DNA of 60,734 nt from an uncultured Planctomycetales bacterium (GCA_964464475.1 CAYXGG010000004.1:70940-131673), one strand, 5' to 3'; positions 1-60,734 are shown, counted from the first letter of the stretch. Notes: generated by a model from the sequence alone, not told the origin. Program-made: numbers and translations.

Positions 1-346
1 GCAGCAGACGAGAATGAATTTGGGAAGGGGAATGTCGGTGAAAATCCAAAAAGGAGAGTCTCAGGATATGGTCCAAAGTCCTTTCTCGTAAATCTCGAAC
101 CACCTTCTCTCCGACTCCATAAACGAGATAACCGCGAACAAAATTGGCCACGGCCTTAACAAGCAAACTGCCCAACATCAATCCCAGAAGCAATCCCCCG
201 TAACTGACCGAACCGGAAATGAGCCCGTCCAGGACAAACTTCAGACCCCAAGGAAAAATCAGTGTGCACCCATTAGCCACAAGCGTCAACAACAGAATAC
301 ACGCAATCACCTTTGCGTAGGGACGCAAAATAAAAATTATTTTCAT
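1..346 (-). CDS. ABC exporter, fused TMD-NBD type (N-terminal part only; gene continues past the left window edge)
   Basis: Absent from the ORF track because it is truncated. ATG at 344..346 overlaps the TGA of the rSAM gene (ATGA). My translation is MKIIFILRPYAKVIACILLLTLVANGCTLIFPWGLKFVLDGLISGSVSYGGLLLGLMLGSLLVKAVANFVRGYLVYGVGEKVVRDLRERTLDHILRLSFLDFHRHSPSQIHSRLL. This looks like the first TM helices and the (F.D....G.l.SRL) region of a type-I ABC exporter. There is no C39 peptidase domain at the N-terminus. Confidence 0.6.
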   Translation of the reverse strand, partial: MKIIFILRPYAKVIACILLLTLVANGCTLIFPWGLKFVLDGLISGSVSYGGLLLGLMLGSLLVKAVANFVRGYLVYGVGEKVVRDLRERTLDHILRLSFLDFHRHSPSQIHSRLL

Positions 347-1734
347 GTTTTTGTCAAAGCTGGCTCTCGAAGTGCATGGGACTTTGTCTGCGACACCATT
401 CGATGATAGTCACGTTTGATATATTCTGGAGCCATCATATTCAAGTACGGCTTTTTACAGGATGCGACTTTGAAATTTCCATGCCCCCCCACGAAAGACA
501 TCAGGCGACACCCACCGCTACACATCGGTAAATAAGTGCAATCAACCGGGCATTGCTTCCAAACATCCAAATCTCTAAATTCTTTACCCTTTTCGTTATA
601 TTCTTCATGATAAACATCTCCCACGGCAAACTCAGGATGACCGAGCAACGAGTTGCATTTATACAGTTTACCTTCCTGGTCAATAGTGACCCCACCATTT
701 TCTCTAGTTAACGGACAAATCGATGTGGACATACCGCTTTTAGGATTGGCAACACCCTTAGCATCCAATAACGCGTTTAACTTCTTTACGGCCTGCGCGT
801 AAATCGCGTCATCCAAGTTGCACGAACATTCCGATCCACGGACGGCGGTAGGATTTCCCTTAGGCCCTAGCGTGGGAATGATGGGAGAAAATACAAATCG
901 ACCCAATTTATGCAAAACGCCTAAATTTTCCAGGTGATTGATCAATTTTTCTATGGGGTCAATATTGCCTTTCTCAAATCCGATCGAAAGACCGATAGGG
1001 ATTAAATCGGCACAGTCTACGATGTTCTTCATGATCCGCTCAAAAGTCCCCCCACCCCCCCTTAACGGCCTATTACGGTCGTGATCTTCGCCGACGCCAT
1101 CCAAACTGATGCGAACATGGCGTAGATTATATTGCTTGTATTTATTCACAATTTCCGGCGTCAAGAGGTACCCATTCGTTTGCAGGGCCATATCAAATTT
1201 CTTACCGTTGGCTTCGCACCAGGCCAACATTTGACTTGAAACATTTTCAATCGCGGCCTGATTTAGCAAGGGTTCTCCGCCATAATAATTAATGTGCAAA
1301 GCCTCGTAACCCAGGCGCTCCATCTTGCGCTGTAAATAACGGATCACCTGCTCTTGAGTCTCAAAACTCAATTTCACATTGGTTCGCGAACTTTCTTCAA
1401 AACAATAGGTGCATTTAAAATTACACGAATAGGTCGTCAGCAGCGTGACCGTTAAATAGGCAGGATTATAACTATACTTGATTTGTTGTAGATGGCTGCG
1501 TAACTTTTCGCGTTCTTCCACGTCATCTCGCACCAGCAAACCGATTCGGTGCAAATGACGCACATCATCTCTTTGCAAAATATCTTCTTGATACGGCGCG
1601 ATCGTCAGCTGATTCAGGATCTCTCTAAGCGCGTCATCAATTTTGACCAAAGCCTGAGTGCGGGTGCTGTATAACAGGTGTTCGCCAGATTGGGGATAGT
1701 CGGGGACCAGAATCGTATGGCAGGACAGACGCAT
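343..1734 (-). CDS. radical SAM / SPASM-domain peptide maturase
   Basis: CNFKCTYC is a CX3CX2C radical-SAM motif lying after an N-terminal extension of about 100 aa (possibly an RRE-like leader-binding domain). The C-terminal Cys pattern is typical of SPASM: CPLTRENGGVTIDQEGKLYKC (CX14GX4C), CPVDCTYLPMCSGGC, then a lone C in ASCKK. GGAGG lies 5 nt 5' of ATG 1734. Confidence 0.9.
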   Translation of the reverse strand: MRLSCHTILVPDYPQSGEHLLYSTRTQALVKIDDALREILNQLTIAPYQEDILQRDDVRHLHRIGLLVRDDVEEREKLRSHLQQIKYSYNPAYLTVTLLTTYSCNFKCTYCFEESSRTNVKLSFETQEQVIRYLQRKMERLGYEALHINYYGGEPLLNQAAIENVSSQMLAWCEANGKKFDMALQTNGYLLTPEIVNKYKQYNLRHVRISLDGVGEDHDRNRPLRGGGGTFERIMKNIVDCADLIPIGLSIGFEKGNIDPIEKLINHLENLGVLHKLGRFVFSPIIPTLGPKGNPTAVRGSECSCNLDDAIYAQAVKKLNALLDAKGVANPKSGMSTSICPLTRENGGVTIDQEGKLYKCNSLLGHPEFAVGDVYHEEYNEKGKEFRDLDVWKQCPVDCTYLPMCSGGCRLMSFVGGHGNFKVASCKKPYLNMMAPEYIKRDYHRMVSQTKSHALREPALTKT

Positions 1735-1755
1735 AGCTTCCTCCTTTGGGAGTGA

Positions 1756-1791
1756 ATCGGCGCGATCCGGAAAGCTCCGGATCGCGCCGAT
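1756..1791 (-). promoter_or_regulatory. intercistronic stem-loop between the precursor ORF and the maturase (16-bp perfect stem, 4-nt loop)
   Basis: atcggcgcgatccgga (1756-1771) pairs perfectly with tccggatcgcgccgat (1776-1791), with loop aagc. No U-tract follows on the minus strand. The maturase SD starts about 8 nt after the stem. Confidence 0.5.
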
Positions 1792-1806
1792 ATTAACCGC
1801 GGTTAA

Positions 1807-1920
1807 TTATTCTTCGTCGCTAACTTCACGCAAGAATGAATTCATTGTGCCCGGTGGCCAGCAGCAACCCAACGCGGCGAGGTCCTTTAACTTCTCTGAT
1901 CCTTGATTGATCACTTCCAT
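1807..1920 (-). CDS. candidate RiPP precursor peptide, 37 aa (unannotated, below the ORF-track length cutoff)
   Basis: Hand translation gives MEVINQGSEKLKDLAALGCCWPPGTMNSFLREVSDEE followed by TAA. GGAGG lies 5 nt 5' of the ATG (gcgaaaGGAGGtagtgATG). The ORF lies 72 nt 5' of the rSAM/SPASM gene on the same strand. Confidence 0.55.
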   Translation of the reverse strand: MEVINQGSEKLKDLAALGCCWPPGTMNSFLREVSDEE

Positions 1921-1944
1921 CACTACCTCCTTTCGCTATGCGGT

Positions 1945-1968
1945 GAAAACAGCTTCCTTATGAAGCTG
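1945..1968 (-). terminator. weak hairpin plus T-run between the SBP gene and the precursor ORF
   Basis: On the minus strand: cagcttc-ataag-gaagctg followed by TTTTC. This is a 7-bp stem. Only about 20 nt separate it from the precursor SD. Confidence 0.3.
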
Positions 1969-1985
1969 ACTTTCAACGCCCAAAA

Positions 1986-3707
1986 TCACTCAGCCCAATA
2001 CCAATCCTTCATCTCATAAGTTGGCATAAAACGACTGAAATAGGACTCAACACCTTCCAAATTGTCTCGGATAGCCGAATAGCTAATGGGATAAAAAAGA
2101 AAACAAACTGGTTGCTCGACGATAATCACCTGGTGAATTTGTTGAAACAATCTATTACGGGTCTCATCATTTTTTTCCAATCTGACTTTAGTCAGGAGCG
2201 CATCTAGCTGAGAGTTGCGATACTCCCATAATCGACCCACCTGACCGGAGGAGGATGACCAATCATCCGCCACTTCAAAATCCCGCAAATCGTAACCCGC
2301 AAAAAAACGCAACCACGCTTGGACCCCATGTTCCCGCAAAAAAGAAGCGGTCAATTGTTCATCATTATTGTATCGAACTAAATTCAACTTAATTCCCACC
2401 TGAGAGAGTTGTTGCCGCATCTGTGCTGCAATATCCAGCATGACCGGGCTACGCTCATCAACCAGGAGTTTAAGCGTTAAACTCTTACCGGATTTTTCTA
2501 CCGTCCCATCGTTGTCATGGTCTATCCAACCCCTATGATTTAGGAGAATGTTGGACTTAGTAGGATTATAAATTCGATCAATTCTTGATGATTCCCAACC
2601 ATCAAAACGAGTTCTAAACGGCCCCTCGCTCACCACCCCACTGATATCGGTCAAACTCGAGAGCAATTCCCCTCGGTTAATCGCATGAGCGATGGCCTGC
2701 CGGATCTCTATTTGACTAAGCAAAGGATCTCCCAAGTTGTAAACCATCGCGCAATAAAACCCTAAGTCCACCGAGTAACTATTAAAATGTTCATCTTTTC
2801 TAATTAGTTCAAAATCAGCTTGGCGAATGAATTGCACCAGATCGACTTCATTGCGCATCAGTGCGGAAAATAATTGAGCGCTGTCCTGATACACGGCAAC
2901 AATAACTTGATCCAAATAGGGCCGACCTTCAAAGTAATCATCAAAAGCAGCCAGCTTAATCCGTCCGTCCGCCTTGTCCCAAGACACAAAACGAAAAGGT
3001 CCGGTCCCAATCGGAAATTCATTAAAACTCGCTTCTGCCAAATCCTTCCCCATCAACAAATGCCGCGGCATAATTCCATAGGCAATCTTATTAATAAATA
3101 ACGGATTAGGTTCAGACAGAACTACTTCAAATGTATATTCATCAACTACTCTTAATTCTTTGACCAAAGAGAAATTAGGCAAAAAGGGAGAATTATTTTG
3201 GGGGTTCAATAATTGTTCGAAGGTGAATTTAACATCTTCGGCCGTGCATTCCTCGCCATCATGAAACATCACTCCTTGTCGTAAAAGAAAACGATAGATC
3301 AATCCATCGGCGGAGACGGTCCATTCTCGGGCTAGATCCGGCTCCCATTCTCCCCGACTATTAATACGCACTAGTCGATTAAAAATCAAATCCAGTAAAT
3401 TCATAGAAATACTGTGCGTTGTTAACACCGGATTAATAATAGTGGGTTGATGATATACGCCCCAGACCAGATCGCCACCGTAGCGGTTGGCCTTGGCAAC
3501 AACGTGAGGGCTACGGCTTTCCCCATCTGATTCGGCAAGCAAAGGTTCACAAGTAAGTCCTCCTGAAACCACCGCTAACAATGTCAAACCAAATGCGAAC
3601 TTGATTATCTTTATCAATTGAACATGGGCGACTTTTCTTAAAGGACTCAAGGGAGGACAACACAATATGGCAGAAAAGGCCCTTAAAGAATTGAAAGTAT
3701 GGCACAT
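1986..3707 (-). CDS. ABC-type periplasmic solute-binding protein, family 5 (OppA/DppA/NikA-like), orphan
   Basis: About 570 aa with the length and sequence character of family-5 SBPs (GGDLVWG....INP; RLV..N..GE..PDLA..W..S.DG..Y.F.LR.GV.FHDG). The start is uncertain: TTG 3710, ATG 3707, or an internal TTG near 3617 that would give a signal peptide MIKIIKFAFGLTLLAVVSG. No cognate permease or ATPase genes are adjacent. Confidence 0.8.
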   Translation of the reverse strand: MCHTFNSLRAFSAILCCPPLSPLRKVAHVQLIKIIKFAFGLTLLAVVSGGLTCEPLLAESDGESRSPHVVAKANRYGGDLVWGVYHQPTIINPVLTTHSISMNLLDLIFNRLVRINSRGEWEPDLAREWTVSADGLIYRFLLRQGVMFHDGEECTAEDVKFTFEQLLNPQNNSPFLPNFSLVKELRVVDEYTFEVVLSEPNPLFINKIAYGIMPRHLLMGKDLAEASFNEFPIGTGPFRFVSWDKADGRIKLAAFDDYFEGRPYLDQVIVAVYQDSAQLFSALMRNEVDLVQFIRQADFELIRKDEHFNSYSVDLGFYCAMVYNLGDPLLSQIEIRQAIAHAINRGELLSSLTDISGVVSEGPFRTRFDGWESSRIDRIYNPTKSNILLNHRGWIDHDNDGTVEKSGKSLTLKLLVDERSPVMLDIAAQMRQQLSQVGIKLNLVRYNNDEQLTASFLREHGVQAWLRFFAGYDLRDFEVADDWSSSSGQVGRLWEYRNSQLDALLTKVRLEKNDETRNRLFQQIHQVIIVEQPVCFLFYPISYSAIRDNLEGVESYFSRFMPTYEMKDWYWAE

Positions 3708-3856
3708 CAAAATAAACCTAGTTGGGCTTAAGTTAATTTAAACATAATTGATTGCAAGTAAATGGCTATTCTCCGCCATTCACTAACTTTATTCACTGTT
3801 GTCTTTAAATTGACAAACGAACCAAGCCGGCCTGCCTCAATAAGCAAGATTACACG

Positions 3857-4019
3857 CTTTTTCCCTTCTAATGTTAATTAAGGAAGGCGGGATAACGACC
3901 TTTTCTTCTTGGAGAAAAGGCAGTACCTGCCTCGCCGGTCCGCCTCGGCTCGCCATCAGCGAGACGGGCAGGCGGGTTGACTTCCTCTTAAGCATTGGAA
4001 TAGAAAAGGTCAATAAATT
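3857..4019 (+). repeat. modular intergenic repeat, copy A (hairpin module + 52-nt GC core 3925..3976 + AT-rich R module ending aaaaggtcaataaatt)
   Basis: The reverse complement of the core is identical (52/52) to 49270..49321 and 54753..54804. The flanks align with copy E (28032..28146). Confidence 0.85.
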
Positions 4020-4046
4020 AAACTAAAAACAAAAACCTATCCCAAA

Positions 4047-5984
4047 TTAAAATTCGAGGCTAAAGCCCCCTTCAAAATACCGACGGGGTAGAGGAAAATC
4101 AATATTGGACCAGTACTTGCTATTGGTGAGATTATGAATGCTGAAGAAAATTTTTCCATCCACATTGGCCCAAAAATCAACAAAGGCTTGTGATAGCTTA
4201 AAATCCCAAATGGGCTTGCGATCATTGGCCCTTAACGACGGCTCCGAACTCCAGCGGTTATATTGACCCAAAAGCTCGGCACTAAAACCCGTCACGCTAT
4301 GAAAATGCGCAGCTAACGAATATTTCTGCCGGGCGATTCCTTGATCACGCACGGAGCGACCTGTTTGCCGATTTTCCACATCATTAAATGCGCCGCTGGC
4401 CGAAAAAGACAGGGTCTCGGACCAATCGTAATCGAACGTCAACTCCGCTCCCTGCCGACGAAACTTACTAAAGTTTCTTTGTACATAGTAATTGGTAATA
4501 GGATCCTGGACCAACGCGATCGCGTCCCGGACATCTGACAAATAAAAATTAAGGTCCATGTTAAAATCATCCCCAAAAACGGTACTTCCCCCTAACTCGT
4601 ATACAGTGGCGCGCTCTGCTTCTAAATCGGGATTGGCCCCCACTTGAAATCCCGGATCAAAGTTATAAATCCACATCAAAGGTGGCGCGTTAAACACCCG
4701 GGAAATTTTTCCTCTGACCGAAGTCTCCGGCAGCTGGGCAAAACGATAGACCGACGCGAAACTAGGACTGGTTTGACTTCCGAATTGATCATTGCGGTCA
4801 TAACGAATGCCTGGGACAAATTCCCAGCCATTAACTTCTAACGAATAGTTCGCGAAAGGCGCCTGGGCGCTAATACCTTTGGCTTCAGACAAATAGCGAT
4901 TGGACTTGATCGTATGCCAATCAAAATCAGCGCCCATTACCAAAGCTCCAAAATCCGCAAAATCCTTATGACCATTAAGACTGATCCCTCGATAAAAATT
5001 ATTACTGATGGTCTCGAATTGCGACGCATTCGTTGAGACTGACTTTGTGTCGGTCGTAATATCTTGATGGTTAAACTTTAAAGCCACACTAAGAACATCG
5101 TCCCCATCCTCTCTGGAAAGGATCACTTGCCCGTAGCGCGCGTAATAAGGTTGAGTGGAATAATTGCTTGCCGTCTTTAACCCGTACTGAGCGAACGCGT
5201 CGTGATATCCGAACGTGCTTTGGATAATTCCCAAATCGCCTATAGGCAGGGACAATTTAGTCAACACACTCTTTTTTTCAGCCTCGCCAAATCGCTGAGG
5301 TCCATCGGTTTTATAATAACTTCCACTGGCGAAATAGCCCAATTCCTTAACTGATCCGGCTAGCGACAAACTCTCTTGAAACGTACCGAATTCCGCGAAC
5401 GAGCTGTTAAATTGACCGCTGACACGTTCCCCACCAGCGCTTTTGGTAATCACATTGACCACCCCGCCTAAACTAGAACCCCACGCGCTGGAAGCGCCGC
5501 CCTTAATGATCTCCACGCGTTCAATCATTTCCACAGGTATGGCGGAAGGATTAGCCTGCCCCGACAGTTGGGTATTGAAAGGAATGCCGTCAATCAACAG
5601 CAAAACTTGACGCGCATTGGAACCATTGAGAGATAACGCGGTCGATTGGCCGAATTGTCCATTCAATTGCACATCGATCGCGGGAGAATACGACAATACT
5701 TCGGTCAAATCCCGTGCCGGCAGTCGCTCAATGTCTTCGGCGGTAATTATCTCAACTTGTTCTGGACTATGTCGGGATTTACTTGGAGCACGGCGGGCCG
5801 TCACCACGACCGTATTTAATTCGTACAAAAATTTTGGCTTAATTTCAGCACTCTTAGAGGAAGGGGAAAAAGATGGTGAAGAACTGCTTAGGACAGCACT
5901 GTTTGCGTGTACTTGCCTACCCTGCAGAAAAACTTGTAAGACCATAATGACCCAAAAAATTCTTAATGCCTGACGAAACCTCAT
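4047..5984 (-). CDS. TonB-dependent outer-membrane receptor
   Basis: Signal peptide, then a plug region (VVVTARR...IERLPARDLTEVL...LNG...LIDGIP) and GGASSAWGSSLGGVVNVITK. It has a long beta-barrel and a C-terminal aromatic residue (..GGFSLEF). Confidence 0.9.
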   Translation of the reverse strand: MRFRQALRIFWVIMVLQVFLQGRQVHANSAVLSSSSPSFSPSSKSAEIKPKFLYELNTVVVTARRAPSKSRHSPEQVEIITAEDIERLPARDLTEVLSYSPAIDVQLNGQFGQSTALSLNGSNARQVLLLIDGIPFNTQLSGQANPSAIPVEMIERVEIIKGGASSAWGSSLGGVVNVITKSAGGERVSGQFNSSFAEFGTFQESLSLAGSVKELGYFASGSYYKTDGPQRFGEAEKKSVLTKLSLPIGDLGIIQSTFGYHDAFAQYGLKTASNYSTQPYYARYGQVILSREDGDDVLSVALKFNHQDITTDTKSVSTNASQFETISNNFYRGISLNGHKDFADFGALVMGADFDWHTIKSNRYLSEAKGISAQAPFANYSLEVNGWEFVPGIRYDRNDQFGSQTSPSFASVYRFAQLPETSVRGKISRVFNAPPLMWIYNFDPGFQVGANPDLEAERATVYELGGSTVFGDDFNMDLNFYLSDVRDAIALVQDPITNYYVQRNFSKFRRQGAELTFDYDWSETLSFSASGAFNDVENRQTGRSVRDQGIARQKYSLAAHFHSVTGFSAELLGQYNRWSSEPSLRANDRKPIWDFKLSQAFVDFWANVDGKIFFSIHNLTNSKYWSNIDFPLPRRYFEGGFSLEF

Positions 5985-6040
5985 AGCCAGCTAGATTTTT
6001 TCAAAGTCGATCATGATTTTATTAAAAATTGATAAATTAA

Positions 6041-6120
6041 TACCAAAATGAATGATTAAAGTGAACAAAGTAAATTTATTGTATACAATCGTAAATGATT
6101 GTAAACAAATGATTTATTAT
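6041..6120. promoter_or_regulatory. AT-rich region with repeated AATGAT(T) motifs 5' of the TonB receptor gene (possible Fur-type boxes)
   Basis: aaaatgaatgattaaa at 6045-6060, gtaaatgattgtaaacaaatgatttattat at 6091-6120. There is only a partial resemblance to GATAATGATAATCATTATC. Confidence 0.2.
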
Positions 6121-6124
6121 TTCA

Positions 6125-9121
6125 TTACCTTTTTAAGAATCCATTCTTCCGCCTTTTTTGCCACCAATATAGCAACATGAAAAACAGTAACCAGAAAGAA
6201 GGCTCCGGGACATTATATTCTTCTTCAAACTCCAATCCGGCTGAGGTTTTTATTCGTTGACGCTCTTTTTCTTTAAGAATTTTCCATTGCGAAGACCGTT
6301 CCAAAACAATAAAAGAGGTCGAGGGAATTAATACCGTAGCACTTTTACTGTCCGCAACCAATTGAGCAAGCTGCCGATCAATAGCGACCGGATTTAATAA
6401 AGCCATTTCATTACTCTGCCGCAACAATATTCCCCGATTATAAATTGAATCTTTAGAAACCTTAACGACTTCACCCATGGGAATAAATTTTTGAATATTT
6501 GAATCAAAAACCTCCCAGAGCGCCTCACTTCCGTCCTCCACAAAAGCCACTTGCCCCGCTGCCCCAGAGGCATCCACCTTTGATAGCAGGCCATTCTTTC
6601 TTAACACGATCCACGAACGGGCCATGCTCTTGGTCGCACTATTTGGATTTCTGCGTAGTTGCCCATCTCTTCCCAACACATAATAATTCTCGGCCTCAGG
6701 GTAAAAACCTCGTGACCAAATAGCTTTTTCGGATCTTAGAACTTTATCTTCCGCAGATGTAATAAATACAAAAATTGGCTCCGATAATACGCTACTGACA
6801 TTTTCCTTGTCCCACGCCATCTTGGCTTCAAAGACCAGCTGGCGAATGACCCGATCCAAATCCACCCCTCCCCGAGAATAAATTTTTCTTTGTGCGGCCG
6901 ACCATTGCTCCGCCAGTCTTTCAACCGGAATCATCGTTTCACTTATTGAAACGGTGTCTAAATTCGCTAACGTGACTCGACAATAACGTACGTCGGGAAA
7001 ATTCTGAACAGCGGCCTGCATCAACGCCAAATATTTCTTCTCATCCCAGGCCTTTGTGCCTAATGAATGATCCAAAATAAAATGAATATACGGAACTCGA
7101 TTGACTTGAGGTAGACGTTGGATCATCGGCGAGGGTAAAACAAGTGCGCTGGATTTTCCATCTGACAAAGATATCGGCTTTAACTGTTGAGTCTCACCAG
7201 TGGCTTCATTTAAAACGATCTCTTGCTCTTGCAATCTAACTTTAGGAAATATCCCCTTAGGATAAAGAAAATCAATCTGCACCACCCGCTCTTCCCCCGC
7301 TGCGAAAGGGAAGACATTTAAACTTAATTCACCAGGGGCGACGTATTTCAGTAACCCGGGATCTCGTCTAGTCCGGTCACGAATCATGTGATAGACCCAT
7401 TCCGCGGCCCGCCGCTCGAAGATTTGCCCCGGAACTATTTCCTCTCCAATCTTCAAACTAAAACCTGTAATGATCACTTCCTCAGGGACTATCAATGAAC
7501 CTTCAAACTCCGAGTTGATGACCCCGCTATTATTTTTAAGCACTAAGTTGAGTTGACTGCGATGCCAGGGACCTTCGACGCTTTCCCTCACGGACGTGCT
7601 AAGCACTGACACTTTTCTTTGTTCTTCTGTGGGTGGAGAATTAACACCTCTTTCACTCCACCACCGCCCCCGCATATCTTTATTCAATCCCCAAAAATGA
7701 TTCTGTTTTAACGGAGGAAGGTCTTCTCCGATAAAGAATTTGAATAAGTAATCAATTTTCTTATCAGGCAAAACCATGTTCTCAAAAACGATATGATTAT
7801 AAATTCCCGAAAGATAAGGTAACTGTAAACCGTATTTGAATTCTTTAAGATTGATGAGCGTCGCGCGTAACGCTTGCGGATTGCCTTGAAAGGAACGGTC
7901 TTTGCCGGCGAAATCAGGTGCATAAGCATAACGCAGGGCCTCTTTCAAATTAACCTTGGCATAAAACGCTTCTGCCACAAAATAAGTCGGAAATACCAGG
8001 ATTCCGGCTAATCCCAAAACAACCGTCCAGCGCAAACCGACCTGTCTTTGGGTTGCAAGAGCGTCCTGCCACCATCGTTGCGCGTGGATCATAAAAAGAA
8101 ATACCGGCACCAGAAAAAGAATGCCCGCACCTAATGCGAACATGGCCGGCAAAGCCAACGGTAAAAATGGCAAAAAAACTAAAAAGAAATAAAAGCTAAA
8201 CGGGAAAAAGATGCTGCGCGCCAAAAAAATCCACATACTATTTGAGAAACTTTTGTCCGTAGAAACGATCAACAATAATCCGTTAATAAGTGCTAAAACA
8301 TAAACCCACGGTGATTGAAAATCTGCCGGGAACGGGATTTGGCGATTCAGCATTAACCCACCGATGGGGCCGGCAATGCCTATAATCGCGTACAATAACG
8401 TTTGCCCCCAGCGGGCCCGAGCTTGCAGCGAATGATAAATCAAAACCAGCAAGCGGATCAACGCCATACAACTTAACAGAGTCAAGAGAACAAAGAATCC
8501 CGTGGCCACCAACGCCGGCCAACGAAAATTCCAGCGAGATATGAGGAAAAGCACGTAATAGGCTGCCGGTGCTAGCACCGCGATGCTGATGGTTCTGAAA
8601 TATTCGTCTTTGCGCGACCACCCCCAAGAAAAACAAGCTAATCGAACACCGCAATAGAAAATAGCGGGCATCATAAAAGTGAATTGCTGTAACGTCCAAT
8701 CTCCGGAATCTAAAATCCAGGGCTCAATGCTGCTGGGCAAAATACGAAATTGATGCGTCGCCCAAAACCACAAGTAGCCCACGCACCCCAACAACATCGC
8801 CGCGCACCATTTCCAAAACTGGCTACCTTGACCCCGATGTGCCTTCCCCCACGCAACAAAAGCTAAACCTAACAAAAACACTTCCCAACTCAAACTCATA
8901 AGAATCAACTGCCGAGCAGAAAACGAAAATAAATCAAAATAATTAACGTTACCTAACAAGTCCTTCGTGGCCGTCTCATCCCAAATGATCCCGTAGGCCC
9001 GCCCATTAATGAGGAGTAGGACCAATTGCGGCAACAGGCAGGTCCACCACCAACACGCAGGATGGTTGAAGATCGTCGGTAATAATGAATTAGGACTTTT
9101 CAAAGAAGATTGTTGTTCCAT
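6125..9121 (-). CDS. polytopic membrane protein with VIT-like domain and C-terminal PEP-CTERM sorting signal (exosortase substrate)
   Basis: The N-terminal ~400 aa are very hydrophobic with many TM helices. The central region resembles a VIT domain (ITGFSLKIGEEIVPGQIFERRAAEWVY...DPGLLKY..PGELSLNVFPFAAGEERVVQIDFLYP). The C-terminus NVPEPSFWLLFFMLLYWWQKRRKNGFLKR reads as PEP, then a TM helix, then a basic cluster. The ORF track starts at TTG 9157. The first ATG is 9121, which overlaps the exosortase stop by 32 nt. Confidence 0.75.
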   Translation of the reverse strand: MEQQSSLKSPNSLLPTIFNHPACWWWTCLLPQLVLLLINGRAYGIIWDETATKDLLGNVNYFDLFSFSARQLILMSLSWEVFLLGLAFVAWGKAHRGQGSQFWKWCAAMLLGCVGYLWFWATHQFRILPSSIEPWILDSGDWTLQQFTFMMPAIFYCGVRLACFSWGWSRKDEYFRTISIAVLAPAAYYVLFLISRWNFRWPALVATGFFVLLTLLSCMALIRLLVLIYHSLQARARWGQTLLYAIIGIAGPIGGLMLNRQIPFPADFQSPWVYVLALINGLLLIVSTDKSFSNSMWIFLARSIFFPFSFYFFLVFLPFLPLALPAMFALGAGILFLVPVFLFMIHAQRWWQDALATQRQVGLRWTVVLGLAGILVFPTYFVAEAFYAKVNLKEALRYAYAPDFAGKDRSFQGNPQALRATLINLKEFKYGLQLPYLSGIYNHIVFENMVLPDKKIDYLFKFFIGEDLPPLKQNHFWGLNKDMRGRWWSERGVNSPPTEEQRKVSVLSTSVRESVEGPWHRSQLNLVLKNNSGVINSEFEGSLIVPEEVIITGFSLKIGEEIVPGQIFERRAAEWVYHMIRDRTRRDPGLLKYVAPGELSLNVFPFAAGEERVVQIDFLYPKGIFPKVRLQEQEIVLNEATGETQQLKPISLSDGKSSALVLPSPMIQRLPQVNRVPYIHFILDHSLGTKAWDEKKYLALMQAAVQNFPDVRYCRVTLANLDTVSISETMIPVERLAEQWSAAQRKIYSRGGVDLDRVIRQLVFEAKMAWDKENVSSVLSEPIFVFITSAEDKVLRSEKAIWSRGFYPEAENYYVLGRDGQLRRNPNSATKSMARSWIVLRKNGLLSKVDASGAAGQVAFVEDGSEALWEVFDSNIQKFIPMGEVVKVSKDSIYNRGILLRQSNEMALLNPVAIDRQLAQLVADSKSATVLIPSTSFIVLERSSQWKILKEKERQRIKTSAGLEFEEEYNVPEPSFWLLFFMLLYWWQKRRKNGFLKR

Positions 9122-9641
9122 GGGGACGAAACCTTTCCAAAATGATTGAATAGCCAATAAGCAAACTTAAAAAAACACTGATTCCCACGCCTTGATGCAG
9201 AGCGCCCATATACAGGCTTGGCAAAACCGGCTTAAGCCAACTCTCGACATAAAATAAAGAAATGATCCTTAAACTATTAGCTAAAATTGTCAGCAAGTAA
9301 CCCATGCCTAATCCTAACAACAGGCGTCGCGGCATAAACCAAGAAAGTCGATCATAATCATAAAAAAGCCAGACACCCACTGTCAGGGCGAAGAAGTTTA
9401 TCCCTATACAGGCCGGCACAATCTGAATCAACCCCGCCCCCAAAGGTAGGACATAATAATTTTCCGCATTCATTCGTGGATCCACGCCAAAGAAAAAACC
9501 AACCAGGTGCGCGGTTGGACAAGCAAAAAAAGAATAGAAGATAGGTTCGAATTTGGAAAGAAAATGGGCGAGTCCGGCGCTCACCGCCAAAGCCACGACC
9601 GCCGGGCTCGCCCTTCCCACCTTTAATAAAACGGCCTTCAT
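9090..9641 (-). CDS. minimal exosortase-family transpeptidase (183 aa)
   Basis: Hydrophobic multi-TM protein carrying the exosortase/archaeosortase Cys-Arg-His signature in order: IQIVPACIGINFF, LTILANSLRIISLF, GALHQGVGISVF. Its ATG overlaps the upstream stop (ATGA). Confidence 0.7.
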   Translation of the reverse strand: MKAVLLKVGRASPAVVALAVSAGLAHFLSKFEPIFYSFFACPTAHLVGFFFGVDPRMNAENYYVLPLGAGLIQIVPACIGINFFALTVGVWLFYDYDRLSWFMPRRLLLGLGMGYLLTILANSLRIISLFYVESWLKPVLPSLYMGALHQGVGISVFLSLLIGYSIILERFRPHGTTIFFEKS

Positions 9642-9871
9642 GCCGCAACCTCTCGAACTATCTCCTTCTGGCCTTGCAACAAGATGGCCATGCTAATGGA
9701 CCCAGCCGCGTACAGCACGGCTCCGGCGAGAAAAATGACCCCTGCGGCCAAAATGATCCACAGGTTAACCGACAACAAATAAGGAACACACAACAACATC
9801 CCAAAGCCACCCCCTGCGATCGCGACTACCGCGAGGGCCCGATTCAACATAGTGATAAATTCCTGAGTCAT
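9638..9871 (-). CDS. small two-TM membrane protein
   Basis: MTQEFITMLNRALAVVAIAGGGFGMLLCVPYLL...; GGGGGTG lies 5' of ATG 9871 (the ORF track starts at GTG 9880). The stop overlaps the exosortase ATG. Confidence 0.45.
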   Translation of the reverse strand: MTQEFITMLNRALAVVAIAGGGFGMLLCVPYLLSVNLWIILAAGVIFLAGAVLYAAGSISMAILLQGQKEIVREVAA

Positions 9872-9895
9872 GGTCTTCACCCCCCTTCTAAATTA

Positions 9896-11263
9896 TTAAC
9901 GCCAATAATCTTTATTCAGCCAACCCTGAAAAGAGTTCCATAACAAATAACCTGACATCATCAATAACACGGCGATTTGCCCAAGCATCACGCTTACCGT
10001 AAAAGCGCCACAGGAATAGATCATAAATAGTAGTAGCATTCCTAATAAGAAACCATGCCCCGTGATCCAGCCGACATTATCCACACAGGACAAACGCAAC
10101 AGCCAGGCCAAAGCGACCAACCCCACCACGCCCGTCAACAGCAACAAAATCCAGAACCTTACTTCGCCAAAAATTTCCGGTTCGACAAAAAATTGCGGCA
10201 ATAGCCCAAAGCAGATAACGAATAGTAACCAACATTCAAAATATCCTACCAATAATGATAAACCCATTTGTTGGCTCCATTGCCTTCGGGTGATTGGTTT
10301 AAGCAAATCATATCCCCACGCAGACAACCGACGTGGCTGACTCCAAAGCAATAACAAAACGGGCGTTGTCGATAACAACAAAAAATTAGCGAAAGGATTA
10401 CCCCAACGCAACCACTGACTTTGGTCTGAGTTAAAAAAATAACTATACGCGGGCCAAAGCAACAACATCACGACCCATAAGCCGGAATAATTAAAGAATC
10501 CAGCACGGTTCCAATGCTGAGCTTGTGCCAAAAGATTCCCTGCCCTTGGGAAAGGAGGCATCTCTAAAACAGTCTTTGATTTAAAGATTTTCCCCCAATG
10601 AATAAACCCTGCGGGGGCTCGCCATCGAGTCATTCGCTCGATAGGCCAAGACAACAGATAATCAAACTCCCACCGCTCTTCTTTAATCAGGAATAACCTC
10701 ATCACCAAAGACCCTAACAGGGCATAAAACGCCAGTTGAAACAATAAAGAGACTTCGGTGTTAACATCGAGCCAAGCTAAAAGAGGATGGAAAAATATCG
10801 CCAAAATCATTAACCCCGCGTAGGCGTATAACAGCAAAGAGGGAATAGATAAATATCCCAACCACATCAGAACTGCGCCAAAGAACAAACTACCCCAGAA
10901 AACCGCTGCTAAATTCTTGCAAACCAAAGTTAATGTTGATTGAGACAACCATCCCCAACAGAAAATCATCATGACCCCCAATGACAACAAAATCGCGATA
11001 GCGATTAAATGACGCGACCGATAATGCGGCAACAAGCTAGCCGCTGACCGTGTAAATTGAGATTTCAACAAAATTCCAAAATGAAAGCTTAACCACATCC
11101 CAGACATCAACAGTAAAGTAAAAAAATCATCGGCCAAGGCATCATAACGCTGACTCAAAGCCCATAAGGAGCTAAGCAAAGCGCCGAGGAAAATAGTAAC
11201 CGCAAGGCCAATGACCGGCTGTTTGGCATATAATCCCCAAATGGGTCTTAATGACTGAATCAT
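9896..11263 (-). CDS. polytopic membrane protein, putative permease partner of the adjacent ABC ATPase
   Basis: About 455 aa and almost entirely hydrophobic helices. ATG 11263 overlaps the ATPase TGA (cgATGAttcag), which suggests translational coupling. I recognise no motif. Confidence 0.5.
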   Translation of the reverse strand: MIQSLRPIWGLYAKQPVIGLAVTIFLGALLSSLWALSQRYDALADDFFTLLLMSGMWLSFHFGILLKSQFTRSAASLLPHYRSRHLIAIAILLSLGVMMIFCWGWLSQSTLTLVCKNLAAVFWGSLFFGAVLMWLGYLSIPSLLLYAYAGLMILAIFFHPLLAWLDVNTEVSLLFQLAFYALLGSLVMRLFLIKEERWEFDYLLSWPIERMTRWRAPAGFIHWGKIFKSKTVLEMPPFPRAGNLLAQAQHWNRAGFFNYSGLWVVMLLLWPAYSYFFNSDQSQWLRWGNPFANFLLLSTTPVLLLLWSQPRRLSAWGYDLLKPITRRQWSQQMGLSLLVGYFECWLLFVICFGLLPQFFVEPEIFGEVRFWILLLLTGVVGLVALAWLLRLSCVDNVGWITGHGFLLGMLLLFMIYSCGAFTVSVMLGQIAVLLMMSGYLLWNSFQGWLNKDYWR

Positions 11264-12138
11264 CGATGTAACTCCAAGAATATCTCTTCCAGATTTAAAT
11301 CTTCGACCGAGACCTGAGCCGACCATCGCGCTTGCAAGTCGGTAATCAACGCTTCATTAAAATTCCTAACAGTTAATAACGCTTGGGCCCCCTGTATCTC
11401 CGAATGCATGATTCCCGGAATGGGCAACAAAGCGGATAGATCACGGTCACTATGTCCGCGCAACCTCTTAACCGTGTCCTTTAAATCATCCGTCTCTCCA
11501 TAAAAAGACACGGTTCCCCTCTTAAGCAGCACCACCCGATCAGCGACCCTTTCCAAATCCGAAGTGATATGCGTTGAAAAAACAATTGTGCAAGCACGCG
11601 TATTGATAATGTTTAACAAAGTCTTTAAAAAATTCCTACGGGACAACGGATCCAAACTTGCCACCGGCTCATCTAAGATCAACAATTCTGGTTCATGTCC
11701 CAAGGCCAATAAAATCATGACCATTTGCAATTGACCTTCCGAAAGCTCACCCATCTTTTGATCCCTAGACAATTCCCACTCATTTAATAAACGGTCTACT
11801 AACGAATGGTTCCAACGCTGATAAAACGACGCGGTGTAATTCACTAGTTCGATGACCGAAAGCCAAGAATAAACACGTTCGGACTGTGGCACGTAACCGA
11901 TTCGCTCTTTAGCTGCCGCGGAGAAAACCCAAGGGTTCTCTCCTAATGTCATGACCGTTCCTGAACTGGCTTTCATCAGCCCCAACAAGCATTTCATCAG
12001 AGTCGTCTTACCAGCCCCATTTTTCCCCAACAACCCCACCACTGTTCCTCTGGGGATTTGAAAGGATATCTCATTAAGTATTGATCGGTTCCCATAACTC
12101 TTGCTGAGTTGCGTACATTCAATCATTGAATCATTCAT
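11260..12138 (-). CDS. ABC transporter ATP-binding protein (YtrB-like)
   Basis: Walker A GKNGAGKTT, signature LSEGQLQ, Walker B LLILDEP. It overlaps the GntR gene stop by 8 nt. Confidence 0.9.
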   Translation of the reverse strand: MNDSMIECTQLSKSYGNRSILNEISFQIPRGTVVGLLGKNGAGKTTLMKCLLGLMKASSGTVMTLGENPWVFSAAAKERIGYVPQSERVYSWLSVIELVNYTASFYQRWNHSLVDRLLNEWELSRDQKMGELSEGQLQMVMILLALGHEPELLILDEPVASLDPLSRRNFLKTLLNIINTRACTIVFSTHITSDLERVADRVVLLKRGTVSFYGETDDLKDTVKRLRGHSDRDLSALLPIPGIMHSEIQGAQALLTVRNFNEALITDLQARWSAQVSVEDLNLEEIFLELHR

Positions 12139-12529
12139 TATTGTCCCTCCAAAGTTGTTCCCATAATTGCTGTACTTTCTTTCTATCTAACTGCAGCTGA
12201 TGCGCTCGACGGATCACTTCCTCTATATAAGGGACGATCTCTTCCTGCCGCTGAACGGATGATTTCCTCAAAGGAGCTATCGGGGCCAGTCGCATGCCTT
12301 CCCCGCGCACAAACTCCAGAACACCCTCTTTTTCCAATAATGAATAGGCCTTAGATACCGTCATGGGATTAATTTCTAAGGCCTCGGCTACTTGTCGGAC
12401 CGAAGGTAAGAATTCCTCCGCAGGCAGTCGTTCTGTCGCCGCGAGAATTTTGACCTGGTCCATCAATTGTCGATAAATAGGCACCCCCGAAGAGGGGGAA
12501 ATTTGAAATAAATGTTTGATATTGGTCAT
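12131..12529 (-). CDS. GntR-family transcriptional regulator, short YtrA-like subfamily
   Basis: 132 aa with a winged-helix region (PIYRQLMDQVK......LPSVRQVAEALEINPMTVSKAYSLLEKEGVLE.VRG.G). It has only a short C-terminal region and is followed by an ABC ATPase, as in ytrA-type operons. Confidence 0.85.
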   Translation of the reverse strand: MTNIKHLFQISPSSGVPIYRQLMDQVKILAATERLPAEEFLPSVRQVAEALEINPMTVSKAYSLLEKEGVLEFVRGEGMRLAPIAPLRKSSVQRQEEIVPYIEEVIRRAHQLQLDRKKVQQLWEQLWRDNNE

Positions 12530-12549
12530 TCAAAATCCTTTCAGCACCT

Positions 12550-12589
12550 CAACTGTATTATTTATATAATACACTAATACAGTTGTCAA
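12550..12589 (-). promoter_or_regulatory. sigma70-like promoter overlapped by an 11-bp perfect inverted repeat (candidate YtrA operator)
   Basis: Minus strand: TTGACA (12589-12584), 17 nt, TATAAA (12566-12561). The inverted repeat is caactgtatta (12550-12560) and taatacagttg (12575-12585). Confidence 0.4.
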
Positions 12590-12601
12590 GAGGCAATTTA
12601 A

Positions 12602-12644
12602 TAAAAAAGGCCCTCAGGGCGGCCAACTGGCCGCCCCGAGGGCC
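12602..12644 (-). terminator. intrinsic terminator after the DUF2203-like gene
   Basis: GC-rich hairpin ggccctcagggcggcc-aact-ggccgccccgagggcc, followed on the minus strand by TTTTTT. Confidence 0.7.
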
Positions 12645-12658
12645 TGCAATACTTTTCC

Positions 12659-13030
12659 TTACGCCGATAACAAATTCTCCGGGATCAATTTCCTTCCTGA
12701 GAAACCTTCCTCCATTGAGTGATACCAGCGCAATTCAGATTCATCACTACGCCAACACAAAAATACGGCTTCACCATCAATCAACGCCGGGAAATCGACC
12801 AACCCAATCGTAAAATTCCAATCCTTATAATAACACCCAATATCTTCTAACTCCTGCAACAAAGCTTCAATCTCTTCCTGCAATGTTAATAATTCCGCAT
12901 CTTGATTTTGCCTGGAAGTACTGGCCAAACTGAGCCGCACCTGCTTTCCTTTCTCCAGAATCTCTCCCACAATTCTCTTAACCAAAGGTAATCGCTTATT
13001 GGCTTCCTGAGGTGTAAATATCTTTTTCAT
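12659..13030 (-). CDS. DUF2203-like protein
   Basis: MKKIFTPQEANKRLPLVKRIV...CYYKDWNFTIGLVDFPALIDGEAVFLCWRSDESELRWYH. The start is taken at ATG 13030 rather than the longer track ORF. Confidence 0.55.
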   Translation of the reverse strand: MKKIFTPQEANKRLPLVKRIVGEILEKGKQVRLSLASTSRQNQDAELLTLQEEIEALLQELEDIGCYYKDWNFTIGLVDFPALIDGEAVFLCWRSDESELRWYHSMEEGFSGRKLIPENLLSA

Positions 13031-13031
13031 G

Positions 13032-13271
13032 TCAGGTTTTTTCCTGATAAGAAGTTTGATCGGAAACCTCAGTCGGCGATGAAGAATCTCTAACCCAATA
13101 CTTGTCCGCACACACATAGCCTAAAGTTGTTGCCAAAACAAGCAGCGCGCCTAGAATTTTATTAGGACTGGGCACCGGAATATCAATCCACCGACACAAA
13201 GCACCAATAACAAAAGCCAACAATAATCCAACGATACTTTTCAACAAATCTCCCTCCACAGGATGAAACAA
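13032..13271 (-). CDS. XapX-domain (DUF1427-like) small membrane protein
   Basis: LLKSIVGLLLAFVIGALCRWIDIPVPSPNKILGALLVLATTLGYV. The start codon is uncertain (TTG in the track). Confidence 0.45.
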   Translation of the reverse strand: MFHPVEGDLLKSIVGLLLAFVIGALCRWIDIPVPSPNKILGALLVLATTLGYVCADKYWVRDSSSPTEVSDQTSYQEKT

Positions 13272-13272
13272 C

Positions 13273-13989
13273 TTATTTCAAATCAAAAAGCAAAAACTCC
13301 GCATTCTCTTTCGCCGCAAACTTCAATAAACCCGCCTGCTCACAACTTAACCCATCTCCCGACTTTGCCGTCCATCCTTCTCCCTCGACAATCCCTTTGA
13401 TCACTTGAATCCATAAACCACGTCCGATACCACAATCATAAGCAACGGATTGCCCCGGCTTCAACTTACCTAAAAATAGCTCCACGTCCTGCTCAACATG
13501 AATAATACCTTTTTGTTTCGACTTTGAGGCGACCAACGTCAACCCGGTAGAAGATAAAGAATTAATCGCAATTTGTTGATAACCCGGCTCAATACCTTTT
13601 TTGCTAGGAACAATCCATATCTGGAGCAAATGCACTTTGACATCGTCTGATGCGTTAAATTCGCTATGTACAATGCCCGTCCCAGCGCTCATTTTCTGAA
13701 GATCTCCAGGCTTGATCACTGATCCGGTTCCTAGGCTATCCTTATGCTGTAGCGCCCCGCTCACAACATACGTAATAATTTCCATGTCACGATGTGGGTG
13801 TGCGCCAAAACCCATCCCGGGATTAATCCAATCTTCATTAATAACGCGCAGCGTCCGAAAACTCATCTGCTCAGGATCAACATACTCCCCAAACGAAAAG
13901 CTGTGATAGCTATCCAGCCAGCCGACCTGCGTCCGGCCCCTGTCCTGCGACCGACGAATTTTGACGCCAATATTATTCTTTGCGGACAT
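13273..13989 (-). CDS. pirin-family cupin protein
   Basis: GFGAHPHRDMEIITYVVSGALQHKDSLG......AGTGIVHSEFN, 238 aa, with GGAGGTG 5' of the ATG. Confidence 0.9.
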   Translation of the reverse strand: MSAKNNIGVKIRRSQDRGRTQVGWLDSYHSFSFGEYVDPEQMSFRTLRVINEDWINPGMGFGAHPHRDMEIITYVVSGALQHKDSLGTGSVIKPGDLQKMSAGTGIVHSEFNASDDVKVHLLQIWIVPSKKGIEPGYQQIAINSLSSTGLTLVASKSKQKGIIHVEQDVELFLGKLKPGQSVAYDCGIGRGLWIQVIKGIVEGEGWTAKSGDGLSCEQAGLLKFAAKENAEFLLFDLK

Positions 13990-14025
13990 CAGTCACCTCC
14001 TCGACCAGAAAATCCTTCAAATATG

Positions 14026-14838
14026 TTATTGAGCCACCGTGGGCTGGGCATCGTTAATCGTAAGGTCATAATCCCCGTAGTTAATTTTCCAGGAGGATGG
14101 ATCACTGGCTAACGCCTCACCGGTCTCTTGCGGAAGAAACTGCGCGATAAAACGCAACACGGCCGCTTCATTGCTGCCAAAATATTTAGCGTTCCACTTC
14201 ATAATAGAAGAAATGGTCGCCGTTTTAAGACTGACATCAAATCGGTTATTGGTGACATCCGAAAAGAAAACCCGAGCTTGGTCTTCCAGTTGTTGAGAAA
14301 TTTTTTCCGCCCGATAAGCCTCTGAGCGCAAGGGCGGGCAGGAAACCGCCCCGCAAGCCAAACCAAATTGTAACCTTGGTTCATTGAATTCCTTGCGCAA
14401 AATCTGATGGTCAATAGTCTTCAAATTTAGCTTCTTATTAGCCAACACCACAACCGGTCGGTCCCAAATGGTTTTTCCAAAAATTGCCGCCGTCATCATG
14501 CCGCCAAACTGTAAATCATTAATGCTTTTGGCCGGATACCCCTCGCAAATCACCTTTACGTTAAAAGCATTATAGATGTTTAACCACGCGCTCATTTTTT
14601 CTTCATCTGTCACCAGCTTATCCGGGTCCCACTCCTGAGCCTGCGTCCAAAAATCCTTAACGCGTTGATCAACGCATAAATTGACATAATCAACCCGACC
14701 GTCTTTAACATGAGCTTTCAGGGTCTCATCCCACAAACCGATCCATCGATCTAAACCCTCGGCGGCTTGACCAACTGGAACGTCAAAACCCCACCCTAGC
14801 GCGACCACGAGCAGCATGAAAACTATTCCCAACTTCAT
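14026..14838 (-). CDS. DUF547-domain protein, secreted
   Basis: WLNIYNAFNVKVI...LNEPRLQFGLACGAVSCPPLR is the DUF547 pattern. The signal peptide starts at ATG 14838, with GGAG 8 nt upstream. Confidence 0.65.
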   Translation of the reverse strand: MKLGIVFMLLVVALGWGFDVPVGQAAEGLDRWIGLWDETLKAHVKDGRVDYVNLCVDQRVKDFWTQAQEWDPDKLVTDEEKMSAWLNIYNAFNVKVICEGYPAKSINDLQFGGMMTAAIFGKTIWDRPVVVLANKKLNLKTIDHQILRKEFNEPRLQFGLACGAVSCPPLRSEAYRAEKISQQLEDQARVFFSDVTNNRFDVSLKTATISSIMKWNAKYFGSNEAAVLRFIAQFLPQETGEALASDPSSWKINYGDYDLTINDAQPTVAQ

Positions 14839-14983
14839 AAACAATCTCCAATAATTTTTGTTCATGTTTTCTAGAAACAAATGATGAAATGAATGCTTAT
14901 TCGGTTAGCGCCCCAAAGATTTAGGGACCGAAAAGATAGGGCAACCAGCCCTGGCCAGAAATTATTCCTTAAGCTCTTCTGAC

Positions 14984-17704
14984 CTAATTTAACTCAACCA
15001 AGATATGTACGGGAAAACCCTGACGTTGCGACGCTATCAATGACCGCGCGAGTAAGACGGCACGGTCGCTAATGACTTTGGTGGCAACCGCTTGTCCGTT
15101 AATTTTAACGTTACGAATAGAATATTCGCTAAAATCTTTACGCTTGGAATTAAAATACGTGACTTTAATTCGTTGTTCAGCAAAAGTGCAGTGCACAGCG
15201 GCTTTTCCCTGTTGGTCAAATTGCTCACGAACCAGTTGTGGCGCCAACAGTAAATCGCCCTCGCGTCCGCGCACCCCAAAACTTTGAGTCAGCTGAGTCA
15301 ACACCAGCCAACTCGCTGAACCTGTCAGATAGTGATACATACCTTGACCTAACGAATCAAAATATTCCGGAATGCCCGGATAAATACGACTTCGAGTAAA
15401 ATTCTCCGCCATCCGATAAATGGATTGAATGACCGCATACGCTTCCCGCGCGAAGCCGCGGCTATATAAGGCGTAAGCATACATTACAATCATGTGGCTA
15501 AAAAAAGCGCCGTTTTCCTTAGTCCCAAAAGCAAAACCAAATGCTCGACCTAATTCGAGATAATGATCTTTTCCAAAATCTGAATTTAACCGAATCCCAC
15601 CCAATCGTGGATCCTTTAAGAATTGATTCACGCTGCGCACAATTTCCGGCACTTGCGCTTGCGTCGCCACCCCACTCATGATGGCAAATACTTGCCCCGT
15701 CAAGGTCATCCAAATACGATCATTCTTTTTACCTTCAACACGAGCGCCTCGGTTGTCGTAATAACCGTTATACCAATGAAACGCTTCTCCTCCGGAAACG
15801 ACCTTAAGCCATTCCTGGTTTCGTAAATGTTCAAGAATCCACTCCCCTTTAGTCCGCAAATCCAAAGCCACGTCCCGAATGGCCACGTCCACGACCTCAC
15901 CACTAACCTCCGGCTGAACCGCGGCAAAATATTTCTTAAAAAGCAAATCTTGTTTCTCCTTAATTCGATCATAACGGCATTTCTTTTTGCCTAACGTATC
16001 GAGCAAGATTAACAATTCTTTGGCTATTTTTATTTTCTTGAGTTTTTTGCGTTGACCAAATGCCGTTAACAAATCCGCCAAGGCGATCAGATTACCACCA
16101 TAAAAGGAAGTAAACCCCGCGCTCTCCCCCCGAGCAAACCCCATATCCAATCCATCATTCCAGTCAGCACTTTCTAAACGAATCAAATTATGTTCGCCGA
16201 CGTTAAAAAACTGCACCAAGGGCTGTAATAACAGGTGTTCCAGGATAGAACCGTAATATTTCTTACCCTTTTTATCTTTCAGCTGCGAACCATAAGCCGC
16301 TGTCCAGTGGTCATCTTTCTTAAAGGTGCGCGACTGCTGCGGATCTCGGAAATAACCTGTTTTCTCCAAAAGAAAATCATCATCTCCTGTCTGCTGCAAA
16401 TACAGCAAGACCGTCCAAAATGGCCAGACACCGTGATCCATCCAAACCCGCGTGATGGCATTGCGATCCGCGATGAATTCTCCAGGCCGACTGCCAATAA
16501 TGGTTGCGTTAGTCCCATCAATGCGGATTCCGCCAAAATTATTTAATAGGTTCTCTCGGACCTGTTGCGGTTCGATGAGGATGAGTGACAGTTGATCCTG
16601 CCATAGATCGCGCCATCCCTTACCCCCTTTGCCATAATCATGATCCGGCAAAAAAGAACATCCGAAAATGCGACGAAAAATCGGTTGTAGCGTCACCCAA
16701 TGCATCCATCCATCCTGGGAAGCATTCGCACTTTCAAACTGCACTGATTGCGCTTTTGTTTTCCAGTAATCTTGATTAGCTGTTAACGCTTCGGTAAATT
16801 TAATCGTTGAGTCAAACTGTCCGAAGAATTTGCGGGACTCTACAAGATCCTTCGCCACGCCAAAAATTAAAAAATATTCTCGGACTTGCCCTGCCAAGAG
16901 CGAAGCTGGTGCAAACGCGAGTGCTCCGACCGCCTCTTTGCCACACAATTGATCGTCCGCTAACCTAGCGGGTTTTTGAACTTTATAAATAGCCTCGGGC
17001 CGAACCCAGCTACCCGCGGCCCCACAAAAACTCTCAACCGTAGGGAAACTTCCCATCGGGAAGCTTCCTGCTTGATCCACGCCATATACAAAAAAAGCGG
17101 CCTGTGTGGGCTTATGCCCCTCTTCGTTAAAAAACATCGTAGGGCTAACCAAAACGCCTTCGGGTAACTGCTGAATACGATTCAGTAAGGCCGTCACATG
17201 TTCATGGTCATGTTTGTTGGCCAACGCTCGACCAAAAATTGGCAAAACAGCAGTAGGGGTGAAACGCAATTCTTTTGTCCCGATATTCTTCACCCGCACC
17301 CGCATTAACTCGACCGTCTCACCGGACACAGGAATAAAATTAAGGACCTCCACTTGCACGCCGTGGTGAGGATCGACACGGGTAACCTGGTGCCAGAGCG
17401 CACCACACTCAATCTTAGATTCAATACCTTCGGCGGGTTCAGCCAAAGAAAAAATGTGCTGCGTGTCGAAACACAGAAAGAAATTGCGTACCGGAAAACG
17501 CAAATCTTCGCGAGAAGTTGGCTTAGTCAAATAATGATGCTTATCAATTTTGATATCACCACTTAAATAAGGGGTGATGGCCGATTTTAGTGACTGACTA
17601 TCAGTTCCACAAAGCGGAAAATAAATTTGTCGGTCGCTCGCCGCCTCATTGGATTCGAAAGCAATATCGCCGGCAAGAAATTTAACACGCGAATCAGCAT
17701 TCAT
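14984..17704 (-). CDS. GH94-like glycoside phosphorylase (cellobiose/chitobiose phosphorylase superfamily)
   Basis: 906 aa. ESADWNDGLDM resembles the catalytic DWND region of GH94 phosphorylases. The overall length and (alpha/alpha)6-like C-terminal half are consistent with that family. Confidence 0.65.
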   Translation of the reverse strand: MNADSRVKFLAGDIAFESNEAASDRQIYFPLCGTDSQSLKSAITPYLSGDIKIDKHHYLTKPTSREDLRFPVRNFFLCFDTQHIFSLAEPAEGIESKIECGALWHQVTRVDPHHGVQVEVLNFIPVSGETVELMRVRVKNIGTKELRFTPTAVLPIFGRALANKHDHEHVTALLNRIQQLPEGVLVSPTMFFNEEGHKPTQAAFFVYGVDQAGSFPMGSFPTVESFCGAAGSWVRPEAIYKVQKPARLADDQLCGKEAVGALAFAPASLLAGQVREYFLIFGVAKDLVESRKFFGQFDSTIKFTEALTANQDYWKTKAQSVQFESANASQDGWMHWVTLQPIFRRIFGCSFLPDHDYGKGGKGWRDLWQDQLSLILIEPQQVRENLLNNFGGIRIDGTNATIIGSRPGEFIADRNAITRVWMDHGVWPFWTVLLYLQQTGDDDFLLEKTGYFRDPQQSRTFKKDDHWTAAYGSQLKDKKGKKYYGSILEHLLLQPLVQFFNVGEHNLIRLESADWNDGLDMGFARGESAGFTSFYGGNLIALADLLTAFGQRKKLKKIKIAKELLILLDTLGKKKCRYDRIKEKQDLLFKKYFAAVQPEVSGEVVDVAIRDVALDLRTKGEWILEHLRNQEWLKVVSGGEAFHWYNGYYDNRGARVEGKKNDRIWMTLTGQVFAIMSGVATQAQVPEIVRSVNQFLKDPRLGGIRLNSDFGKDHYLELGRAFGFAFGTKENGAFFSHMIVMYAYALYSRGFAREAYAVIQSIYRMAENFTRSRIYPGIPEYFDSLGQGMYHYLTGSASWLVLTQLTQSFGVRGREGDLLLAPQLVREQFDQQGKAAVHCTFAEQRIKVTYFNSKRKDFSEYSIRNVKINGQAVATKVISDRAVLLARSLIASQRQGFPVHILVELN

Positions 17705-17721
17705 AAAAAACCCTTTCTTCT

Positions 17722-17760
17722 ATAAATAAAATACGGTAAGCCAGGAAAGACTTACCGTAT
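17722..17760 (-). terminator. intrinsic terminator after the small PEP-CTERM gene
   Basis: atacggtaag / cttaccgtat is a 10-bp stem, followed on the minus strand by TTTATTTAT. Confidence 0.55.
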
Positions 17761-17799
17761 GGGGAAATAACTTGGCTAGAAAATACCTAAATTAAAAAA

Positions 17800-18072
17800 T
17801 TAACTTTTTTTAGAAAAAACTCTAGCTACCATCGAGATCGCTAAACCCGTTCCCAACAAAGACAAACTCATAGGTTCAGGATTATGAAACGTTTGCGCGC
17901 CAAAATTGGTTCCGCTATTGGCCGCTAACGCGGAACTCCCCGCCGCAGCTCCACCCCCGATAGAACCAAACAGCGCACCCAACGCGCCACTTCCGCCAGG
18001 ACCACAACCACTCAAACAAAAAACCATCACCAGGAGAGAAAAATCATTCGCTAACGAAATCATTTTTCGCAT
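17800..18072 (-). CDS. small Gly/Ala/Ser-rich lipoprotein with C-terminal PEP-CTERM signal
   Basis: The N-terminal signal has a lipobox (VFCLSGC). The low-complexity region is GPGGSGALGALFGSIGGGAAAGSSALAANSG. The C-terminus NPEPMSLSLLGTGLAISMVARVFSKKS reads as PEP, TM helix, basic tail. AGGAG lies 4 nt 5' of the ATG. Confidence 0.65.
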   Translation of the reverse strand: MRKMISLANDFSLLVMVFCLSGCGPGGSGALGALFGSIGGGAAAGSSALAANSGTNFGAQTFHNPEPMSLSLLGTGLAISMVARVFSKKS

Positions 18073-18150
18073 AAGACTCCTTTGGTAGTTGGTCTGATTC
18101 TAAATTAATTTACCGCCAATTCAACAATTATTTTGCGTGTTTTTGAAAAC

Positions 18151-18627
18151 TCATTGATACGTCATCCCCTCATGTTTAACCCATCCACCCGGATGTTTTC
18201 CAGCTGGATCATGGTGCGTCCAATGGACTACCCCTCCCTGATTGTTCCATTCATACTCACCTTTAAAAGACACGGCATCTCCCACATCTAACTTGGTTAC
18301 GCGTGACGCCAAATCTAAATTATGCGCGATAAGAACCGTATGTCCGTTGGATAACTCAACAATAAACCGCTGATGGGCTGCCCCCTCCTGGTCATCCTTT
18401 AGAATTTTTTTCACAACCCCCGAAGTTTCAACCAAAAGATCGGACTCGGCCAATTCATAAGCTTTCTTAATTTGCTCATCAACCGTATTACTAGCTTTCT
18501 CCTGAACAGATGTTGACTGACCGCTTGATTCCGTCGGCAAGAAACGCGCAACAAGATCTTGAAAACCAAATTTATTCCCTAAGTAAATCAAAGCTACAAT
18601 GACTATGGAAAGAATATATTTTTTCAT
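18151..18627 (-). CDS. DUF3465-like protein with N-terminal membrane anchor
   Basis: HQRFIVELSNGHTVLIAHNLDLASRV..L.VGDAVSFKGEYEWNNQGGVVHWTHHDPAGKHPGGW. Confidence 0.65.
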   Translation of the reverse strand: MKKYILSIVIVALIYLGNKFGFQDLVARFLPTESSGQSTSVQEKASNTVDEQIKKAYELAESDLLVETSGVVKKILKDDQEGAAHQRFIVELSNGHTVLIAHNLDLASRVTKLDVGDAVSFKGEYEWNNQGGVVHWTHHDPAGKHPGGWVKHEGMTYQ

Positions 18628-18679
18628 GTGACCTCTTATAAAACTTTGTTAACCTTTCCTCAAAAAAACCAGAAACACT

Positions 18680-21600
18680 TTATGGCTCCACCGTTGTTTT
18701 TCTCAAAGGCGACAAAAGAATATAAATACAGGGAATGACGACTAACGTTAAAATGGTTGAAATCGTGATGCCCCCGATCACTACCGTGGCCATCGGTTTA
18801 AAGACTTCCGAACCCGGCCCCCAAGAAAGAGCCGGGGGAATTGCTGCGGCGACCGTAGCCAGCGAAGTCATGATAATAGGCCGCAATCGAATCGAGCCCG
18901 CTTCGGCCATGGCGTCAAAATAAGACTTGCCCTGTTCCCTCAACTGATTGGCGAACTCCACCAGCAAAATTGAATTCTTTTTGACCAACCCCATCAACAA
19001 AACAATACCGATAAAACTATAAATATTGATGGATTGCCCCGTTATCCATAAAGCAATAAACGCTCCCGAGATACTAAAAGGCATAGCGCACAAAATCGTA
19101 AATGGATCCAAATAGCTGTTGAATTGAGACGCAAGCACCATATAAGCCACCAAGACTCCCAGCCAAACAACAAGCCATAATCCGGAAAAAGACTCTTTAA
19201 ATATTTGGGTGTTTCCCGTCATTTCGAGTCGATAGCCTGATGGCAAAATTTTGGCTGCGATCTCTTTGACTCGGTTGACCGCGTCCGTCTGCGATTGCCC
19301 CGTGGCTACATTGGATTGAATCTTAATCGCGCGTTCGCGATTCTGGCGGGTCACGGTCATAGGAGTTTTCTCTTCCACGATTGAAATAACATCCTTGAGT
19401 TGCACACGTTCGCCAAACTGATTCCAGACCCACAACTCGGCAATATCCTGAATTTGTGTTCGCTGCGAAGGAATCAGCCGTACGCGAATATCATAGCGAC
19501 GGCCACCCTGGGTGTATTTACCAACCCTTTCACCCGCGAATAACGCATTGATGGTCGTCCCAATGGATTCGATGCTAACGCCTCGCTCGCTAGCCTTCTT
19601 TCGATCCGGAACAACCCGGACTTCGGAAACTCCCGCCTGAAAATTATTATTCACATCCGTGAAGATTTTATCCTCATTCATACGCTGCTCGATGAGCTCG
19701 CTATATTGAGCCAGCTCACTCCACTGGGGACCCAAAATCATAAACTCCACCGGAAATCCCCGTTGCGCCGAGAGACCACTTAAAGATGGATCCTGCACGA
19801 CTGCTTTAACTTGGGGAACCTGTTTTAAATCTTCTCTTAAGAAATTCATAAAATCCAAATGCGATGGACGCCTTTTAAAAGGCGGCACAATAGGACGATC
19901 TTGGGGTTCTTTCAAGGAAACAATGATTTGACCGCTATTAACTTCACCCCCGCCAAAACCTCCGACCGCTGCAAAAAAACTTTTGACTTCCGGGCGATCA
20001 GCCAAACGCTTTTCCACCGCTTTAAACTTCTGATCAGTAAATTCAATAGATGACCCCGGAGCCGTTTTAAGACGAATGAAAAGCATACTCTGGTCTTCGG
20101 AAGGTAACATTTCCTTTTTGATGAGACCCATCAGCCCCAAAGATGCCACAAAGAAAATTATCGAAACAAACACGATCCATCCCGGTCGACGCAACGATCG
20201 TCTCAGCAAATTTCCATACCCTTGACTTAATCGCTCCATCCCTTGATCCAATCCTTTTCCCAAAAATGACTTTCGTTCCCCCACGGACAAAAACTGTGAG
20301 CAACGCATGGGCGTAAATGTCAACGCCTCAAGCAATGAAATCGCCACCGCCACCGACAGCGTCACCCCAAACTGATAAAAGAATTTACCAATAGCACCCT
20401 GCATGAAAGCTACCGGCAAAAAGATAGCAATAATCGACAGCGAAGCGGCAATAGCCGCCGCCGCGATCTGCCGCGCTCCCTGTAGAGACGACTGACGATT
20501 GGTCAGCCCCATTTGACGATGCCTTACAATATTTTCCAAAACCATAATCGCGTCATCAACAATGATTCCAATCCCCAAAGAAAGCGCCATCATCGTGAAC
20601 GTGTTTAAAGTAAATCCTAAGAAATAAACAACGATGAACGTACCAAGAACTGAGGTGGGAATAGCCAATAAAATATTAAAGGTTGAACTCAAAGACCCTA
20701 AAAACATCCAGCAAACAATCGAAGTAATAATCGCAGAAAGGATCAAAGTAAATTTCAATTCATGGATGGCCTCTTTTACAAACTTCATGCGATTGACGGT
20801 AATCTCCACCTTAAACTCCGGTGGAATATCGCTTTGTATTTCTTGCAATCGCTTCTCCACCGCCTCGCCGACCGCTACTTCGTTAGACCCACGCTGTTTG
20901 CGAATGCCCATACCAACCGCCATTTCACCATTCTTGCGGGAAATACGGCGCACATCCGCCAATCCGTCCTCCACCCTCGCGACATCCTTGATTCGGATCG
21001 GTTTATAAACCGGTCGACCTCCGCGAGAGGAAATAACAATGTTTCCAAATTCCTCGGTATTTAGCGCTTCCCCCATGGAACGCACGTTCATTTCTAAACT
21101 GGACGTTTCCAAGCGTCCGGCTGGAATTTCAGAATGACCCTGCTGAATGGCGTGAATCACGTCCTGCACCGTCAACTCATGCTCATCGAGTTTCTGGGCA
21201 TCAATCCAAACCCGAAGATTGCGCTCTAAGAACCCGCCCAGAAAAACTTCTCCAACTCCCCGAATGGTGGTAAATCTGTCTTGTAAATGGTTTTGAACAT
21301 AATCCATGAGATGGCGGGTCGGCACATCTTTGCCCGACGCCGCGATCCAAATAATAGGCTGGTCTTCCGGATTGGTTTTGGTGACAATAGGTGGATCCAA
21401 TTCGCGCGGTAAAAAGCGCTGCGCTCCCGCGAGTTTAGTCTGAATTTCCTGAACTGCGACATCAATGTCCCGATCCAAATCAAATTCAACACTAACGTTG
21501 GCCAACCCCTGCATCACGTTAGAACTAATTTCGCGTATACCCTGGATCCCCGTGAGCGCCTGCTCAACAATGTCCACGACATCGGTTTCCATGACTTCCG

Positions 21601-21766
21601 GAGCCGCTCCCTCCCAAGTCAATCGCACCGACACCACGGGAAAATCTACATCCGGCAAACGACCCGTTCCTAGCCGAGTCAAACTCACTAAGCCGAAAAA
21701 CATGAGGCCCAGCATGAGCATCCACGCGAATACCGGCCGACGAATCGATAAATCAGAAATCCACAT
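18680..21766 (-). CDS. RND efflux permease (AcrB/HAE1-like)
   Basis: 1028 aa. Typical N-terminus MWISDLSIRRPVFAWMLMLGLMFFG, a 12-TM / two-large-loop organisation, and conserved GIIVDDAIMVLENI. Confidence 0.92.
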   Translation of the reverse strand: MWISDLSIRRPVFAWMLMLGLMFFGLVSLTRLGTGRLPDVDFPVVSVRLTWEGAAPEVMETDVVDIVEQALTGIQGIREISSNVMQGLANVSVEFDLDRDIDVAVQEIQTKLAGAQRFLPRELDPPIVTKTNPEDQPIIWIAASGKDVPTRHLMDYVQNHLQDRFTTIRGVGEVFLGGFLERNLRVWIDAQKLDEHELTVQDVIHAIQQGHSEIPAGRLETSSLEMNVRSMGEALNTEEFGNIVISSRGGRPVYKPIRIKDVARVEDGLADVRRISRKNGEMAVGMGIRKQRGSNEVAVGEAVEKRLQEIQSDIPPEFKVEITVNRMKFVKEAIHELKFTLILSAIITSIVCWMFLGSLSSTFNILLAIPTSVLGTFIVVYFLGFTLNTFTMMALSLGIGIIVDDAIMVLENIVRHRQMGLTNRQSSLQGARQIAAAAIAASLSIIAIFLPVAFMQGAIGKFFYQFGVTLSVAVAISLLEALTFTPMRCSQFLSVGERKSFLGKGLDQGMERLSQGYGNLLRRSLRRPGWIVFVSIIFFVASLGLMGLIKKEMLPSEDQSMLFIRLKTAPGSSIEFTDQKFKAVEKRLADRPEVKSFFAAVGGFGGGEVNSGQIIVSLKEPQDRPIVPPFKRRPSHLDFMNFLREDLKQVPQVKAVVQDPSLSGLSAQRGFPVEFMILGPQWSELAQYSELIEQRMNEDKIFTDVNNNFQAGVSEVRVVPDRKKASERGVSIESIGTTINALFAGERVGKYTQGGRRYDIRVRLIPSQRTQIQDIAELWVWNQFGERVQLKDVISIVEEKTPMTVTRQNRERAIKIQSNVATGQSQTDAVNRVKEIAAKILPSGYRLEMTGNTQIFKESFSGLWLVVWLGVLVAYMVLASQFNSYLDPFTILCAMPFSISGAFIALWITGQSINIYSFIGIVLLMGLVKKNSILLVEFANQLREQGKSYFDAMAEAGSIRLRPIIMTSLATVAAAIPPALSWGPGSEVFKPMATVVIGGITISTILTLVVIPCIYILLSPLRKTTVEP

Positions 21767-23012
21767 CAGTTAAGTCTCCTGCGGCAACCCGTAACGCCCA
21801 GTATAGACGGCGGGTCTCATTTTTTGTCGCGACAACAGCACGCCTGACATCCTGTAAATCTTGAATAGCTTCGAGAATGATCAAGTTATCCACCAGATTT
21901 AAATCATAATCGTTCAACAGCAAATCATGACTTTTCTCGGTTGCCGTCAACGCCTTTGTTAACGCCTGCAAGCGTTGCTGACTGGACTGAAAACGCGTCC
22001 AGGCATTTTCAACTTCAAGTTGTGCACTGCGACGGGCCAGCGCATACTGTAGTTCGGCTTGCCGGACCAATGAATTTTTTTCTTTAACCATGGCGCCGCT
22101 TTTGGGAATCCACATCAACGGCATCGAGAATTCCAGCGTCATATCCCAATCAACGTCATCAGCATTCCCAACACGCTTAGTAAAATAATTACCGTTTAAC
22201 TCCACTGTGGGTAACGCCTTAAGCCGTTCAACCGAAACAGCCTTACGAACACGTTCAATAGCTTTATCGGCAGCAAGGACGTCGGCCCGCAAACCAGCGT
22301 CAATTTCCGACGCCGAAGCATAGGTCATCCCAAAATCAAATGGTTCGTCTTCGATAAGAAACTCAATCGGCTTTCCGGTGAGAAAATGCAAAAGCTGGCG
22401 AGCTTCTGTTAATTTCCCCTTCTGGGTTTCCATATCGGCTTCCACTTGACTTAAGCGCGCTTGCGCGCCGGCGAGCTCGCTAGCACGGGCTTTCCCGAGA
22501 GACTCTCGCTTAGTCAATTCCTCCACCCGTTGATTCAAGGCGACCCGAACAGTCTCCAACGCGTCCAAATCTTCTTGGTACGTCAATTGTAAATAAAAAG
22601 CATTAGCCACATCCTGAAAGAGCAATTCTTTCGCGCGCCGAAGCGCCAGGTTAAATTGTTCCTTTTCATGGCGAACCGATTTCAACAAATTCAATTCTTG
22701 AAAACCACGAAAAAGCGTCTGGGTGAAGGAAAATCGAGCCTCAGGGACTTCTCCGAGAGAAAAATTATTTCGCCCACTACCATCCTGAATCTTTTGAGAA
22801 TAAATAAAATTGGCCTCCGGCAATAGACCCCGAAGGATTTGCTCAAAATGCAACCGAGCCTGGACGATAGCCTCCTCCTGAATCGCTATCTGTTCACTTT
22901 GCTGTAGGGCAAGATGATAACAGTCATTTAAATTCTCTGCGTGGGCGTTAATGCCCCGAAGCATCAAAAAAAGATTCACCCCCATAATAAAAAAAATAAA
23001 GCGTCTTCTCAT
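21753..23012 (-). CDS. TolC-like outer-membrane efflux protein (OEP family)
   Basis: Two-repeat coiled alpha/beta OEP pattern (LNDCYHLALQQSEQIAIQEEAIVQA...). The start is taken at ATG 23012, giving signal peptide MRRRFIFFIMGVNLFLML; the track ORF extends to 23078. The 3' end overlaps the RND start by 14 nt. Confidence 0.8.
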   Translation of the reverse strand: MRRRFIFFIMGVNLFLMLRGINAHAENLNDCYHLALQQSEQIAIQEEAIVQARLHFEQILRGLLPEANFIYSQKIQDGSGRNNFSLGEVPEARFSFTQTLFRGFQELNLLKSVRHEKEQFNLALRRAKELLFQDVANAFYLQLTYQEDLDALETVRVALNQRVEELTKRESLGKARASELAGAQARLSQVEADMETQKGKLTEARQLLHFLTGKPIEFLIEDEPFDFGMTYASASEIDAGLRADVLAADKAIERVRKAVSVERLKALPTVELNGNYFTKRVGNADDVDWDMTLEFSMPLMWIPKSGAMVKEKNSLVRQAELQYALARRSAQLEVENAWTRFQSSQQRLQALTKALTATEKSHDLLLNDYDLNLVDNLIILEAIQDLQDVRRAVVATKNETRRLYWALRVAAGDLTDVDF

Positions 23013-23083
23013 AAATTTGAACCCAAAATTATCAAAATCGGTTCGCTCGACTGAAAAACCAAGCCTCACCACTGACAATAATT

Positions 23084-23113
23084 ACTTATTAGACACTGCC
23101 TTGCCTAATAAGT
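23084..23113. promoter_or_regulatory. 9-bp inverted repeat 5' of the TolC-RND pair
   Basis: acttattag (23084-23092), N12, ctaataagt (23105-23113). Confidence 0.25.
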
Positions 23114-23212
23114 TTCAGAATTATTGATTTATGCTGTTGATTGTAACAAAGAAACAAACTTAAAAAGAAATTTTTTGGAATATAGTGACTATGTTGCGGA
23201 GCAACGAATGGG

Positions 23213-24082
23213 CTAGCTTTCTTCTTCTGGGCGATATTCAAAACCGCTTAAACCAAATGTCCAGACCACGGCTTCATGAATGGTACGAACTGAAGGCGGC
23301 ACACGCAAGGTGTAAAAGACTCCCGTCGATGGGCATTTGACTTTGACTAAATACAAAGGCTCTTCATCCGGATGCCAGGGAACACGCAATAACTCCTGTT
23401 CACCTTGAATATCCACCACCTCATGAACTAATTCATTCAGTAGACGTTCGTAGCCAATTTCTTCCAGACACAAGCGTCGTAACGACGCGTTATCCATCCG
23501 GACAATACGCGCCACGTCAAGTTTATCTTTCTTCAGCAAGCGTTCAATCTTCCCGCTGCATTCTTGACCACGCAAATAAATTTTGCGGGATTTGACGCCG
23601 CCTTGATAATGAAATTCCTTAAAAAAACCATGCGGATAACCATCGACATAGCTTCCCCGCTCTTTCAAACGAGAACCGGGAAACCATTCGGCCCAATCTC
23701 CCTGCAATTTGTCCATCTGGTAATACGCTTCCGATTTCGGAGAACCATCTGCGTACCATTCGCGACGTAATCCGTCAAAAGAACCATTAGTATAATAAGC
23801 CAATAGTTGCGGTTTACCGTTCTCGTGCCAGCGACGAACCAGTCCATGAAGAACGCCTTTATGAAAATTTTCCTCAATCAGGAGAACTCCCTGAGGGGAC
23901 CAGACTTTTCCTGGTCCATGCAATTTTCCTTTCAACAAAAAATAATGAAAATTAATGCTGCCGTCTGGATACTGGCCTACGGTGACCACCTCCAAAGGAT
24001 CTCGCCTGATGACCTCGCTTTTCAGACAATGCCTTCGGTCGGAGTCCTTCAATAATTCATAGACTTCATCAATCCGTGACAT
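23213..24082 (-). CDS. MORN-variant repeat protein (YwqK-like repeats) with an unassigned C-terminal domain
   Basis: Repeats of the G.l.G....W...G.l..E..Y..G..hG type are present (GKLHGPGKVWSPQGVLLIEENFHKGVLHGLVRRWHENGK...). GGAGG lies 9 nt 5' of ATG 24082. Confidence 0.6.
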   Translation of the reverse strand: MSRIDEVYELLKDSDRRHCLKSEVIRRDPLEVVTVGQYPDGSINFHYFLLKGKLHGPGKVWSPQGVLLIEENFHKGVLHGLVRRWHENGKPQLLAYYTNGSFDGLRREWYADGSPKSEAYYQMDKLQGDWAEWFPGSRLKERGSYVDGYPHGFFKEFHYQGGVKSRKIYLRGQECSGKIERLLKKDKLDVARIVRMDNASLRRLCLEEIGYERLLNELVHEVVDIQGEQELLRVPWHPDEEPLYLVKVKCPSTGVFYTLRVPPSVRTIHEAVVWTFGLSGFEYRPEEES

Positions 24083-24189
24083 GACACCAGCCTCCGGCAC
24101 GATATTCTTTTTGTGGATCCTGCAAATGATTCACGTGTCATTATAACAGTCTCGTCAAGTCAGCGACGACAAGTCTATTAAAAATAAAA

Positions 24190-24220
24190 GGGCCCTGAAA
24201 CCAACTTGGTTTCAGGGCCC
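24190..24220 (-). terminator. intrinsic terminator after the DUF3332 gene
   Basis: gggccctgaaacc-aact-tggtttcagggccc, followed on the minus strand by TTTTATTTTT. Confidence 0.7.
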
Positions 24221-24253
24221 CCAAACAACTAACATTAAATCAAGACTATCACC

Positions 24254-24790
24254 CTAGCGCAAGTAGTCCTCTTTTAAAGACTCAACTTGACCCGCGGAGT
24301 AATTCTTGACCAGCTGACCATCTGCGTTATAAACCGCTATATCGCCGGCTTCACTCTTAATTGAAGAATACAACACTTGACCTTTCGTATTCTTGGCCAC
24401 GACCATCTGGTCATTCTTTTCCAAGACCAACGTGGGTTTGTTTCGTTGCCATTTCTCAGAAGTTAACGAAACTTGGTTGTTGGCTGGATCATGAGTCATT
24501 TTTAATTCTTCTTTCCCACTCTTCACTACTTTTGAAGTTGGAGCGGCGTTGGTCATTTCTACCGGGTTATCTCCCGTCCAAAATTCAATTGAATTAAACA
24601 CAATCGCGTCCGCAAAAGTCGCTAACCCATAGACCGGGACCATCGTCACGAGGAGAAAACAAAGTTCATCTGCCCACTTATCATCCTGGGAACGATGAAA
24701 ATTATAAACTTTGCGAGTCAGGTTAAATGATCCGGTACAGCCCGTTAATAACACGGAAACAACCAGCAATGCGGCCATTTGTTTTCTCAT
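24254..24790 (-). CDS. DUF3332-like lipoprotein
   Basis: Lipobox LLTGC, then GSFNLTRKVYNFHRSQDDKWADELCFLLVTMVPVYGLATFADAIVFNSIEFWTGDNP. Confidence 0.65.
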   Translation of the reverse strand: MRKQMAALLVVSVLLTGCTGSFNLTRKVYNFHRSQDDKWADELCFLLVTMVPVYGLATFADAIVFNSIEFWTGDNPVEMTNAAPTSKVVKSGKEELKMTHDPANNQVSLTSEKWQRNKPTLVLEKNDQMVVAKNTKGQVLYSSIKSEAGDIAVYNADGQLVKNYSAGQVESLKEDYLR

Positions 24791-24913
24791 GAATTCCTCC
24801 TTGTGCCTTGATCAAACGTGCTTTGCTAAATTTTAGCAGAGCCTTAACCTGAAGGCATTCTAACAGAAATAATTTTCAGTAATATTTTTTTATTATTAAT
24901 TATTAAAAAATAA

Positions 24914-24948
24914 AGGGAGCGAATCGCGCTGACTGCGCGATTCGCTCC
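24914..24948 (-). terminator. intrinsic terminator after ppiC
   Basis: gggagcgaatcgcgc-tgact-gcgcgattcgctccc, followed on the minus strand by TTTATTTTTT. Confidence 0.75.
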
Positions 24949-24981
24949 CTTATCCAACCTAAACCTTCAAAACCTACCCAA

Positions 24982-25260
24982 TTAACTACGTTGTGTGACT
25001 TCCACCAAATGAAAACCAAACTGCGTTTTAACCGGCCCCAACACTTTTCCGACTTCACCTTCAAAAACAACCTGATCAAAAGCTGGCACCATCTGTCCTC
25101 GGGAAAATTCTCCTAAATCTCCCCCGCGACGCCCGGAAGGACACTTAGAATGCTGCTGAGCCAAGGAAGCAAAATCAGCGCCTCCCTCAATTTCTGATTT
25201 TAACCGAAGGCATTCGACCTCATTATTAACCAAAATATGTCTAGCTCGGGCTTTACTCAT
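24982..25260 (-). CDS. ppiC: parvulin-type peptidyl-prolyl cis-trans isomerase
   Basis: 92 aa: ARHILV........I..GADFA.LA..HS.CPS...GGDLG.F..GQMVPAFD..VF....G...GPV.TQFG.HL..V. Confidence 0.9.
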   Translation of the reverse strand: MSKARARHILVNNEVECLRLKSEIEGGADFASLAQQHSKCPSGRRGGDLGEFSRGQMVPAFDQVVFEGEVGKVLGPVKTQFGFHLVEVTQRS

Positions 25261-25305
25261 CGCTGACTCCTTATAATTTGTACCGATGGTGGATTTGTAA
25301 ACGCT

Positions 25306-25701
25306 TTATTGTCCCAACTCACATTTAAATTCAATCATCGTCTTATAATCTTCGTTAGAAACAATTTTTCCCAAACTATCCGTGGCCTTATTGGAACCCA
25401 AAACACCCGAACCGATTTGTCCGGCCTTTTGTGCCGTTTGATTCAATCGTTCATCAATGAGTCCCTGATAAATAGTCTCTTCACTAAGAACCATGGCCAT
25501 TCCTTGTTTTCTGCTGGCGCAAAACGTATTCGCGGAAGTACGCGCATTAAGCATTGATTTATCTTTATTGGCGGAAAACTCAATTAACTCATAACTCCCT
25601 TGCGCCGTCATCGTGGCCAAAGGAACTTTCTTTGCCGTCCCACAACCAATGATTGATAAGCACCCTAAAAATAAACTGAGATATAGCTGGCCTCTTTTCA
25701 T
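25306..25701 (-). CDS. hypothetical lipoprotein
   Basis: Signal peptide with lipobox (LSIIGC). I recognise no domain. Confidence 0.45.
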   Translation of the reverse strand: MKRGQLYLSLFLGCLSIIGCGTAKKVPLATMTAQGSYELIEFSANKDKSMLNARTSANTFCASRKQGMAMVLSEETIYQGLIDERLNQTAQKAGQIGSGVLGSNKATDSLGKIVSNEDYKTMIEFKCELGQ

Positions 25702-25857
25702 ACCTTTAAACTCCTTATTTACAATTATTATTAATCATTGCTTAAGCGGCGATATTCTAACCGGGCAAGGTTGCCCTGTCGAGTGATTTCTATGGAGCAG
25801 AAATTCTCAAAAAAACCAGACCCAGGATGTTCTGTCGCTTATAATCAACCATCATTT

Positions 25858-26949
25858 ATGACTTCAAACCCGAATAAAGAATATTACCCGTTTCTAGACG
25901 GCTTAAGGGCGTTGGCCGCTTTTTGGGTATTACTGCATCATCTTTTTGTTCAATGGGAACTATACGATTATTTTGGCAAGGGATTATCCGGCATTTATCC
26001 TTTAGTCACCGTTGGATTCTTTGGAGTTGACGTTTTTTTTGTGATCAGCGGATTTCTCATTACAGGGCTTTTACTCCCAGAACTTAAAGAAACCGTTAAC
26101 CTTAAACGCTTTTACGTTCGCCGTTTTCTCAAAATTGTTCCTCACTATTACGCCGTTGTCTTGCTAAGCGTATTATTCCTTGGGCCGACCCTATTGGAAG
26201 AACCTAGTTTCATATCCTATGGGTTATTCTTCCAAAACTATTTCGGAACCATCGATATTTTGTCGCACACATGGTCCCTAGCCGTAGAGGAACATTTTTA
26301 TTTAATTTATCCTTTGGCATTATTGTTGATTTGTCGACTAAAGAATAATTTTTTATCACGTATTAAAACTTTGATCATCTGCCTAACCGGCGTGATTATC
26401 TTCCAGAATATTTTACGATTTATCATTTTAGGGGACACGCCTATTCTATCCGTTCCAGAATTACAAAGACCCACTCATTTAAGACTGGATGGCCTGGCGC
26501 TTGGGTGTTTAGTGAAAGCACTCGAAGTCCTCCTTGCTGAAAAGGGCTTCACCTATGCCCCTTGGATCGGGAAAATGGCCTTTTTAGTCGGAGGAATTTT
26601 CTTTGCATCCTTATTTACCGACCTGCCAGCGCTTGGCTATTGCGACCATTGGTATTCTTTTTCATTAGCCTCACTGGCCACAGCGCTGATCATTTTCGCA
26701 GCGACGTTAAACTTTTGCCCCCTAGCTCCTTTGCTAAATATGCCTTTCCTACGCTGGATCGGCCGACATTCTTATGGAATTTATTTATGGCACTACATTA
26801 TTCTTTGGGTCTTTATCAATCGAATACAGCTACCCGCCTCCCTGGCTAACATTAGCTTATATTTATTAATAACACTCTCTTTAGGGATCTTGACATCTCT
26901 GACCATTGAGCGCTATTGCTTACGTCTTCGCCAACACCTGGCCCCTTAA
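25858..26949 (+). CDS. membrane acyltransferase family 3 (O-acyltransferase)
   Basis: YYPFLDGLRALAAFWVLLHH, SHTWSLAVEEHFYLIYP, and about 10 TM helices. The start is chosen at ATG 25858. The track ORF begins at TTG 25738, and ATG 25792 is also possible. Confidence 0.85.
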   Translation: MTSNPNKEYYPFLDGLRALAAFWVLLHHLFVQWELYDYFGKGLSGIYPLVTVGFFGVDVFFVISGFLITGLLLPELKETVNLKRFYVRRFLKIVPHYYAVVLLSVLFLGPTLLEEPSFISYGLFFQNYFGTIDILSHTWSLAVEEHFYLIYPLALLLICRLKNNFLSRIKTLIICLTGVIIFQNILRFIILGDTPILSVPELQRPTHLRLDGLALGCLVKALEVLLAEKGFTYAPWIGKMAFLVGGIFFASLFTDLPALGYCDHWYSFSLASLATALIIFAATLNFCPLAPLLNMPFLRWIGRHSYGIYLWHYIILWVFINRIQLPASLANISLYLLITLSLGILTSLTIERYCLRLRQHLAP

Positions 26950-27062
26950 GCGTGAATAAATTTTCATTTTACTAATGGGCCTTTCCTCACTATGCTAAGT
27001 TTTTTAAAAAGGAGGTTGCTCTGTCGCTCTTTAATGATTTACTCGGTGGGGCTTTAGGTTCA

Positions 27063-27488
27063 GTGCTCGGTAATCAATCGTCATCAACAAACGCCTTAAC
27101 GCAAATTCTTAACGGTTTAAGTACTAACAACACCAAAACTGGGAACAATTTGCTGGCCGGGGTCATGAATCTCGTCCAACAAAATGGCGGGTTAGTTGAT
27201 GTTTTGGGGAAATTCGCAAAGTCAGGATTGGCGAACGAAGCTAATTCTTGGGTGGGAACAGGTCCCAACAAACCGATTTCTGCCAACCATATTCAGCAAG
27301 TCTTTGGCAACCAGTCTGTACAGCAAATAGCTTCACAACTGGGAATGAGCCAGCAAGATACTGGTTCTGCCATCGCCAAGATATTGCCGGAATTGATAAA
27401 CCAATTAACCCCCAAAGGAAACGTTCCGGACAATCACCAAGACCTTTTTTCTCAGGGGCTAGCCATGTTATCCAAGCTCGCCAAGTAA
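27063..27488 (+). CDS. yidB: YidB-family (DUF937) protein
   Basis: GGL.DVLGKF...GL...A.SWVGTG.N.PIS...I.QV.G......IA.QLGMS...........LPE.I..LTP.G. The track start is GTG 27063. The frame stays open back to 26976 and encodes LSLFNDLLGGALGS after a GGAGG at 27011-27015. The real start may therefore be a non-canonical codon near 27021. Confidence 0.75.
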   Translation: MLGNQSSSTNALTQILNGLSTNNTKTGNNLLAGVMNLVQQNGGLVDVLGKFAKSGLANEANSWVGTGPNKPISANHIQQVFGNQSVQQIASQLGMSQQDTGSAIAKILPELINQLTPKGNVPDNHQDLFSQGLAMLSKLAK

Positions 27489-27512
27489 TTGGGAGAAAGA
27501 AGTAGGAATAGA

Positions 27513-27553
27513 ACAGGGCCCCTTGAGCGTTCGCTCAAGGGGCCCTGTTTTTC
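27513..27553. terminator. bidirectional hairpin terminator between yidB (+) and the DoxX gene (-)
   Basis: acagggccccttgagcg-ttc-gctcaaggggccctgt, followed by TTTTT on the plus strand. Confidence 0.7.
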
Positions 27554-27577
27554 ATCAACTCACACCTCACTTAGCCG

Positions 27578-27979
27578 TTACCCTTTCGACCAAACCCTCC
27601 CCAGGCTAAACTTTCCCCCACCGGTCAACATCAAAGCACCGGCGATCGTCCAATAAGCGAGCGCCAATTCCTTGACTTGCAATGGATCGGATTTATGGGT
27701 GATAAAGGCAGCCACACTCATCGTAACAAAAATAAAAAAAGCAGAAATTCTTGGAAAAATCCCTAAAGCGAGTAGCAACCCTCCCCCTAATTCAGCTCCC
27801 AAAGCAGCCCAGGCAAAGAATTCCGGTAAAGGAAATCCCATTTTAGATACTCCCTCAATCAATTTAGGCATGCTGTTGTGCGCCAGCTTCTGGTATCCAT
27901 GATAAGCAATCCCCGCGCCCATCAAAACCCGCAACCATAGCAAACCGAAATCCGTGAATTTGCCGTGAGTATCTTTCAT
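27578..27979 (-). CDS. DoxX-family membrane protein
   Basis: FGLLWLRVLMGAGIAYHGYQKL... with 4 TM helices. GGAGG lies 7 nt 5' of ATG 27979; the track ORF is longer. Confidence 0.8.
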   Translation of the reverse strand: MKDTHGKFTDFGLLWLRVLMGAGIAYHGYQKLAHNSMPKLIEGVSKMGFPLPEFFAWAALGAELGGGLLLALGIFPRISAFFIFVTMSVAAFITHKSDPLQVKELALAYWTIAGALMLTGGGKFSLGRVWSKG

Positions 27980-28031
27980 GAGAGTCCTCCTTTTTAACTT
28001 TTTTTGAAAAAGAGGGCCGGCCTCGTTATTG

Positions 28032-28146
28032 GTCTTTTCCTTACTAATAAAAATAAGGAAGCCCAATATAACGACCTTTGTCTTCTAGAGAAAAGACCTC
28101 ATATTGACTTCCACTTTTCCTTTAGCAGTACAAAGGTCAATAAAAC
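28032..28146 (+). repeat. modular intergenic repeat, copy E (scaffold without the GC core), lying between the two arms of a terminator-like 10-bp inverted repeat
   Basis: It aligns with copy A on both sides of the point where A carries the 52-nt core (..gagaaaagacc|tcata|ttgacttcc..). It is flanked by gagggccggc (28012-28021) and gccggccctc (28050-28059). Confidence 0.75.
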
Positions 28147-28168
28147 GCAGCCGGCCCTCAACTCAACG

Positions 28169-28675
28169 TTATTCAACATTAGGGTCCCGCAATACTTTAG
28201 CAACACACTTATTTTCTTCACAGCGCGGGACATCGTATTCTAAGGGAGCCGCGCACTCCACGTAAGGTTGCATCAAGGCAAACACTTTATTATCAAAATA
28301 AATGTTCATTGGTTCCGGTCCACAAACGGCTTCCCGTAAAGCGCAATCACGATCCTGTAAACAAAAGCTAGCGTCCGACTGATATTTAAATTTTGATTCA
28401 ACCGGTTCACACCAGCGATAGCTAGAAAAACAACGCAGCATATTGGCGTTATATCCGGGAGGACAACCATAATTCTCAGTTAATCCCGAAATATCCCGCT
28501 GAAACCCTCCCTTTTCCATACGATCCACCGACGCCTCACAACAGCTTACCGATTGCTGGGTCTGACATTCATCTTGTAACGCTTGATAATATCGTTGCTG
28601 TAAAAAATTCTTTTCTTGCGCATAAACTGAATTACTAAACAAAAGAAAAAAACCTATGAATAGCACTAAACGCAT
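28169..28675 (-). CDS. secreted cysteine-rich protein (14 Cys), function unknown
   Basis: Signal peptide MRLVLFIGFFLLFSNSVYA. I recognise no domain. Confidence 0.45.
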   Translation of the reverse strand: MRLVLFIGFFLLFSNSVYAQEKNFLQQRYYQALQDECQTQQSVSCCEASVDRMEKGGFQRDISGLTENYGCPPGYNANMLRCFSSYRWCEPVESKFKYQSDASFCLQDRDCALREAVCGPEPMNIYFDNKVFALMQPYVECAAPLEYDVPRCEENKCVAKVLRDPNVE

Positions 28676-28689
28676 GACAGCATCTCCCT

Positions 28690-28950
28690 TTAAGCTTCGA
28701 AACGAAAATGCACAAACACTCGCCCAAAATTCTTGTCATCTTTTTCAACACGATGATACATTTTCTTAATGTTGGGACGATTCAGAAAACGCAAAACACC
28801 TTTCTTAAGCTGTCCGCTGCCTTTTCCTGGAATAATTTCAACCAAGGAAATTTTTTTGCTCACGGCTTCGGCAATAACCCGATTGAGTTCGGATTCAATG
28901 GTTCGTCCCTGATTAAAAATACCATGTAAATCTAGTTTAATTTTAGCCAC
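28690..28950 (-). CDS. Smr-domain protein
   Basis: KLDLHG.........L......A......L.EIIPGKGSGQLKKGVLRFL. GTG start in the track. Confidence 0.7.
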   Translation of the reverse strand: MAKIKLDLHGIFNQGRTIESELNRVIAEAVSKKISLVEIIPGKGSGQLKKGVLRFLNRPNIKKMYHRVEKDDKNFGRVFVHFRFEA

Positions 28951-28952
28951 GC

Positions 28953-29633
28953 TTAATCTTCCTCTAAATGACTCATCATCGACGCTAATTGCGAAAATTT
29001 CTCGAGGTAATCCTCTCGCGCCAATCGAATGACTTCCAAGGCCTCTTCACAATTATATACGTGCGTGATTTCACAATGACGTTCATCCGAACCGGGAAGA
29101 TCTTTGTAAGTTAAGAAATAATGCCGCAATCGATCAATAAACGCGCTGGGGCAATCACTCACATCCTGCCACTGGCTATATAATCCGTCGGAATGCATAA
29201 CGGCGATAATTTTGTCATCCGCCTGTCCATTATCAATCATGCGAAACCCACCGATGGGAGTGGCCCGCACAATAATATCGCCATGGCTTATTGTTTTTTC
29301 CGTTAACACACAAATATCAAGAGGATCATCGTCTCCCACGATAGCCGGTCGCCCAGTCTTCCCTCCGCAGAAACGAGCGATTCTTCCCGCACAATACGTT
29401 TGTGGAATAAAGCCATACAAAGTAGGACAAATGCTGGAATATTTTTGAGGCCGATCCACTTTCAAAAAACCACTTTTCTTATCAATCTCATATTTGACGG
29501 TGTCGGTGGGAACCGTTTCTATATATGTATTAACCATAGCCGGGGCTTCTAAACCAATAGGAATTCCATGCCAGGGATGAGACCGTAATAAAAGTGCCAA
29601 CGACTGCCAGAGATGAGCTAAATGTTGATCCAT
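28953..29633 (-). CDS. ppa: inorganic pyrophosphatase, family I (long form)
   Basis: VNTYIE.P......KYE.DK..G...VDR, GDDDPLDICVL, G.FRMIDNGQADDKIIAV. Confidence 0.85.
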   Translation of the reverse strand: MDQHLAHLWQSLALLLRSHPWHGIPIGLEAPAMVNTYIETVPTDTVKYEIDKKSGFLKVDRPQKYSSICPTLYGFIPQTYCAGRIARFCGGKTGRPAIVGDDDPLDICVLTEKTISHGDIIVRATPIGGFRMIDNGQADDKIIAVMHSDGLYSQWQDVSDCPSAFIDRLRHYFLTYKDLPGSDERHCEITHVYNCEEALEVIRLAREDYLEKFSQLASMMSHLEED

Positions 29634-29714
29634 ACATTTTCCTTTCTTGATTGCGGCCCATTATAGCAAAAAAAGAGGCCCCGCCAATGCTGGGGCCAAA
29701 ATAATTCTCCTATT

Positions 29715-29759
29715 TTACTGGCCTTTTTTTACCGAAGATAGAAAGCAAAAGGCCAGTAA
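29715..29759. repeat. solo hairpin module of the repeat family (copy F)
   Basis: ttactggcctttt (29715-29727) and aaaaggccagtaa (29747-29759) form a 13-bp perfect inverted repeat. The arms share the tactggcctttt / aaaaggccagta motif with copies B, C and D. Confidence 0.6.
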
Positions 29760-29767
29760 CGTGCTTA

Positions 29768-30247
29768 TTAATTTTGGTTTGCTAACGACTTTCTAAATTT
29801 CTCACGCCTCGTTTTCTTCAATTGATCAAATTCGGCATACTGTTCGGGGGTAAGAATTTTGCGGGCCTTAAGAATTTTGTCAAGCCGCGCATCCGCAGCC
29901 TGATTCTTTAATTCCCGGATCTCTTGATGCCATTGGCGAATCTTCCCTTCATCATAATCTTGTTTCTTTAGCTCAACATCAATAAAACTCCGCTTCTCTT
30001 TCATTTTTTCCGACAATGCTTTCATAACCTCACGATTCTCTTCACGATTATTATTTAAGGCCTCCTGCTGCTGCGGGGTTAATTTCAACTGGCTATACAT
30101 CTGTTCACGAGCCTGATCCCATTGCTCGCTATTCCATTCGCGATGCTGAAAAGCGTCATCTCGAGCAAAAGCTGCCGTGACGATCAATAAACTGAACGCC
30201 GACACCATGATTATCCCATACCAATTATTTACCTGATGTCTTCGCAT
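29768..30247 (-). CDS. periplasmic Spy/CpxP-family (LTXXQ motif) protein
   Basis: Two LTXXQ-type motifs (LKLTPQQQEAL, ILTPEQYAEF), a helical and charged sequence, and a signal/anchor. AGGAG lies 7 nt 5' of ATG 30247. Confidence 0.6.
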   Translation of the reverse strand: MRRHQVNNWYGIIMVSAFSLLIVTAAFARDDAFQHREWNSEQWDQAREQMYSQLKLTPQQQEALNNNREENREVMKALSEKMKEKRSFIDVELKKQDYDEGKIRQWHQEIRELKNQAADARLDKILKARKILTPEQYAEFDQLKKTRREKFRKSLANQN

Positions 30248-30294
30248 ATACTGCTCCTTTCTCCTCAACGGTATTCGATCCATCCTCTATCCCA

Positions 30295-30792
30295 TCACAA
30301 AAAATAACCTTCAAAATCCGCCGCATAAATTTCCTTGTCGGCCATGGCCATCTCATCCAACTCCTCAAAAGTCTCCTCCATAAGCTCTACAGCTGTCACC
30401 CTTTGCTTAACCGTTGACAAGGAGGGAGCCAAAACACCTACCCCAATGGCAATAACCACCACTCCCATGACCAACCCAGCTAAGGCCGCTCTAGGCAACG
30501 TCACCCAACGATCCCATAACATCGACCAATTTTCTCTCCAAGATGTTCTAACGGGTAACTTCTCTTCCATCGCAATCTGCTGTTGGAGGGCTGACCAGAC
30601 TCTTTCAGACGAAATCTTAAACGTGGGTATATCTATAAAAGGTTCCACCGTCACCTGACGGGCGTCAGCTGCCAGTTCCGCACAAACGCGGCAAGACGAC
30701 AAATGTATTTCTACCTTCTGCTTTACTTCCGGAGAGCATTCTCCGTCTAAATACTCAGTCAATATTAAATCTCGAATTTGATCACAATTCAT
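30295..30792 (-). CDS. anti-sigma factor (zf-HC2 type) with one TM helix
   Basis: MNCDQIRDLILTEYLDGECS...HLSSCRVCAE has the H-x3-C-x2-C motif. The TM helix is AALAGLVMGVVVIAIGVGVLA. The gene overlaps the sigma gene stop by 11 nt. Confidence 0.7.
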   Translation of the reverse strand: MNCDQIRDLILTEYLDGECSPEVKQKVEIHLSSCRVCAELAADARQVTVEPFIDIPTFKISSERVWSALQQQIAMEEKLPVRTSWRENWSMLWDRWVTLPRAALAGLVMGVVVIAIGVGVLAPSLSTVKQRVTAVELMEETFEELDEMAMADKEIYAADFEGYFL

Positions 30793-31342
30793 GGGAAAGC
30801 ACCTCTTTTTTGGAAGCCAGCATAGCCTCACGTGCCCGTTTAATTCGCGTTCGAACCGTATTGATCGGAATGGACAGGGTTTCTGCAATTTGCTGATAAC
30901 TTAACCCCTCCTGACTGCGTAAGACAAGGCAGGTGCGCTGTTCGGGATTAAGAGCTGCCAGGAGTTTTTGAACTGCCGTTTGCCGCAACGATTTATCCAT
31001 ATCATCCGCAACGGAAGACATAACGGTTAAGGCGGTATTCTGCGCCATAGCGTCTTCCTGGTTAGTGACATTCTGGTTAGATTTTCGAATATAGTTCAAG
31101 GAGGTGTTCACGGTGATGCGATACAACCAAGTTTTAAAAGTCGAACCAAATTGAAAATTAGGCAGACTCCGATACACGTTTAGAAAAACCTCTTGAGTGA
31201 CATCTTCCGCGTCTTGGGTGTTATTGACAATACGGCCAGCCACGTTAACAACAAAACGAAAATGACTTTCGTAAAGAACTCTAAATGATTTCCAGTCGCC
31301 CCGAGCCGCGGCACGGATGACTTCTTCGGGAATCTCAACCAT
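30782..31342 (-). CDS. ECF-type RNA polymerase sigma-70 factor
   Basis: Region 2 (DAEDVTQEVFLNVYRSL..F.....F.TWLYRITVN) and region 4 (LSYQQIAETLSIPINTVRTRIKRAR). Confidence 0.9.
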   Translation of the reverse strand: MVEIPEEVIRAAARGDWKSFRVLYESHFRFVVNVAGRIVNNTQDAEDVTQEVFLNVYRSLPNFQFGSTFKTWLYRITVNTSLNYIRKSNQNVTNQEDAMAQNTALTVMSSVADDMDKSLRQTAVQKLLAALNPEQRTCLVLRSQEGLSYQQIAETLSIPINTVRTRIKRAREAMLASKKEVLSHEL

Positions 31343-31518
31343 AATGAGGGCGCTTACTTTCGATTAGCCACACAACCAGTAGTCAGAAAAATTAATAATT
31401 ACTAAATGATTTTACTCTCAGATCCCGGATTTCTCAGCTAAATTCTGCCCCGGCTCCCCAAGGGCGTTAAAATATTTTGATCTTCAGGGAGCCGGGATTC
31501 AAAGGATAAACGCTACGA

Positions 31519-31818
31519 TTACTTACCCAACACAATAACTATTTTGCCATGCAAATCAACTCCTGATCTTGCCTCTCGCCCTTCACGATGATGATCACGA
31601 TGATTATCCCAACGATCGTGACGTTCACCTCGGCAGTGTTCACGGTAGCGATGATGGCTTCGGCAACCATAGGAACAATCTCTGACTTTCACATAATGCA
31701 CATGCCGATAATGCTTATGATGATACGATCCTCCCCCCGCGTAAACTGAAGAACTTCCCAAAAGAAAAGAACTTCCCAGAACCCCCCCCATGACGGCGAG
31801 CTTTAAAACCTTATTCAT
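31519..31818 (-). CDS. secreted His/Arg/Cys-rich small protein
   Basis: Signal peptide, then SYHHKHYRHVHYVKVRDCSYGCRSHHRYREHCRGERHDRWDNHRDHHREGRE. GGGGGAG lies 5' of the ATG. Confidence 0.5.
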   Translation of the reverse strand: MNKVLKLAVMGGVLGSSFLLGSSSVYAGGGSYHHKHYRHVHYVKVRDCSYGCRSHHRYREHCRGERHDRWDNHRDHHREGREARSGVDLHGKIVIVLGK

Positions 31819-31909
31819 ATCTCCCCCTTTTTCAATGTACGGTTCCTTTATATAAAAGCAATCACTTACTTAGACAGAAGAAGTCCCAAAAAGTTCCCTA
31901 AAATTATCA

Positions 31910-31940
31910 GGGGGACTAAACCGTTCCGGTTTAGTCCCCC
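31910..31940 (-). terminator. hairpin after the dienelactone hydrolase gene
   Basis: gggggactaaaccg-ttc-cggtttagtccccc. The T-tract is weak. Confidence 0.45.
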
Positions 31941-31969
31941 TATCCCCACCACCAAACGCCAATCAGAAA

Positions 31970-32761
31970 TTAACGTTGAAACACGTCTTGCAAGAAAGCC
32001 TTCATGTCCGCCCAAGACTGCTGGTCGGCAGCGGCATTATAAGCGACACCCATTCCAAATTTCTTACCTAACTGATCCGCTTCCGGATTGGTAAAACTAT
32101 GCTTAGCACCCGCATATTCCACAAAACGATAATCTGACTTAGCCGCATCCATTTCTTGTTTAAACTGGGCGATTTGCTCCGACGTAATAAAGTTATCTTC
32201 TTTGCCGTGGCAAACAAGCACCTTGGCTTTTACGGTGCCAGCTTTCGGGGCCTCAGCTAAAGCCAATCCCCCATGAAAGCTAACCACGCCTTTAAGATCA
32301 ACGCCCGCCCGAGCCATATTCAACACCGTTGAACCACCAAAACAATATCCGATCGCTGCCAAATTAGCCACGTCCACCAACTCTTGCGCTTTAAGAAATT
32401 CTAAACCCGCGTCAAAACGCGCTTTGAGAATATCCCATTTCGCCATCACTTCACCAACAAACTTTTGCGCGTCTTCAGGATGATTGGCCTGCTTGCCATC
32501 ACCATACATATCCACCGCGAACGCGACGTATCCTTCCTGAGCCAGCATTTCGGCCCGTTTGCGGGCATAGGCGTTATGGCCCCACCATTCGTGAACCACT
32601 AAAACTCCGGGACGCTTTCCTTCTATTTGGTCATCATACGCCAAATAACCTTTGAGAACTTTCGCGTCAGTGTCTTGATAGGTCACTTCTTTCCCAACCA
32701 CCGCGGCCGAAGCCGGCGCGCCCCAGAGCAACAACAACGCAACAACCAACCAATTTCGCAT
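31970..32761 (-). CDS. dienelactone hydrolase family protein, secreted
   Basis: PGVLVVHEWWG.N.Y...RAEMLA.EGY.A.A.DMYG, GYCFGG nucleophile elbow, HG..D. The start is at ATG 32761, giving signal peptide MRNWLVVALLLLWGAPASA, with AGGAG 7 nt upstream. The track ORF extends to 32956. Confidence 0.85.
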   Translation of the reverse strand: MRNWLVVALLLLWGAPASAAVVGKEVTYQDTDAKVLKGYLAYDDQIEGKRPGVLVVHEWWGHNAYARKRAEMLAQEGYVAFAVDMYGDGKQANHPEDAQKFVGEVMAKWDILKARFDAGLEFLKAQELVDVANLAAIGYCFGGSTVLNMARAGVDLKGVVSFHGGLALAEAPKAGTVKAKVLVCHGKEDNFITSEQIAQFKQEMDAAKSDYRFVEYAGAKHSFTNPEADQLGKKFGMGVAYNAAADQQSWADMKAFLQDVFQR

Positions 32762-32852
32762 AAGTGACTCCTTGCTCAATGTAATTTTGACAAAATGATT
32801 ACCAACCCAGGGCGCTATTATAGCAAAAACCCTTCTCGCTTCCTTAGCCCGA

Positions 32853-32870
32853 ATTTTGCATTTGCAAAAT
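32853..32870. promoter_or_regulatory. 18-bp palindrome ATTTTGCA-TT-TGCAAAAT about 95 nt 5' of the hydrolase start
   Basis: Perfect 8-bp arms, read directly from the sequence. Confidence 0.2.
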
Positions 32871-33047
32871 CCCCGCCTGTCGCCATTATAAAACGGCAGA
32901 CAGGCGCCCAAAGGGCCCCGCCAGGGCGGGGGGCAATCCCAAATTTCAGGAAGCACTTTTTTATGCTAGCTTCTCAAGTCGCAAAAATGGCTTCTATTAC
33001 AAAATTTGGGATCAGAGCGAAGGGTTTTGTGAATATCATTAACTCAG

Positions 33048-34343
33048 TTAATATTTAAGCACGACTTGCGAATAAAGCCAATCCGCGTCATCATCGGCAC
33101 CCGTGTCCCGAACATACTCTCCCGTAAAAAAGTGCGCAGCACCCACTTCAAATTTCACATGTTTGTTTAATTCGTAATTGGCCCGCAGCGATACTTCCTG
33201 GCCCACGTAATACCCCCGCTCGCCGGAAGTCTTTGTGCGCAACGCGACTCCCGCGGAATTAAACCACGAATCTGCGTTACTTTCTAACCAGAAAAAGTTT
33301 GTCTCCCCGGTTAACTTAAGTTTCTCATGAACAGCTAGAACCAGCTGCCCTGCCAACTCACGCATATTCTGCCAACGAAAAAAATCCATCTGCCCATAGG
33401 GCGTATGCGTTGATTGGTAAAGCGGTACAAATGAGTTGGCTTCATCATCATTAGGATCTTGGTCGCCTGTGGCTTGATTATATTCCAATGTCATTTTGGG
33501 TTTCCACTTTAATTGCTTCCAAGTGCGATTGATATCCGCATGCAACGCCCAAGCCCGAATGTCCCGTCCAACCAATTCCCCAAATTGAAAGGGAACTTCT
33601 AAATCATACTGGAACTCGCCCCCTACCTTACCCGAGTGTCTCGCCCCAACGGTATAACGTTCCACGTGGGCCGCCGTGCGATGATCCCAAAGACTCAGGA
33701 AATACCCTTCAAATAAGGGGGACTCTTTTTCTTTCTGAAAACCGCCATAGAATCCACCCAGCTTTTCATCTTCACGCGAGCGGTTAAAATTATTATCATC
33801 GTAATTCACCGTTTGGCCGTAAATGAGATCACTGTAAAATCCCGCTTGATCAATATGCGCGACCGCCGCGTCAAAAGAACGCATACGGTTATTAAACGCG
33901 GGGGCTCCGATCAAACGACCTTTCCCATACTCCAAAATTTGTCGACCAATTTTGACATCCACCCTTGATCCGGCAATGTCTTGCGCTTTAATGTAACCTT
34001 GAAAAAAATCAAAATCATCGACCTGATTCGCCAATGGCTTTAGCTGATACCCCCCTGTCTGAGCATCCAACCCTTCCCAAAACAACTCAAGTTTTTCCTT
34101 TGCTTCCTCATTATTAAAAACTAATTTTCCATTTAAGCGTAACCGGTGAAAGAACAAACTTCCATTATCTTTCCGAGTCTCATTAAAATCATAATCCTTA
34201 CGAAACTCGTAGCGAAATCTTTCCTCGACCCCGACACTGGGCTTCCAGCCTAAGGGTATTTCCCCAGCATAAAGATCCATGCTCCCAAAAAAGATTGCCA
34301 ACAATAAATTGGTTATCCGCCAAACTTTTAAACAATAACGCAT
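33048..34343 (-). CDS. outer-membrane beta-barrel porin (alginate-export-like family)
   Basis: Signal peptide from ATG 34343. It shows an alternating amphipathic pattern, ERFRYEFRKDYDF...FFHRLRLNGKL, and a C-terminal ..VVLKY. Confidence 0.5.
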   Translation of the reverse strand: MRYCLKVWRITNLLLAIFFGSMDLYAGEIPLGWKPSVGVEERFRYEFRKDYDFNETRKDNGSLFFHRLRLNGKLVFNNEEAKEKLELFWEGLDAQTGGYQLKPLANQVDDFDFFQGYIKAQDIAGSRVDVKIGRQILEYGKGRLIGAPAFNNRMRSFDAAVAHIDQAGFYSDLIYGQTVNYDDNNFNRSREDEKLGGFYGGFQKEKESPLFEGYFLSLWDHRTAAHVERYTVGARHSGKVGGEFQYDLEVPFQFGELVGRDIRAWALHADINRTWKQLKWKPKMTLEYNQATGDQDPNDDEANSFVPLYQSTHTPYGQMDFFRWQNMRELAGQLVLAVHEKLKLTGETNFFWLESNADSWFNSAGVALRTKTSGERGYYVGQEVSLRANYELNKHVKFEVGAAHFFTGEYVRDTGADDDADWLYSQVVLKY

Positions 34344-34450
34344 ACGACTCCATATTTTTAGTAATGATTTTTTATATAGAAAAGAATTATAGACCATAGC
34401 CACAATCCGGAAATCATTACTTTCTACGAGAAAACTAAGTACTATTACGC

Positions 34451-34486
34451 AAAAAAAGTGGGAGTACGATTTCTCATACTCCCACT
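34451..34486 (-). terminator. intrinsic terminator after the cold-shock gene
   Basis: agtgggagta / tactcccact is a 10-bp stem, followed on the minus strand by TTTTTTT. Confidence 0.75.
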
Positions 34487-34513
34487 TAAGACGTTACAAC
34501 GCTTCAACAGCGA

Positions 34514-34714
34514 TTATAACTTTTTCACGTTCTGGGCTTGTTCACCCTTCGGTCCCGTGACGATTTCGAACTCCACCGATTGGCCTTCGGCCAGGGTCTT
34601 GAAACCCTCGCCTTGGATGGCTGAATGATGAACGAAAACATCGTTACCGGATTCTGGCGTGATAAAACCAAAACCTTTTTGGTCGCTAAACCATTTTACT
34701 TTACCTTTAGTCAT
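34514..34714 (-). CDS. cold-shock protein (CspA family)
   Basis: [60 protein letters not shown], containing RNP1 KGFGFI and RNP2 VFVHHS. Confidence 0.92.
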
Positions 34715-34903
34715 GATTGTAAATCCTCCTTCCCTTGACATTAAGTAAATAGCGCAAAGGTGTTACAGCGCGAAAGGAGACCTTCATGATGCTAAACTAA
34801 GAATGTGTTCAGCCCAACCAGCAAAGGACAATGAAAAAGCCGCTAGGCGACTGATCTTGGGCCTTGCGGCTGAAAGATTCTCTCCTCATTTACTTCGGGA
34901 GTA

Positions 34904-34931
34904 AGTATACCGATCTTCAACACATTGTCAA
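34904..34931 (-). promoter_or_regulatory. sigma70-like promoter of the cold-shock gene (predicts a 5' UTR of about 180 nt)
   Basis: Minus strand: TTGACA (34931-34926), 16 nt, TATACT (34909-34904). Confidence 0.45.
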
Positions 34932-34945
34932 ACAAAAATTCGCCC

Positions 34946-36004
34946 CTAGATTTCAAATTCAAAGAAGGTAACTTCCTTGGGTGTACAATAAATTTCGTCA
35001 TTGCGCGCTATTTTTAAAAGTCGGTTTTCTTCCTGACTAATTTCAACTTGCAGTAAATTACCGTCGCCAGAACGAGCCTCAATTTTTACCATCGAGCCCG
35101 CGGAGTTAACAAACACGACTACGGCTTTGATCGAATTATTGGCCAAGGGAGTTCGAGAAACCGTCAGCTGATGTGGACGCACATACATCTTGGCGGCTTT
35201 CTTCCCCTCCTCTTTAGTGGGCGCTTCAGTTTTCTTTAAAGAAGATAAATTCTTATTTTCTTCCACGCGAGCATGAAAAAGATTCACGTTACCAAGAAAA
35301 TTCAAAACAAAAACCGACGCCGGATTATGATAAACCTCCTCGGGAGTTCCCACCTGCTCAATCTTCCCCTGATTCATCACTACAATTTTATCAGCCACTT
35401 CCAACGCTTCCTCTTGATCGTGAGTTACGAATAACGTCGTAATATGCAATTCATCATGGAAACGCCGCAACCACTGGCGTAATTCTTTCCGCACTTTGGC
35501 ATCAAGCGACCCAAAGGGTTCGTCCAGTAACAAAACTTTGGGCTCGATCGCCAAAGCCCGGGCCAAGGCAATCCGCTGACGCTGCCCGCCGGATAACTGC
35601 GCCGGATAGCGGTCAGCCACCCAATCTAGTTGAACAAGCTTAAGCAACTCGTGTACCTTTTCTTTGATCTTGTCATTACTGGGCCGAACGTTCTTAGGCT
35701 TAACCCTGAGTCCAAAAGCAATATTTTCAAATACGGTCAGGTGACGAAACAATGCGTAATGCTGAAAAACAAAACCAACATTGCGATCTTTGGTCTTTTT
35801 TTCTTTGGCATCCTCGCCATGAAATAGTATTTCTCCCTGTTCGGCGCTCTCTAAGCCCGCGATGATTCGCAACAAAGTCGTCTTCCCTGATCCGGAAGGA
35901 CCTAATAGCGCAATCAGCTCTCCCGTCTGAATATTCAAATGGACTTGGTCTAAAGCCTTGAAATGACCGAAATTCTTCGTAATATTTTTTACCTCGATAC
36001 TCAT
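34946..36004 (-). CDS. cysA: sulfate/thiosulfate ABC transporter ATP-binding protein
   Basis: [31 protein letters not shown], and a C-terminal TOBE-like extension. It sits in a cysT-cysW-cysA arrangement. Confidence 0.9.
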
Positions 36005-36849
36005 GACGGAGTCTCCGTTTTTCGTAACGCTTTTAACTCTTCTCTGAATTTATGTTCCACCGCGGACTTCAAAACCAACGTGACTAAAGCCAACATAGCT
36101 AAAACCGACGCTACCGCGAACGCCGCCGTAAACTGATACTCGTTATACAAAATCTCAATGTGCAACGGAAGCGTGTTCGTCAATCCACGAATATGCCCCG
36201 AGACAACCGACACCGCCCCAAATTCGCCCATCGCCCGCGCATTGCACAAGATCACGCCGTAAAGCAAACCCCACTTAATATTTGGTAGCGTGACCCGCCA
36301 AAACGTCTGCCAACCGCTGGCACCGAGCGTTAGTGCGGCTTCCTCTTCTTCATTCCCCTGCGTTTTCATGACAGGGATCAATTCCCTGGCCACCATCGGA
36401 AACGTCACAAAGATCGTCGCCAGGATAATCGCCGGTGGCGCGAAAATAATTTTAATCCCCTGCTGTATCAGCCAAGGCCCCAGCAAACCTTGAGCACCAA
36501 ACAGCAAAACATAGATAAGCCCGGAAATTACCGGAGAGACAGACAAAGGTAAATCGATCAACGTCAACAAAAAGTTTTTGCCTCGAAAATCAAATTTAGC
36601 AATACACCAGGAAGCGGCTACCCCAAAAACTAAATTAAGGGGAACCGCGATCCCAGCCGTCAACAACGTCAACTTCAAGGCCGACCAAGCGTCTTCATCC
36701 GCCAATGATTTCCAATAAAGAGCCCATCCTTTTCCAAACGCATTAACAAAAACTGCCGCCAGCGGCACAAAAATAATTAACGTAAATAATGTTAACGCCA
36801 GCGCAATCAAAATACGCCTAACCCAAAGCGACTCTCCTCGGATAAGCAT
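36001..36849 (-). CDS. cysW: sulfate ABC transporter permease
   Basis: BPD-type permease with an EAA-like loop ([21 protein letters not shown]). ATGA overlap with cysA. Confidence 0.85.
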
Positions 36850-36850
36850 C

Positions 36851-37687
36851 TTAATTCATTCCTATCTTTCTTGACGAAAATTGCTGGATAAGGTTAGTCA
36901 CGGTCAATAGAATAAATGAAACGCCCAACATCACTATCGCAATGGCCGTCGCCCCCGCGTAATCAAACTGTTCAAGTTTAGTCATAATCAGCAAAGGAGC
37001 TATCTCCGTTTTGCCCGGCATATTGCCGGCTATAAAAATAACGGAACCATATTCCCCGACACCTCGGGCAAATGCTAACGTAAATCCCGTAATTAACGGT
37101 GGGACCAAATTAGGGAAAAGCACGCGGCTGAATGTTTGCCAGCGATTAGCCCCTAAACTCGCCGCGGCGTCTTCAAGTTCGGCATCCAACTCCTGCAAAA
37201 CAGGTTCTAGCGTTCGTACGACAAAAGGGAGCCCGATGAAAACCAGCGCGACCGTGACGCCAAACGGGCTATACGCCGACTGGATTCCCCAAGAATACAA
37301 ATATTTTCCAATCCAACCATTTTGAGAGTATAACGCGCTTAACGTAATCCCTGCGACTGCGGTGGGCAATGCAAAAGGCAAGTCCACAAAAGCATCAATG
37401 ATCTTCTTACCCGGAAAAGAGTACCTTACCAGCACCCAAGCCAGCAGAAATCCCACGAAAACATTAATAACACTGGCAATTAGGCTGGCAAAAAAAGTTA
37501 GCCGATAGGCCGCCAGAGAACGCGGGCTGGCCACCGCCTCCCAGAATTCTTTCAATCCCATTGTCGATGATTTAACTAACAACATCGACAATGGGATTAA
37601 GACAATTAAACTTAAATAAAATACGGTATATCCTAAAGATAATTTAAAACCCGGAAGATTATGCCGTTGTTTTTTGCGATTGATCAT
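36851..37687 (-). CDS. cysT: sulfate ABC transporter permease
   Basis: BPD-type permease (EDAAASLGANRWQTFSRVLFP), immediately 5' of cysW. Confidence 0.85.
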   Translation of the reverse strand: MINRKKQRHNLPGFKLSLGYTVFYLSLIVLIPLSMLLVKSSTMGLKEFWEAVASPRSLAAYRLTFFASLIASVINVFVGFLLAWVLVRYSFPGKKIIDAFVDLPFALPTAVAGITLSALYSQNGWIGKYLYSWGIQSAYSPFGVTVALVFIGLPFVVRTLEPVLQELDAELEDAAASLGANRWQTFSRVLFPNLVPPLITGFTLAFARGVGEYGSVIFIAGNMPGKTEIAPLLIMTKLEQFDYAGATAIAIVMLGVSFILLTVTNLIQQFSSRKIGMN

Positions 37688-37750
37688 AGCGACATTCTAC
37701 CCATAAATATCCAGGATGCAATAACGTCTCCAGAAATACTTAACAAGAGT

Positions 37751-38767
37751 CTAATTTTGATAAATTTGATCAAAAAATCCCTTATCAGCAAAATGCTTTT
37801 CCTGAGCGTGCTTCCATCCGCCGAAATCACGATCAATTGTCAACAAATCGACTTTAGGAAATTTATCCGCATATTTTTCAGCAACTTTTGCCGATCTGGG
37901 ACGAAAATGATGTTTGGCAATAACTTCTTGGGCTTCCTCTGAATAAAGGAATTTCAAATATTCTTCAGCGATCTTCCGATTACCTTTGCGGTCCGCGTTG
38001 CGTTCAACGACCGCTACCGATGGTTCAGCCAAAATACTGATTGAAGGGATAACCACTTCAAACTTATCCGGACCCAAATCTTTGATCGCCAAAAAAGCTT
38101 CATTTTCCCAAGCAATCAACACATCTCCGATACCCCGCTCAACAAATGTCGTTGTGGATCCACGAGCCCCTGAATCCAAAACCGGAACATTCTTAAACAA
38201 AGCCTTCAAAAATTCTTTGGCCTTCAACTCATCATTATTATGTTGACGTAAGGCATAGCCCCAAGCCGCTAAATAATTCCACCGGGCCCCACCCGATGTT
38301 TTGGGGTTAGGTGTAATCACCGAGATCCCGGCCCGGACCAAATCGTTCCAATCCTTTATATTCTTGGGATTACCTTTTCGAACCAAAAAAACGATTGTTG
38401 ACGTATACGGAGCGCTGTTGTCAGGCAACAGCTGTTGCCAATTTTTAGGAAGAAGGCCTGACTTCTCGGCAATAGCATCAATATCATAGGCCAACGCCAA
38501 AGTAACAACATCGGCTTCCAACCCATCAATCACCGAACGGGCCTGCTTCCCACTCCCCCCGTGAGATTGGTTGATTTTGACCTCTTGCCCACCTAGGCTT
38601 TGCCAATGTTCATTAAATAAATTATTGTATTCCTCATACAGCTCTCTCGTCGGATCATAAGAAACATTCAATAAAGCTCCTTTTTTTCCGGCCGCAAACG
38701 CATTGCCGCTCATAAAGATTCCCACCATGAATGCCAAAACTCCCACTAAAATTGTTCGATGTAACAT
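37751..38767 (-). CDS. sbp: sulfate-binding periplasmic protein
   Basis: [18 protein letters not shown]...W.......[29 protein letters not shown] is a characteristic Sbp/CysP N-terminal region. Confidence 0.9.
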
Positions 38768-38799
38768 TTCTTGCTCCTTTGTTTGTTGTTTATTTATTA

Positions 38800-40152
38800 T
38801 TAATAACTGACCTGAAAACGGGTTAATACGGCGTTTTCTGGCTTACGATCTTCTCGTGAGACATTACCATTCTCAAACTTGGTTTGTTCAAAACCCAAAG
38901 CCACCTTGACGTTCTTATTCAACCACCAGTTTAACCCTAGCCCCCATGCGTCTGCCGTGGAGATAGCGGTCGTCAAACTGGCAAAACCATTTTTGAAAGC
39001 TTCATCGTCAATCTTAAGGTGTTCGTATCGACCCACCAATTCCAAAGCACCCCAGTTGCCTTCAGCCAAATTAAAAGGCTTCAGCGGCGTGATACCGCGA
39101 TAGGACGCGTTCTCGCCTGTCAGAACATACGTCCCAACGACCTGCCATGCTGTGTTGGTAAAGTCTTCTGAAAAAGTGCGGTTACTTTGGACTCTCGTAA
39201 CGGCCTGTTCTGAAGATATGTATTCGCCCAATACACCAAAAGAATCATGATAAAAATACGCTTGAGGAGAGAACCGCAGGTGCTCTCCATCCGCCGTGAC
39301 ACCGGAAGCGTAATTAAAAATAGCGGCCTGCCCTGCGGAACGATAGGTAGGCAGACTGCTTCCTTCTTTATGGCCATAACTGATGGCCCCACCGACACCT
39401 AACCCTTTAAAAAAACTATCCCCGTTTTTGAACGGGTGGGCGAACAGACGACCAACAACTTCCTTATCATTATTGGTGTCCGTATCCGAGCTCCCCGCAT
39501 CGGATGTTCCGTTAAACGCCCCCACGGCATAACTGAGCGTTTCATTAAAAATATCACCGGAGAGCTGTACCCCTACATCTCGATTGGGGCCCAAGTTACC
39601 AGTCAAACCCAACTCCGTAAAAGCTCCCACGGCATCCGATTGCAACCGCTCCAACGCAAAGGGTGCTTTAAATTTACCCGCCCTAAATTTAGCTTTAGGA
39701 AAGTATTTGTACTCAATGTAACCATCAACAAGTTGTTGTTGGCCACTGCCAAAATCAGGCATCAGGTAAAAATCAAAATCTTTGGCAACCGTCCCTTCAA
39801 AAATAGGCCTGGCCCGACGGACCAAAAAGCTATCGGTATAACCTAAATCTTTTTTATCATCGGCAATAAAACGCGCATCGGCCTGCAGCAAGCCACGGAC
39901 TCTTAATTTAAAGCTATCATCCGGAGATTTTATACTAAAACCATCTTTAGTCGATGCCGTGACTAACGGAATTTCCGCCGCCTTTTTGGCTTTATCTTCT
40001 TTTTCGATCTCTAATTGGCGCTTAAGGATTGCCACAGCTTGCTCTAATTCGGCCAACCGACTTTCAAGCGAAGGGTCTGCAAACACTTGCGTTGGATTAG
40101 AAAAGATTGTGAATACCATCATGATTGTGAATAAATACCGGAACAATTTCAT
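38800..40152 (-). CDS. anion-selective porin, OprO/OprP (porin O_P) family, with N-terminal coiled coil
   Basis: Signal peptide, then [20 protein letters not shown], then a beta-barrel with K/R-rich early strands ([15 protein letters not shown]...[12 protein letters not shown]). GGAGG lies 5' of the ATG. Confidence 0.7.
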
Positions 40153-40280
40153 GGAAGCCTCCTTTACGAACTATCGTATTTACTTCGGCCTCCGGTTGTC
40201 CGGTCGGTTGACGAACGAGTAATTTTATTTATGTGCAGTTGTCTGCTGATCTATAGTTATATTATTTAATTAGATATAAT

Positions 40281-40448
40281 TTATCCCTTTTCTTGATCAT
40301 CAAATCTTCGCTTATGAGTGGTCTCGATTTGAACGATACGAGAATTCTGGACAACAATTAAAACGGTCCCATACTTAATGGCCCTTACAGACCGTAAGAT
40401 TTCTTTGTCTTTCTCGCTTATCTCAAACTTATCTTGACTATCAATCAT
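40281..40448 (-). CDS. YezD-family (DUF2292) small protein, 55 aa (unannotated, below the ORF-track cutoff)
   Basis: Hand translation gives MIDSQDKFEISEKDKEILRSVRAIKYGTVLIVVQNSRIVQIETTHKRRFDDQEKG. The motif (..YG.V.I.VQ...IVQIE....R.) matches my memory of the family. No clear SD is present. Confidence 0.55.
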   Translation of the reverse strand: MIDSQDKFEISEKDKEILRSVRAIKYGTVLIVVQNSRIVQIETTHKRRFDDQEKG

Positions 40449-40495
40449 AGACTATATTATCTATAAACTTAGTAGACTTATTGGACAAAAAAATT

Positions 40496-40951
40496 TTAAA
40501 TCTGATAATTCATCACCATCGATAAACTTAACACGCCTGATTTTTCAATCATATCGGACAAACTGGTCTTATCTAATATATTTGTCATGGCCTCTCTCAC
40601 ATCTTTCATGACCAACCGGATCCCACAATGGTGCTCGTCCTGGCATTCCTTACATCGCTGATAAGCGGTTTGACTAACACATGAAACCGGTGCTAGCGGA
40701 CCATCCAAGATTCTGATTACTTGACCCAATTTAATCTCAGAAGGATGGCGAGCTAATTGATAGCCGCCTCCTTTTCCCTTTTTGCTTTGCAAAATCCCAT
40801 GGTTCTTTAAATCCAATAGAATCAGTTCCAGGAACTTTTTAGGGATCCTTTCTTCTTTCGCGAGATCAGCAATAAGGATCGACCCTTGATTATATTTTTT
40901 ACTTAAGTGAATGAGCGCGTGCAAACCGTATTTAGTTTTGCTTGATAACAT
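40496..40951 (-). CDS. Rrf2-family transcriptional regulator (CymR/IscR-like) with Cys cluster
   Basis: MLSSKTKYGLHALIHLSK......I..LA..E.IPKKFLE.IL..L...GIL.S..G..GGY.LAR, followed by CVSQTAYQRCKECQDEHHC. Confidence 0.9.
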   Translation of the reverse strand: MLSSKTKYGLHALIHLSKKYNQGSILIADLAKEERIPKKFLELILLDLKNHGILQSKKGKGGGYQLARHPSEIKLGQVIRILDGPLAPVSCVSQTAYQRCKECQDEHHCGIRLVMKDVREAMTNILDKTSLSDMIEKSGVLSLSMVMNYQI

Positions 40952-41035
40952 AATCTATATCCCTATAGAGATGATAGAGAATAAAACTTTAATTCCAATC
41001 TGTCAAGAATAATTTTCAAGGATTAAAATCCTGAA

Positions 41036-42625
41036 CTACCAATCAATCGGAAAATAATCTTTAAGGAACTTACCACACCAATGCTCCCCGGTAAGGATGC
41101 CGGAAAAGAAAGGATCACAGACGCGCGCCGCTCCATCCACAATGTCTAGCGGTGGCTGAAAATCATGTTCTGCCTGTTTGGCCTTAGAAAGCTGAATCGG
41201 ATCTTCATCCGTCACCCAGCCCGTATCAACCGCGTTCATGTAAATGCCGTAATTGGCCAAATCCCGCGCCGAGGTATGCGTTAACATATTGAGCGCCGCC
41301 TTCGCCATATTGGTATGGGGATGACGGTCCGTTTTTGTGTAGCGATGAAACTTCCCCTCCATTGCGGAAACGTTGACGATATGCTTTTTGCCCGTATTAT
41401 CCCGCTTCATGACGTTGACCAAACGATTGCATAACACAAAGGGTGCGATTGAATTGACTAACTGCAACTCCAAAAGTTCGGCCGTCGGCACTTCACCGAG
41501 CTTCAATCGCCAGCTATTCATCGTTCGCAAATCAACTTGTTGCAAATCAGCATCTAACTCACCTTTTGGGAAAACTTGTTCGGCGGGTAGCGTGTGGTCG
41601 TATTCGTAAGGGATTTGAGACAATTGCGCGGAGGCGCGCAAACCGACACCCGGCGCTTTCCCGCTCCAGGAGATGGAAAGCGCCGTCGTCGCATCTTTGG
41701 ACGCTTCATTCGCCATTTCCTGACGAGCGATCATGATCTGTGTTTGCGTGGTTATTTTACGTTTGCAGACTTCAAAAGGCCTTAGAAGTTTCTGGACCTT
41801 CTCAGGTAATTCGTCAAAAGAAAGCATTTCTTTAGGCATCATGTGCGAATAAAATCCCGGCGGACGACGAACGGTTTGCGCCGCGTTATTAACCAAAATA
41901 TCAAGCCGATCATATGTCTGCTCAAAATACGTGCAAAACAATTCCACACTGGGCGTGTGCCGCAAATCCAACCCATAAATATGCAGCCGGTCCCCCCAGT
42001 CATCAAAATCTTTCTCCGCCGCGTAGCGCAGCGCCGAATCGACCGGAAACCGGGTCGTCGCGACAACCCGCGCCCCCGCCCGCAGCATCATTAACGTCGA
42101 TTGGTAACCGATTTTTAATCGCGATCCGGTAATGAGCGCCAGCATCCCATGCATCGGCGCCGTCTGAAACCTTTTGGCATAATTAAATTCCGCGCACTCG
42201 GGACACATGGAGTCATAAAAAAAATGCATTTGGGTGAATTCTTTTTTACACACGTAACAATTACGAGGTTTCACCAAACACAAATCCTGGGCCCGTTGAG
42301 TGGCGGACTGGTCTGTGATTTGCGCAGGCGCGGTAAAAACCGTGGCCGTGCGCGCACTGCGAATACCCGTCAGCGAGCGGGCTTTGCGTTCATGAGCGAC
42401 GATACGTTGGCGCTTGACTTTCCTTCCGTCCCGACGACGTTTGATGATCTCATCGCGATCCGGTCGGGACAGCTTTCCTGCAGCAATCAAGAGCGCGTTA
42501 CGCGTTTCTAGGGGAACAAGCACCAGCTGCTCACTATTTTCCACCAGTCCTTCCAGCGTCTTTAAACACTGTTGGACTTCCTGCTCAGTATATTTGGCTT
42601 CAATTTTCTGTGGTTGAGGACACAT
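41036..42625 (-). CDS. SDR-superfamily oxidoreductase with a ~170-aa N-terminal extension containing a CxxC...CxxC motif
   Basis: Rossmann motif [34 protein letters not shown] motif (LVNNAAQT), and active-site-like HTNMAKAAL. The extension contains [22 protein letters not shown]. Confidence 0.65.
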
Positions 42626-42645
42626 AGCGAATGAACAGGTGATGA

Positions 42646-43047
42646 TTATTTCTGGTAGGCCGTATACTTATCCGATTTTCCTTTGGCCCGGGCGACCGGA
42701 TATTTAGCTTCATTCTTTTTCATTTTATTTTTAATCGCCTGGGCTAAATCAATCTGCTGCAGGTGACAAAAATCCAAAAGATAAATAGCGATATCCGCTA
42801 ATTCATCTTCGATCTCTTGCTTTTTTACCGGATCTTTTAAAACCTGCCGGCTTTCTTCGGCGGAATTGGCCCACTGGAAATGCTCCATCAATTCCGCGGC
42901 TTCAATCGCGATCGACATGCTGACATTCTTAGGAGAGTGAAATTGTTCCCAATCGCGCTCCTGAATAAACCGGGCAATCTGCGCTTGCACTTCTTCCCAA
43001 TTTTCCGATGGTAATCGTCGGCTCAATGCGGTCTCCTTTATTCTCAC
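42646..43047 (-). CDS. MazG-like nucleotide pyrophosphohydrolase
   Basis: [30 protein letters not shown]...........[17 protein letters not shown] start in the track. Confidence 0.75.
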
Positions 43048-43120
43048 CTAACAAAAACGCTCCATTATAGGCGACAATCTTAACCGAAACTAATATTTTT
43101 TCTGGGCAACTACTAACAAC

Positions 43121-46100
43121 CTATTCTCGCCAATCGCCACCCAACGCTTTAATAAGTTCAACAGTCGAAATAAGACTGCGGTTTAAAATGCGAACGGAAT
43201 CAAGTTCGGACTGCAGACGCGATCTTTCCGTATCCACGACATCCAGAAAATTAACCAGACCCTGGCGATAACGGGCATTGGAAATATCCGCCGATTGCCG
43301 CGCGGCGTCCATCACCTTTTGTTGAACCAGCCACTGCTCGCGCCCCAAACGGATGCGGGCCAGAGCGTTTTCTACTTCCGAAAAAGCCACTAAAATACGC
43401 TGTCGATATTGGGCCGTCGTTACTTCGTGTTCAGCGCGTGCGGCCTCCAGATTAGCGCGATTAGCGCCACCGTTAAAAACCGGAATAGTAATATTCGGCC
43501 CCAATGACCAGAATCGACTTTCCCAATTAGCGACATCGCGAAGTTCAACACTTTCTAATCCGGCGGCTCCGGTCAGTGTGATTTTCGGAAAGAAAGCCGC
43601 CTGAGCAGCCCCGATACGCGCGTTAGCTGCCGCCATCAGACGCTCGCTTTCAGCGATATCCGGACGTCGTTCCAGCAAAAACGCCGGTAGTCCCGGCGGA
43701 ATCACCGGAGGCACAATATCCAATGGCTTTACCTCAAGCGTAAAATCCGATGCTGGTTTTCCTAATAAAACCGCCAAAGCGTTTTCCGCTTCCGCTCGCT
43801 GACGGGCCACATCAATCTTGTCGGCTTCGGCTTTCGCCAATTCAGTTTGCACGCGCGAAACATCCAATTCACTGACAACCCCCGATTGATAACGATCCTC
43901 AACCAACGACAGCGCATTGCGACGCAAATCCAAAGCCTTATCAAAAATCTCCATCTCGGTCTCTAATTCACGCAAAATAAAATAATTCCTGGCTACGTCC
44001 GCGGTCACGGACAAAAGCACCGTTTGAAAAGCCGCCTCACTGGCCGATACTTCCGAGTTAGCAGCGGCAAACAAATGCTCCACTCTTCCCCAAACATCCA
44101 GCTCATAACTTAAATCAAAAGGCATTGAATATTTATCATGCGGATTATCCACGAAAAATCCCGAGGAAACATTTTGAGAGGTGTGTTCTCGAGTATACGA
44201 AGGTTTAGCGTCGACATGCGGAAAAAAATCCGCGCGGCTTAATCGCGCCAGGGCTCGAGATTTATTAAGGGAAGCAAACGCCACCTTCAAGTTTTGATTA
44301 TGCTCAATCGCCTGTTGCTGCAATTCATTTAATAACGGATCACGAAAAACCTTCCACCACTGCCCCCGCGGCACATCGTCGCGAGGCTCAGCCTGCTTCC
44401 AGTTGGGGTCCTCAACTTTCCAACCCGCGGGCATGGGCGCTTCCGGACGCTGATAGGGAACGCCCCTCGAGCAACCTGACGACAAAACCATCAGGACTAT
44501 CAGTACCGCCGCCTTCACTGGTTCGGCAATCAAAGGGCTAACCGGAACTTTGGGTTGATTTTTCTTACCGCTTAACAACACGTATACGACCGGAATAACG
44601 ACCAAGGTCAAAAATGTACTGGTGATCATACCCCCTACGGCCGCGACCCCCAAAGGCCGACGGCTTTCCGCCCCGGCGCCAAATCCAATCGCGATCGGCA
44701 AAATACCGGCAATCGTCGCTGTCGCCGTCATTAAAATGGGACGCAACCGAATCAATCCTGACGCCAACATCGCTTCCCGGGCGTCTTTGCCCTTAGCCAT
44801 TTGCTGATTGGCAAAATCAACCAGCAAAATACCATTTTTAGTAACCAGCCCAATGAGCAGAATCATTCCGATTTGACTAAACAAATTCAAACCCATCGCT
44901 GGAACGCCAAAATAATTCATCAGCCACAACGAAAAGAACGCGCCAAACGCCGCCAGCGGCACCGTCAGCATAACCGTCAACGGATGGACCAAACTTTCAA
45001 ATTGCGCGGCCAATACCATATAAATAACCAGCATAGACAACACCAAAACGAATAACGTTTCCTGACCAGATTCCAACAAGTCCTGAGCCTCACCGGTCCA
45101 TTCATACCGAAAATCTGCCGGCAATTCCTTCTTTAATAATTCCTCAACGTTCTTGACCGCGGTCCCGAGAGGAACCCCGATCGGCGTGCCTTCAATCGTC
45201 GCCGAACGGAAACGGTTAAAATGATTAATCGCGCTCGGCCCCGCACCAGTTTCATAACTGACGACATTGCTTAACTGAATCAGCTGACCTTGGTCATTGC
45301 GCACATATAGGCGATCCAAATCCGCCGGCGTTAAACGAGATTCCCGTCGCAGCTGCACAATCACGTCATATTCCTTACCCTGTAAATTCAGTTTGCTTAA
45401 ATCCAACCCACCAAACAAAATCTGCAACGTGTGCGAAATAGATTCGATGGAAACACCCAACGCCGCCGCGCGATTACGATCAATATAGACACGTAATTCG
45501 GGTTTATTTAATTCGAACGTAGAACGAACATTTGCGAGATACCCCGAAGTTCGTAACTTTCCACTGAACTCCGCGGCAAAACGGCTCAGCTCTTCCAAAT
45601 TCTGACTTTGCAAAACCAGTTGAAACGGCTGAGAAAAACCACCACCGATCGCTTTGGGAACAATGGGGATCACAATCGCCCCTTCGATGTTCATAAAAAA
45701 CTGCCCGGCCAGACCCGTAGGCCCGCCAATTATGTCACGAATATGACGATCTCGTTCCTCCTTAAGACGTATAAATGATAGCCCCTCCGCCGAGCGTCCG
45801 GGACCGCCACGCGAAAGCGCCACCGCAGAGAAATAACCCTCAACTTCCGGGACAGAAGCAATGATGCCTTCTGCTTTCTTAACCATGCGATCAGTGTATT
45901 CACTAGTGGAACCTTCCGGGGCGATAACAATGCAAAACAAACGTCCCTTGTCTTCATCGGGGAGAAACTCCCGACTCAATTTAGAGTAAAAAAATACTGA
46001 AGACGCGCAGATGACCAACGCGACAACAACAATAACCCAGGGAAACTTAAGCGCCCAGCGTAACACTTTTTCATACAGATTCGTCGTGGCGGTAAACGCG

Positions 46101-47617
46101 CGTTCAAAGATACCCACCAAACCTCGTTTGGTATCTACGTGAACCGGCTTCAACAATCGAGCCGAAATCATCGGCGTTAAGGTCAACGCAACAAAAGCAG
46201 AAATGAGGACTGAGAATGAAAGCGCCACGGCAAATTCAATAAACAACCGGCCGGTGACGCTGGTTTGGAACGCCATCGGCAAGAAGACCGCGACCAGCGC
46301 GATCGTCGTCGCGATAACAGCAAAACCGATTTCTTTCATGCCTTGGTACGCCGCGGCCAGAGGTTGCATGCCTTCTTCCACGTGACGATAAATATTTTCC
46401 AAAACAATAATGGCGTCATCAACAACCAGCCCAATAGCTAAGACAAAAGCCAGCATGGTCACGATGTTGACCGAATAACCAAAAATATAAAGCACGCCAA
46501 AAGTGGCAATGATCGACACGGGGATGGTGATGGAAGGAATAAACGTTGAACGGACATTATGCAAGAACACATAAATAGTGAGAATAACCAACACAAAAGC
46601 GATCCCCAGCGTTTCCCAGACTTCAAGAATGGATTTCTCGACGTAAATAGACTCGTCATAAGGAACCGCCATATTGACGCCAGCCGGCAATAATGGTTTA
46701 AGACGTTCCATTTCTTTCTTTATACCGTTGGCCACGTCAATCGTGTTGGCTTTGGACTGCTTTACAATCCCGATCCCCACGCACGGCTTGGAATTAAATC
46801 TGGCCACGGCACGTTCATCTTCAACACCGACCGCCGCGAACCCTACATCCCGCAACCGCACAAAATTATCCTTCTCTTGGCGGAGGACTAAATCATTGAA
46901 TTCTTCCGGGGTCTTCATTTCACCAAGGGTCTCAATAGAAAGTTCTCGTTGCAAACTTTCCACCCGACCGCTTGGCAGTTCGACATTTTGATTCGCCAGG
47001 GCTCGCTCGACATCCTGAACCGTCACGCCACGCGCCGCCATCTTCTCTGAATCAAGCCACAGACGGATGGCAAAACGTTTGGCCCCGCCAAAAATGACTG
47101 AGCTCACTCCCGGAACAGTTTGCAATCGGTCTTTAAGGGTATTCTCGGCGAGTGTTGTTAACTCGAGGGTGGAATATTGATCGCTAAATAAGGCGATCCA
47201 CAGCGCGGGCTGCGCGTCGGCGTCCTGCTTGGCCACGATGGGTTCATCAATATTTTCAGGCAAGCGACCGCGCACACGCGCCACGCGATCTCGCACGTCC
47301 TGCGCCGCCAAATCAACACTGCGGGACAAATCAAACTCAATCGTAATCGAACTGACTTGTTCGCGACTCTCGCTGGTGAGTTGTTTGATGCCTTCAATCG
47401 AGTTGAGCGTCTCTTCTAGGGGTTCGGTGATTTGGGTCTCAATGACGGCGGCACTGGCCCCCGCGTAAACGGTAGTCACGTTCACAATCGGCGGATCCAC
47501 GTCGGGTAGTTCGCGTACTGGCAAACGGCTGATCCCGATGATCCCAAACAATACCAGCCCCAAACTCATCATCATCGCTAGGACCGGCCGTTGAATACTT
47601 AATTCTGAAAGCTTCAT
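43121..47617 (-). CDS. RND efflux permease fused in frame to an OprM/NodT-type outer-membrane factor (1498 aa)
   Basis: Residues 1 to about 1030 form a complete RND permease (MKLSELSIQRPVLAMMMSLGL..., GLVVDDAIIVLENI, ends ..VVIPVVYVLLSGKK). With no stop codon it continues into VKAAVLIVLMVLSSGCSRG, a lipoprotein signal with lipobox. A full two-repeat OMF of about 450 aa follows. An in-frame GTG at 44518 could start the OMF part separately. The Cys codon is at 44471-44473. Confidence 0.85.
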   Translation of the reverse strand: MKLSELSIQRPVLAMMMSLGLVLFGIIGISRLPVRELPDVDPPIVNVTTVYAGASAAVIETQITEPLEETLNSIEGIKQLTSESREQVSSITIEFDLSRSVDLAAQDVRDRVARVRGRLPENIDEPIVAKQDADAQPALWIALFSDQYSTLELTTLAENTLKDRLQTVPGVSSVIFGGAKRFAIRLWLDSEKMAARGVTVQDVERALANQNVELPSGRVESLQRELSIETLGEMKTPEEFNDLVLRQEKDNFVRLRDVGFAAVGVEDERAVARFNSKPCVGIGIVKQSKANTIDVANGIKKEMERLKPLLPAGVNMAVPYDESIYVEKSILEVWETLGIAFVLVILTIYVFLHNVRSTFIPSITIPVSIIATFGVLYIFGYSVNIVTMLAFVLAIGLVVDDAIIVLENIYRHVEEGMQPLAAAYQGMKEIGFAVIATTIALVAVFLPMAFQTSVTGRLFIEFAVALSFSVLISAFVALTLTPMISARLLKPVHVDTKRGLVGIFERAFTATTNLYEKVLRWALKFPWVIVVVALVICASSVFFYSKLSREFLPDEDKGRLFCIVIAPEGSTSEYTDRMVKKAEGIIASVPEVEGYFSAVALSRGGPGRSAEGLSFIRLKEERDRHIRDIIGGPTGLAGQFFMNIEGAIVIPIVPKAIGGGFSQPFQLVLQSQNLEELSRFAAEFSGKLRTSGYLANVRSTFELNKPELRVYIDRNRAAALGVSIESISHTLQILFGGLDLSKLNLQGKEYDVIVQLRRESRLTPADLDRLYVRNDQGQLIQLSNVVSYETGAGPSAINHFNRFRSATIEGTPIGVPLGTAVKNVEELLKKELPADFRYEWTGEAQDLLESGQETLFVLVLSMLVIYMVLAAQFESLVHPLTVMLTVPLAAFGAFFSLWLMNYFGVPAMGLNLFSQIGMILLIGLVTKNGILLVDFANQQMAKGKDAREAMLASGLIRLRPILMTATATIAGILPIAIGFGAGAESRRPLGVAAVGGMITSTFLTLVVIPVVYVLLSGKKNQPKVPVSPLIAEPVKAAVLIVLMVLSSGCSRGVPYQRPEAPMPAGWKVEDPNWKQAEPRDDVPRGQWWKVFRDPLLNELQQQAIEHNQNLKVAFASLNKSRALARLSRADFFPHVDAKPSYTREHTSQNVSSGFFVDNPHDKYSMPFDLSYELDVWGRVEHLFAAANSEVSASEAAFQTVLLSVTADVARNYFILRELETEMEIFDKALDLRRNALSLVEDRYQSGVVSELDVSRVQTELAKAEADKIDVARQRAEAENALAVLLGKPASDFTLEVKPLDIVPPVIPPGLPAFLLERRPDIAESERLMAAANARIGAAQAAFFPKITLTGAAGLESVELRDVANWESRFWSLGPNITIPVFNGGANRANLEAARAEHEVTTAQYRQRILVAFSEVENALARIRLGREQWLVQQKVMDAARQSADISNARYRQGLVNFLDVVDTERSRLQSELDSVRILNRSLISTVELIKALGGDWRE

Positions 47618-48726
47618 GACTTCCCTTCACCATTCCCCATGGTCGCTTCCTCCGGAGGTGAAACCGGAGCCGGTTCTCCTTCATAACGCACGGACACTTT
47701 CATCCCCGGGCCTAATTTCTGATGGCCTTCCACAATAACGATTTCTCCTTCCGAAAGGCCTTCCAAAATCTCCACCGTCCCAGCCATACGGATTCCCACT
47801 TTGACCAACTTATTGACCGTCGAATCGTCGGCATTGACCACATAAACCTGCACGTCGTCTCCTTTAGGAATCAACGCCGCTTCCGGAACCACAATGACAT
47901 CCTCTTTTTTATTCACGATTAATTTCAAATTGGCAAACATGCCATGGCGCAGCTTGCCTTCAGGATTAGCAACTTTGGCTTTAACGAGCGCGGTGCGAGA
48001 CAACTCATCAATTTTAGGATCAATAAAATAAACGTCGCCACCGAACTTCTCTCCGGGGTAAGCGGCCACTTCCATTTCAACAGTTTGCCCCACCGATACG
48101 GTATTCAAATATCGCTCCGGCACTCGAAAATTAGCTTTCATGGGATCCTGACTAACCAGAAAACTGATGCTGGTTCCTTTGGTAATAAATTGCCCCACAC
48201 TGACTTTACGTTCTCCCATGACCCCATCAAAGGGCGCGACAATCGTTGAGTCTTTCAACAAAGCTTTGTTCAGCTCTACGTCGGCGCGATTCACTTCCAA
48301 TGACGCGACGGCCTGATCATATTCCTGGCGGGAAACCGCACCACTCGCAATCAGGGGCTGATAACGCTCAGTCGTCGTCTCAGCAAAACGCAGGTTAGCT
48401 TGCGCCTGTTCTAAAGCGGCCTTTAATTTTCGCTGATCAATCAATAGAATCTCGGTTCCCTTCTTGACTTTCTGACCCTCGCTGAAATCAATCTTTTCAA
48501 CCGCGCCGTCAATCTCACTTTTGATTTCCACCATCTCGTTGGCTTCCAGAGTGCCCACCAAAGATATTTTTTCTGCGATAGGCTGTTTGATCGCTTTAAA
48601 GCCAACCACAGGAATTACCATTTGCGGAGGCGGCGGTGCAGCATCACTTTTTTGTTCACAACCGGAAACGCAAAAAAGAACCCAAGAAAACAGAATCAAA
48701 TTTAAACCTAGAACTTGAAAACGCAT
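47614..48726 (-). CDS. RND membrane-fusion (periplasmic adaptor) lipoprotein
   Basis: Signal with lipobox (LFCVSGC) from ATG 48726, with GAGGA 8 nt upstream. It has biotinyl-lipoyl-like and coiled-coil hairpin regions. ATGA overlap with the RND start. Confidence 0.9.
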   Translation of the reverse strand: MRFQVLGLNLILFSWVLFCVSGCEQKSDAAPPPPQMVIPVVGFKAIKQPIAEKISLVGTLEANEMVEIKSEIDGAVEKIDFSEGQKVKKGTEILLIDQRKLKAALEQAQANLRFAETTTERYQPLIASGAVSRQEYDQAVASLEVNRADVELNKALLKDSTIVAPFDGVMGERKVSVGQFITKGTSISFLVSQDPMKANFRVPERYLNTVSVGQTVEMEVAAYPGEKFGGDVYFIDPKIDELSRTALVKAKVANPEGKLRHGMFANLKLIVNKKEDVIVVPEAALIPKGDDVQVYVVNADDSTVNKLVKVGIRMAGTVEILEGLSEGEIVIVEGHQKLGPGMKVSVRYEGEPAPVSPPEEATMGNGEGKS

Positions 48727-48781
48727 AAGCTTATCCTCAGAGGGGTCAATTAGATGAACTACCAACTATTCAAACACCACG

Positions 48782-49222
48782 TTAAACCAAGTTAGCTACC
48801 ACCTGCCGCAAAACTTGCTTACATATCTCTAAATTTTTCTTAGCAATGCTGCGCTGAGACTCCAACAAAGTTTTTTGGACCAGGGCCAATAACGCCTGCT
48901 GTAAATCTTTGCCTTTATTCGTCAAATAAATCAATTTCTGACGGCCATCCGCGAGATCGGGCGTTCGAACGACCAAATTGCGTTTTTCCAACCCATCTAA
49001 CAAACGAGTGATACTGGTTTTATCTTTGCACGTGCATCCGGCCAGTTCTTTCTGGCTCTGGCCATTTTTCTGCCAAAGATTCATGAGTATCGCCCATTGC
49101 TCGCAGGTAACATTATGGCCGGCCTTTTCAAAATTCTGATTAAGCCTGTGCGCCAACGTGCGCCCGGCCCGACCCACAACATAACCTAACGTCTCTTCTA
49201 AAGAATTGGATTGAACTTTCAT
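48782..49222 (-). CDS. MarR-family transcriptional regulator
   Basis: 146 aa with a winged HTH (QWAILMNLWQKNGQSQKELAGCTCKDKTSITRLLDGLEKRNLVVR..D..D.R). Confidence 0.9.
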   Translation of the reverse strand: MKVQSNSLEETLGYVVGRAGRTLAHRLNQNFEKAGHNVTCEQWAILMNLWQKNGQSQKELAGCTCKDKTSITRLLDGLEKRNLVVRTPDLADGRQKLIYLTNKGKDLQQALLALVQKTLLESQRSIAKKNLEICKQVLRQVVANLV

Positions 49223-49223
49223 G

Positions 49224-49362
49224 AATTTATTGACCTTTCTACTACTAATGATGCACTTATGGAAGTGACCCCGCCTGCCCGTCTCGCTGATGGCGAGCCG
49301 AGGCGGACCGGCGAGGCAGGTACTGGCTACCTTACAAGTATCGGAAGAGAAAAGGCCAGTAG
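49224..49362 (-). repeat. modular intergenic repeat, copy B (core 49270..49321), ending 1 nt before the marR ATG
   Basis: Minus strand: tactggcc..gccagta hairpin, then the 52-nt core, then the R module ...gaaaggtcaataaattcATG. Confidence 0.85.
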
Positions 49363-49409
49363 TTGCATATGCAACTAGCGAAGTATAAAGCCAAAGCGTA
49401 AACTGTCAA
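49360..49409 (-). promoter_or_regulatory. sigma70-like promoter plus 18-bp perfect palindrome (candidate MarR operator)
   Basis: Minus strand: TTGACA (49409-49404), 16 nt, TATACT (49387-49382), then TAGTTGCATATGCAACTA (49377-49360) over the predicted transcription start. Confidence 0.45.
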
Positions 49410-49451
49410 GCTTGTTGAAGTGCCCAGCGGGAATAGGAAAACAAAGCGGCC

Positions 49452-50597
49452 TTAGGGCGAAGAGGGCGAATCGCTCAAGAAATTCCGTTGTCCATAATAC
49501 AGAGCGGTTCCCACCGCAAGCCCGAGCAGATAGCCATGCGGGAGCGTCAACACGATGAGTGCGACCAGCAAAGAGATTGCGAAATATCGTCGCTGACCGG
49601 CCTGATCGCGAACAAATAACAGCAACGTTAACGCCTCAAAAAGCAAAATCACGCCTAAAACCGGCTTGGGGAAAAATTCCAGGATTTGCCCAAAAACAGA
49701 ACTAAAAAATAATCCGATCAGAACATAAATTGACCCATAAATAACAACTGACCCTCCCGTGCGAGCGCCCAGCGCGTAATGTCCAGCCAACCCCCCACAT
49801 CCATGGCAAAGCGGAACTCCTTGAAAAAAAGGAACAACAAGATTTAATAGCGCATAGGTTAAGCCTATTCGAGAAATAGAAATCTTTCTTTCGGGAAAGA
49901 AATCCTGAACGGTTCTTTGCGTGGCGATGACCGAATTGGAAATGGACAACGGTAATTGCGGTAGACTTAAGATAAAGAATCCCGTCACAATATCCGAAAA
50001 CTTAGGGACCTGAAATTGGGGTAACGCAAAGCCAACCCCTTCCCAGACGGTGGCCGCGTTCACTCTAAAAATTAACGCGTAAACAACTCCCAGCCCAATC
50101 ACCAAGGCTCCGGGAGGCAAGCGACGGTTACCTAGCAACATCACCATTAGTACGAAACACAGAAAAGCCAAAACAAAACCGCTGCCTCCTAAACTAGGCA
50201 CATACTCTTTGAGAGCCAAAGACGCCAGCGATAACCCCAAGCCAAATTGGATCCCGCGAACAACACAAACCGGAATCGCCCGCGCTAACCAATTTAAAGC
50301 GCCCGTCATGCTTAAAACCAGCATCACAAGCCCAATCGCCAGTCCTCCCCCAAAGAGCACGGGAGCGGCGATTCCCTGAGTGATGACCAAGACCGCCATG
50401 GCTTTTAAAGGCTGTACCGGCATGGGCAGCCCGTATACAAGGCCGGTTAAAATCTGCATCAAGCCAAACATAACCATGACGCTGGTGACGTCAAGTTTTG
50501 CGGCCAGAATCATGCCCACTAAAAGTGGGAAATCCGTTCCAATATCCCCAAAGCTACCGGAGAGTTCGTTACGATTAAATTGTACGCGCTGTTTCAT
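49452..50597 (-). CDS. MOT1-type (sulfate/molybdate transporter-like) membrane protein
   Basis: NELSGSFGDIGTDFPLLVGMILA near the N-terminus and about 10-12 TM helices. The start is taken at ATG 50597; the track begins at TTG 50621. Confidence 0.6.
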   Translation of the reverse strand: MKQRVQFNRNELSGSFGDIGTDFPLLVGMILAAKLDVTSVMVMFGLMQILTGLVYGLPMPVQPLKAMAVLVITQGIAAPVLFGGGLAIGLVMLVLSMTGALNWLARAIPVCVVRGIQFGLGLSLASLALKEYVPSLGGSGFVLAFLCFVLMVMLLGNRRLPPGALVIGLGVVYALIFRVNAATVWEGVGFALPQFQVPKFSDIVTGFFILSLPQLPLSISNSVIATQRTVQDFFPERKISISRIGLTYALLNLVVPFFQGVPLCHGCGGLAGHYALGARTGGSVVIYGSIYVLIGLFFSSVFGQILEFFPKPVLGVILLFEALTLLLFVRDQAGQRRYFAISLLVALIVLTLPHGYLLGLAVGTALYYGQRNFLSDSPSSP

Positions 50598-50704
50598 ATT
50601 CAGTTCTTCAATCAGGTTCAAAACTTCTGTATCTTAAAGAGTCTTCTGCCGACGTCAATAATTATTTGGCCAGAACAGAACAATGACCCTTCTAACCTAC
50701 GAGG

Positions 50705-50822
50705 TTACTGGCCTTTTCTTTTTTAATTCTTGGAGTGAAGCCAGCCCGTCTCACCGATGGCGAGCCGAGGCGGACCGAGTGGACTTCATTACTTCGATCT
50801 TTATTAGTAGAAAAGTCAATAG
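50705..50822 (+). repeat. modular intergenic repeat, copy D (flanks in the A orientation, shortened core 50744..50777 in the opposite orientation)
   Basis: ttactggcctttt..ttcttggag.. | gcccgtctcaccgatggcgagccgaggcggaccg | ..gacttc..attagtagaaaagtcaata. The core has 2 mismatches over 34 nt compared with copies B and C, read on the plus strand. Confidence 0.75.
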
Positions 50823-50905
50823 AAGGGTGCTGGGAATAACACTTAAAGTTATTTTAGCAATGCCGAATGAGGATTAATTTTGCCCGCCTATGCTACAATA
50901 CGGTC

Positions 50906-51100
50906 ATGTCATTTCTAGAACATTCCGAGTTCTCGTGTCCATACTGCGGCGCTGGCAATTCGCTAGAAGTAGATTTCACCGGCGGGCGCCGGCAGAAATT
51001 CGTAGTGGATTGTGAAGCCTGCTGCAGCCCGATCGTCATCTTGCTTCACCTGGCTGGCCAGGAAATCATCGGCCTCGACGTTCGCCGAGAAAATGAATAA
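50906..51100 (+). CDS. CPXCG-motif cysteine-rich small protein
   Basis: MSFLEHSEFSCPYCGAGNSLEVDFTGGRRQKFVVDCEACCSPIVI.. (CPxCG ... DCxxCC). ATG 50906; the track ORF starts earlier. Confidence 0.7.
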   Translation: MSFLEHSEFSCPYCGAGNSLEVDFTGGRRQKFVVDCEACCSPIVILLHLAGQEIIGLDVRRENE

Positions 51101-51152
51101 ATTCTTCCCGTGATCGTGGAAAATGGCTCTAAGCAAAAGTCACCGGGGTTAC

Positions 51153-51359
51153 CTAAGGTGATGAGGGCTTAGATAATTTCTGAGATTTCAGGCCTCGCTC
51201 GCACGCGCTGCAGCAGTTCTTACGATACCCTTTGAATCGTCCCGGCCGAGAATCCGGCCCAAAATTAATCAACTCTTTCCATTCGCCACACTCCGTGCAC
51301 ACCTTACCGCTAATCCCACCTCGTCTCGTGACTGTCATGTTGGTGCCTTTCTTCCGCAT
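51153..51359 (-). CDS. small basic CxxC...CxxC protein, hypothetical
   Basis: VCTECGEWKELINF......RKNCCSACERG. I recognise no family. Confidence 0.35.
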   Translation of the reverse strand: MRKKGTNMTVTRRGGISGKVCTECGEWKELINFGPDSRPGRFKGYRKNCCSACERGLKSQKLSKPSSP

Positions 51360-51392
51360 TCAGTGATGGCAACACAGTAACATAGAATCGAA

Positions 51393-51428
51393 GAAAAAAG
51401 AAGGACAGTCAGCTGAACTGTCCTTCTT
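51393..51428 (-). terminator. intrinsic terminator after the 73-aa gene
   Basis: agaaggacagt-cagctga-actgtccttct, followed on the minus strand by TTTTTT. Confidence 0.65.
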
Positions 51429-51483
51429 TAGGTGCCTGGATGAGGCCTCACCATGGGTACTCTCCTTCATCATTGGTTTAGCC

Positions 51484-51705
51484 TCACTTGGCTCGACGAT
51501 TGGGTTTGAGCGTCGCGGCAATCAACTCGCTGATCTCGGCAGGCTTGACCCCGAACTCCTTCGCGCGCGCGATGAGTTCCGGGCACTGCTCATAATCCTC
51601 CTTAAGAATCGCTTCACTAAGATACAGTAAAGCGGTTTCTTTGAGGACTTCCTCAGCCGTCACCGTAACTTTCGGACGATTTTTCAAGACCACATTGTTA
51701 CGCAT
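51484..51705 (-). CDS. hypothetical 73-aa protein
   Basis: MRNNVVLKNRPKVTVTAEEVLKETALLYLSEAILKEDYEQCPELIARAKEFGV... GGAGGTG lies 6 nt 5' of ATG 51705; the track ORF starts 9 codons earlier. Confidence 0.5.
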   Translation of the reverse strand: MRNNVVLKNRPKVTVTAEEVLKETALLYLSEAILKEDYEQCPELIARAKEFGVKPAEISELIAATLKPNRRAK

Positions 51706-51825
51706 GTTCTTCACCTCCTTTCTTTTTTCCACCAGGGAACGTGTATCTCAAATATCCTACTTCGCTCCAATGTTTTCACGTTGGAGCTACGCAGGATTAT
51801 TCGCTTACTGGTAACAGCAGCGAAT

Positions 51826-51990
51826 AAAAAAACCACCGACTCTTTGGGAGAATCGGTGGTTTTGAAAAGCTAACTTAAAAATAATTAATTAACGAATCAA
51901 AACACACCGCCTCCGGCGCACATTCTCCAAATAGGGGAATGCGTAAGGCCGAAAAATACGTAGTGTTTACGATTCGTTAGTTGTTGCATA
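51826..51990 (-). ncRNA. candidate structured RNA of about 165 nt (sRNA or cis-regulatory leader), class not recognised
   Basis: Minus strand: TTGACT (52026-52021), 17 nt, TATTCT (52003-51998). A long closing stem follows (51979-51963 with 51905-51889; 9+6 bp around a small internal loop) enclosing about 57 nt with short hairpins. It ends in an intrinsic terminator (ccaccga/tcggtgg stem 51833-51859 plus T7 at 51832-51826). Confidence 0.3.
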
Positions 51991-52139
51991 GGGTCAAAGA
52001 ATAGCACTGCCTGGCATGAAAGTCAATGCGCGCGAATGTCTCCTGAAAGAATTACCGTAATCCAAACGACCAGCAACCTGTCCCGGTTGGTCAGGACAAT
52101 GAGCAGAGCGTTCAGGATCACAAGAACTCTTATGTACCG

Positions 52140-52796
52140 TTACTTCGCCGCCCCCAGCATCTGATTAATAAATCCCGTGTACGTTTCAGGAAATAATTTG
52201 CGATAAAAAGACTGTGTTTGTAGCGCAGTCCGCCACTGAGAAACCTTAGGGTAAGCCGTGAGATCAAACCCCACCACTTCCGACGGATCAAGGATGGCTA
52301 ACAAATTGAGATCAGCCAACGTCATTTCATTGCCGCATAGATAAGCCGCTTTTCCCAACTGACCATCCAAAAGCTTCAAATAATTACCCAAAAACTGCCG
52401 ACCTTCGGTGAGTGATCTTTCGTCAATAGGCGCGTTGACCATTTTATAAACAATCGTGTTAAAGAAAACCTTGTTCATGCCCCCGGCCCCAACGTGAATG
52501 GAACCAAAATCCATCCATTGATTTACTAAAGAGTGTTTCTCAATGTCTTTCGGATACAAGGGAGAATTATTTTTTTCGGCAAGATACCGCATGATGGCGT
52601 TACTTTCAATCATCACAAAACTCCCCTCACTTAAAGCCGGCACGCGTCCGATAGGGTTGACTTTTAAGAACTCTTCTTTACGCTGCTCTCCCGCCGCGAG
52701 ATTAATAGATACAAATTCATAATTCAGGTTCATCGCGTTGGCTGCGTAGCGGACTTTATTGCTATTAGGGGAAAAATCATTACCGTATAGTTTCAT
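52140..52796 (-). CDS. glutathione S-transferase
   Basis: 218 aa. The N-terminal thioredoxin-like domain includes G.VPAL.......ESNAI..YL. The C-terminal domain is helical. Confidence 0.85.
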   Translation of the reverse strand: MKLYGNDFSPNSNKVRYAANAMNLNYEFVSINLAAGEQRKEEFLKVNPIGRVPALSEGSFVMIESNAIMRYLAEKNNSPLYPKDIEKHSLVNQWMDFGSIHVGAGGMNKVFFNTIVYKMVNAPIDERSLTEGRQFLGNYLKLLDGQLGKAAYLCGNEMTLADLNLLAILDPSEVVGFDLTAYPKVSQWRTALQTQSFYRKLFPETYTGFINQMLGAAK

Positions 52797-52827
52797 AAAT
52801 TTCTCCTTCGATCACCCTTGGTTATTC

Positions 52828-52889
52828 AAATACTTGCACTTTGCAAGTTGCGAATAGCCTAACAGAGCTACTTTCAATTTGCAAGTATT
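52828..52889. promoter_or_regulatory. operator-like repeats in the divergent GST / HxlR intergenic region
   Basis: ACTTGCA-ctt-TGCAAGT palindrome at 52832-52848. A third half-site TGCAAGTATT at 52880-52889 is the inverted match of AATACTTGCA at 52829-52838. Confidence 0.35.
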
Positions 52890-52913
52890 AATTCTTTAAG
52901 CTAGACTACCCAC

Positions 52914-53294
52914 ATGAAAAAAAACTCCACCTGCTCCAAAATCAAAAGTGACCTCCCCCGCTCGCCGTGTCCGATTACCAGCACCCTCGACATCATCGGC
53001 GATAAGTGGACCCTGATCATCGTCCGTGACATGCTGTTTCTAAACAAACGCTTCTTTAATGAATTTCTGGAATCGCCCGAAGGAATCGCGACCAACATCC
53101 TCACCGAACGGCTGAGTCGCCTGGAGGCCTATGGCCTCATTGTGAAGCAGCCCCTAACCCCCTCTTCCACCCGTCAAGCCTATGCCCTGACTACCCGCGG
53201 ACAAGATTTAAAGAAAATTTTGATCGAGCTAATCGCGTGGGGCAACACGCACATTGAAGGCACCGTTGTTCCAGGGAAGGAAAACAAAACCTGA
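52914..53294 (+). CDS. HxlR-family (MarR-like) transcriptional regulator
   Basis: CPITSTLDIIGDKWTLIIVRDML.....F.EF......I.TNILT.RL..LE..G. Confidence 0.9.
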   Translation: MKKNSTCSKIKSDLPRSPCPITSTLDIIGDKWTLIIVRDMLFLNKRFFNEFLESPEGIATNILTERLSRLEAYGLIVKQPLTPSSTRQAYALTTRGQDLKKILIELIAWGNTHIEGTVVPGKENKT

Positions 53295-53456
53295 AGACTT
53301 TTGAAAAAATTTCCATTAGACACATGCGCGTCCACGATGACGATAAAAGTAATTTTGTGCTGTAGGCAACCAACTCTTCGCGCCAGCGAGTATAAAATTC
53401 AATCTTCATTTTTATCACCTACTGAGTATTTCTTTCGCTTCCAGTAACAGAAAAAA

Positions 53457-53879
53457 TCATTTTTGATTCTCTCCTAATTTAAACCACGGAACAAAAAAGC
53501 TGGCGGAAGTAAACTTAACGACTTCCTGCGCTTTGACTTTCCCCAGGACAACATGGTAAGTCAAAATAGCCACTAATTGCTCTTTGTTTTCCGGTTTTAA
53601 CAAGTTCTCCGGCGTCCCGGCGGGGAGCTTCGCAAAAGCTTCATCAGTCGGAGCAAAGACCGTAAAAGGCCCTGCCCCTTTAGGCGTTTCCACCAATCCT
53701 GCCGCCTGTAGCGCAGTAGCCAGAGTTTTAAAATATCCTGTCTGGACCGCAGTGTCCACGATATCCTTTGGGGCCTCAACAGCAGATGACTTTTTATCAC
53801 TCATACCGGCATACGCGATGGCAGTACTTCCTCCCGCCAACGCAATGACACTGGCTAACACTAATAATTTGTCTTTCAT
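53457..53879 (-). pseudogene. fasciclin (FAS1) domain protein, C-terminally truncated
   Basis: Signal peptide, then [51 protein letters not shown]...[15 protein letters not shown]. The usual C-terminal third, with its NGV(I)H.ID motif, is missing. The ORF ends in unrelated residues [14 protein letters not shown]. Confidence 0.6.
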
Positions 53880-54191
53880 GACTTCCTCCCGTTTTGGTAT
53901 TTTCTGTTGTCCGCGAAATATTCGCTAAGATCTGAACTAATCATATCGGACAAACCCAAACGGTCAACCCAGACTGAAATCTTACAAATGACTGACAAAG
54001 ATATACATGACCAAATAAAACTCATCATCTCTACCTAGAATTAAAAACGTTCTTTAATTTAACGGTCGTTATGCGGACACCAACTAAAGGTGAGGAAAAT
54101 ATTTCTTAAAACAAACAAAAATTAACGCACCCATACGGCCCAAGAAAAAAAGACTTGCGACAAGCAACGACTATTAACGATGCCGCAAAAC

Positions 54192-54698
54192 CTATTTCTT
54201 CTTCGCTTTTTTAGCCGGGGCGGATTTCTTTTTAGTTTTTTTGGTGAGGCTGGAAGGTTTCTTTTCTTTGGTAACTGGAAGCGCGTCCTGAGCCACCGCC
54301 ATCGCAGTTACTGGAGCCACGGGCTGGACAGAAGGTTTGGGATTGACATTATTTTTAGGCTGACCGCTTGCCTTTCGACGCGCAAAACATTCCTTACAGT
54401 ACACCGGACGGTCCCCCGTAGGTTTAAAAGGCACCTCACAATCCTTTCGGCAGTCCGCGCACGTCGCACGAAACGTGGGCCGGCGCTGCGGATTTTCCGG
54501 TGGCCGAGCCTGGAGCGCAGGCCGAGGGGATGACGCTGGCACAACGGCCGGCTTTAAAGAAGCCGCCCTGACCTGAGCCAATTCATTTAAAGACTTCGTC
54601 ATAAACGTGTCTAATTTCTGATCCAGCATGGCCAACTGCTCTTGAATCTTGGCCATAAATCCAACGATGTCGATCTCAGCTGCCGCATTCTTTTTCAT
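54192..54698 (-). CDS. CxxC-x17-CxxC zinc-ribbon domain protein with Lys-rich tail
   Basis: CADC-RKDCEVPFKPTGDRPVY-CKEC has exactly 17 residues between the two CxxC pairs. The tail is KKTKKKSAPAKKAKKK. AGGAG lies 4 nt 5' of the ATG. Confidence 0.7.
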   Translation of the reverse strand: MKKNAAAEIDIVGFMAKIQEQLAMLDQKLDTFMTKSLNELAQVRAASLKPAVVPASSPRPALQARPPENPQRRPTFRATCADCRKDCEVPFKPTGDRPVYCKECFARRKASGQPKNNVNPKPSVQPVAPVTAMAVAQDALPVTKEKKPSSLTKKTKKKSAPAKKAKKK

Positions 54699-54708
54699 AA
54701 GACTCCTT

Positions 54709-54890
54709 ATTATTGACCTTTCTACTACTAATGATGCACTTAAGGAAGTGAACCCGCCTGCCCGTCTCGCTGATGGCGAGCCGAGGCGGACCGGCGAGGC
54801 AGGTACCGCCTTTTTCCCTAGATAGAAAAGTCCTGCCCAATGGGCAGGTACTGGCTACCTTATTGATTCTGGAAGGGAAAAGGCCAGTAA
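54709..54890 (-). repeat. modular intergenic repeat, copy C (core 54753..54804; extra 45-nt hairpin module 54807..54851), ending 13 nt before the ATG at 54698
   Basis: Same order as copy B plus a second hairpin module bounded by the 9-nt direct repeat ggcaggtac (54798-54806 and 54843-54851). Confidence 0.85.
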
Positions 54891-55040
54891 AAAATAATTA
54901 ACGTAATTTCACGACCCAAACTTTACCGCGGTTTGAAAGAAATGGTATCAAAATTTTAGATTTTTATTTTCAATAATCATCAAAGAGCGAAACAAATAAA
55001 ATAACAGCTAACAGCCCGCAAAACAATGGACTCAATTCCC

Positions 55041-55160
55041 TCACTTCTTTTTCACCGACCCGCCTTTTTGAAAATCATCCTGATCCCAATCATCTCCCTC
55101 CCAGCCCTCATCTTGCTGGCCCTTCTCTTTTTCTTTATCATCAAACGCTATTTCTGCCAT
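55041..55160 (-). CDS. possible 39-aa acidic, Trp-containing peptide (unannotated sORF)
   Basis: Hand translation gives MAEIAFDDKEKEKGQQDEGWEGDDWDQDDFQKGGSVKKK. GGGAGGG lies 4 nt 5' of ATG 55160, which is 14 nt after the stop of the upstream membrane-protein gene. Confidence 0.3.
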   Translation of the reverse strand: MAEIAFDDKEKEKGQQDEGWEGDDWDQDDFQKGGSVKKK

Positions 55161-55174
55161 AGTCCCTCCCTGAT

Positions 55175-55738
55175 TTATAAAACAAACAATCCCGAGCTAA
55201 ACAAAAGCGCTACCACCGCCAAGCCCATCCCGACCAAAAAACTGACATCCCCGCCCCACACCAAGCCGCTTTTACGTTCGTTTTCTTTTTTGATGGAAGC
55301 GTAAATCTTTTCCGCGGCCTTAACATATTCAACCCAAAAACGCGACCGCGATGTTTGGGCCCGATATTCTTGAATCAGCCGGTCGGGCTTGATAATACCC
55401 TTGCCCACCGACGACCAAATACTGCGCATGTACGCGAAAATCGCCCAAGCGAGCGCTAGCACGCACATGACTAAAAGCATAGCTACCCACCAAGAAAGCT
55501 TGGCCCGGCATTCTATGGCCGTGCGGACAATCAGCGTTAAGATAACGCCACAAAACCCCAACATGCTGGTGGCCTTCGCGGCCATGGCCTGATTATGTTT
55601 ATCAATCATTTCCCAACCGGTTTTAATGTGTTCAAAAATCTCTTTTAAGTTTTCTACTTTTGGATCATCTTCCATGCGTTTGTCCTGAGTTAAGTGGTTG
55701 AGGTTGAGTTTCCTGAACACCAAATAATTTCTAAACAA
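55175..55738 (-). CDS. hypothetical membrane protein (3-4 TM helices)
   Basis: Hydrophobic segments SMLGFCGVILTLIV, WWVAMLLVMCVLALAWAIFAY and FLVGMGLAVVALLFSSGLFVL. The start is uncertain (TTG 55738 or ATG 55675). Confidence 0.45.
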   Translation of the reverse strand: MFRNYLVFRKLNLNHLTQDKRMEDDPKVENLKEIFEHIKTGWEMIDKHNQAMAAKATSMLGFCGVILTLIVRTAIECRAKLSWWVAMLLVMCVLALAWAIFAYMRSIWSSVGKGIIKPDRLIQEYRAQTSRSRFWVEYVKAAEKIYASIKKENERKSGLVWGGDVSFLVGMGLAVVALLFSSGLFVL

Positions 55739-56000
55739 TAAAGTAAAAGCAGCTTTCTAAATTTTCTTTATAGTAACAGAAAGATCCCTAACGCAATGGG
55801 CTAGTTTTATAAAGTGATGGCTGGCTGAGATTCGGATTCTGATCATTATTTGAATCGTCCTTACTCTCTTCCCCTCGCCTTGTAAAAATCAAAACAGACT
55901 TCACGTATCCAATAGTCCTCAAACCCTTCTTAAGTTGACTAAATCCAGAATTTTCTCAAAGCCTTCTTTACCACACGGAGAGCTTTGTTATACTAGACAC

Positions 56001-57224
56001 ATGATGCGTCGAGGATTACTCGCGTTACTAATACTAGCAAGCCTTTCCCGTGTTGCCCACGGGGCCACGATGCTCAACGTCGGACACGTGGAACTACTCG
56101 GGGCTTACTCCGAAGTCAAAGACGGCAACACCGACGTCGGCCAGGACCTGACGGGATTTTGGGCGCCGATCATCAAAATTTCCGACACGTACTGCGTCAT
56201 TCCCCTCATCGACGTGCATCTTAACCGCGTCGCTCAGTTTCTGCCGGAAGATCAAGGCAACCGTTTCAACAATACCTATTTAACCACCAATACCAACATC
56301 GCCTTTCGCAAAGAATTCAAACCGGGCTGGTTTAGCAAAGTCACGGTACTGGGCACCTGGAATTTCATGAAAGAATCCCAGGAAGACAATTGGGGAAAAG
56401 GTCTCTACGATTACACGGACGTCGGCGCCAATCTGGAAGTCAAGCACCTCAAGAAAACGGACACGAGCGAAGGGAATGCGGCGCTCTCTTTTGAATATTA
56501 CCGCCGCAAGTATCCTAACTTTCAAACCCTCATTTCAGAAACGTCGGTGACGCCCCCGGAAGTGGATGAAAAAGATTTTCACGCGTTTAAACCCAAGCTT
56601 CGCCTGGATTACGCGACCGCCGGTGGGCTAACCCTCTTTGCGCAGCCGTACTTTGAAAGCCGACATTTTGACGACAAACATCTCGTCAAGGACGATGGGA
56701 CGCTCGACCTCGCAAAAAAACGTACCGACAGTCAAGTCGTTCTGGACTTTGGCGCAAGCCATCGACTCCCCTGGGAAAAACTTACACTAGGACTGGACAA
56801 CAGCCTCACGCATTACCGTAGCAACATCGGTTTCTACGATACTCGCTCGACCTTAAGCCTTTCTGATGACGTGTTCACGGCAGATTACTACAACTACGAC
56901 AGCGGTCGGATCTCACCGTGGTTTGAATTTGCGTACCCCATCACCAATGAAAAAATCATCCGCGCCCGGCTAGGCTACGCCTTTAACTATCGCCGCTACC
57001 TAGACCGTAAAGCGCAAAGTGCGAACGGCACCTACTTACCCGAAGACCAAAAAGATAACGAGCAGGAAATGTTTTTTTCTCTGAATATTCCGCTCGCCAA
57101 CGACTGGGACTGGGTCACCCGCTACAGCAACACCCGCACGCGCTCCAACCAAGAATACGAAGCGTTTTACCGCTACAGCTACGATTACGCCACCATCAAA
57201 TCCGGCGTGGCTGTGGATTTCTAA
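56001..57224 (+). CDS. outer-membrane beta-barrel protein, family not recognised
   Basis: Signal peptide MMRRGLLALLILASLSRVAHG. It has an alternating beta-strand pattern rich in Y/F/N/D/T and a C-terminal ..GVAVDF. Confidence 0.5.
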   Translation: MMRRGLLALLILASLSRVAHGATMLNVGHVELLGAYSEVKDGNTDVGQDLTGFWAPIIKISDTYCVIPLIDVHLNRVAQFLPEDQGNRFNNTYLTTNTNIAFRKEFKPGWFSKVTVLGTWNFMKESQEDNWGKGLYDYTDVGANLEVKHLKKTDTSEGNAALSFEYYRRKYPNFQTLISETSVTPPEVDEKDFHAFKPKLRLDYATAGGLTLFAQPYFESRHFDDKHLVKDDGTLDLAKKRTDSQVVLDFGASHRLPWEKLTLGLDNSLTHYRSNIGFYDTRSTLSLSDDVFTADYYNYDSGRISPWFEFAYPITNEKIIRARLGYAFNYRRYLDRKAQSANGTYLPEDQKDNEQEMFFSLNIPLANDWDWVTRYSNTRTRSNQEYEAFYRYSYDYATIKSGVAVDF

Positions 57225-57288
57225 AAATCCCGCTATACAAAATCAGAAAATTTAAAATTTAGCGCATCGAGTTTAGAATTTGAATAAT

Positions 57289-57318
57289 GGGCCGCCGGCG
57301 TTAAGACGAAGGCGGCCC
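57289..57318. terminator. hairpin in the convergent intergenic region
   Basis: gggccgcc / ggcggccc is an 8-bp stem. Confidence 0.4.
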
Positions 57319-57340
57319 CCACGTCTCCTCCACACATCAT

Positions 57341-57387
57341 TTAGTGACTCGTTTCCCGTGACCCGCTTTCGGGCCACGAGTCACTAA
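57341..57387. terminator. long hairpin in the convergent intergenic region
   Basis: ttagtgactcg / cgagtcactaa are the outer arms; the inner stem is cgtgacccg..cgggccacg. Confidence 0.45.
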
Positions 57388-57417
57388 CGACGGACCATCC
57401 TTTTTCATAAATTTGAT

Positions 57418-59478
57418 TTACCAGGAAAGCGGTTGATACCAATCTGGCGTCCCGCGCCAAATAAGACTGCGGATAGGAACGTAAATCACCGTCCATACGT
57501 TTGAACTAAAGGAGAGTTTAATTTCAATATTATTATTACCTACCGCCGTAAAACCCGGGAGATTGGCGCCGAGCACGGAAAAAAGGTCGTTAAACGTATG
57601 CGTGCCTTGCAGCGTACCGTTGTCATTGATCACATAAATATCAAAAGTCGCCCCAACCGACGGATATGAAAAATTGTACGGATTGGTATTCGGGGTCCCG
57701 GCGTTGACCGAATACGTAAGAAAGCTGCCCCCATTGACCGACGCGGTATTAACGACATTCTGTGTCCACTGGGATCCGAACGCCGGGTTGGCGTAAGCGC
57801 GGGAGTTAACAAAAGAATCCGTTGTCCCTTGGTGTTCAAAAAGCACTTTCATGTTCGTGGGAAACAGAGCCGGCGCGGTGGCTCCATAATTGGGAATGGA
57901 ACTTAAATAGATATCCCACGGTAAATCTCGAATTTGCGGTGACGATAATCCCGACAATGAGCTATTAAAACTCGTAGACCAAAGCATTGAAGTCCATCCT
58001 CCCGCACTAGAATCATATGTAATAACCTGGACATCCACTTCATTGGGTTTAGGACGAAAAACGTACTCTTCGGTGCGAACCCAATTTCCGGAATGATTCT
58101 TGAGAACCTTGTGAGTCTGCGCGTCCGAAATCCGATCCATCAGAAAATCTTTGGTTCGTTCATTATTGTCGGTGAGCATCCCCGCGATTTCTGATCGTAA
58201 GCCTGGAATTGATTGCACCTGGGCGTAACGTTTCACCCGGATGTCGGCACGATTGCCCGTGAGAGCTGGATTGAGAGGAAAAACATCCGCAATATCCGGG
58301 ACGCCATCCGAGTCCGAATGCACCTGCAGCGGGGAAGTTTTTTGCACGCGGGCCTCTTCCCAATCGGTCAGCCCATCGCCATCGGTATCCTGCTTTAAAA
58401 CTGCCGTGTGAAAAACGTTGATCTCATCGCTGTCGATCAAAAAATCATTGTCATCATCTGAATCAATGTTGTCCGGGATGCCATCAAAATCATTGTCTCC
58501 CGGCAAACTCCCGGTCGTATAGCCCGGCAAATAGGCCTGCTGTTCCAACTGATTACCCATGATGGCATTCTGCTGTTGCTGATAAAAATTTTGTTGTTGC
58601 TGGTAAATATCCAACGGCCCCGGAACTCCCAAAAATTTGACAGCGTCCGGAGGTGGCGGTTGGTCCGGAATCCCATCTCCATTTAAATCGGGCGGCGGAT
58701 CCGGAAATCCATCGCCATTTTTATCCGGTGGTAAATCAGGAACACCATCCCCATTGGCATCCGGTGGAGGTGGCGGTAAAACATCGACCTCCCAATCAGA
58801 TTGAAATTGTTGCATTTTCTCAGGCGGGGGCACAAAGGGATCACTAACATCTCCCCCACTATCGGCCGTTACGGCAAAACCGGCATTCAGTTGCCGGGTC
58901 TCTCCTCGCGAACCATCACGCAACTCAACTCGTCCACGCTCGACAAATACTTCGGTAAAATCCGGCCGCGCGTTGACATATAAAATCGTTCCGCGCACCC
59001 CGATCGTGGTCATGGGAGTTTTAATTTCAAACTGCTGTTTTTGTTTAGAATTGACTTCGGCTTTTAAGGAAGCTTTGATGACATCAAAAACGCTTTTAGG
59101 TTTACCGGACTTTAAATCCAATCCCAGTTCGCTGATAATCAGCGTTGAATTGGCTTTAATGGACACGACATTTCCATTAGAAAACTCAACGCGGACTGAT
59201 CCGTCAGGGCCCGAGCGAAGTTCATCGCCCTGTTCCAAAACGGCGTTTAACGTGAGCGGAACCCATTCGCTAAGATTCACCTTTCGAACGTCGACCTGAC
59301 CGGCGACCGCGGTCACGAGCCCAGTAAAAGTGCCCGCCATACGATCCAGTTCAGCTTGAGCGGAAAGCTGCTTGGGCGCGGATTGAGTGGAGGCCTCCGC
59401 AGCCAGAATTCCCGATGGGTACACGCACAAGATTCCACACGCGAACGCGAGCCACCCCCCAAGAATTTGTTTAAGCAT
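57418..59478 (-). CDS. secreted FecR-domain protein with Pro-rich tandem repeats and thrombospondin-type-3-like Ca-binding repeats
   Basis: FecR-like region (GQVDVRK......L.....L..GDELRSGPDGSVRVEFSNGNVVSIKANSTL). Three PPD.NGDG.PD repeats. D.D.DG motifs (DNDFDGIPDNIDSDDDND, DTDGDGLTDWEE, SDSDGVPD). Confidence 0.65.
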   Translation of the reverse strand: MLKQILGGWLAFACGILCVYPSGILAAEASTQSAPKQLSAQAELDRMAGTFTGLVTAVAGQVDVRKVNLSEWVPLTLNAVLEQGDELRSGPDGSVRVEFSNGNVVSIKANSTLIISELGLDLKSGKPKSVFDVIKASLKAEVNSKQKQQFEIKTPMTTIGVRGTILYVNARPDFTEVFVERGRVELRDGSRGETRQLNAGFAVTADSGGDVSDPFVPPPEKMQQFQSDWEVDVLPPPPPDANGDGVPDLPPDKNGDGFPDPPPDLNGDGIPDQPPPPDAVKFLGVPGPLDIYQQQQNFYQQQQNAIMGNQLEQQAYLPGYTTGSLPGDNDFDGIPDNIDSDDDNDFLIDSDEINVFHTAVLKQDTDGDGLTDWEEARVQKTSPLQVHSDSDGVPDIADVFPLNPALTGNRADIRVKRYAQVQSIPGLRSEIAGMLTDNNERTKDFLMDRISDAQTHKVLKNHSGNWVRTEEYVFRPKPNEVDVQVITYDSSAGGWTSMLWSTSFNSSLSGLSSPQIRDLPWDIYLSSIPNYGATAPALFPTNMKVLFEHQGTTDSFVNSRAYANPAFGSQWTQNVVNTASVNGGSFLTYSVNAGTPNTNPYNFSYPSVGATFDIYVINDNGTLQGTHTFNDLFSVLGANLPGFTAVGNNNIEIKLSFSSNVWTVIYVPIRSLIWRGTPDWYQPLSW

Positions 59479-59570
59479 GCCCTAATTTTAATGGAATCAA
59501 GAGGAGATAAAACAAAAAATTGAATTTATTTCGTAGACCGTGAATGAATACAACCAGACGAAGAATAATA

Positions 59571-59606
59571 GAGGGCCGCCTGAGTATTGACGCAGGGCGG
59601 CCCCTC
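59571..59606 (-). terminator. hairpin after the DUF309 gene
   Basis: gagggccgcc ... ggcggcccctc, followed on the minus strand by a T-rich run. Confidence 0.45.
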
Positions 59607-59624
59607 ACTTCCATTCACTATTTT

Positions 59625-60164
59625 TTAAGAAAAACGCAACGTAATAAACGGATAGTCTACCAACTCATCCGGCCATTCCCCAGGACCGTCGAACACTTTG
59701 GCAAAATGGCGATCGACGCTGGAAAGAAACTCTGCAATATTCAACCCTAAATAAACCGGTTCCACCCCTTGGGCTTTTTTTAATAAAGCGGTCCCTCCCA
59801 AATAATGGCTGCGCACACCGCGCGCGTCACGCAAATGCCACTTATAGAGTGCGGCTGCGATTTTAATCAGTCCCTGGAGATAATCACTCTCCCGGCTACC
59901 GCGGCCATAGAGCGCCCACAGTCCTTCGAAAGCCTCATGCGTTTCCCACCAGTAAGCGTAATTAAATAAATCAACGCCGTAAAGATACGTCGCGTGCGTT
60001 GACCAATTCTGCACCGTTAACAGCGGCGGCTCAAACTCTTTGCCATAAGAATGACCCTCGGGGTCAGCAGTCGGATGTGGATTTTCTCCCAGGATAAAAC
60101 GATACGGCGGAAAAGGAAGGTTAGAGTAACGCTGAGGGGCTGGTTGGGGTATGGGATGCATCAC
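59625..60164 (-). CDS. DUF309-domain protein
   Basis: YLYGVDLFNYAYWWETHEAFEGLW matches the DUF309 G..LFN...YWE.HE..E..W pattern. Confidence 0.65.
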   Translation of the reverse strand: MMHPIPQPAPQRYSNLPFPPYRFILGENPHPTADPEGHSYGKEFEPPLLTVQNWSTHATYLYGVDLFNYAYWWETHEAFEGLWALYGRGSRESDYLQGLIKIAAALYKWHLRDARGVRSHYLGGTALLKKAQGVEPVYLGLNIAEFLSSVDRHFAKVFDGPGEWPDELVDYPFITLRFS

Positions 60165-60179
60165 AAGAAAGAATCACTT

Positions 60180-60734
60180 TCAAATTGTCTTTAGTTGCAA
60201 CGTTTTTTTAAGCAACATGGTTAAAAATACGAACAACCCAACGGACCACCAGCCCACGAGCATCGTCAGCCCAGTAAAACTGGTCACGGCAAAAATGAAG
60301 TACACCTCATTCTTGCCCGGCACAAGCGGCACGGCTTTATACGCCAGCTGAGCCCGTGACACCGGTACCGGCTGACCATTAACGGTCGCGCTCCACCCCG
60401 CGTGCCAAACGTCCGAGTACAACAGCCACGCCGGCGCCCCAGAGTCATTATGAACTTCAAAAACAACCTGATTAGCGTCAAACCGACGCAAACTCCACGG
60501 TAAACGCACACGCTCTGACACCGTTGGATCGAGGAAGGTCGCAAGCGGGCCGCCCGTAGCACCCCCTGCCGAATGATCCAACAACAATTGTTCCCCCGAG
60601 AAAACACCTTCGCGCAAAAGCTCGGCTTGCGATGAGTCGGCCAACGCGTGGGCTTGCCGAAAAAACTGCACCTTGCTTTCGCTTACTCCGGCCATCGTCA
60701 CCCCGGCCACTTTCTCGCGTGGAAATTCCCAGAA
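60180..60734 (-). CDS. C-terminal part of a large membrane protein (YfhO-like C-terminus); gene continues past the right window edge
   Basis: The frame is open from 60710 to the window end (FWEFPREKVAGVT precedes the track Met). YSDVWHAGWSATVNGQPVPVSRAQLAYKAVPLVPGKNEVYFIF plus a terminal TM helix resembles the C-terminal beta-domain of YfhO-type proteins. Confidence 0.4.
   Translation of the reverse strand, partial: FWEFPREKVAGVTMAGVSESKVQFFRQAHALADSSQAELLREGVFSGEQLLLDHSAGGATGGPLATFLDPTVSERVRLPWSLRRFDANQVVFEVHNDSGAPAWLLYSDVWHAGWSATVNGQPVPVSRAQLAYKAVPLVPGKNEVYFIFAVTSFTGLTMLVGWWSVGLFVFLTMLLKKTLQLKTI

Follow-up and report, generated by a model that had tools for sequence, protein, structure and literature searches.

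The analysed window, a stretch of 60,734 nucleotides from an uncultured Planctomycetales bacterium, contains a cluster of co-oriented genes in which an RND permease and an OMF share one reading frame. The features are listed below, from the fused gene and its parts to the upstream genes.

43121..47617, minus strand: fused RND-OMF gene, a single 1498-aa ORF (165.0 kDa precursor) made up of RND permease, linker, internal lipoprotein signal and OMF
44570..47617, minus strand: RND permease domain of the HAE1 type (aa 1-1016), with 12 TM segments and its boundary at the cytoplasmic end of TM12
44513..44569, minus strand: basic linker, aa 1017-1035, GKKNQPKVPVSPLIAEPVK, in which the RND cytoplasmic tail is merged with the signal-peptide n-region
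44474..44512, minus strand: h-region and lipobox, aa 1036-1048, AAVLIVLMVLSSG, a predicted 13th membrane pass or internal signal peptide
44471..44473, minus strand: Cys1049, the predicted diacylglyceryl-modified +1 residue, with the predicted signal peptidase II cut between G1048 and C1049
43124..44473, minus strand: predicted mature OMF lipoprotein of the OprM/NodT type, aa 1049-1498, 50.5 kDa
47614..48765, minus strand: periplasmic adaptor (membrane fusion protein), TIGR01730 RND_mfp, 278.7 bits against a cutoff of 94.9
48782..49222, minus strand: MarR-family regulator (Pfam MarR, E 9.6e-14), opening the conserved MarR-MFP-(RND-OMF) cluster
49382..49409, minus strand: promoter-like site TTGACA-16-TATACT upstream of the MarR gene, 11/12 consensus matches, a candidate operon promoter by consensus match alone in a region where promoter-like sites total chance level

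The fused gene starts with ATG and continues for 1498 codons without an internal stop (table 11) to the stop codon at 43121-43123, its junction reading ...VVYVLLSGKKNQPKVPVSPLIAEPVKAAVLIVLMVLSSGCSRG. The ORF check, together with Pfam and NCBIfam profiles covering both domains, confirmed what the original prediction had described as a continuous 1498-aa RND-OMF ORF with an internal lipobox. Directly upstream, the longest ORF of the adaptor gene begins with TTG (a predicted start) and ends in a TGA that overlaps the fused gene's start codon (ATGA). The adaptor gene is co-oriented with and adjacent to the RND gene in every fused locus obtained by exact-protein look-up, and the MarR gene holds the same position in the loci L081, L082/83, L084/85, L086/87, L088 and L171. 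The window further encodes a TonB-dependent receptor, a porin O/P and an alginate-export-type protein, and therefore the host has an outer membrane.

The permease part is matched by Pfam ACR_tran (PF00873) over aa 4-1015 (profile 2-1020 of 1021, 1016 bits) and aligns with AcrB (aa 7-1014 to 5-1028) and MexB (aa 4-1015 to 2-1027) at E values of about 1e-151 to 1e-165, while its hydropathy peaks fit a 12-TM architecture with two large periplasmic loops. D400, D401, K927, R957 and T964 are invariant in an alignment of 70 homologues; by motif context, we take these residues to be the AcrB proton relay D407, D408, K940, R971 and T978 in TM4, TM10 and TM11. Since the curated NCBIfam cutoffs for named multidrug RND subfamilies were not reached (NF033617, 1045 against 1250; TIGR00915, 825 against 940), the RND part is, judged by its profile scores, a HAE1-kind permease and no equivalog of any named pump.

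The OMF part scores 400.6 bits against the NCBIfam model TIGR01845 outer_NodT (cutoff 210.05), and the match extends over profile positions 2-459 of 460 (aa 1041-1494), which bears out the earlier statement that a complete OprM/NodT-type OMF follows the junction. Pfam OEP matches it in two stretches, and among PDB entries it finds OprM (E 1.5e-67) and an OprJ-like protein (E 8.3e-68). An AF2 model of this part (mean pLDDT 83.6, core mostly >90) superimposes in Foldseek on OprN, OprM, OprJ and CusC with TM scores of 0.81-0.85 (E about 1e-27), and the modelled chain has the OprM-like protomer fold, with alpha-barrel helices and 4 beta-strands. From these comparisons, each of the two domains is complete and seems functional.

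The junction and its conservation

A hydropathy peak additional to those of the permease lies at aa 1029-1047. In the AF2 model the linker is a coil with pLDDT <50 and a helix occupies model residues 73-88 (aa 1032-1047). The h-region and lipobox stretch aligns with the signal peptide of the OprJ-like protein 9j3d, and Cys1049 aligns to Cys1 of mature OprM (1wp1), which in the OprM structures is the lipid anchor at the outer membrane. The lipobox is described by the PROSITE pattern PS51257, {DERK}(6)-[LIVMFWSTAG](2)-[LIVMFYSTAGCQ]-[AGS]-C. Following a positively charged n-region, the window junction (...K-AAVLIVLMVLSSG-C) fits this pattern, its lipobox LSSG-C carrying Ser instead of Leu at -3, which is inside the pattern and short of the optimum. 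The feature making this lipoprotein signal unusual is its position: it starts about 1030 residues into the ORF, unlike the usual N-terminal placement. We know of no precedent for the action of LspA or Lgt on a signal peptide behind 12 TM segments; genes for Lgt, LspA or Lol were not seen within the 60-kb window.

The same continuous frame is found in at least 70 full-length homologues, here called class 1, with 56-75% identity and 100% coverage, mostly from Omnitrophota MAGs. Cys1049 is invariant in all 70 class-1 proteins compared, with Gly at -1 in 69 and Leu at -3 in 39 of them, giving the consensus [LFA]-[STNA]-G-C. The segment equivalent to the linker varies in sequence among the 70 homologues and has a median net charge of +4 (minimum +1). 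The uncharged stretch before the Cys, whose h-region sequence is likewise variable among homologues, has a median length of 16 aa in the fused homologues versus 13 aa in 53 unfused OMFs, and measures 13 aa in the window gene.

In two more fused classes, the same point of the junction is occupied by a signal-peptidase-I site of the AxA type. Class 2 is a sister clade with 13 proteins, and class 3 is an abundant Verrucomicrobiota clade in which the lipobox Cys is lost; in both, AxA or SxA directly precedes a conserved GPDY or the mature N-terminus. All of the 120 best matches to a Verrucomicrobiota fused protein are themselves fused. At 50% identity, at least 16 further full-length clusters and about 7 truncated clusters are fused, and most of the divergent fused representatives also keep the h-region and [GAS]C. 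Independent assemblies of different samples also yielded identical fused proteins: P0015 occurs in both Logan and NCBI, and P0041 was recovered from 42 collection blocks.

In L088, an orthologous operon that is not fused, the order is RND-stop-17 nt-ATG-OMF; its OMF shares 69% identity with the OMF part of its fused sister, and the operon illustrates the origin of the fusion. On the tree, fused and unfused orthologues are interleaved, a pattern that would fit near-neutral evolution equally well as a selected advantage. The earlier suggestion of a lost stop codon hence holds in the evolutionary sense, given that the unfused L088 exists, but not otherwise, as the fused state is fixed and conserved.

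Alternative readings of the locus

The idea that the frame is an artefact of assembly or sequencing, or that this one genome recently lost a stop codon in the manner of a pseudogene, would draw its appeal from the L088 operon, which differs from the fused form by just a small indel and a stop codon. However, hundreds of independently assembled homologues from several phyla share the fused layout, with identities falling to 26-30%, and both gene halves are under clear purifying selection in the class-1 alignment. This breadth effectively refutes an artefact or a stop loss confined to a single genome, to which we assign next to no probability, and the sequencing error or chance in-frame overlap that had been considered for this junction is rejected, the same frame being kept with an invariant Cys in the full-length homologues.

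The two parts could also be separate genes that happen to share a frame, with the OMF initiating on its own at GTG 44518 or TTG 44533 and any read-through being minor or non-functional. The GTG described earlier is indeed present in frame (44518-44516, Val1034) and the junction indeed lacks an SD, but this GTG is not the sole start codon, since a TTG at 44533 (Leu1029) and an ATG at 44491 (Met1043) are also in frame, the latter within the hydrophobic stretch and too late for a signal peptide. It speaks for separate genes that the linker of the window gene holds both GTG and TTG, that in-frame GTG and TTG codons also occur in the linkers of several homologues, that a start at Val1034 would yield a plausible short lipoprotein signal, (M)KAAVLIVLMVLSSGC, and that the OMF of L088 likewise starts behind a weak SD only. 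However, an SD-like motif was found upstream of none of the three codons at the window junction, whereas many other genes in the window have GGAGG or AGGAG 6-10 nt before their ATG. In two of 15 fused loci (L084 and L171) the interval between TM12 and the Cys lacks ATG, GTG and TTG altogether, in nine of the 70 class-1 proteins the one linker interval that could serve contains neither Met nor Val nor Leu, and Met occurs in the linker of just 13 of the 70. Moreover, no stop codon ending the RND frame was found in more than 200 fused homologues, an absence that would not persist if the genes were separate. Judged from these sequence comparisons, internal initiation of the OMF, at the GTG or elsewhere, is unlikely, and we regard two separate genes as a rather improbable account of the locus.

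A permanently uncleaved fusion, in which a true 13th TM helix tethers the OMF, would result in a pump made of a single chain or in a periplasmic duct anchored at the inner membrane. The continuous ORF would suit it, as would the helix that AF2 gives for the hydrophobic stretch and the loss of the lipobox Cys in class-3 proteins. Against it stands that a lipobox or an AxA motif is kept exactly at the junction in every class and that the uncharged stretch is short, variable in sequence and signal-peptide-like. Furthermore, Cys1049 corresponds to OprM Cys1 with zero spacer after the helix, and an uncleaved chain would therefore be unable to reach from the inner-membrane helix and to form a canonical channel. 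A lasting tether thus appears very unlikely.

A probable polyprotein precursor for a tripartite pump

All comparative tests that were run favoured the first of the two original readings, a genuine fusion whose signal serves as a 13th TM segment and is cleaved by signal peptidase II. Hundreds of divergent homologues keep the frame open, the lipobox Cys is retained throughout class 1, independent fused lineages have a lipobox or AxA in place, and in some homologues the linker offers no possible start codon. With fair confidence we consider the fused gene to be a real, evolutionarily fixed fusion encoding a tripartite-pump polyprotein precursor, from which the OMF would be exported, lipidated and cut by signal peptidase II. 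Translation as a single chain, export, lipidation, cleavage, the 1:1 stoichiometry and a selective advantage are steps that we infer.

According to this model, the MarR-MFP-(RND-OMF) operon would be transcribed as a unit, the ATGA overlap would couple translation of the fused gene to that of the adaptor gene, and translation from the ATG at 47617 would yield one 165-kDa precursor. The RND part would insert its 12 TM segments into the inner membrane with the C-terminus cytoplasmic as in AcrB, and the lysine-rich linker would remain in the cytoplasm. The 13-residue hydrophobic stretch would then cross the membrane a 13th time, transiently or for good, and as an internal signal of N-in/C-out orientation drive Sec-dependent export of the OMF part. 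Lgt would lipidate Cys1049 and LspA (signal peptidase II) would cut between Gly1048 and Cys1049, so that the freed OprM-like lipoprotein of about 50 kDa could move to the outer membrane and trimerise, while the RND protein (about 114 kDa) would retain the signal peptide as an extra C-terminal helix. RND, adaptor and OMF would finally assemble as a normal tripartite pump. The fusion would ensure equimolar and co-localised synthesis of permease and channel, yet its effect could also be close to neutral.

Gram-negative bacteria owe their intrinsic multidrug resistance mainly to tripartite RND pumps, which in the textbook view consist of three separate polypeptides. The closest known systems, MexAB-OprM and AcrAB-TolC (mexA-mexB-oprM type), have the same components in the order adaptor-RND-OMF, here with an upstream MarR-type regulator; MexB and AcrB align end to end with the RND part, and OprM, which shares the fold of the OMF part, aligns with that part from the lipidated Cys1 of OprM through to the C-terminus. 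Unlike in MexAB-OprM, RND and OMF here form one ORF without stop, spacer or SD, the OMF signal peptide is internal and lies behind 12 TM segments, and the RND protein would after cleavage bear an extra C-terminal helix. Our literature searches, in which no description of an RND-OMF fusion was found, are in line with the earlier remark that no characterised example was known.

A parallel in biogenesis is the Bradyrhizobium japonicum FbcH cytochrome b-c1 polyprotein, whose internal signal sequence is reportedly cut after membrane insertion, as Thony-Meyer and colleagues are said to have found. In both, an internal signal peptide links an exported partner to a polytopic inner-membrane protein whose C-terminus is cytoplasmic, and signal-peptidase cleavage yields (here presumably) two mature subunits of one complex. 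However, the proteins are unrelated, the FbcH cut is of the signal-peptidase-I type and both FbcH products stay at the inner membrane, whereas the second product of the fused gene is a predicted lipoprotein bound for the other membrane. Viral polyproteins (flavi-, pesti- and bunyaviruses) follow the same logic, with internal signals that set an alternating topology, trans-side cleavage and stoichiometric products, but they depend on the eukaryotic ER signal peptidase and are unrelated proteins. Subunits of one transport machine have been fused recurrently, as in fused dimeric adaptors (DSY0927), SecDF and MacB-type NBD-permeases (PMC4446572; PMC8277102). Unlike in the RND-OMF fusion, the joined parts of these proteins stay in one compartment and uncleaved; an RND-OMF fusion is mentioned neither in the searched text of the review PMC4446572 nor in that of the review PMC8277102 (first 300,000 characters).

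If this model is true, no earlier bacterial polyprotein is known to us whose products reach different membranes, and no earlier LspA substrate whose signal is not N-terminal. Signal peptidases, including the LspA/Lgt pathway, would then probably be able to act behind 12 TM segments, scans for lipoproteins and signal peptides should be widened to buried signals, and RND proteins with an additional C-terminal helix are predicted. The fused genes would also constitute a natural experiment on the control of RND:OMF stoichiometry and co-assembly. We see an even balance for and against the broader proposition that RND-OMF polyproteins are a biogenesis route that is widespread and has been overlooked, with cleavage by LspA (signal peptidase I in the Cys-less classes), the signal as a functional 13th RND helix, and the fusion as a device enforcing a 1:1 ratio of RND to OMF and their co-localised assembly. 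At present the fused proteins are annotated as 'RND permease' or as 'outer membrane subunit', a systematic problem that will distort counts of pump components in Omnitrophota, Verrucomicrobiota and other environmental phyla.

The fused gene and its surroundings

The prediction that one minus-strand ORF (43121-47617) encodes both an inner-membrane pump permease (RND) and an outer-membrane factor (OMF) is borne out, as the frame runs stop-free from an ATG through 1498 codons (table 11) and both families are near complete in it. The RND part matches Pfam ACR_tran end to end (aa 4-1015), can be aligned with AcrB residues 5-1028 and MexB residues 2-1027, and lies below the NCBIfam cutoffs for named subfamilies. 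The OMF part (aa 1041-1494) matches NCBIfam TIGR01845, the NodT-type outer-membrane subunit, over profile positions 2-459 of 460 and far over the cutoff. The junction reads ...VVYVLLSGKKNQPKVPVSPLIAEPVKAAVLIVLMVLSSG/CSRGVPYQRPEAP (here and below, a slash marks the predicted cut). In alignment to solved structures, Cys1049 corresponds to Cys1 of mature OprM (CSLIPDYQRPEAP) and the stretch preceding it aligns with an OprJ-like signal peptide. Residues 960-1498 were modelled with AlphaFold2 from a 70-sequence alignment (mean pLDDT 83.6). In the model, TM11 and TM12 are followed by a coil of low confidence (aa 1020-1031), then by a helix of 16 residues (aa 1032-1047) and finally by a confident OMF protomer, which superposes on OprN, OprM, OprJ and CusC with TM values of 0.81-0.85. 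Alignment and fold thus agree with the earlier description of a lipobox signal followed by a complete OprM/NodT-type OMF.

The fused gene is the last of a cluster:

Upstream of the MarR gene: sigma-70-like site, a good match in a motif scan
Upstream of the MFP gene: MarR regulator gene
Directly upstream of the fused gene: periplasmic adaptor (MFP) gene, its TGA overlapping the fused-gene ATG (ATGA)

The MarR-MFP-(RND-OMF) cluster is kept among fused relatives. In the fused operon of locus L169 a TetR-family regulator (1329-1904) replaces the MarR-family one, and the fused operon of L170 has no regulator beside the adaptor gene, so the regulator is a variable element of the fused system. Promoter and terminator scans at the RND-OMF junction gave nothing over chance level. 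The window (46% GC) encodes a TonB-dependent receptor, a porin O/P and an alginate-export-type protein, hence its host has an outer membrane; an Rfam scan of the window found no RNA family and hence no rRNA or tRNA.

The window also holds a second RND system (18680-23078, minus strand) with separate genes in the order OMF then RND and no adjoining periplasmic adaptor gene, and a sulfate/molybdate-type ABC importer between two outer-membrane protein genes (33048-40152, minus strand). These and other features are:

6125-9157, minus: 1010-aa protein, sole match a VIT domain
14984-17704, minus: 906-aa GH94-like protein (cellobiose/chitobiose phosphorylase family)
18151-18627: DUF3465 protein, neighbour of the second RND system
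18680-21766, minus: second RND permease gene
21753-23078, minus: TolC-like OMF gene, overlapping the RND permease gene by 14 nt
23213-24100: DUF6745/MORN protein, neighbour of the second RND system
33048-34403, minus: alginate-export-type outer-membrane protein, flanking the ABC importer
34946-38767, minus: ABC importer (binding protein, two permeases, ATPase with TOBE domain)
38800-40152, minus: phosphate-selective porin O/P homologue, flanking the ABC importer

Conservation of the junction and the question of an internal start

The original prediction had left room for a sequencing error and had proposed a database search for long RND-OMF proteins. A search of this kind over 5.8 billion proteins found no fewer than 70 homologues that are fused over their whole length (1475-1562 aa) and share 56-75% identity at 100% coverage; together with the window gene they are here called class 1. 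The named entries among them are mostly Candidatus Omnitrophica/Omnitrophota, which suggests that the host of the window is close to Omnitrophota. One fused protein (P0015) was assembled identically and independently from different samples in Logan and NCBI, and another (P0041) recurs identically in 42 collection blocks on contigs of up to 558 kb. Judged from these homologues and assemblies, the fused ORF is not an artefact, and the error reading falls away. Several candidates for further fusions were rejected: a full-length class-1 alignment scan of genome contigs retrieved generic RND patterns, all 80 loci listed being unfused RNDs of other phyla; what looked like matches to residues 1-1494 at L003, L021, L024, L031 and L063 are adjacent separate genes; and the long open frames of high-GC loci L007 (2003 aa) and L120 are non-coding read-through or an alternative frame. 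Neither a genome-contig scan with the window OMF as sole query nor an exact-DNA search for L081, the closest relative, gave a match.

Within the alignment of 70 class-1 sequences, the lipobox Cys is present in all, Gly precedes it in 69 and Leu stands at -3 in 39, and the remaining linker and hydrophobic stretch vary in sequence and keep their character. The net charge of the segment following TM12 has a median of +4 (minimum +1), and the uncharged stretch before Cys a median of 16 aa (range 13-23), against 13 aa (range 11-24) by the same measure for the signal peptides at the N-termini of 53 unfused OMFs. A stretch so short, so variable and so comparable to unfused signal peptides has therefore remained a signal peptide; it has not turned into an extended TM helix with specific packing.

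It might be argued that the OMF is translated independently from a start within the linker, given the in-frame GTG 44518 and TTG 44533 at the junction of the window gene. The original prediction had noted the GTG correctly, but as the sole candidate and with no ATG in the junction; the TTG and an in-frame ATG at 44491 are to be added. Its remark that no Shine-Dalgarno sequence is recognisable there holds: nothing of the kind precedes the GTG or TTG, unlike in many window genes, in which GGAGG or AGGAG stands 6-10 nt before the ATG. At the DNA level, two of 15 fused loci whose junctions were checked (L084, L171) contain no ATG, GTG or TTG at all from TM12 to the Cys, and the others offer no candidate with a properly spaced Shine-Dalgarno-like motif, the best being two weak AAGG matches. 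Furthermore, nine of the 70 class-1 proteins lack Met, Val and Leu throughout the sole interval that would still permit both n-region and h-region, and Met occurs there in only 13. With canonical codons, internal initiation is thus impossible in some fused members and unsupported in all others; for the window gene it is unlikely.

Further fused lineages and their history

Fusion extends beyond class 1. Class 2, a sister clade that shares the MarR-MFP context and whose RND part is 64-68% identical to that of the window, consists of an RND, an Arg-rich linker, a hydrophobic stretch, an AxA-type site (for example LPARA/EE) and a TolC-like OMF without Cys. The 90%-identity cluster of its member P0111 also contains shorter proteins of 51-1158 aa, annotated as 'outer membrane protein' or as 'multidrug efflux pump', which are probably contig-end fragments. 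Class 3, which emerged when the OMF part was used to scan genomes representing species, joins a different, AcrB/MexB-like RND to a NodT-like OMF in which the Cys is replaced (...LLFTIVSAKA/GWLTVGPDY); for one such protein the best 120 matches (80-97% identity) are all fused. The source names include Verrucomicrobiota, Limisphaerales and Pedosphaera; one MAG each is named Methylomirabilota and Acidiferrales, and for these binning errors are possible. A Met conserved in class-3 linkers (LMKLG...) was considered as a relic OMF start and rejected; it belongs to the RND tail, because the unfused RNDs of L092 and L122 end in the same LMKLGLKKKP... sequence.

In a very abundant fused clade (L094, L098, L100 and L115 from Verrucomicrobiota, L096, L097; proteins P0290-P0409) the NodT-like OMF has lost the lipobox Cys and carries a conserved S/A-x-A site ahead of GPDY. 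Cys-less NodT-like OMFs also occur unfused in Verrucomicrobia (L121, L122, L154), and the fused and unfused forms together point to non-lipidated NodT-family channels in Verrucomicrobiota. When 1.84 billion representatives were searched without a word index, with aa 700-1498 as query, at least 16 full-length and about seven shortened fused clusters (26-40% identity) were added, one of which includes Acidobacteriota/Bryobacteraceae entries; where the two parts meet, nearly all carry either a hydrophobic stretch with [GAS]C or an AxA site.

In a neighbour-joining tree of RND parts, fused and unfused proteins are interleaved, hence fusion or fission happened repeatedly. The unfused operon of L088 (RND ...KRKRKNK-stop, 17 nt, ATG-KSILMSFMVFLFLTGC) is orthologous to the fused one of L169, with OMF parts 69% identical and alignable junction DNA, the two differing at L088 9100-9145 by a 2-nt indel, the stop codon and the start codon. 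Since the L088 RND and OMF lie in different frames, merely turning the stop into a sense codon would leave them unfused.

Proposed processing and relation to known systems

The C-terminus of RND permeases is cytoplasmic in AcrB structures, positive charges are held back on the cytoplasmic side of the membrane, and a hydrophobic segment following such charges inserts N-in/C-out and exports what lies downstream. The hydrophobic stretch behind the charged linker would insert likewise and export the OMF part. At a lipobox, Lgt modifies the Cys and LspA cuts ahead of it; here Lgt would lipidate Cys1049 and LspA would cleave directly before it. In OprM, Cys1 carries the lipid that anchors the protein in the outer membrane. 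The 165.0-kDa precursor would yield a 114.5-kDa RND with retained signal helix (aa 1-1048) and a 50.5-kDa mature OMF (computed masses). Because no spacer separates the helix from Cys1049, the OMF could not reach the outer membrane as long as the chain stayed uncleaved. Taken with the peptidase site that is retained throughout, this speaks for obligatory cleavage. Export, lipidation and cleavage are all steps that we infer. Fusion could bring equimolar, co-localised production; a nearly neutral fusion, rendered harmless by signal-peptidase cleavage, is equally compatible with the repeated gains and losses.

The nearest known precedent for such a mechanism is FbcH, a cytochrome b-c1 polyprotein from Bradyrhizobium, and the known fusions in efflux systems (dimeric adaptors, SecDF, MacB) join parts within one compartment. 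A natural RND-OMF fusion is not described in the portions of the literature open to full-text search, major reviews included, in agreement with the earlier statement that none had been characterised; the databases hold hundreds of such proteins under generic names. In function the system is an ordinary pump of the MexAB-OprM kind; it differs in gene and biogenesis architecture. Specialists in pumps and lipoproteins would find the RND-OMF fusion unexpected and easy to test, but it is a change of packaging and not a new function.
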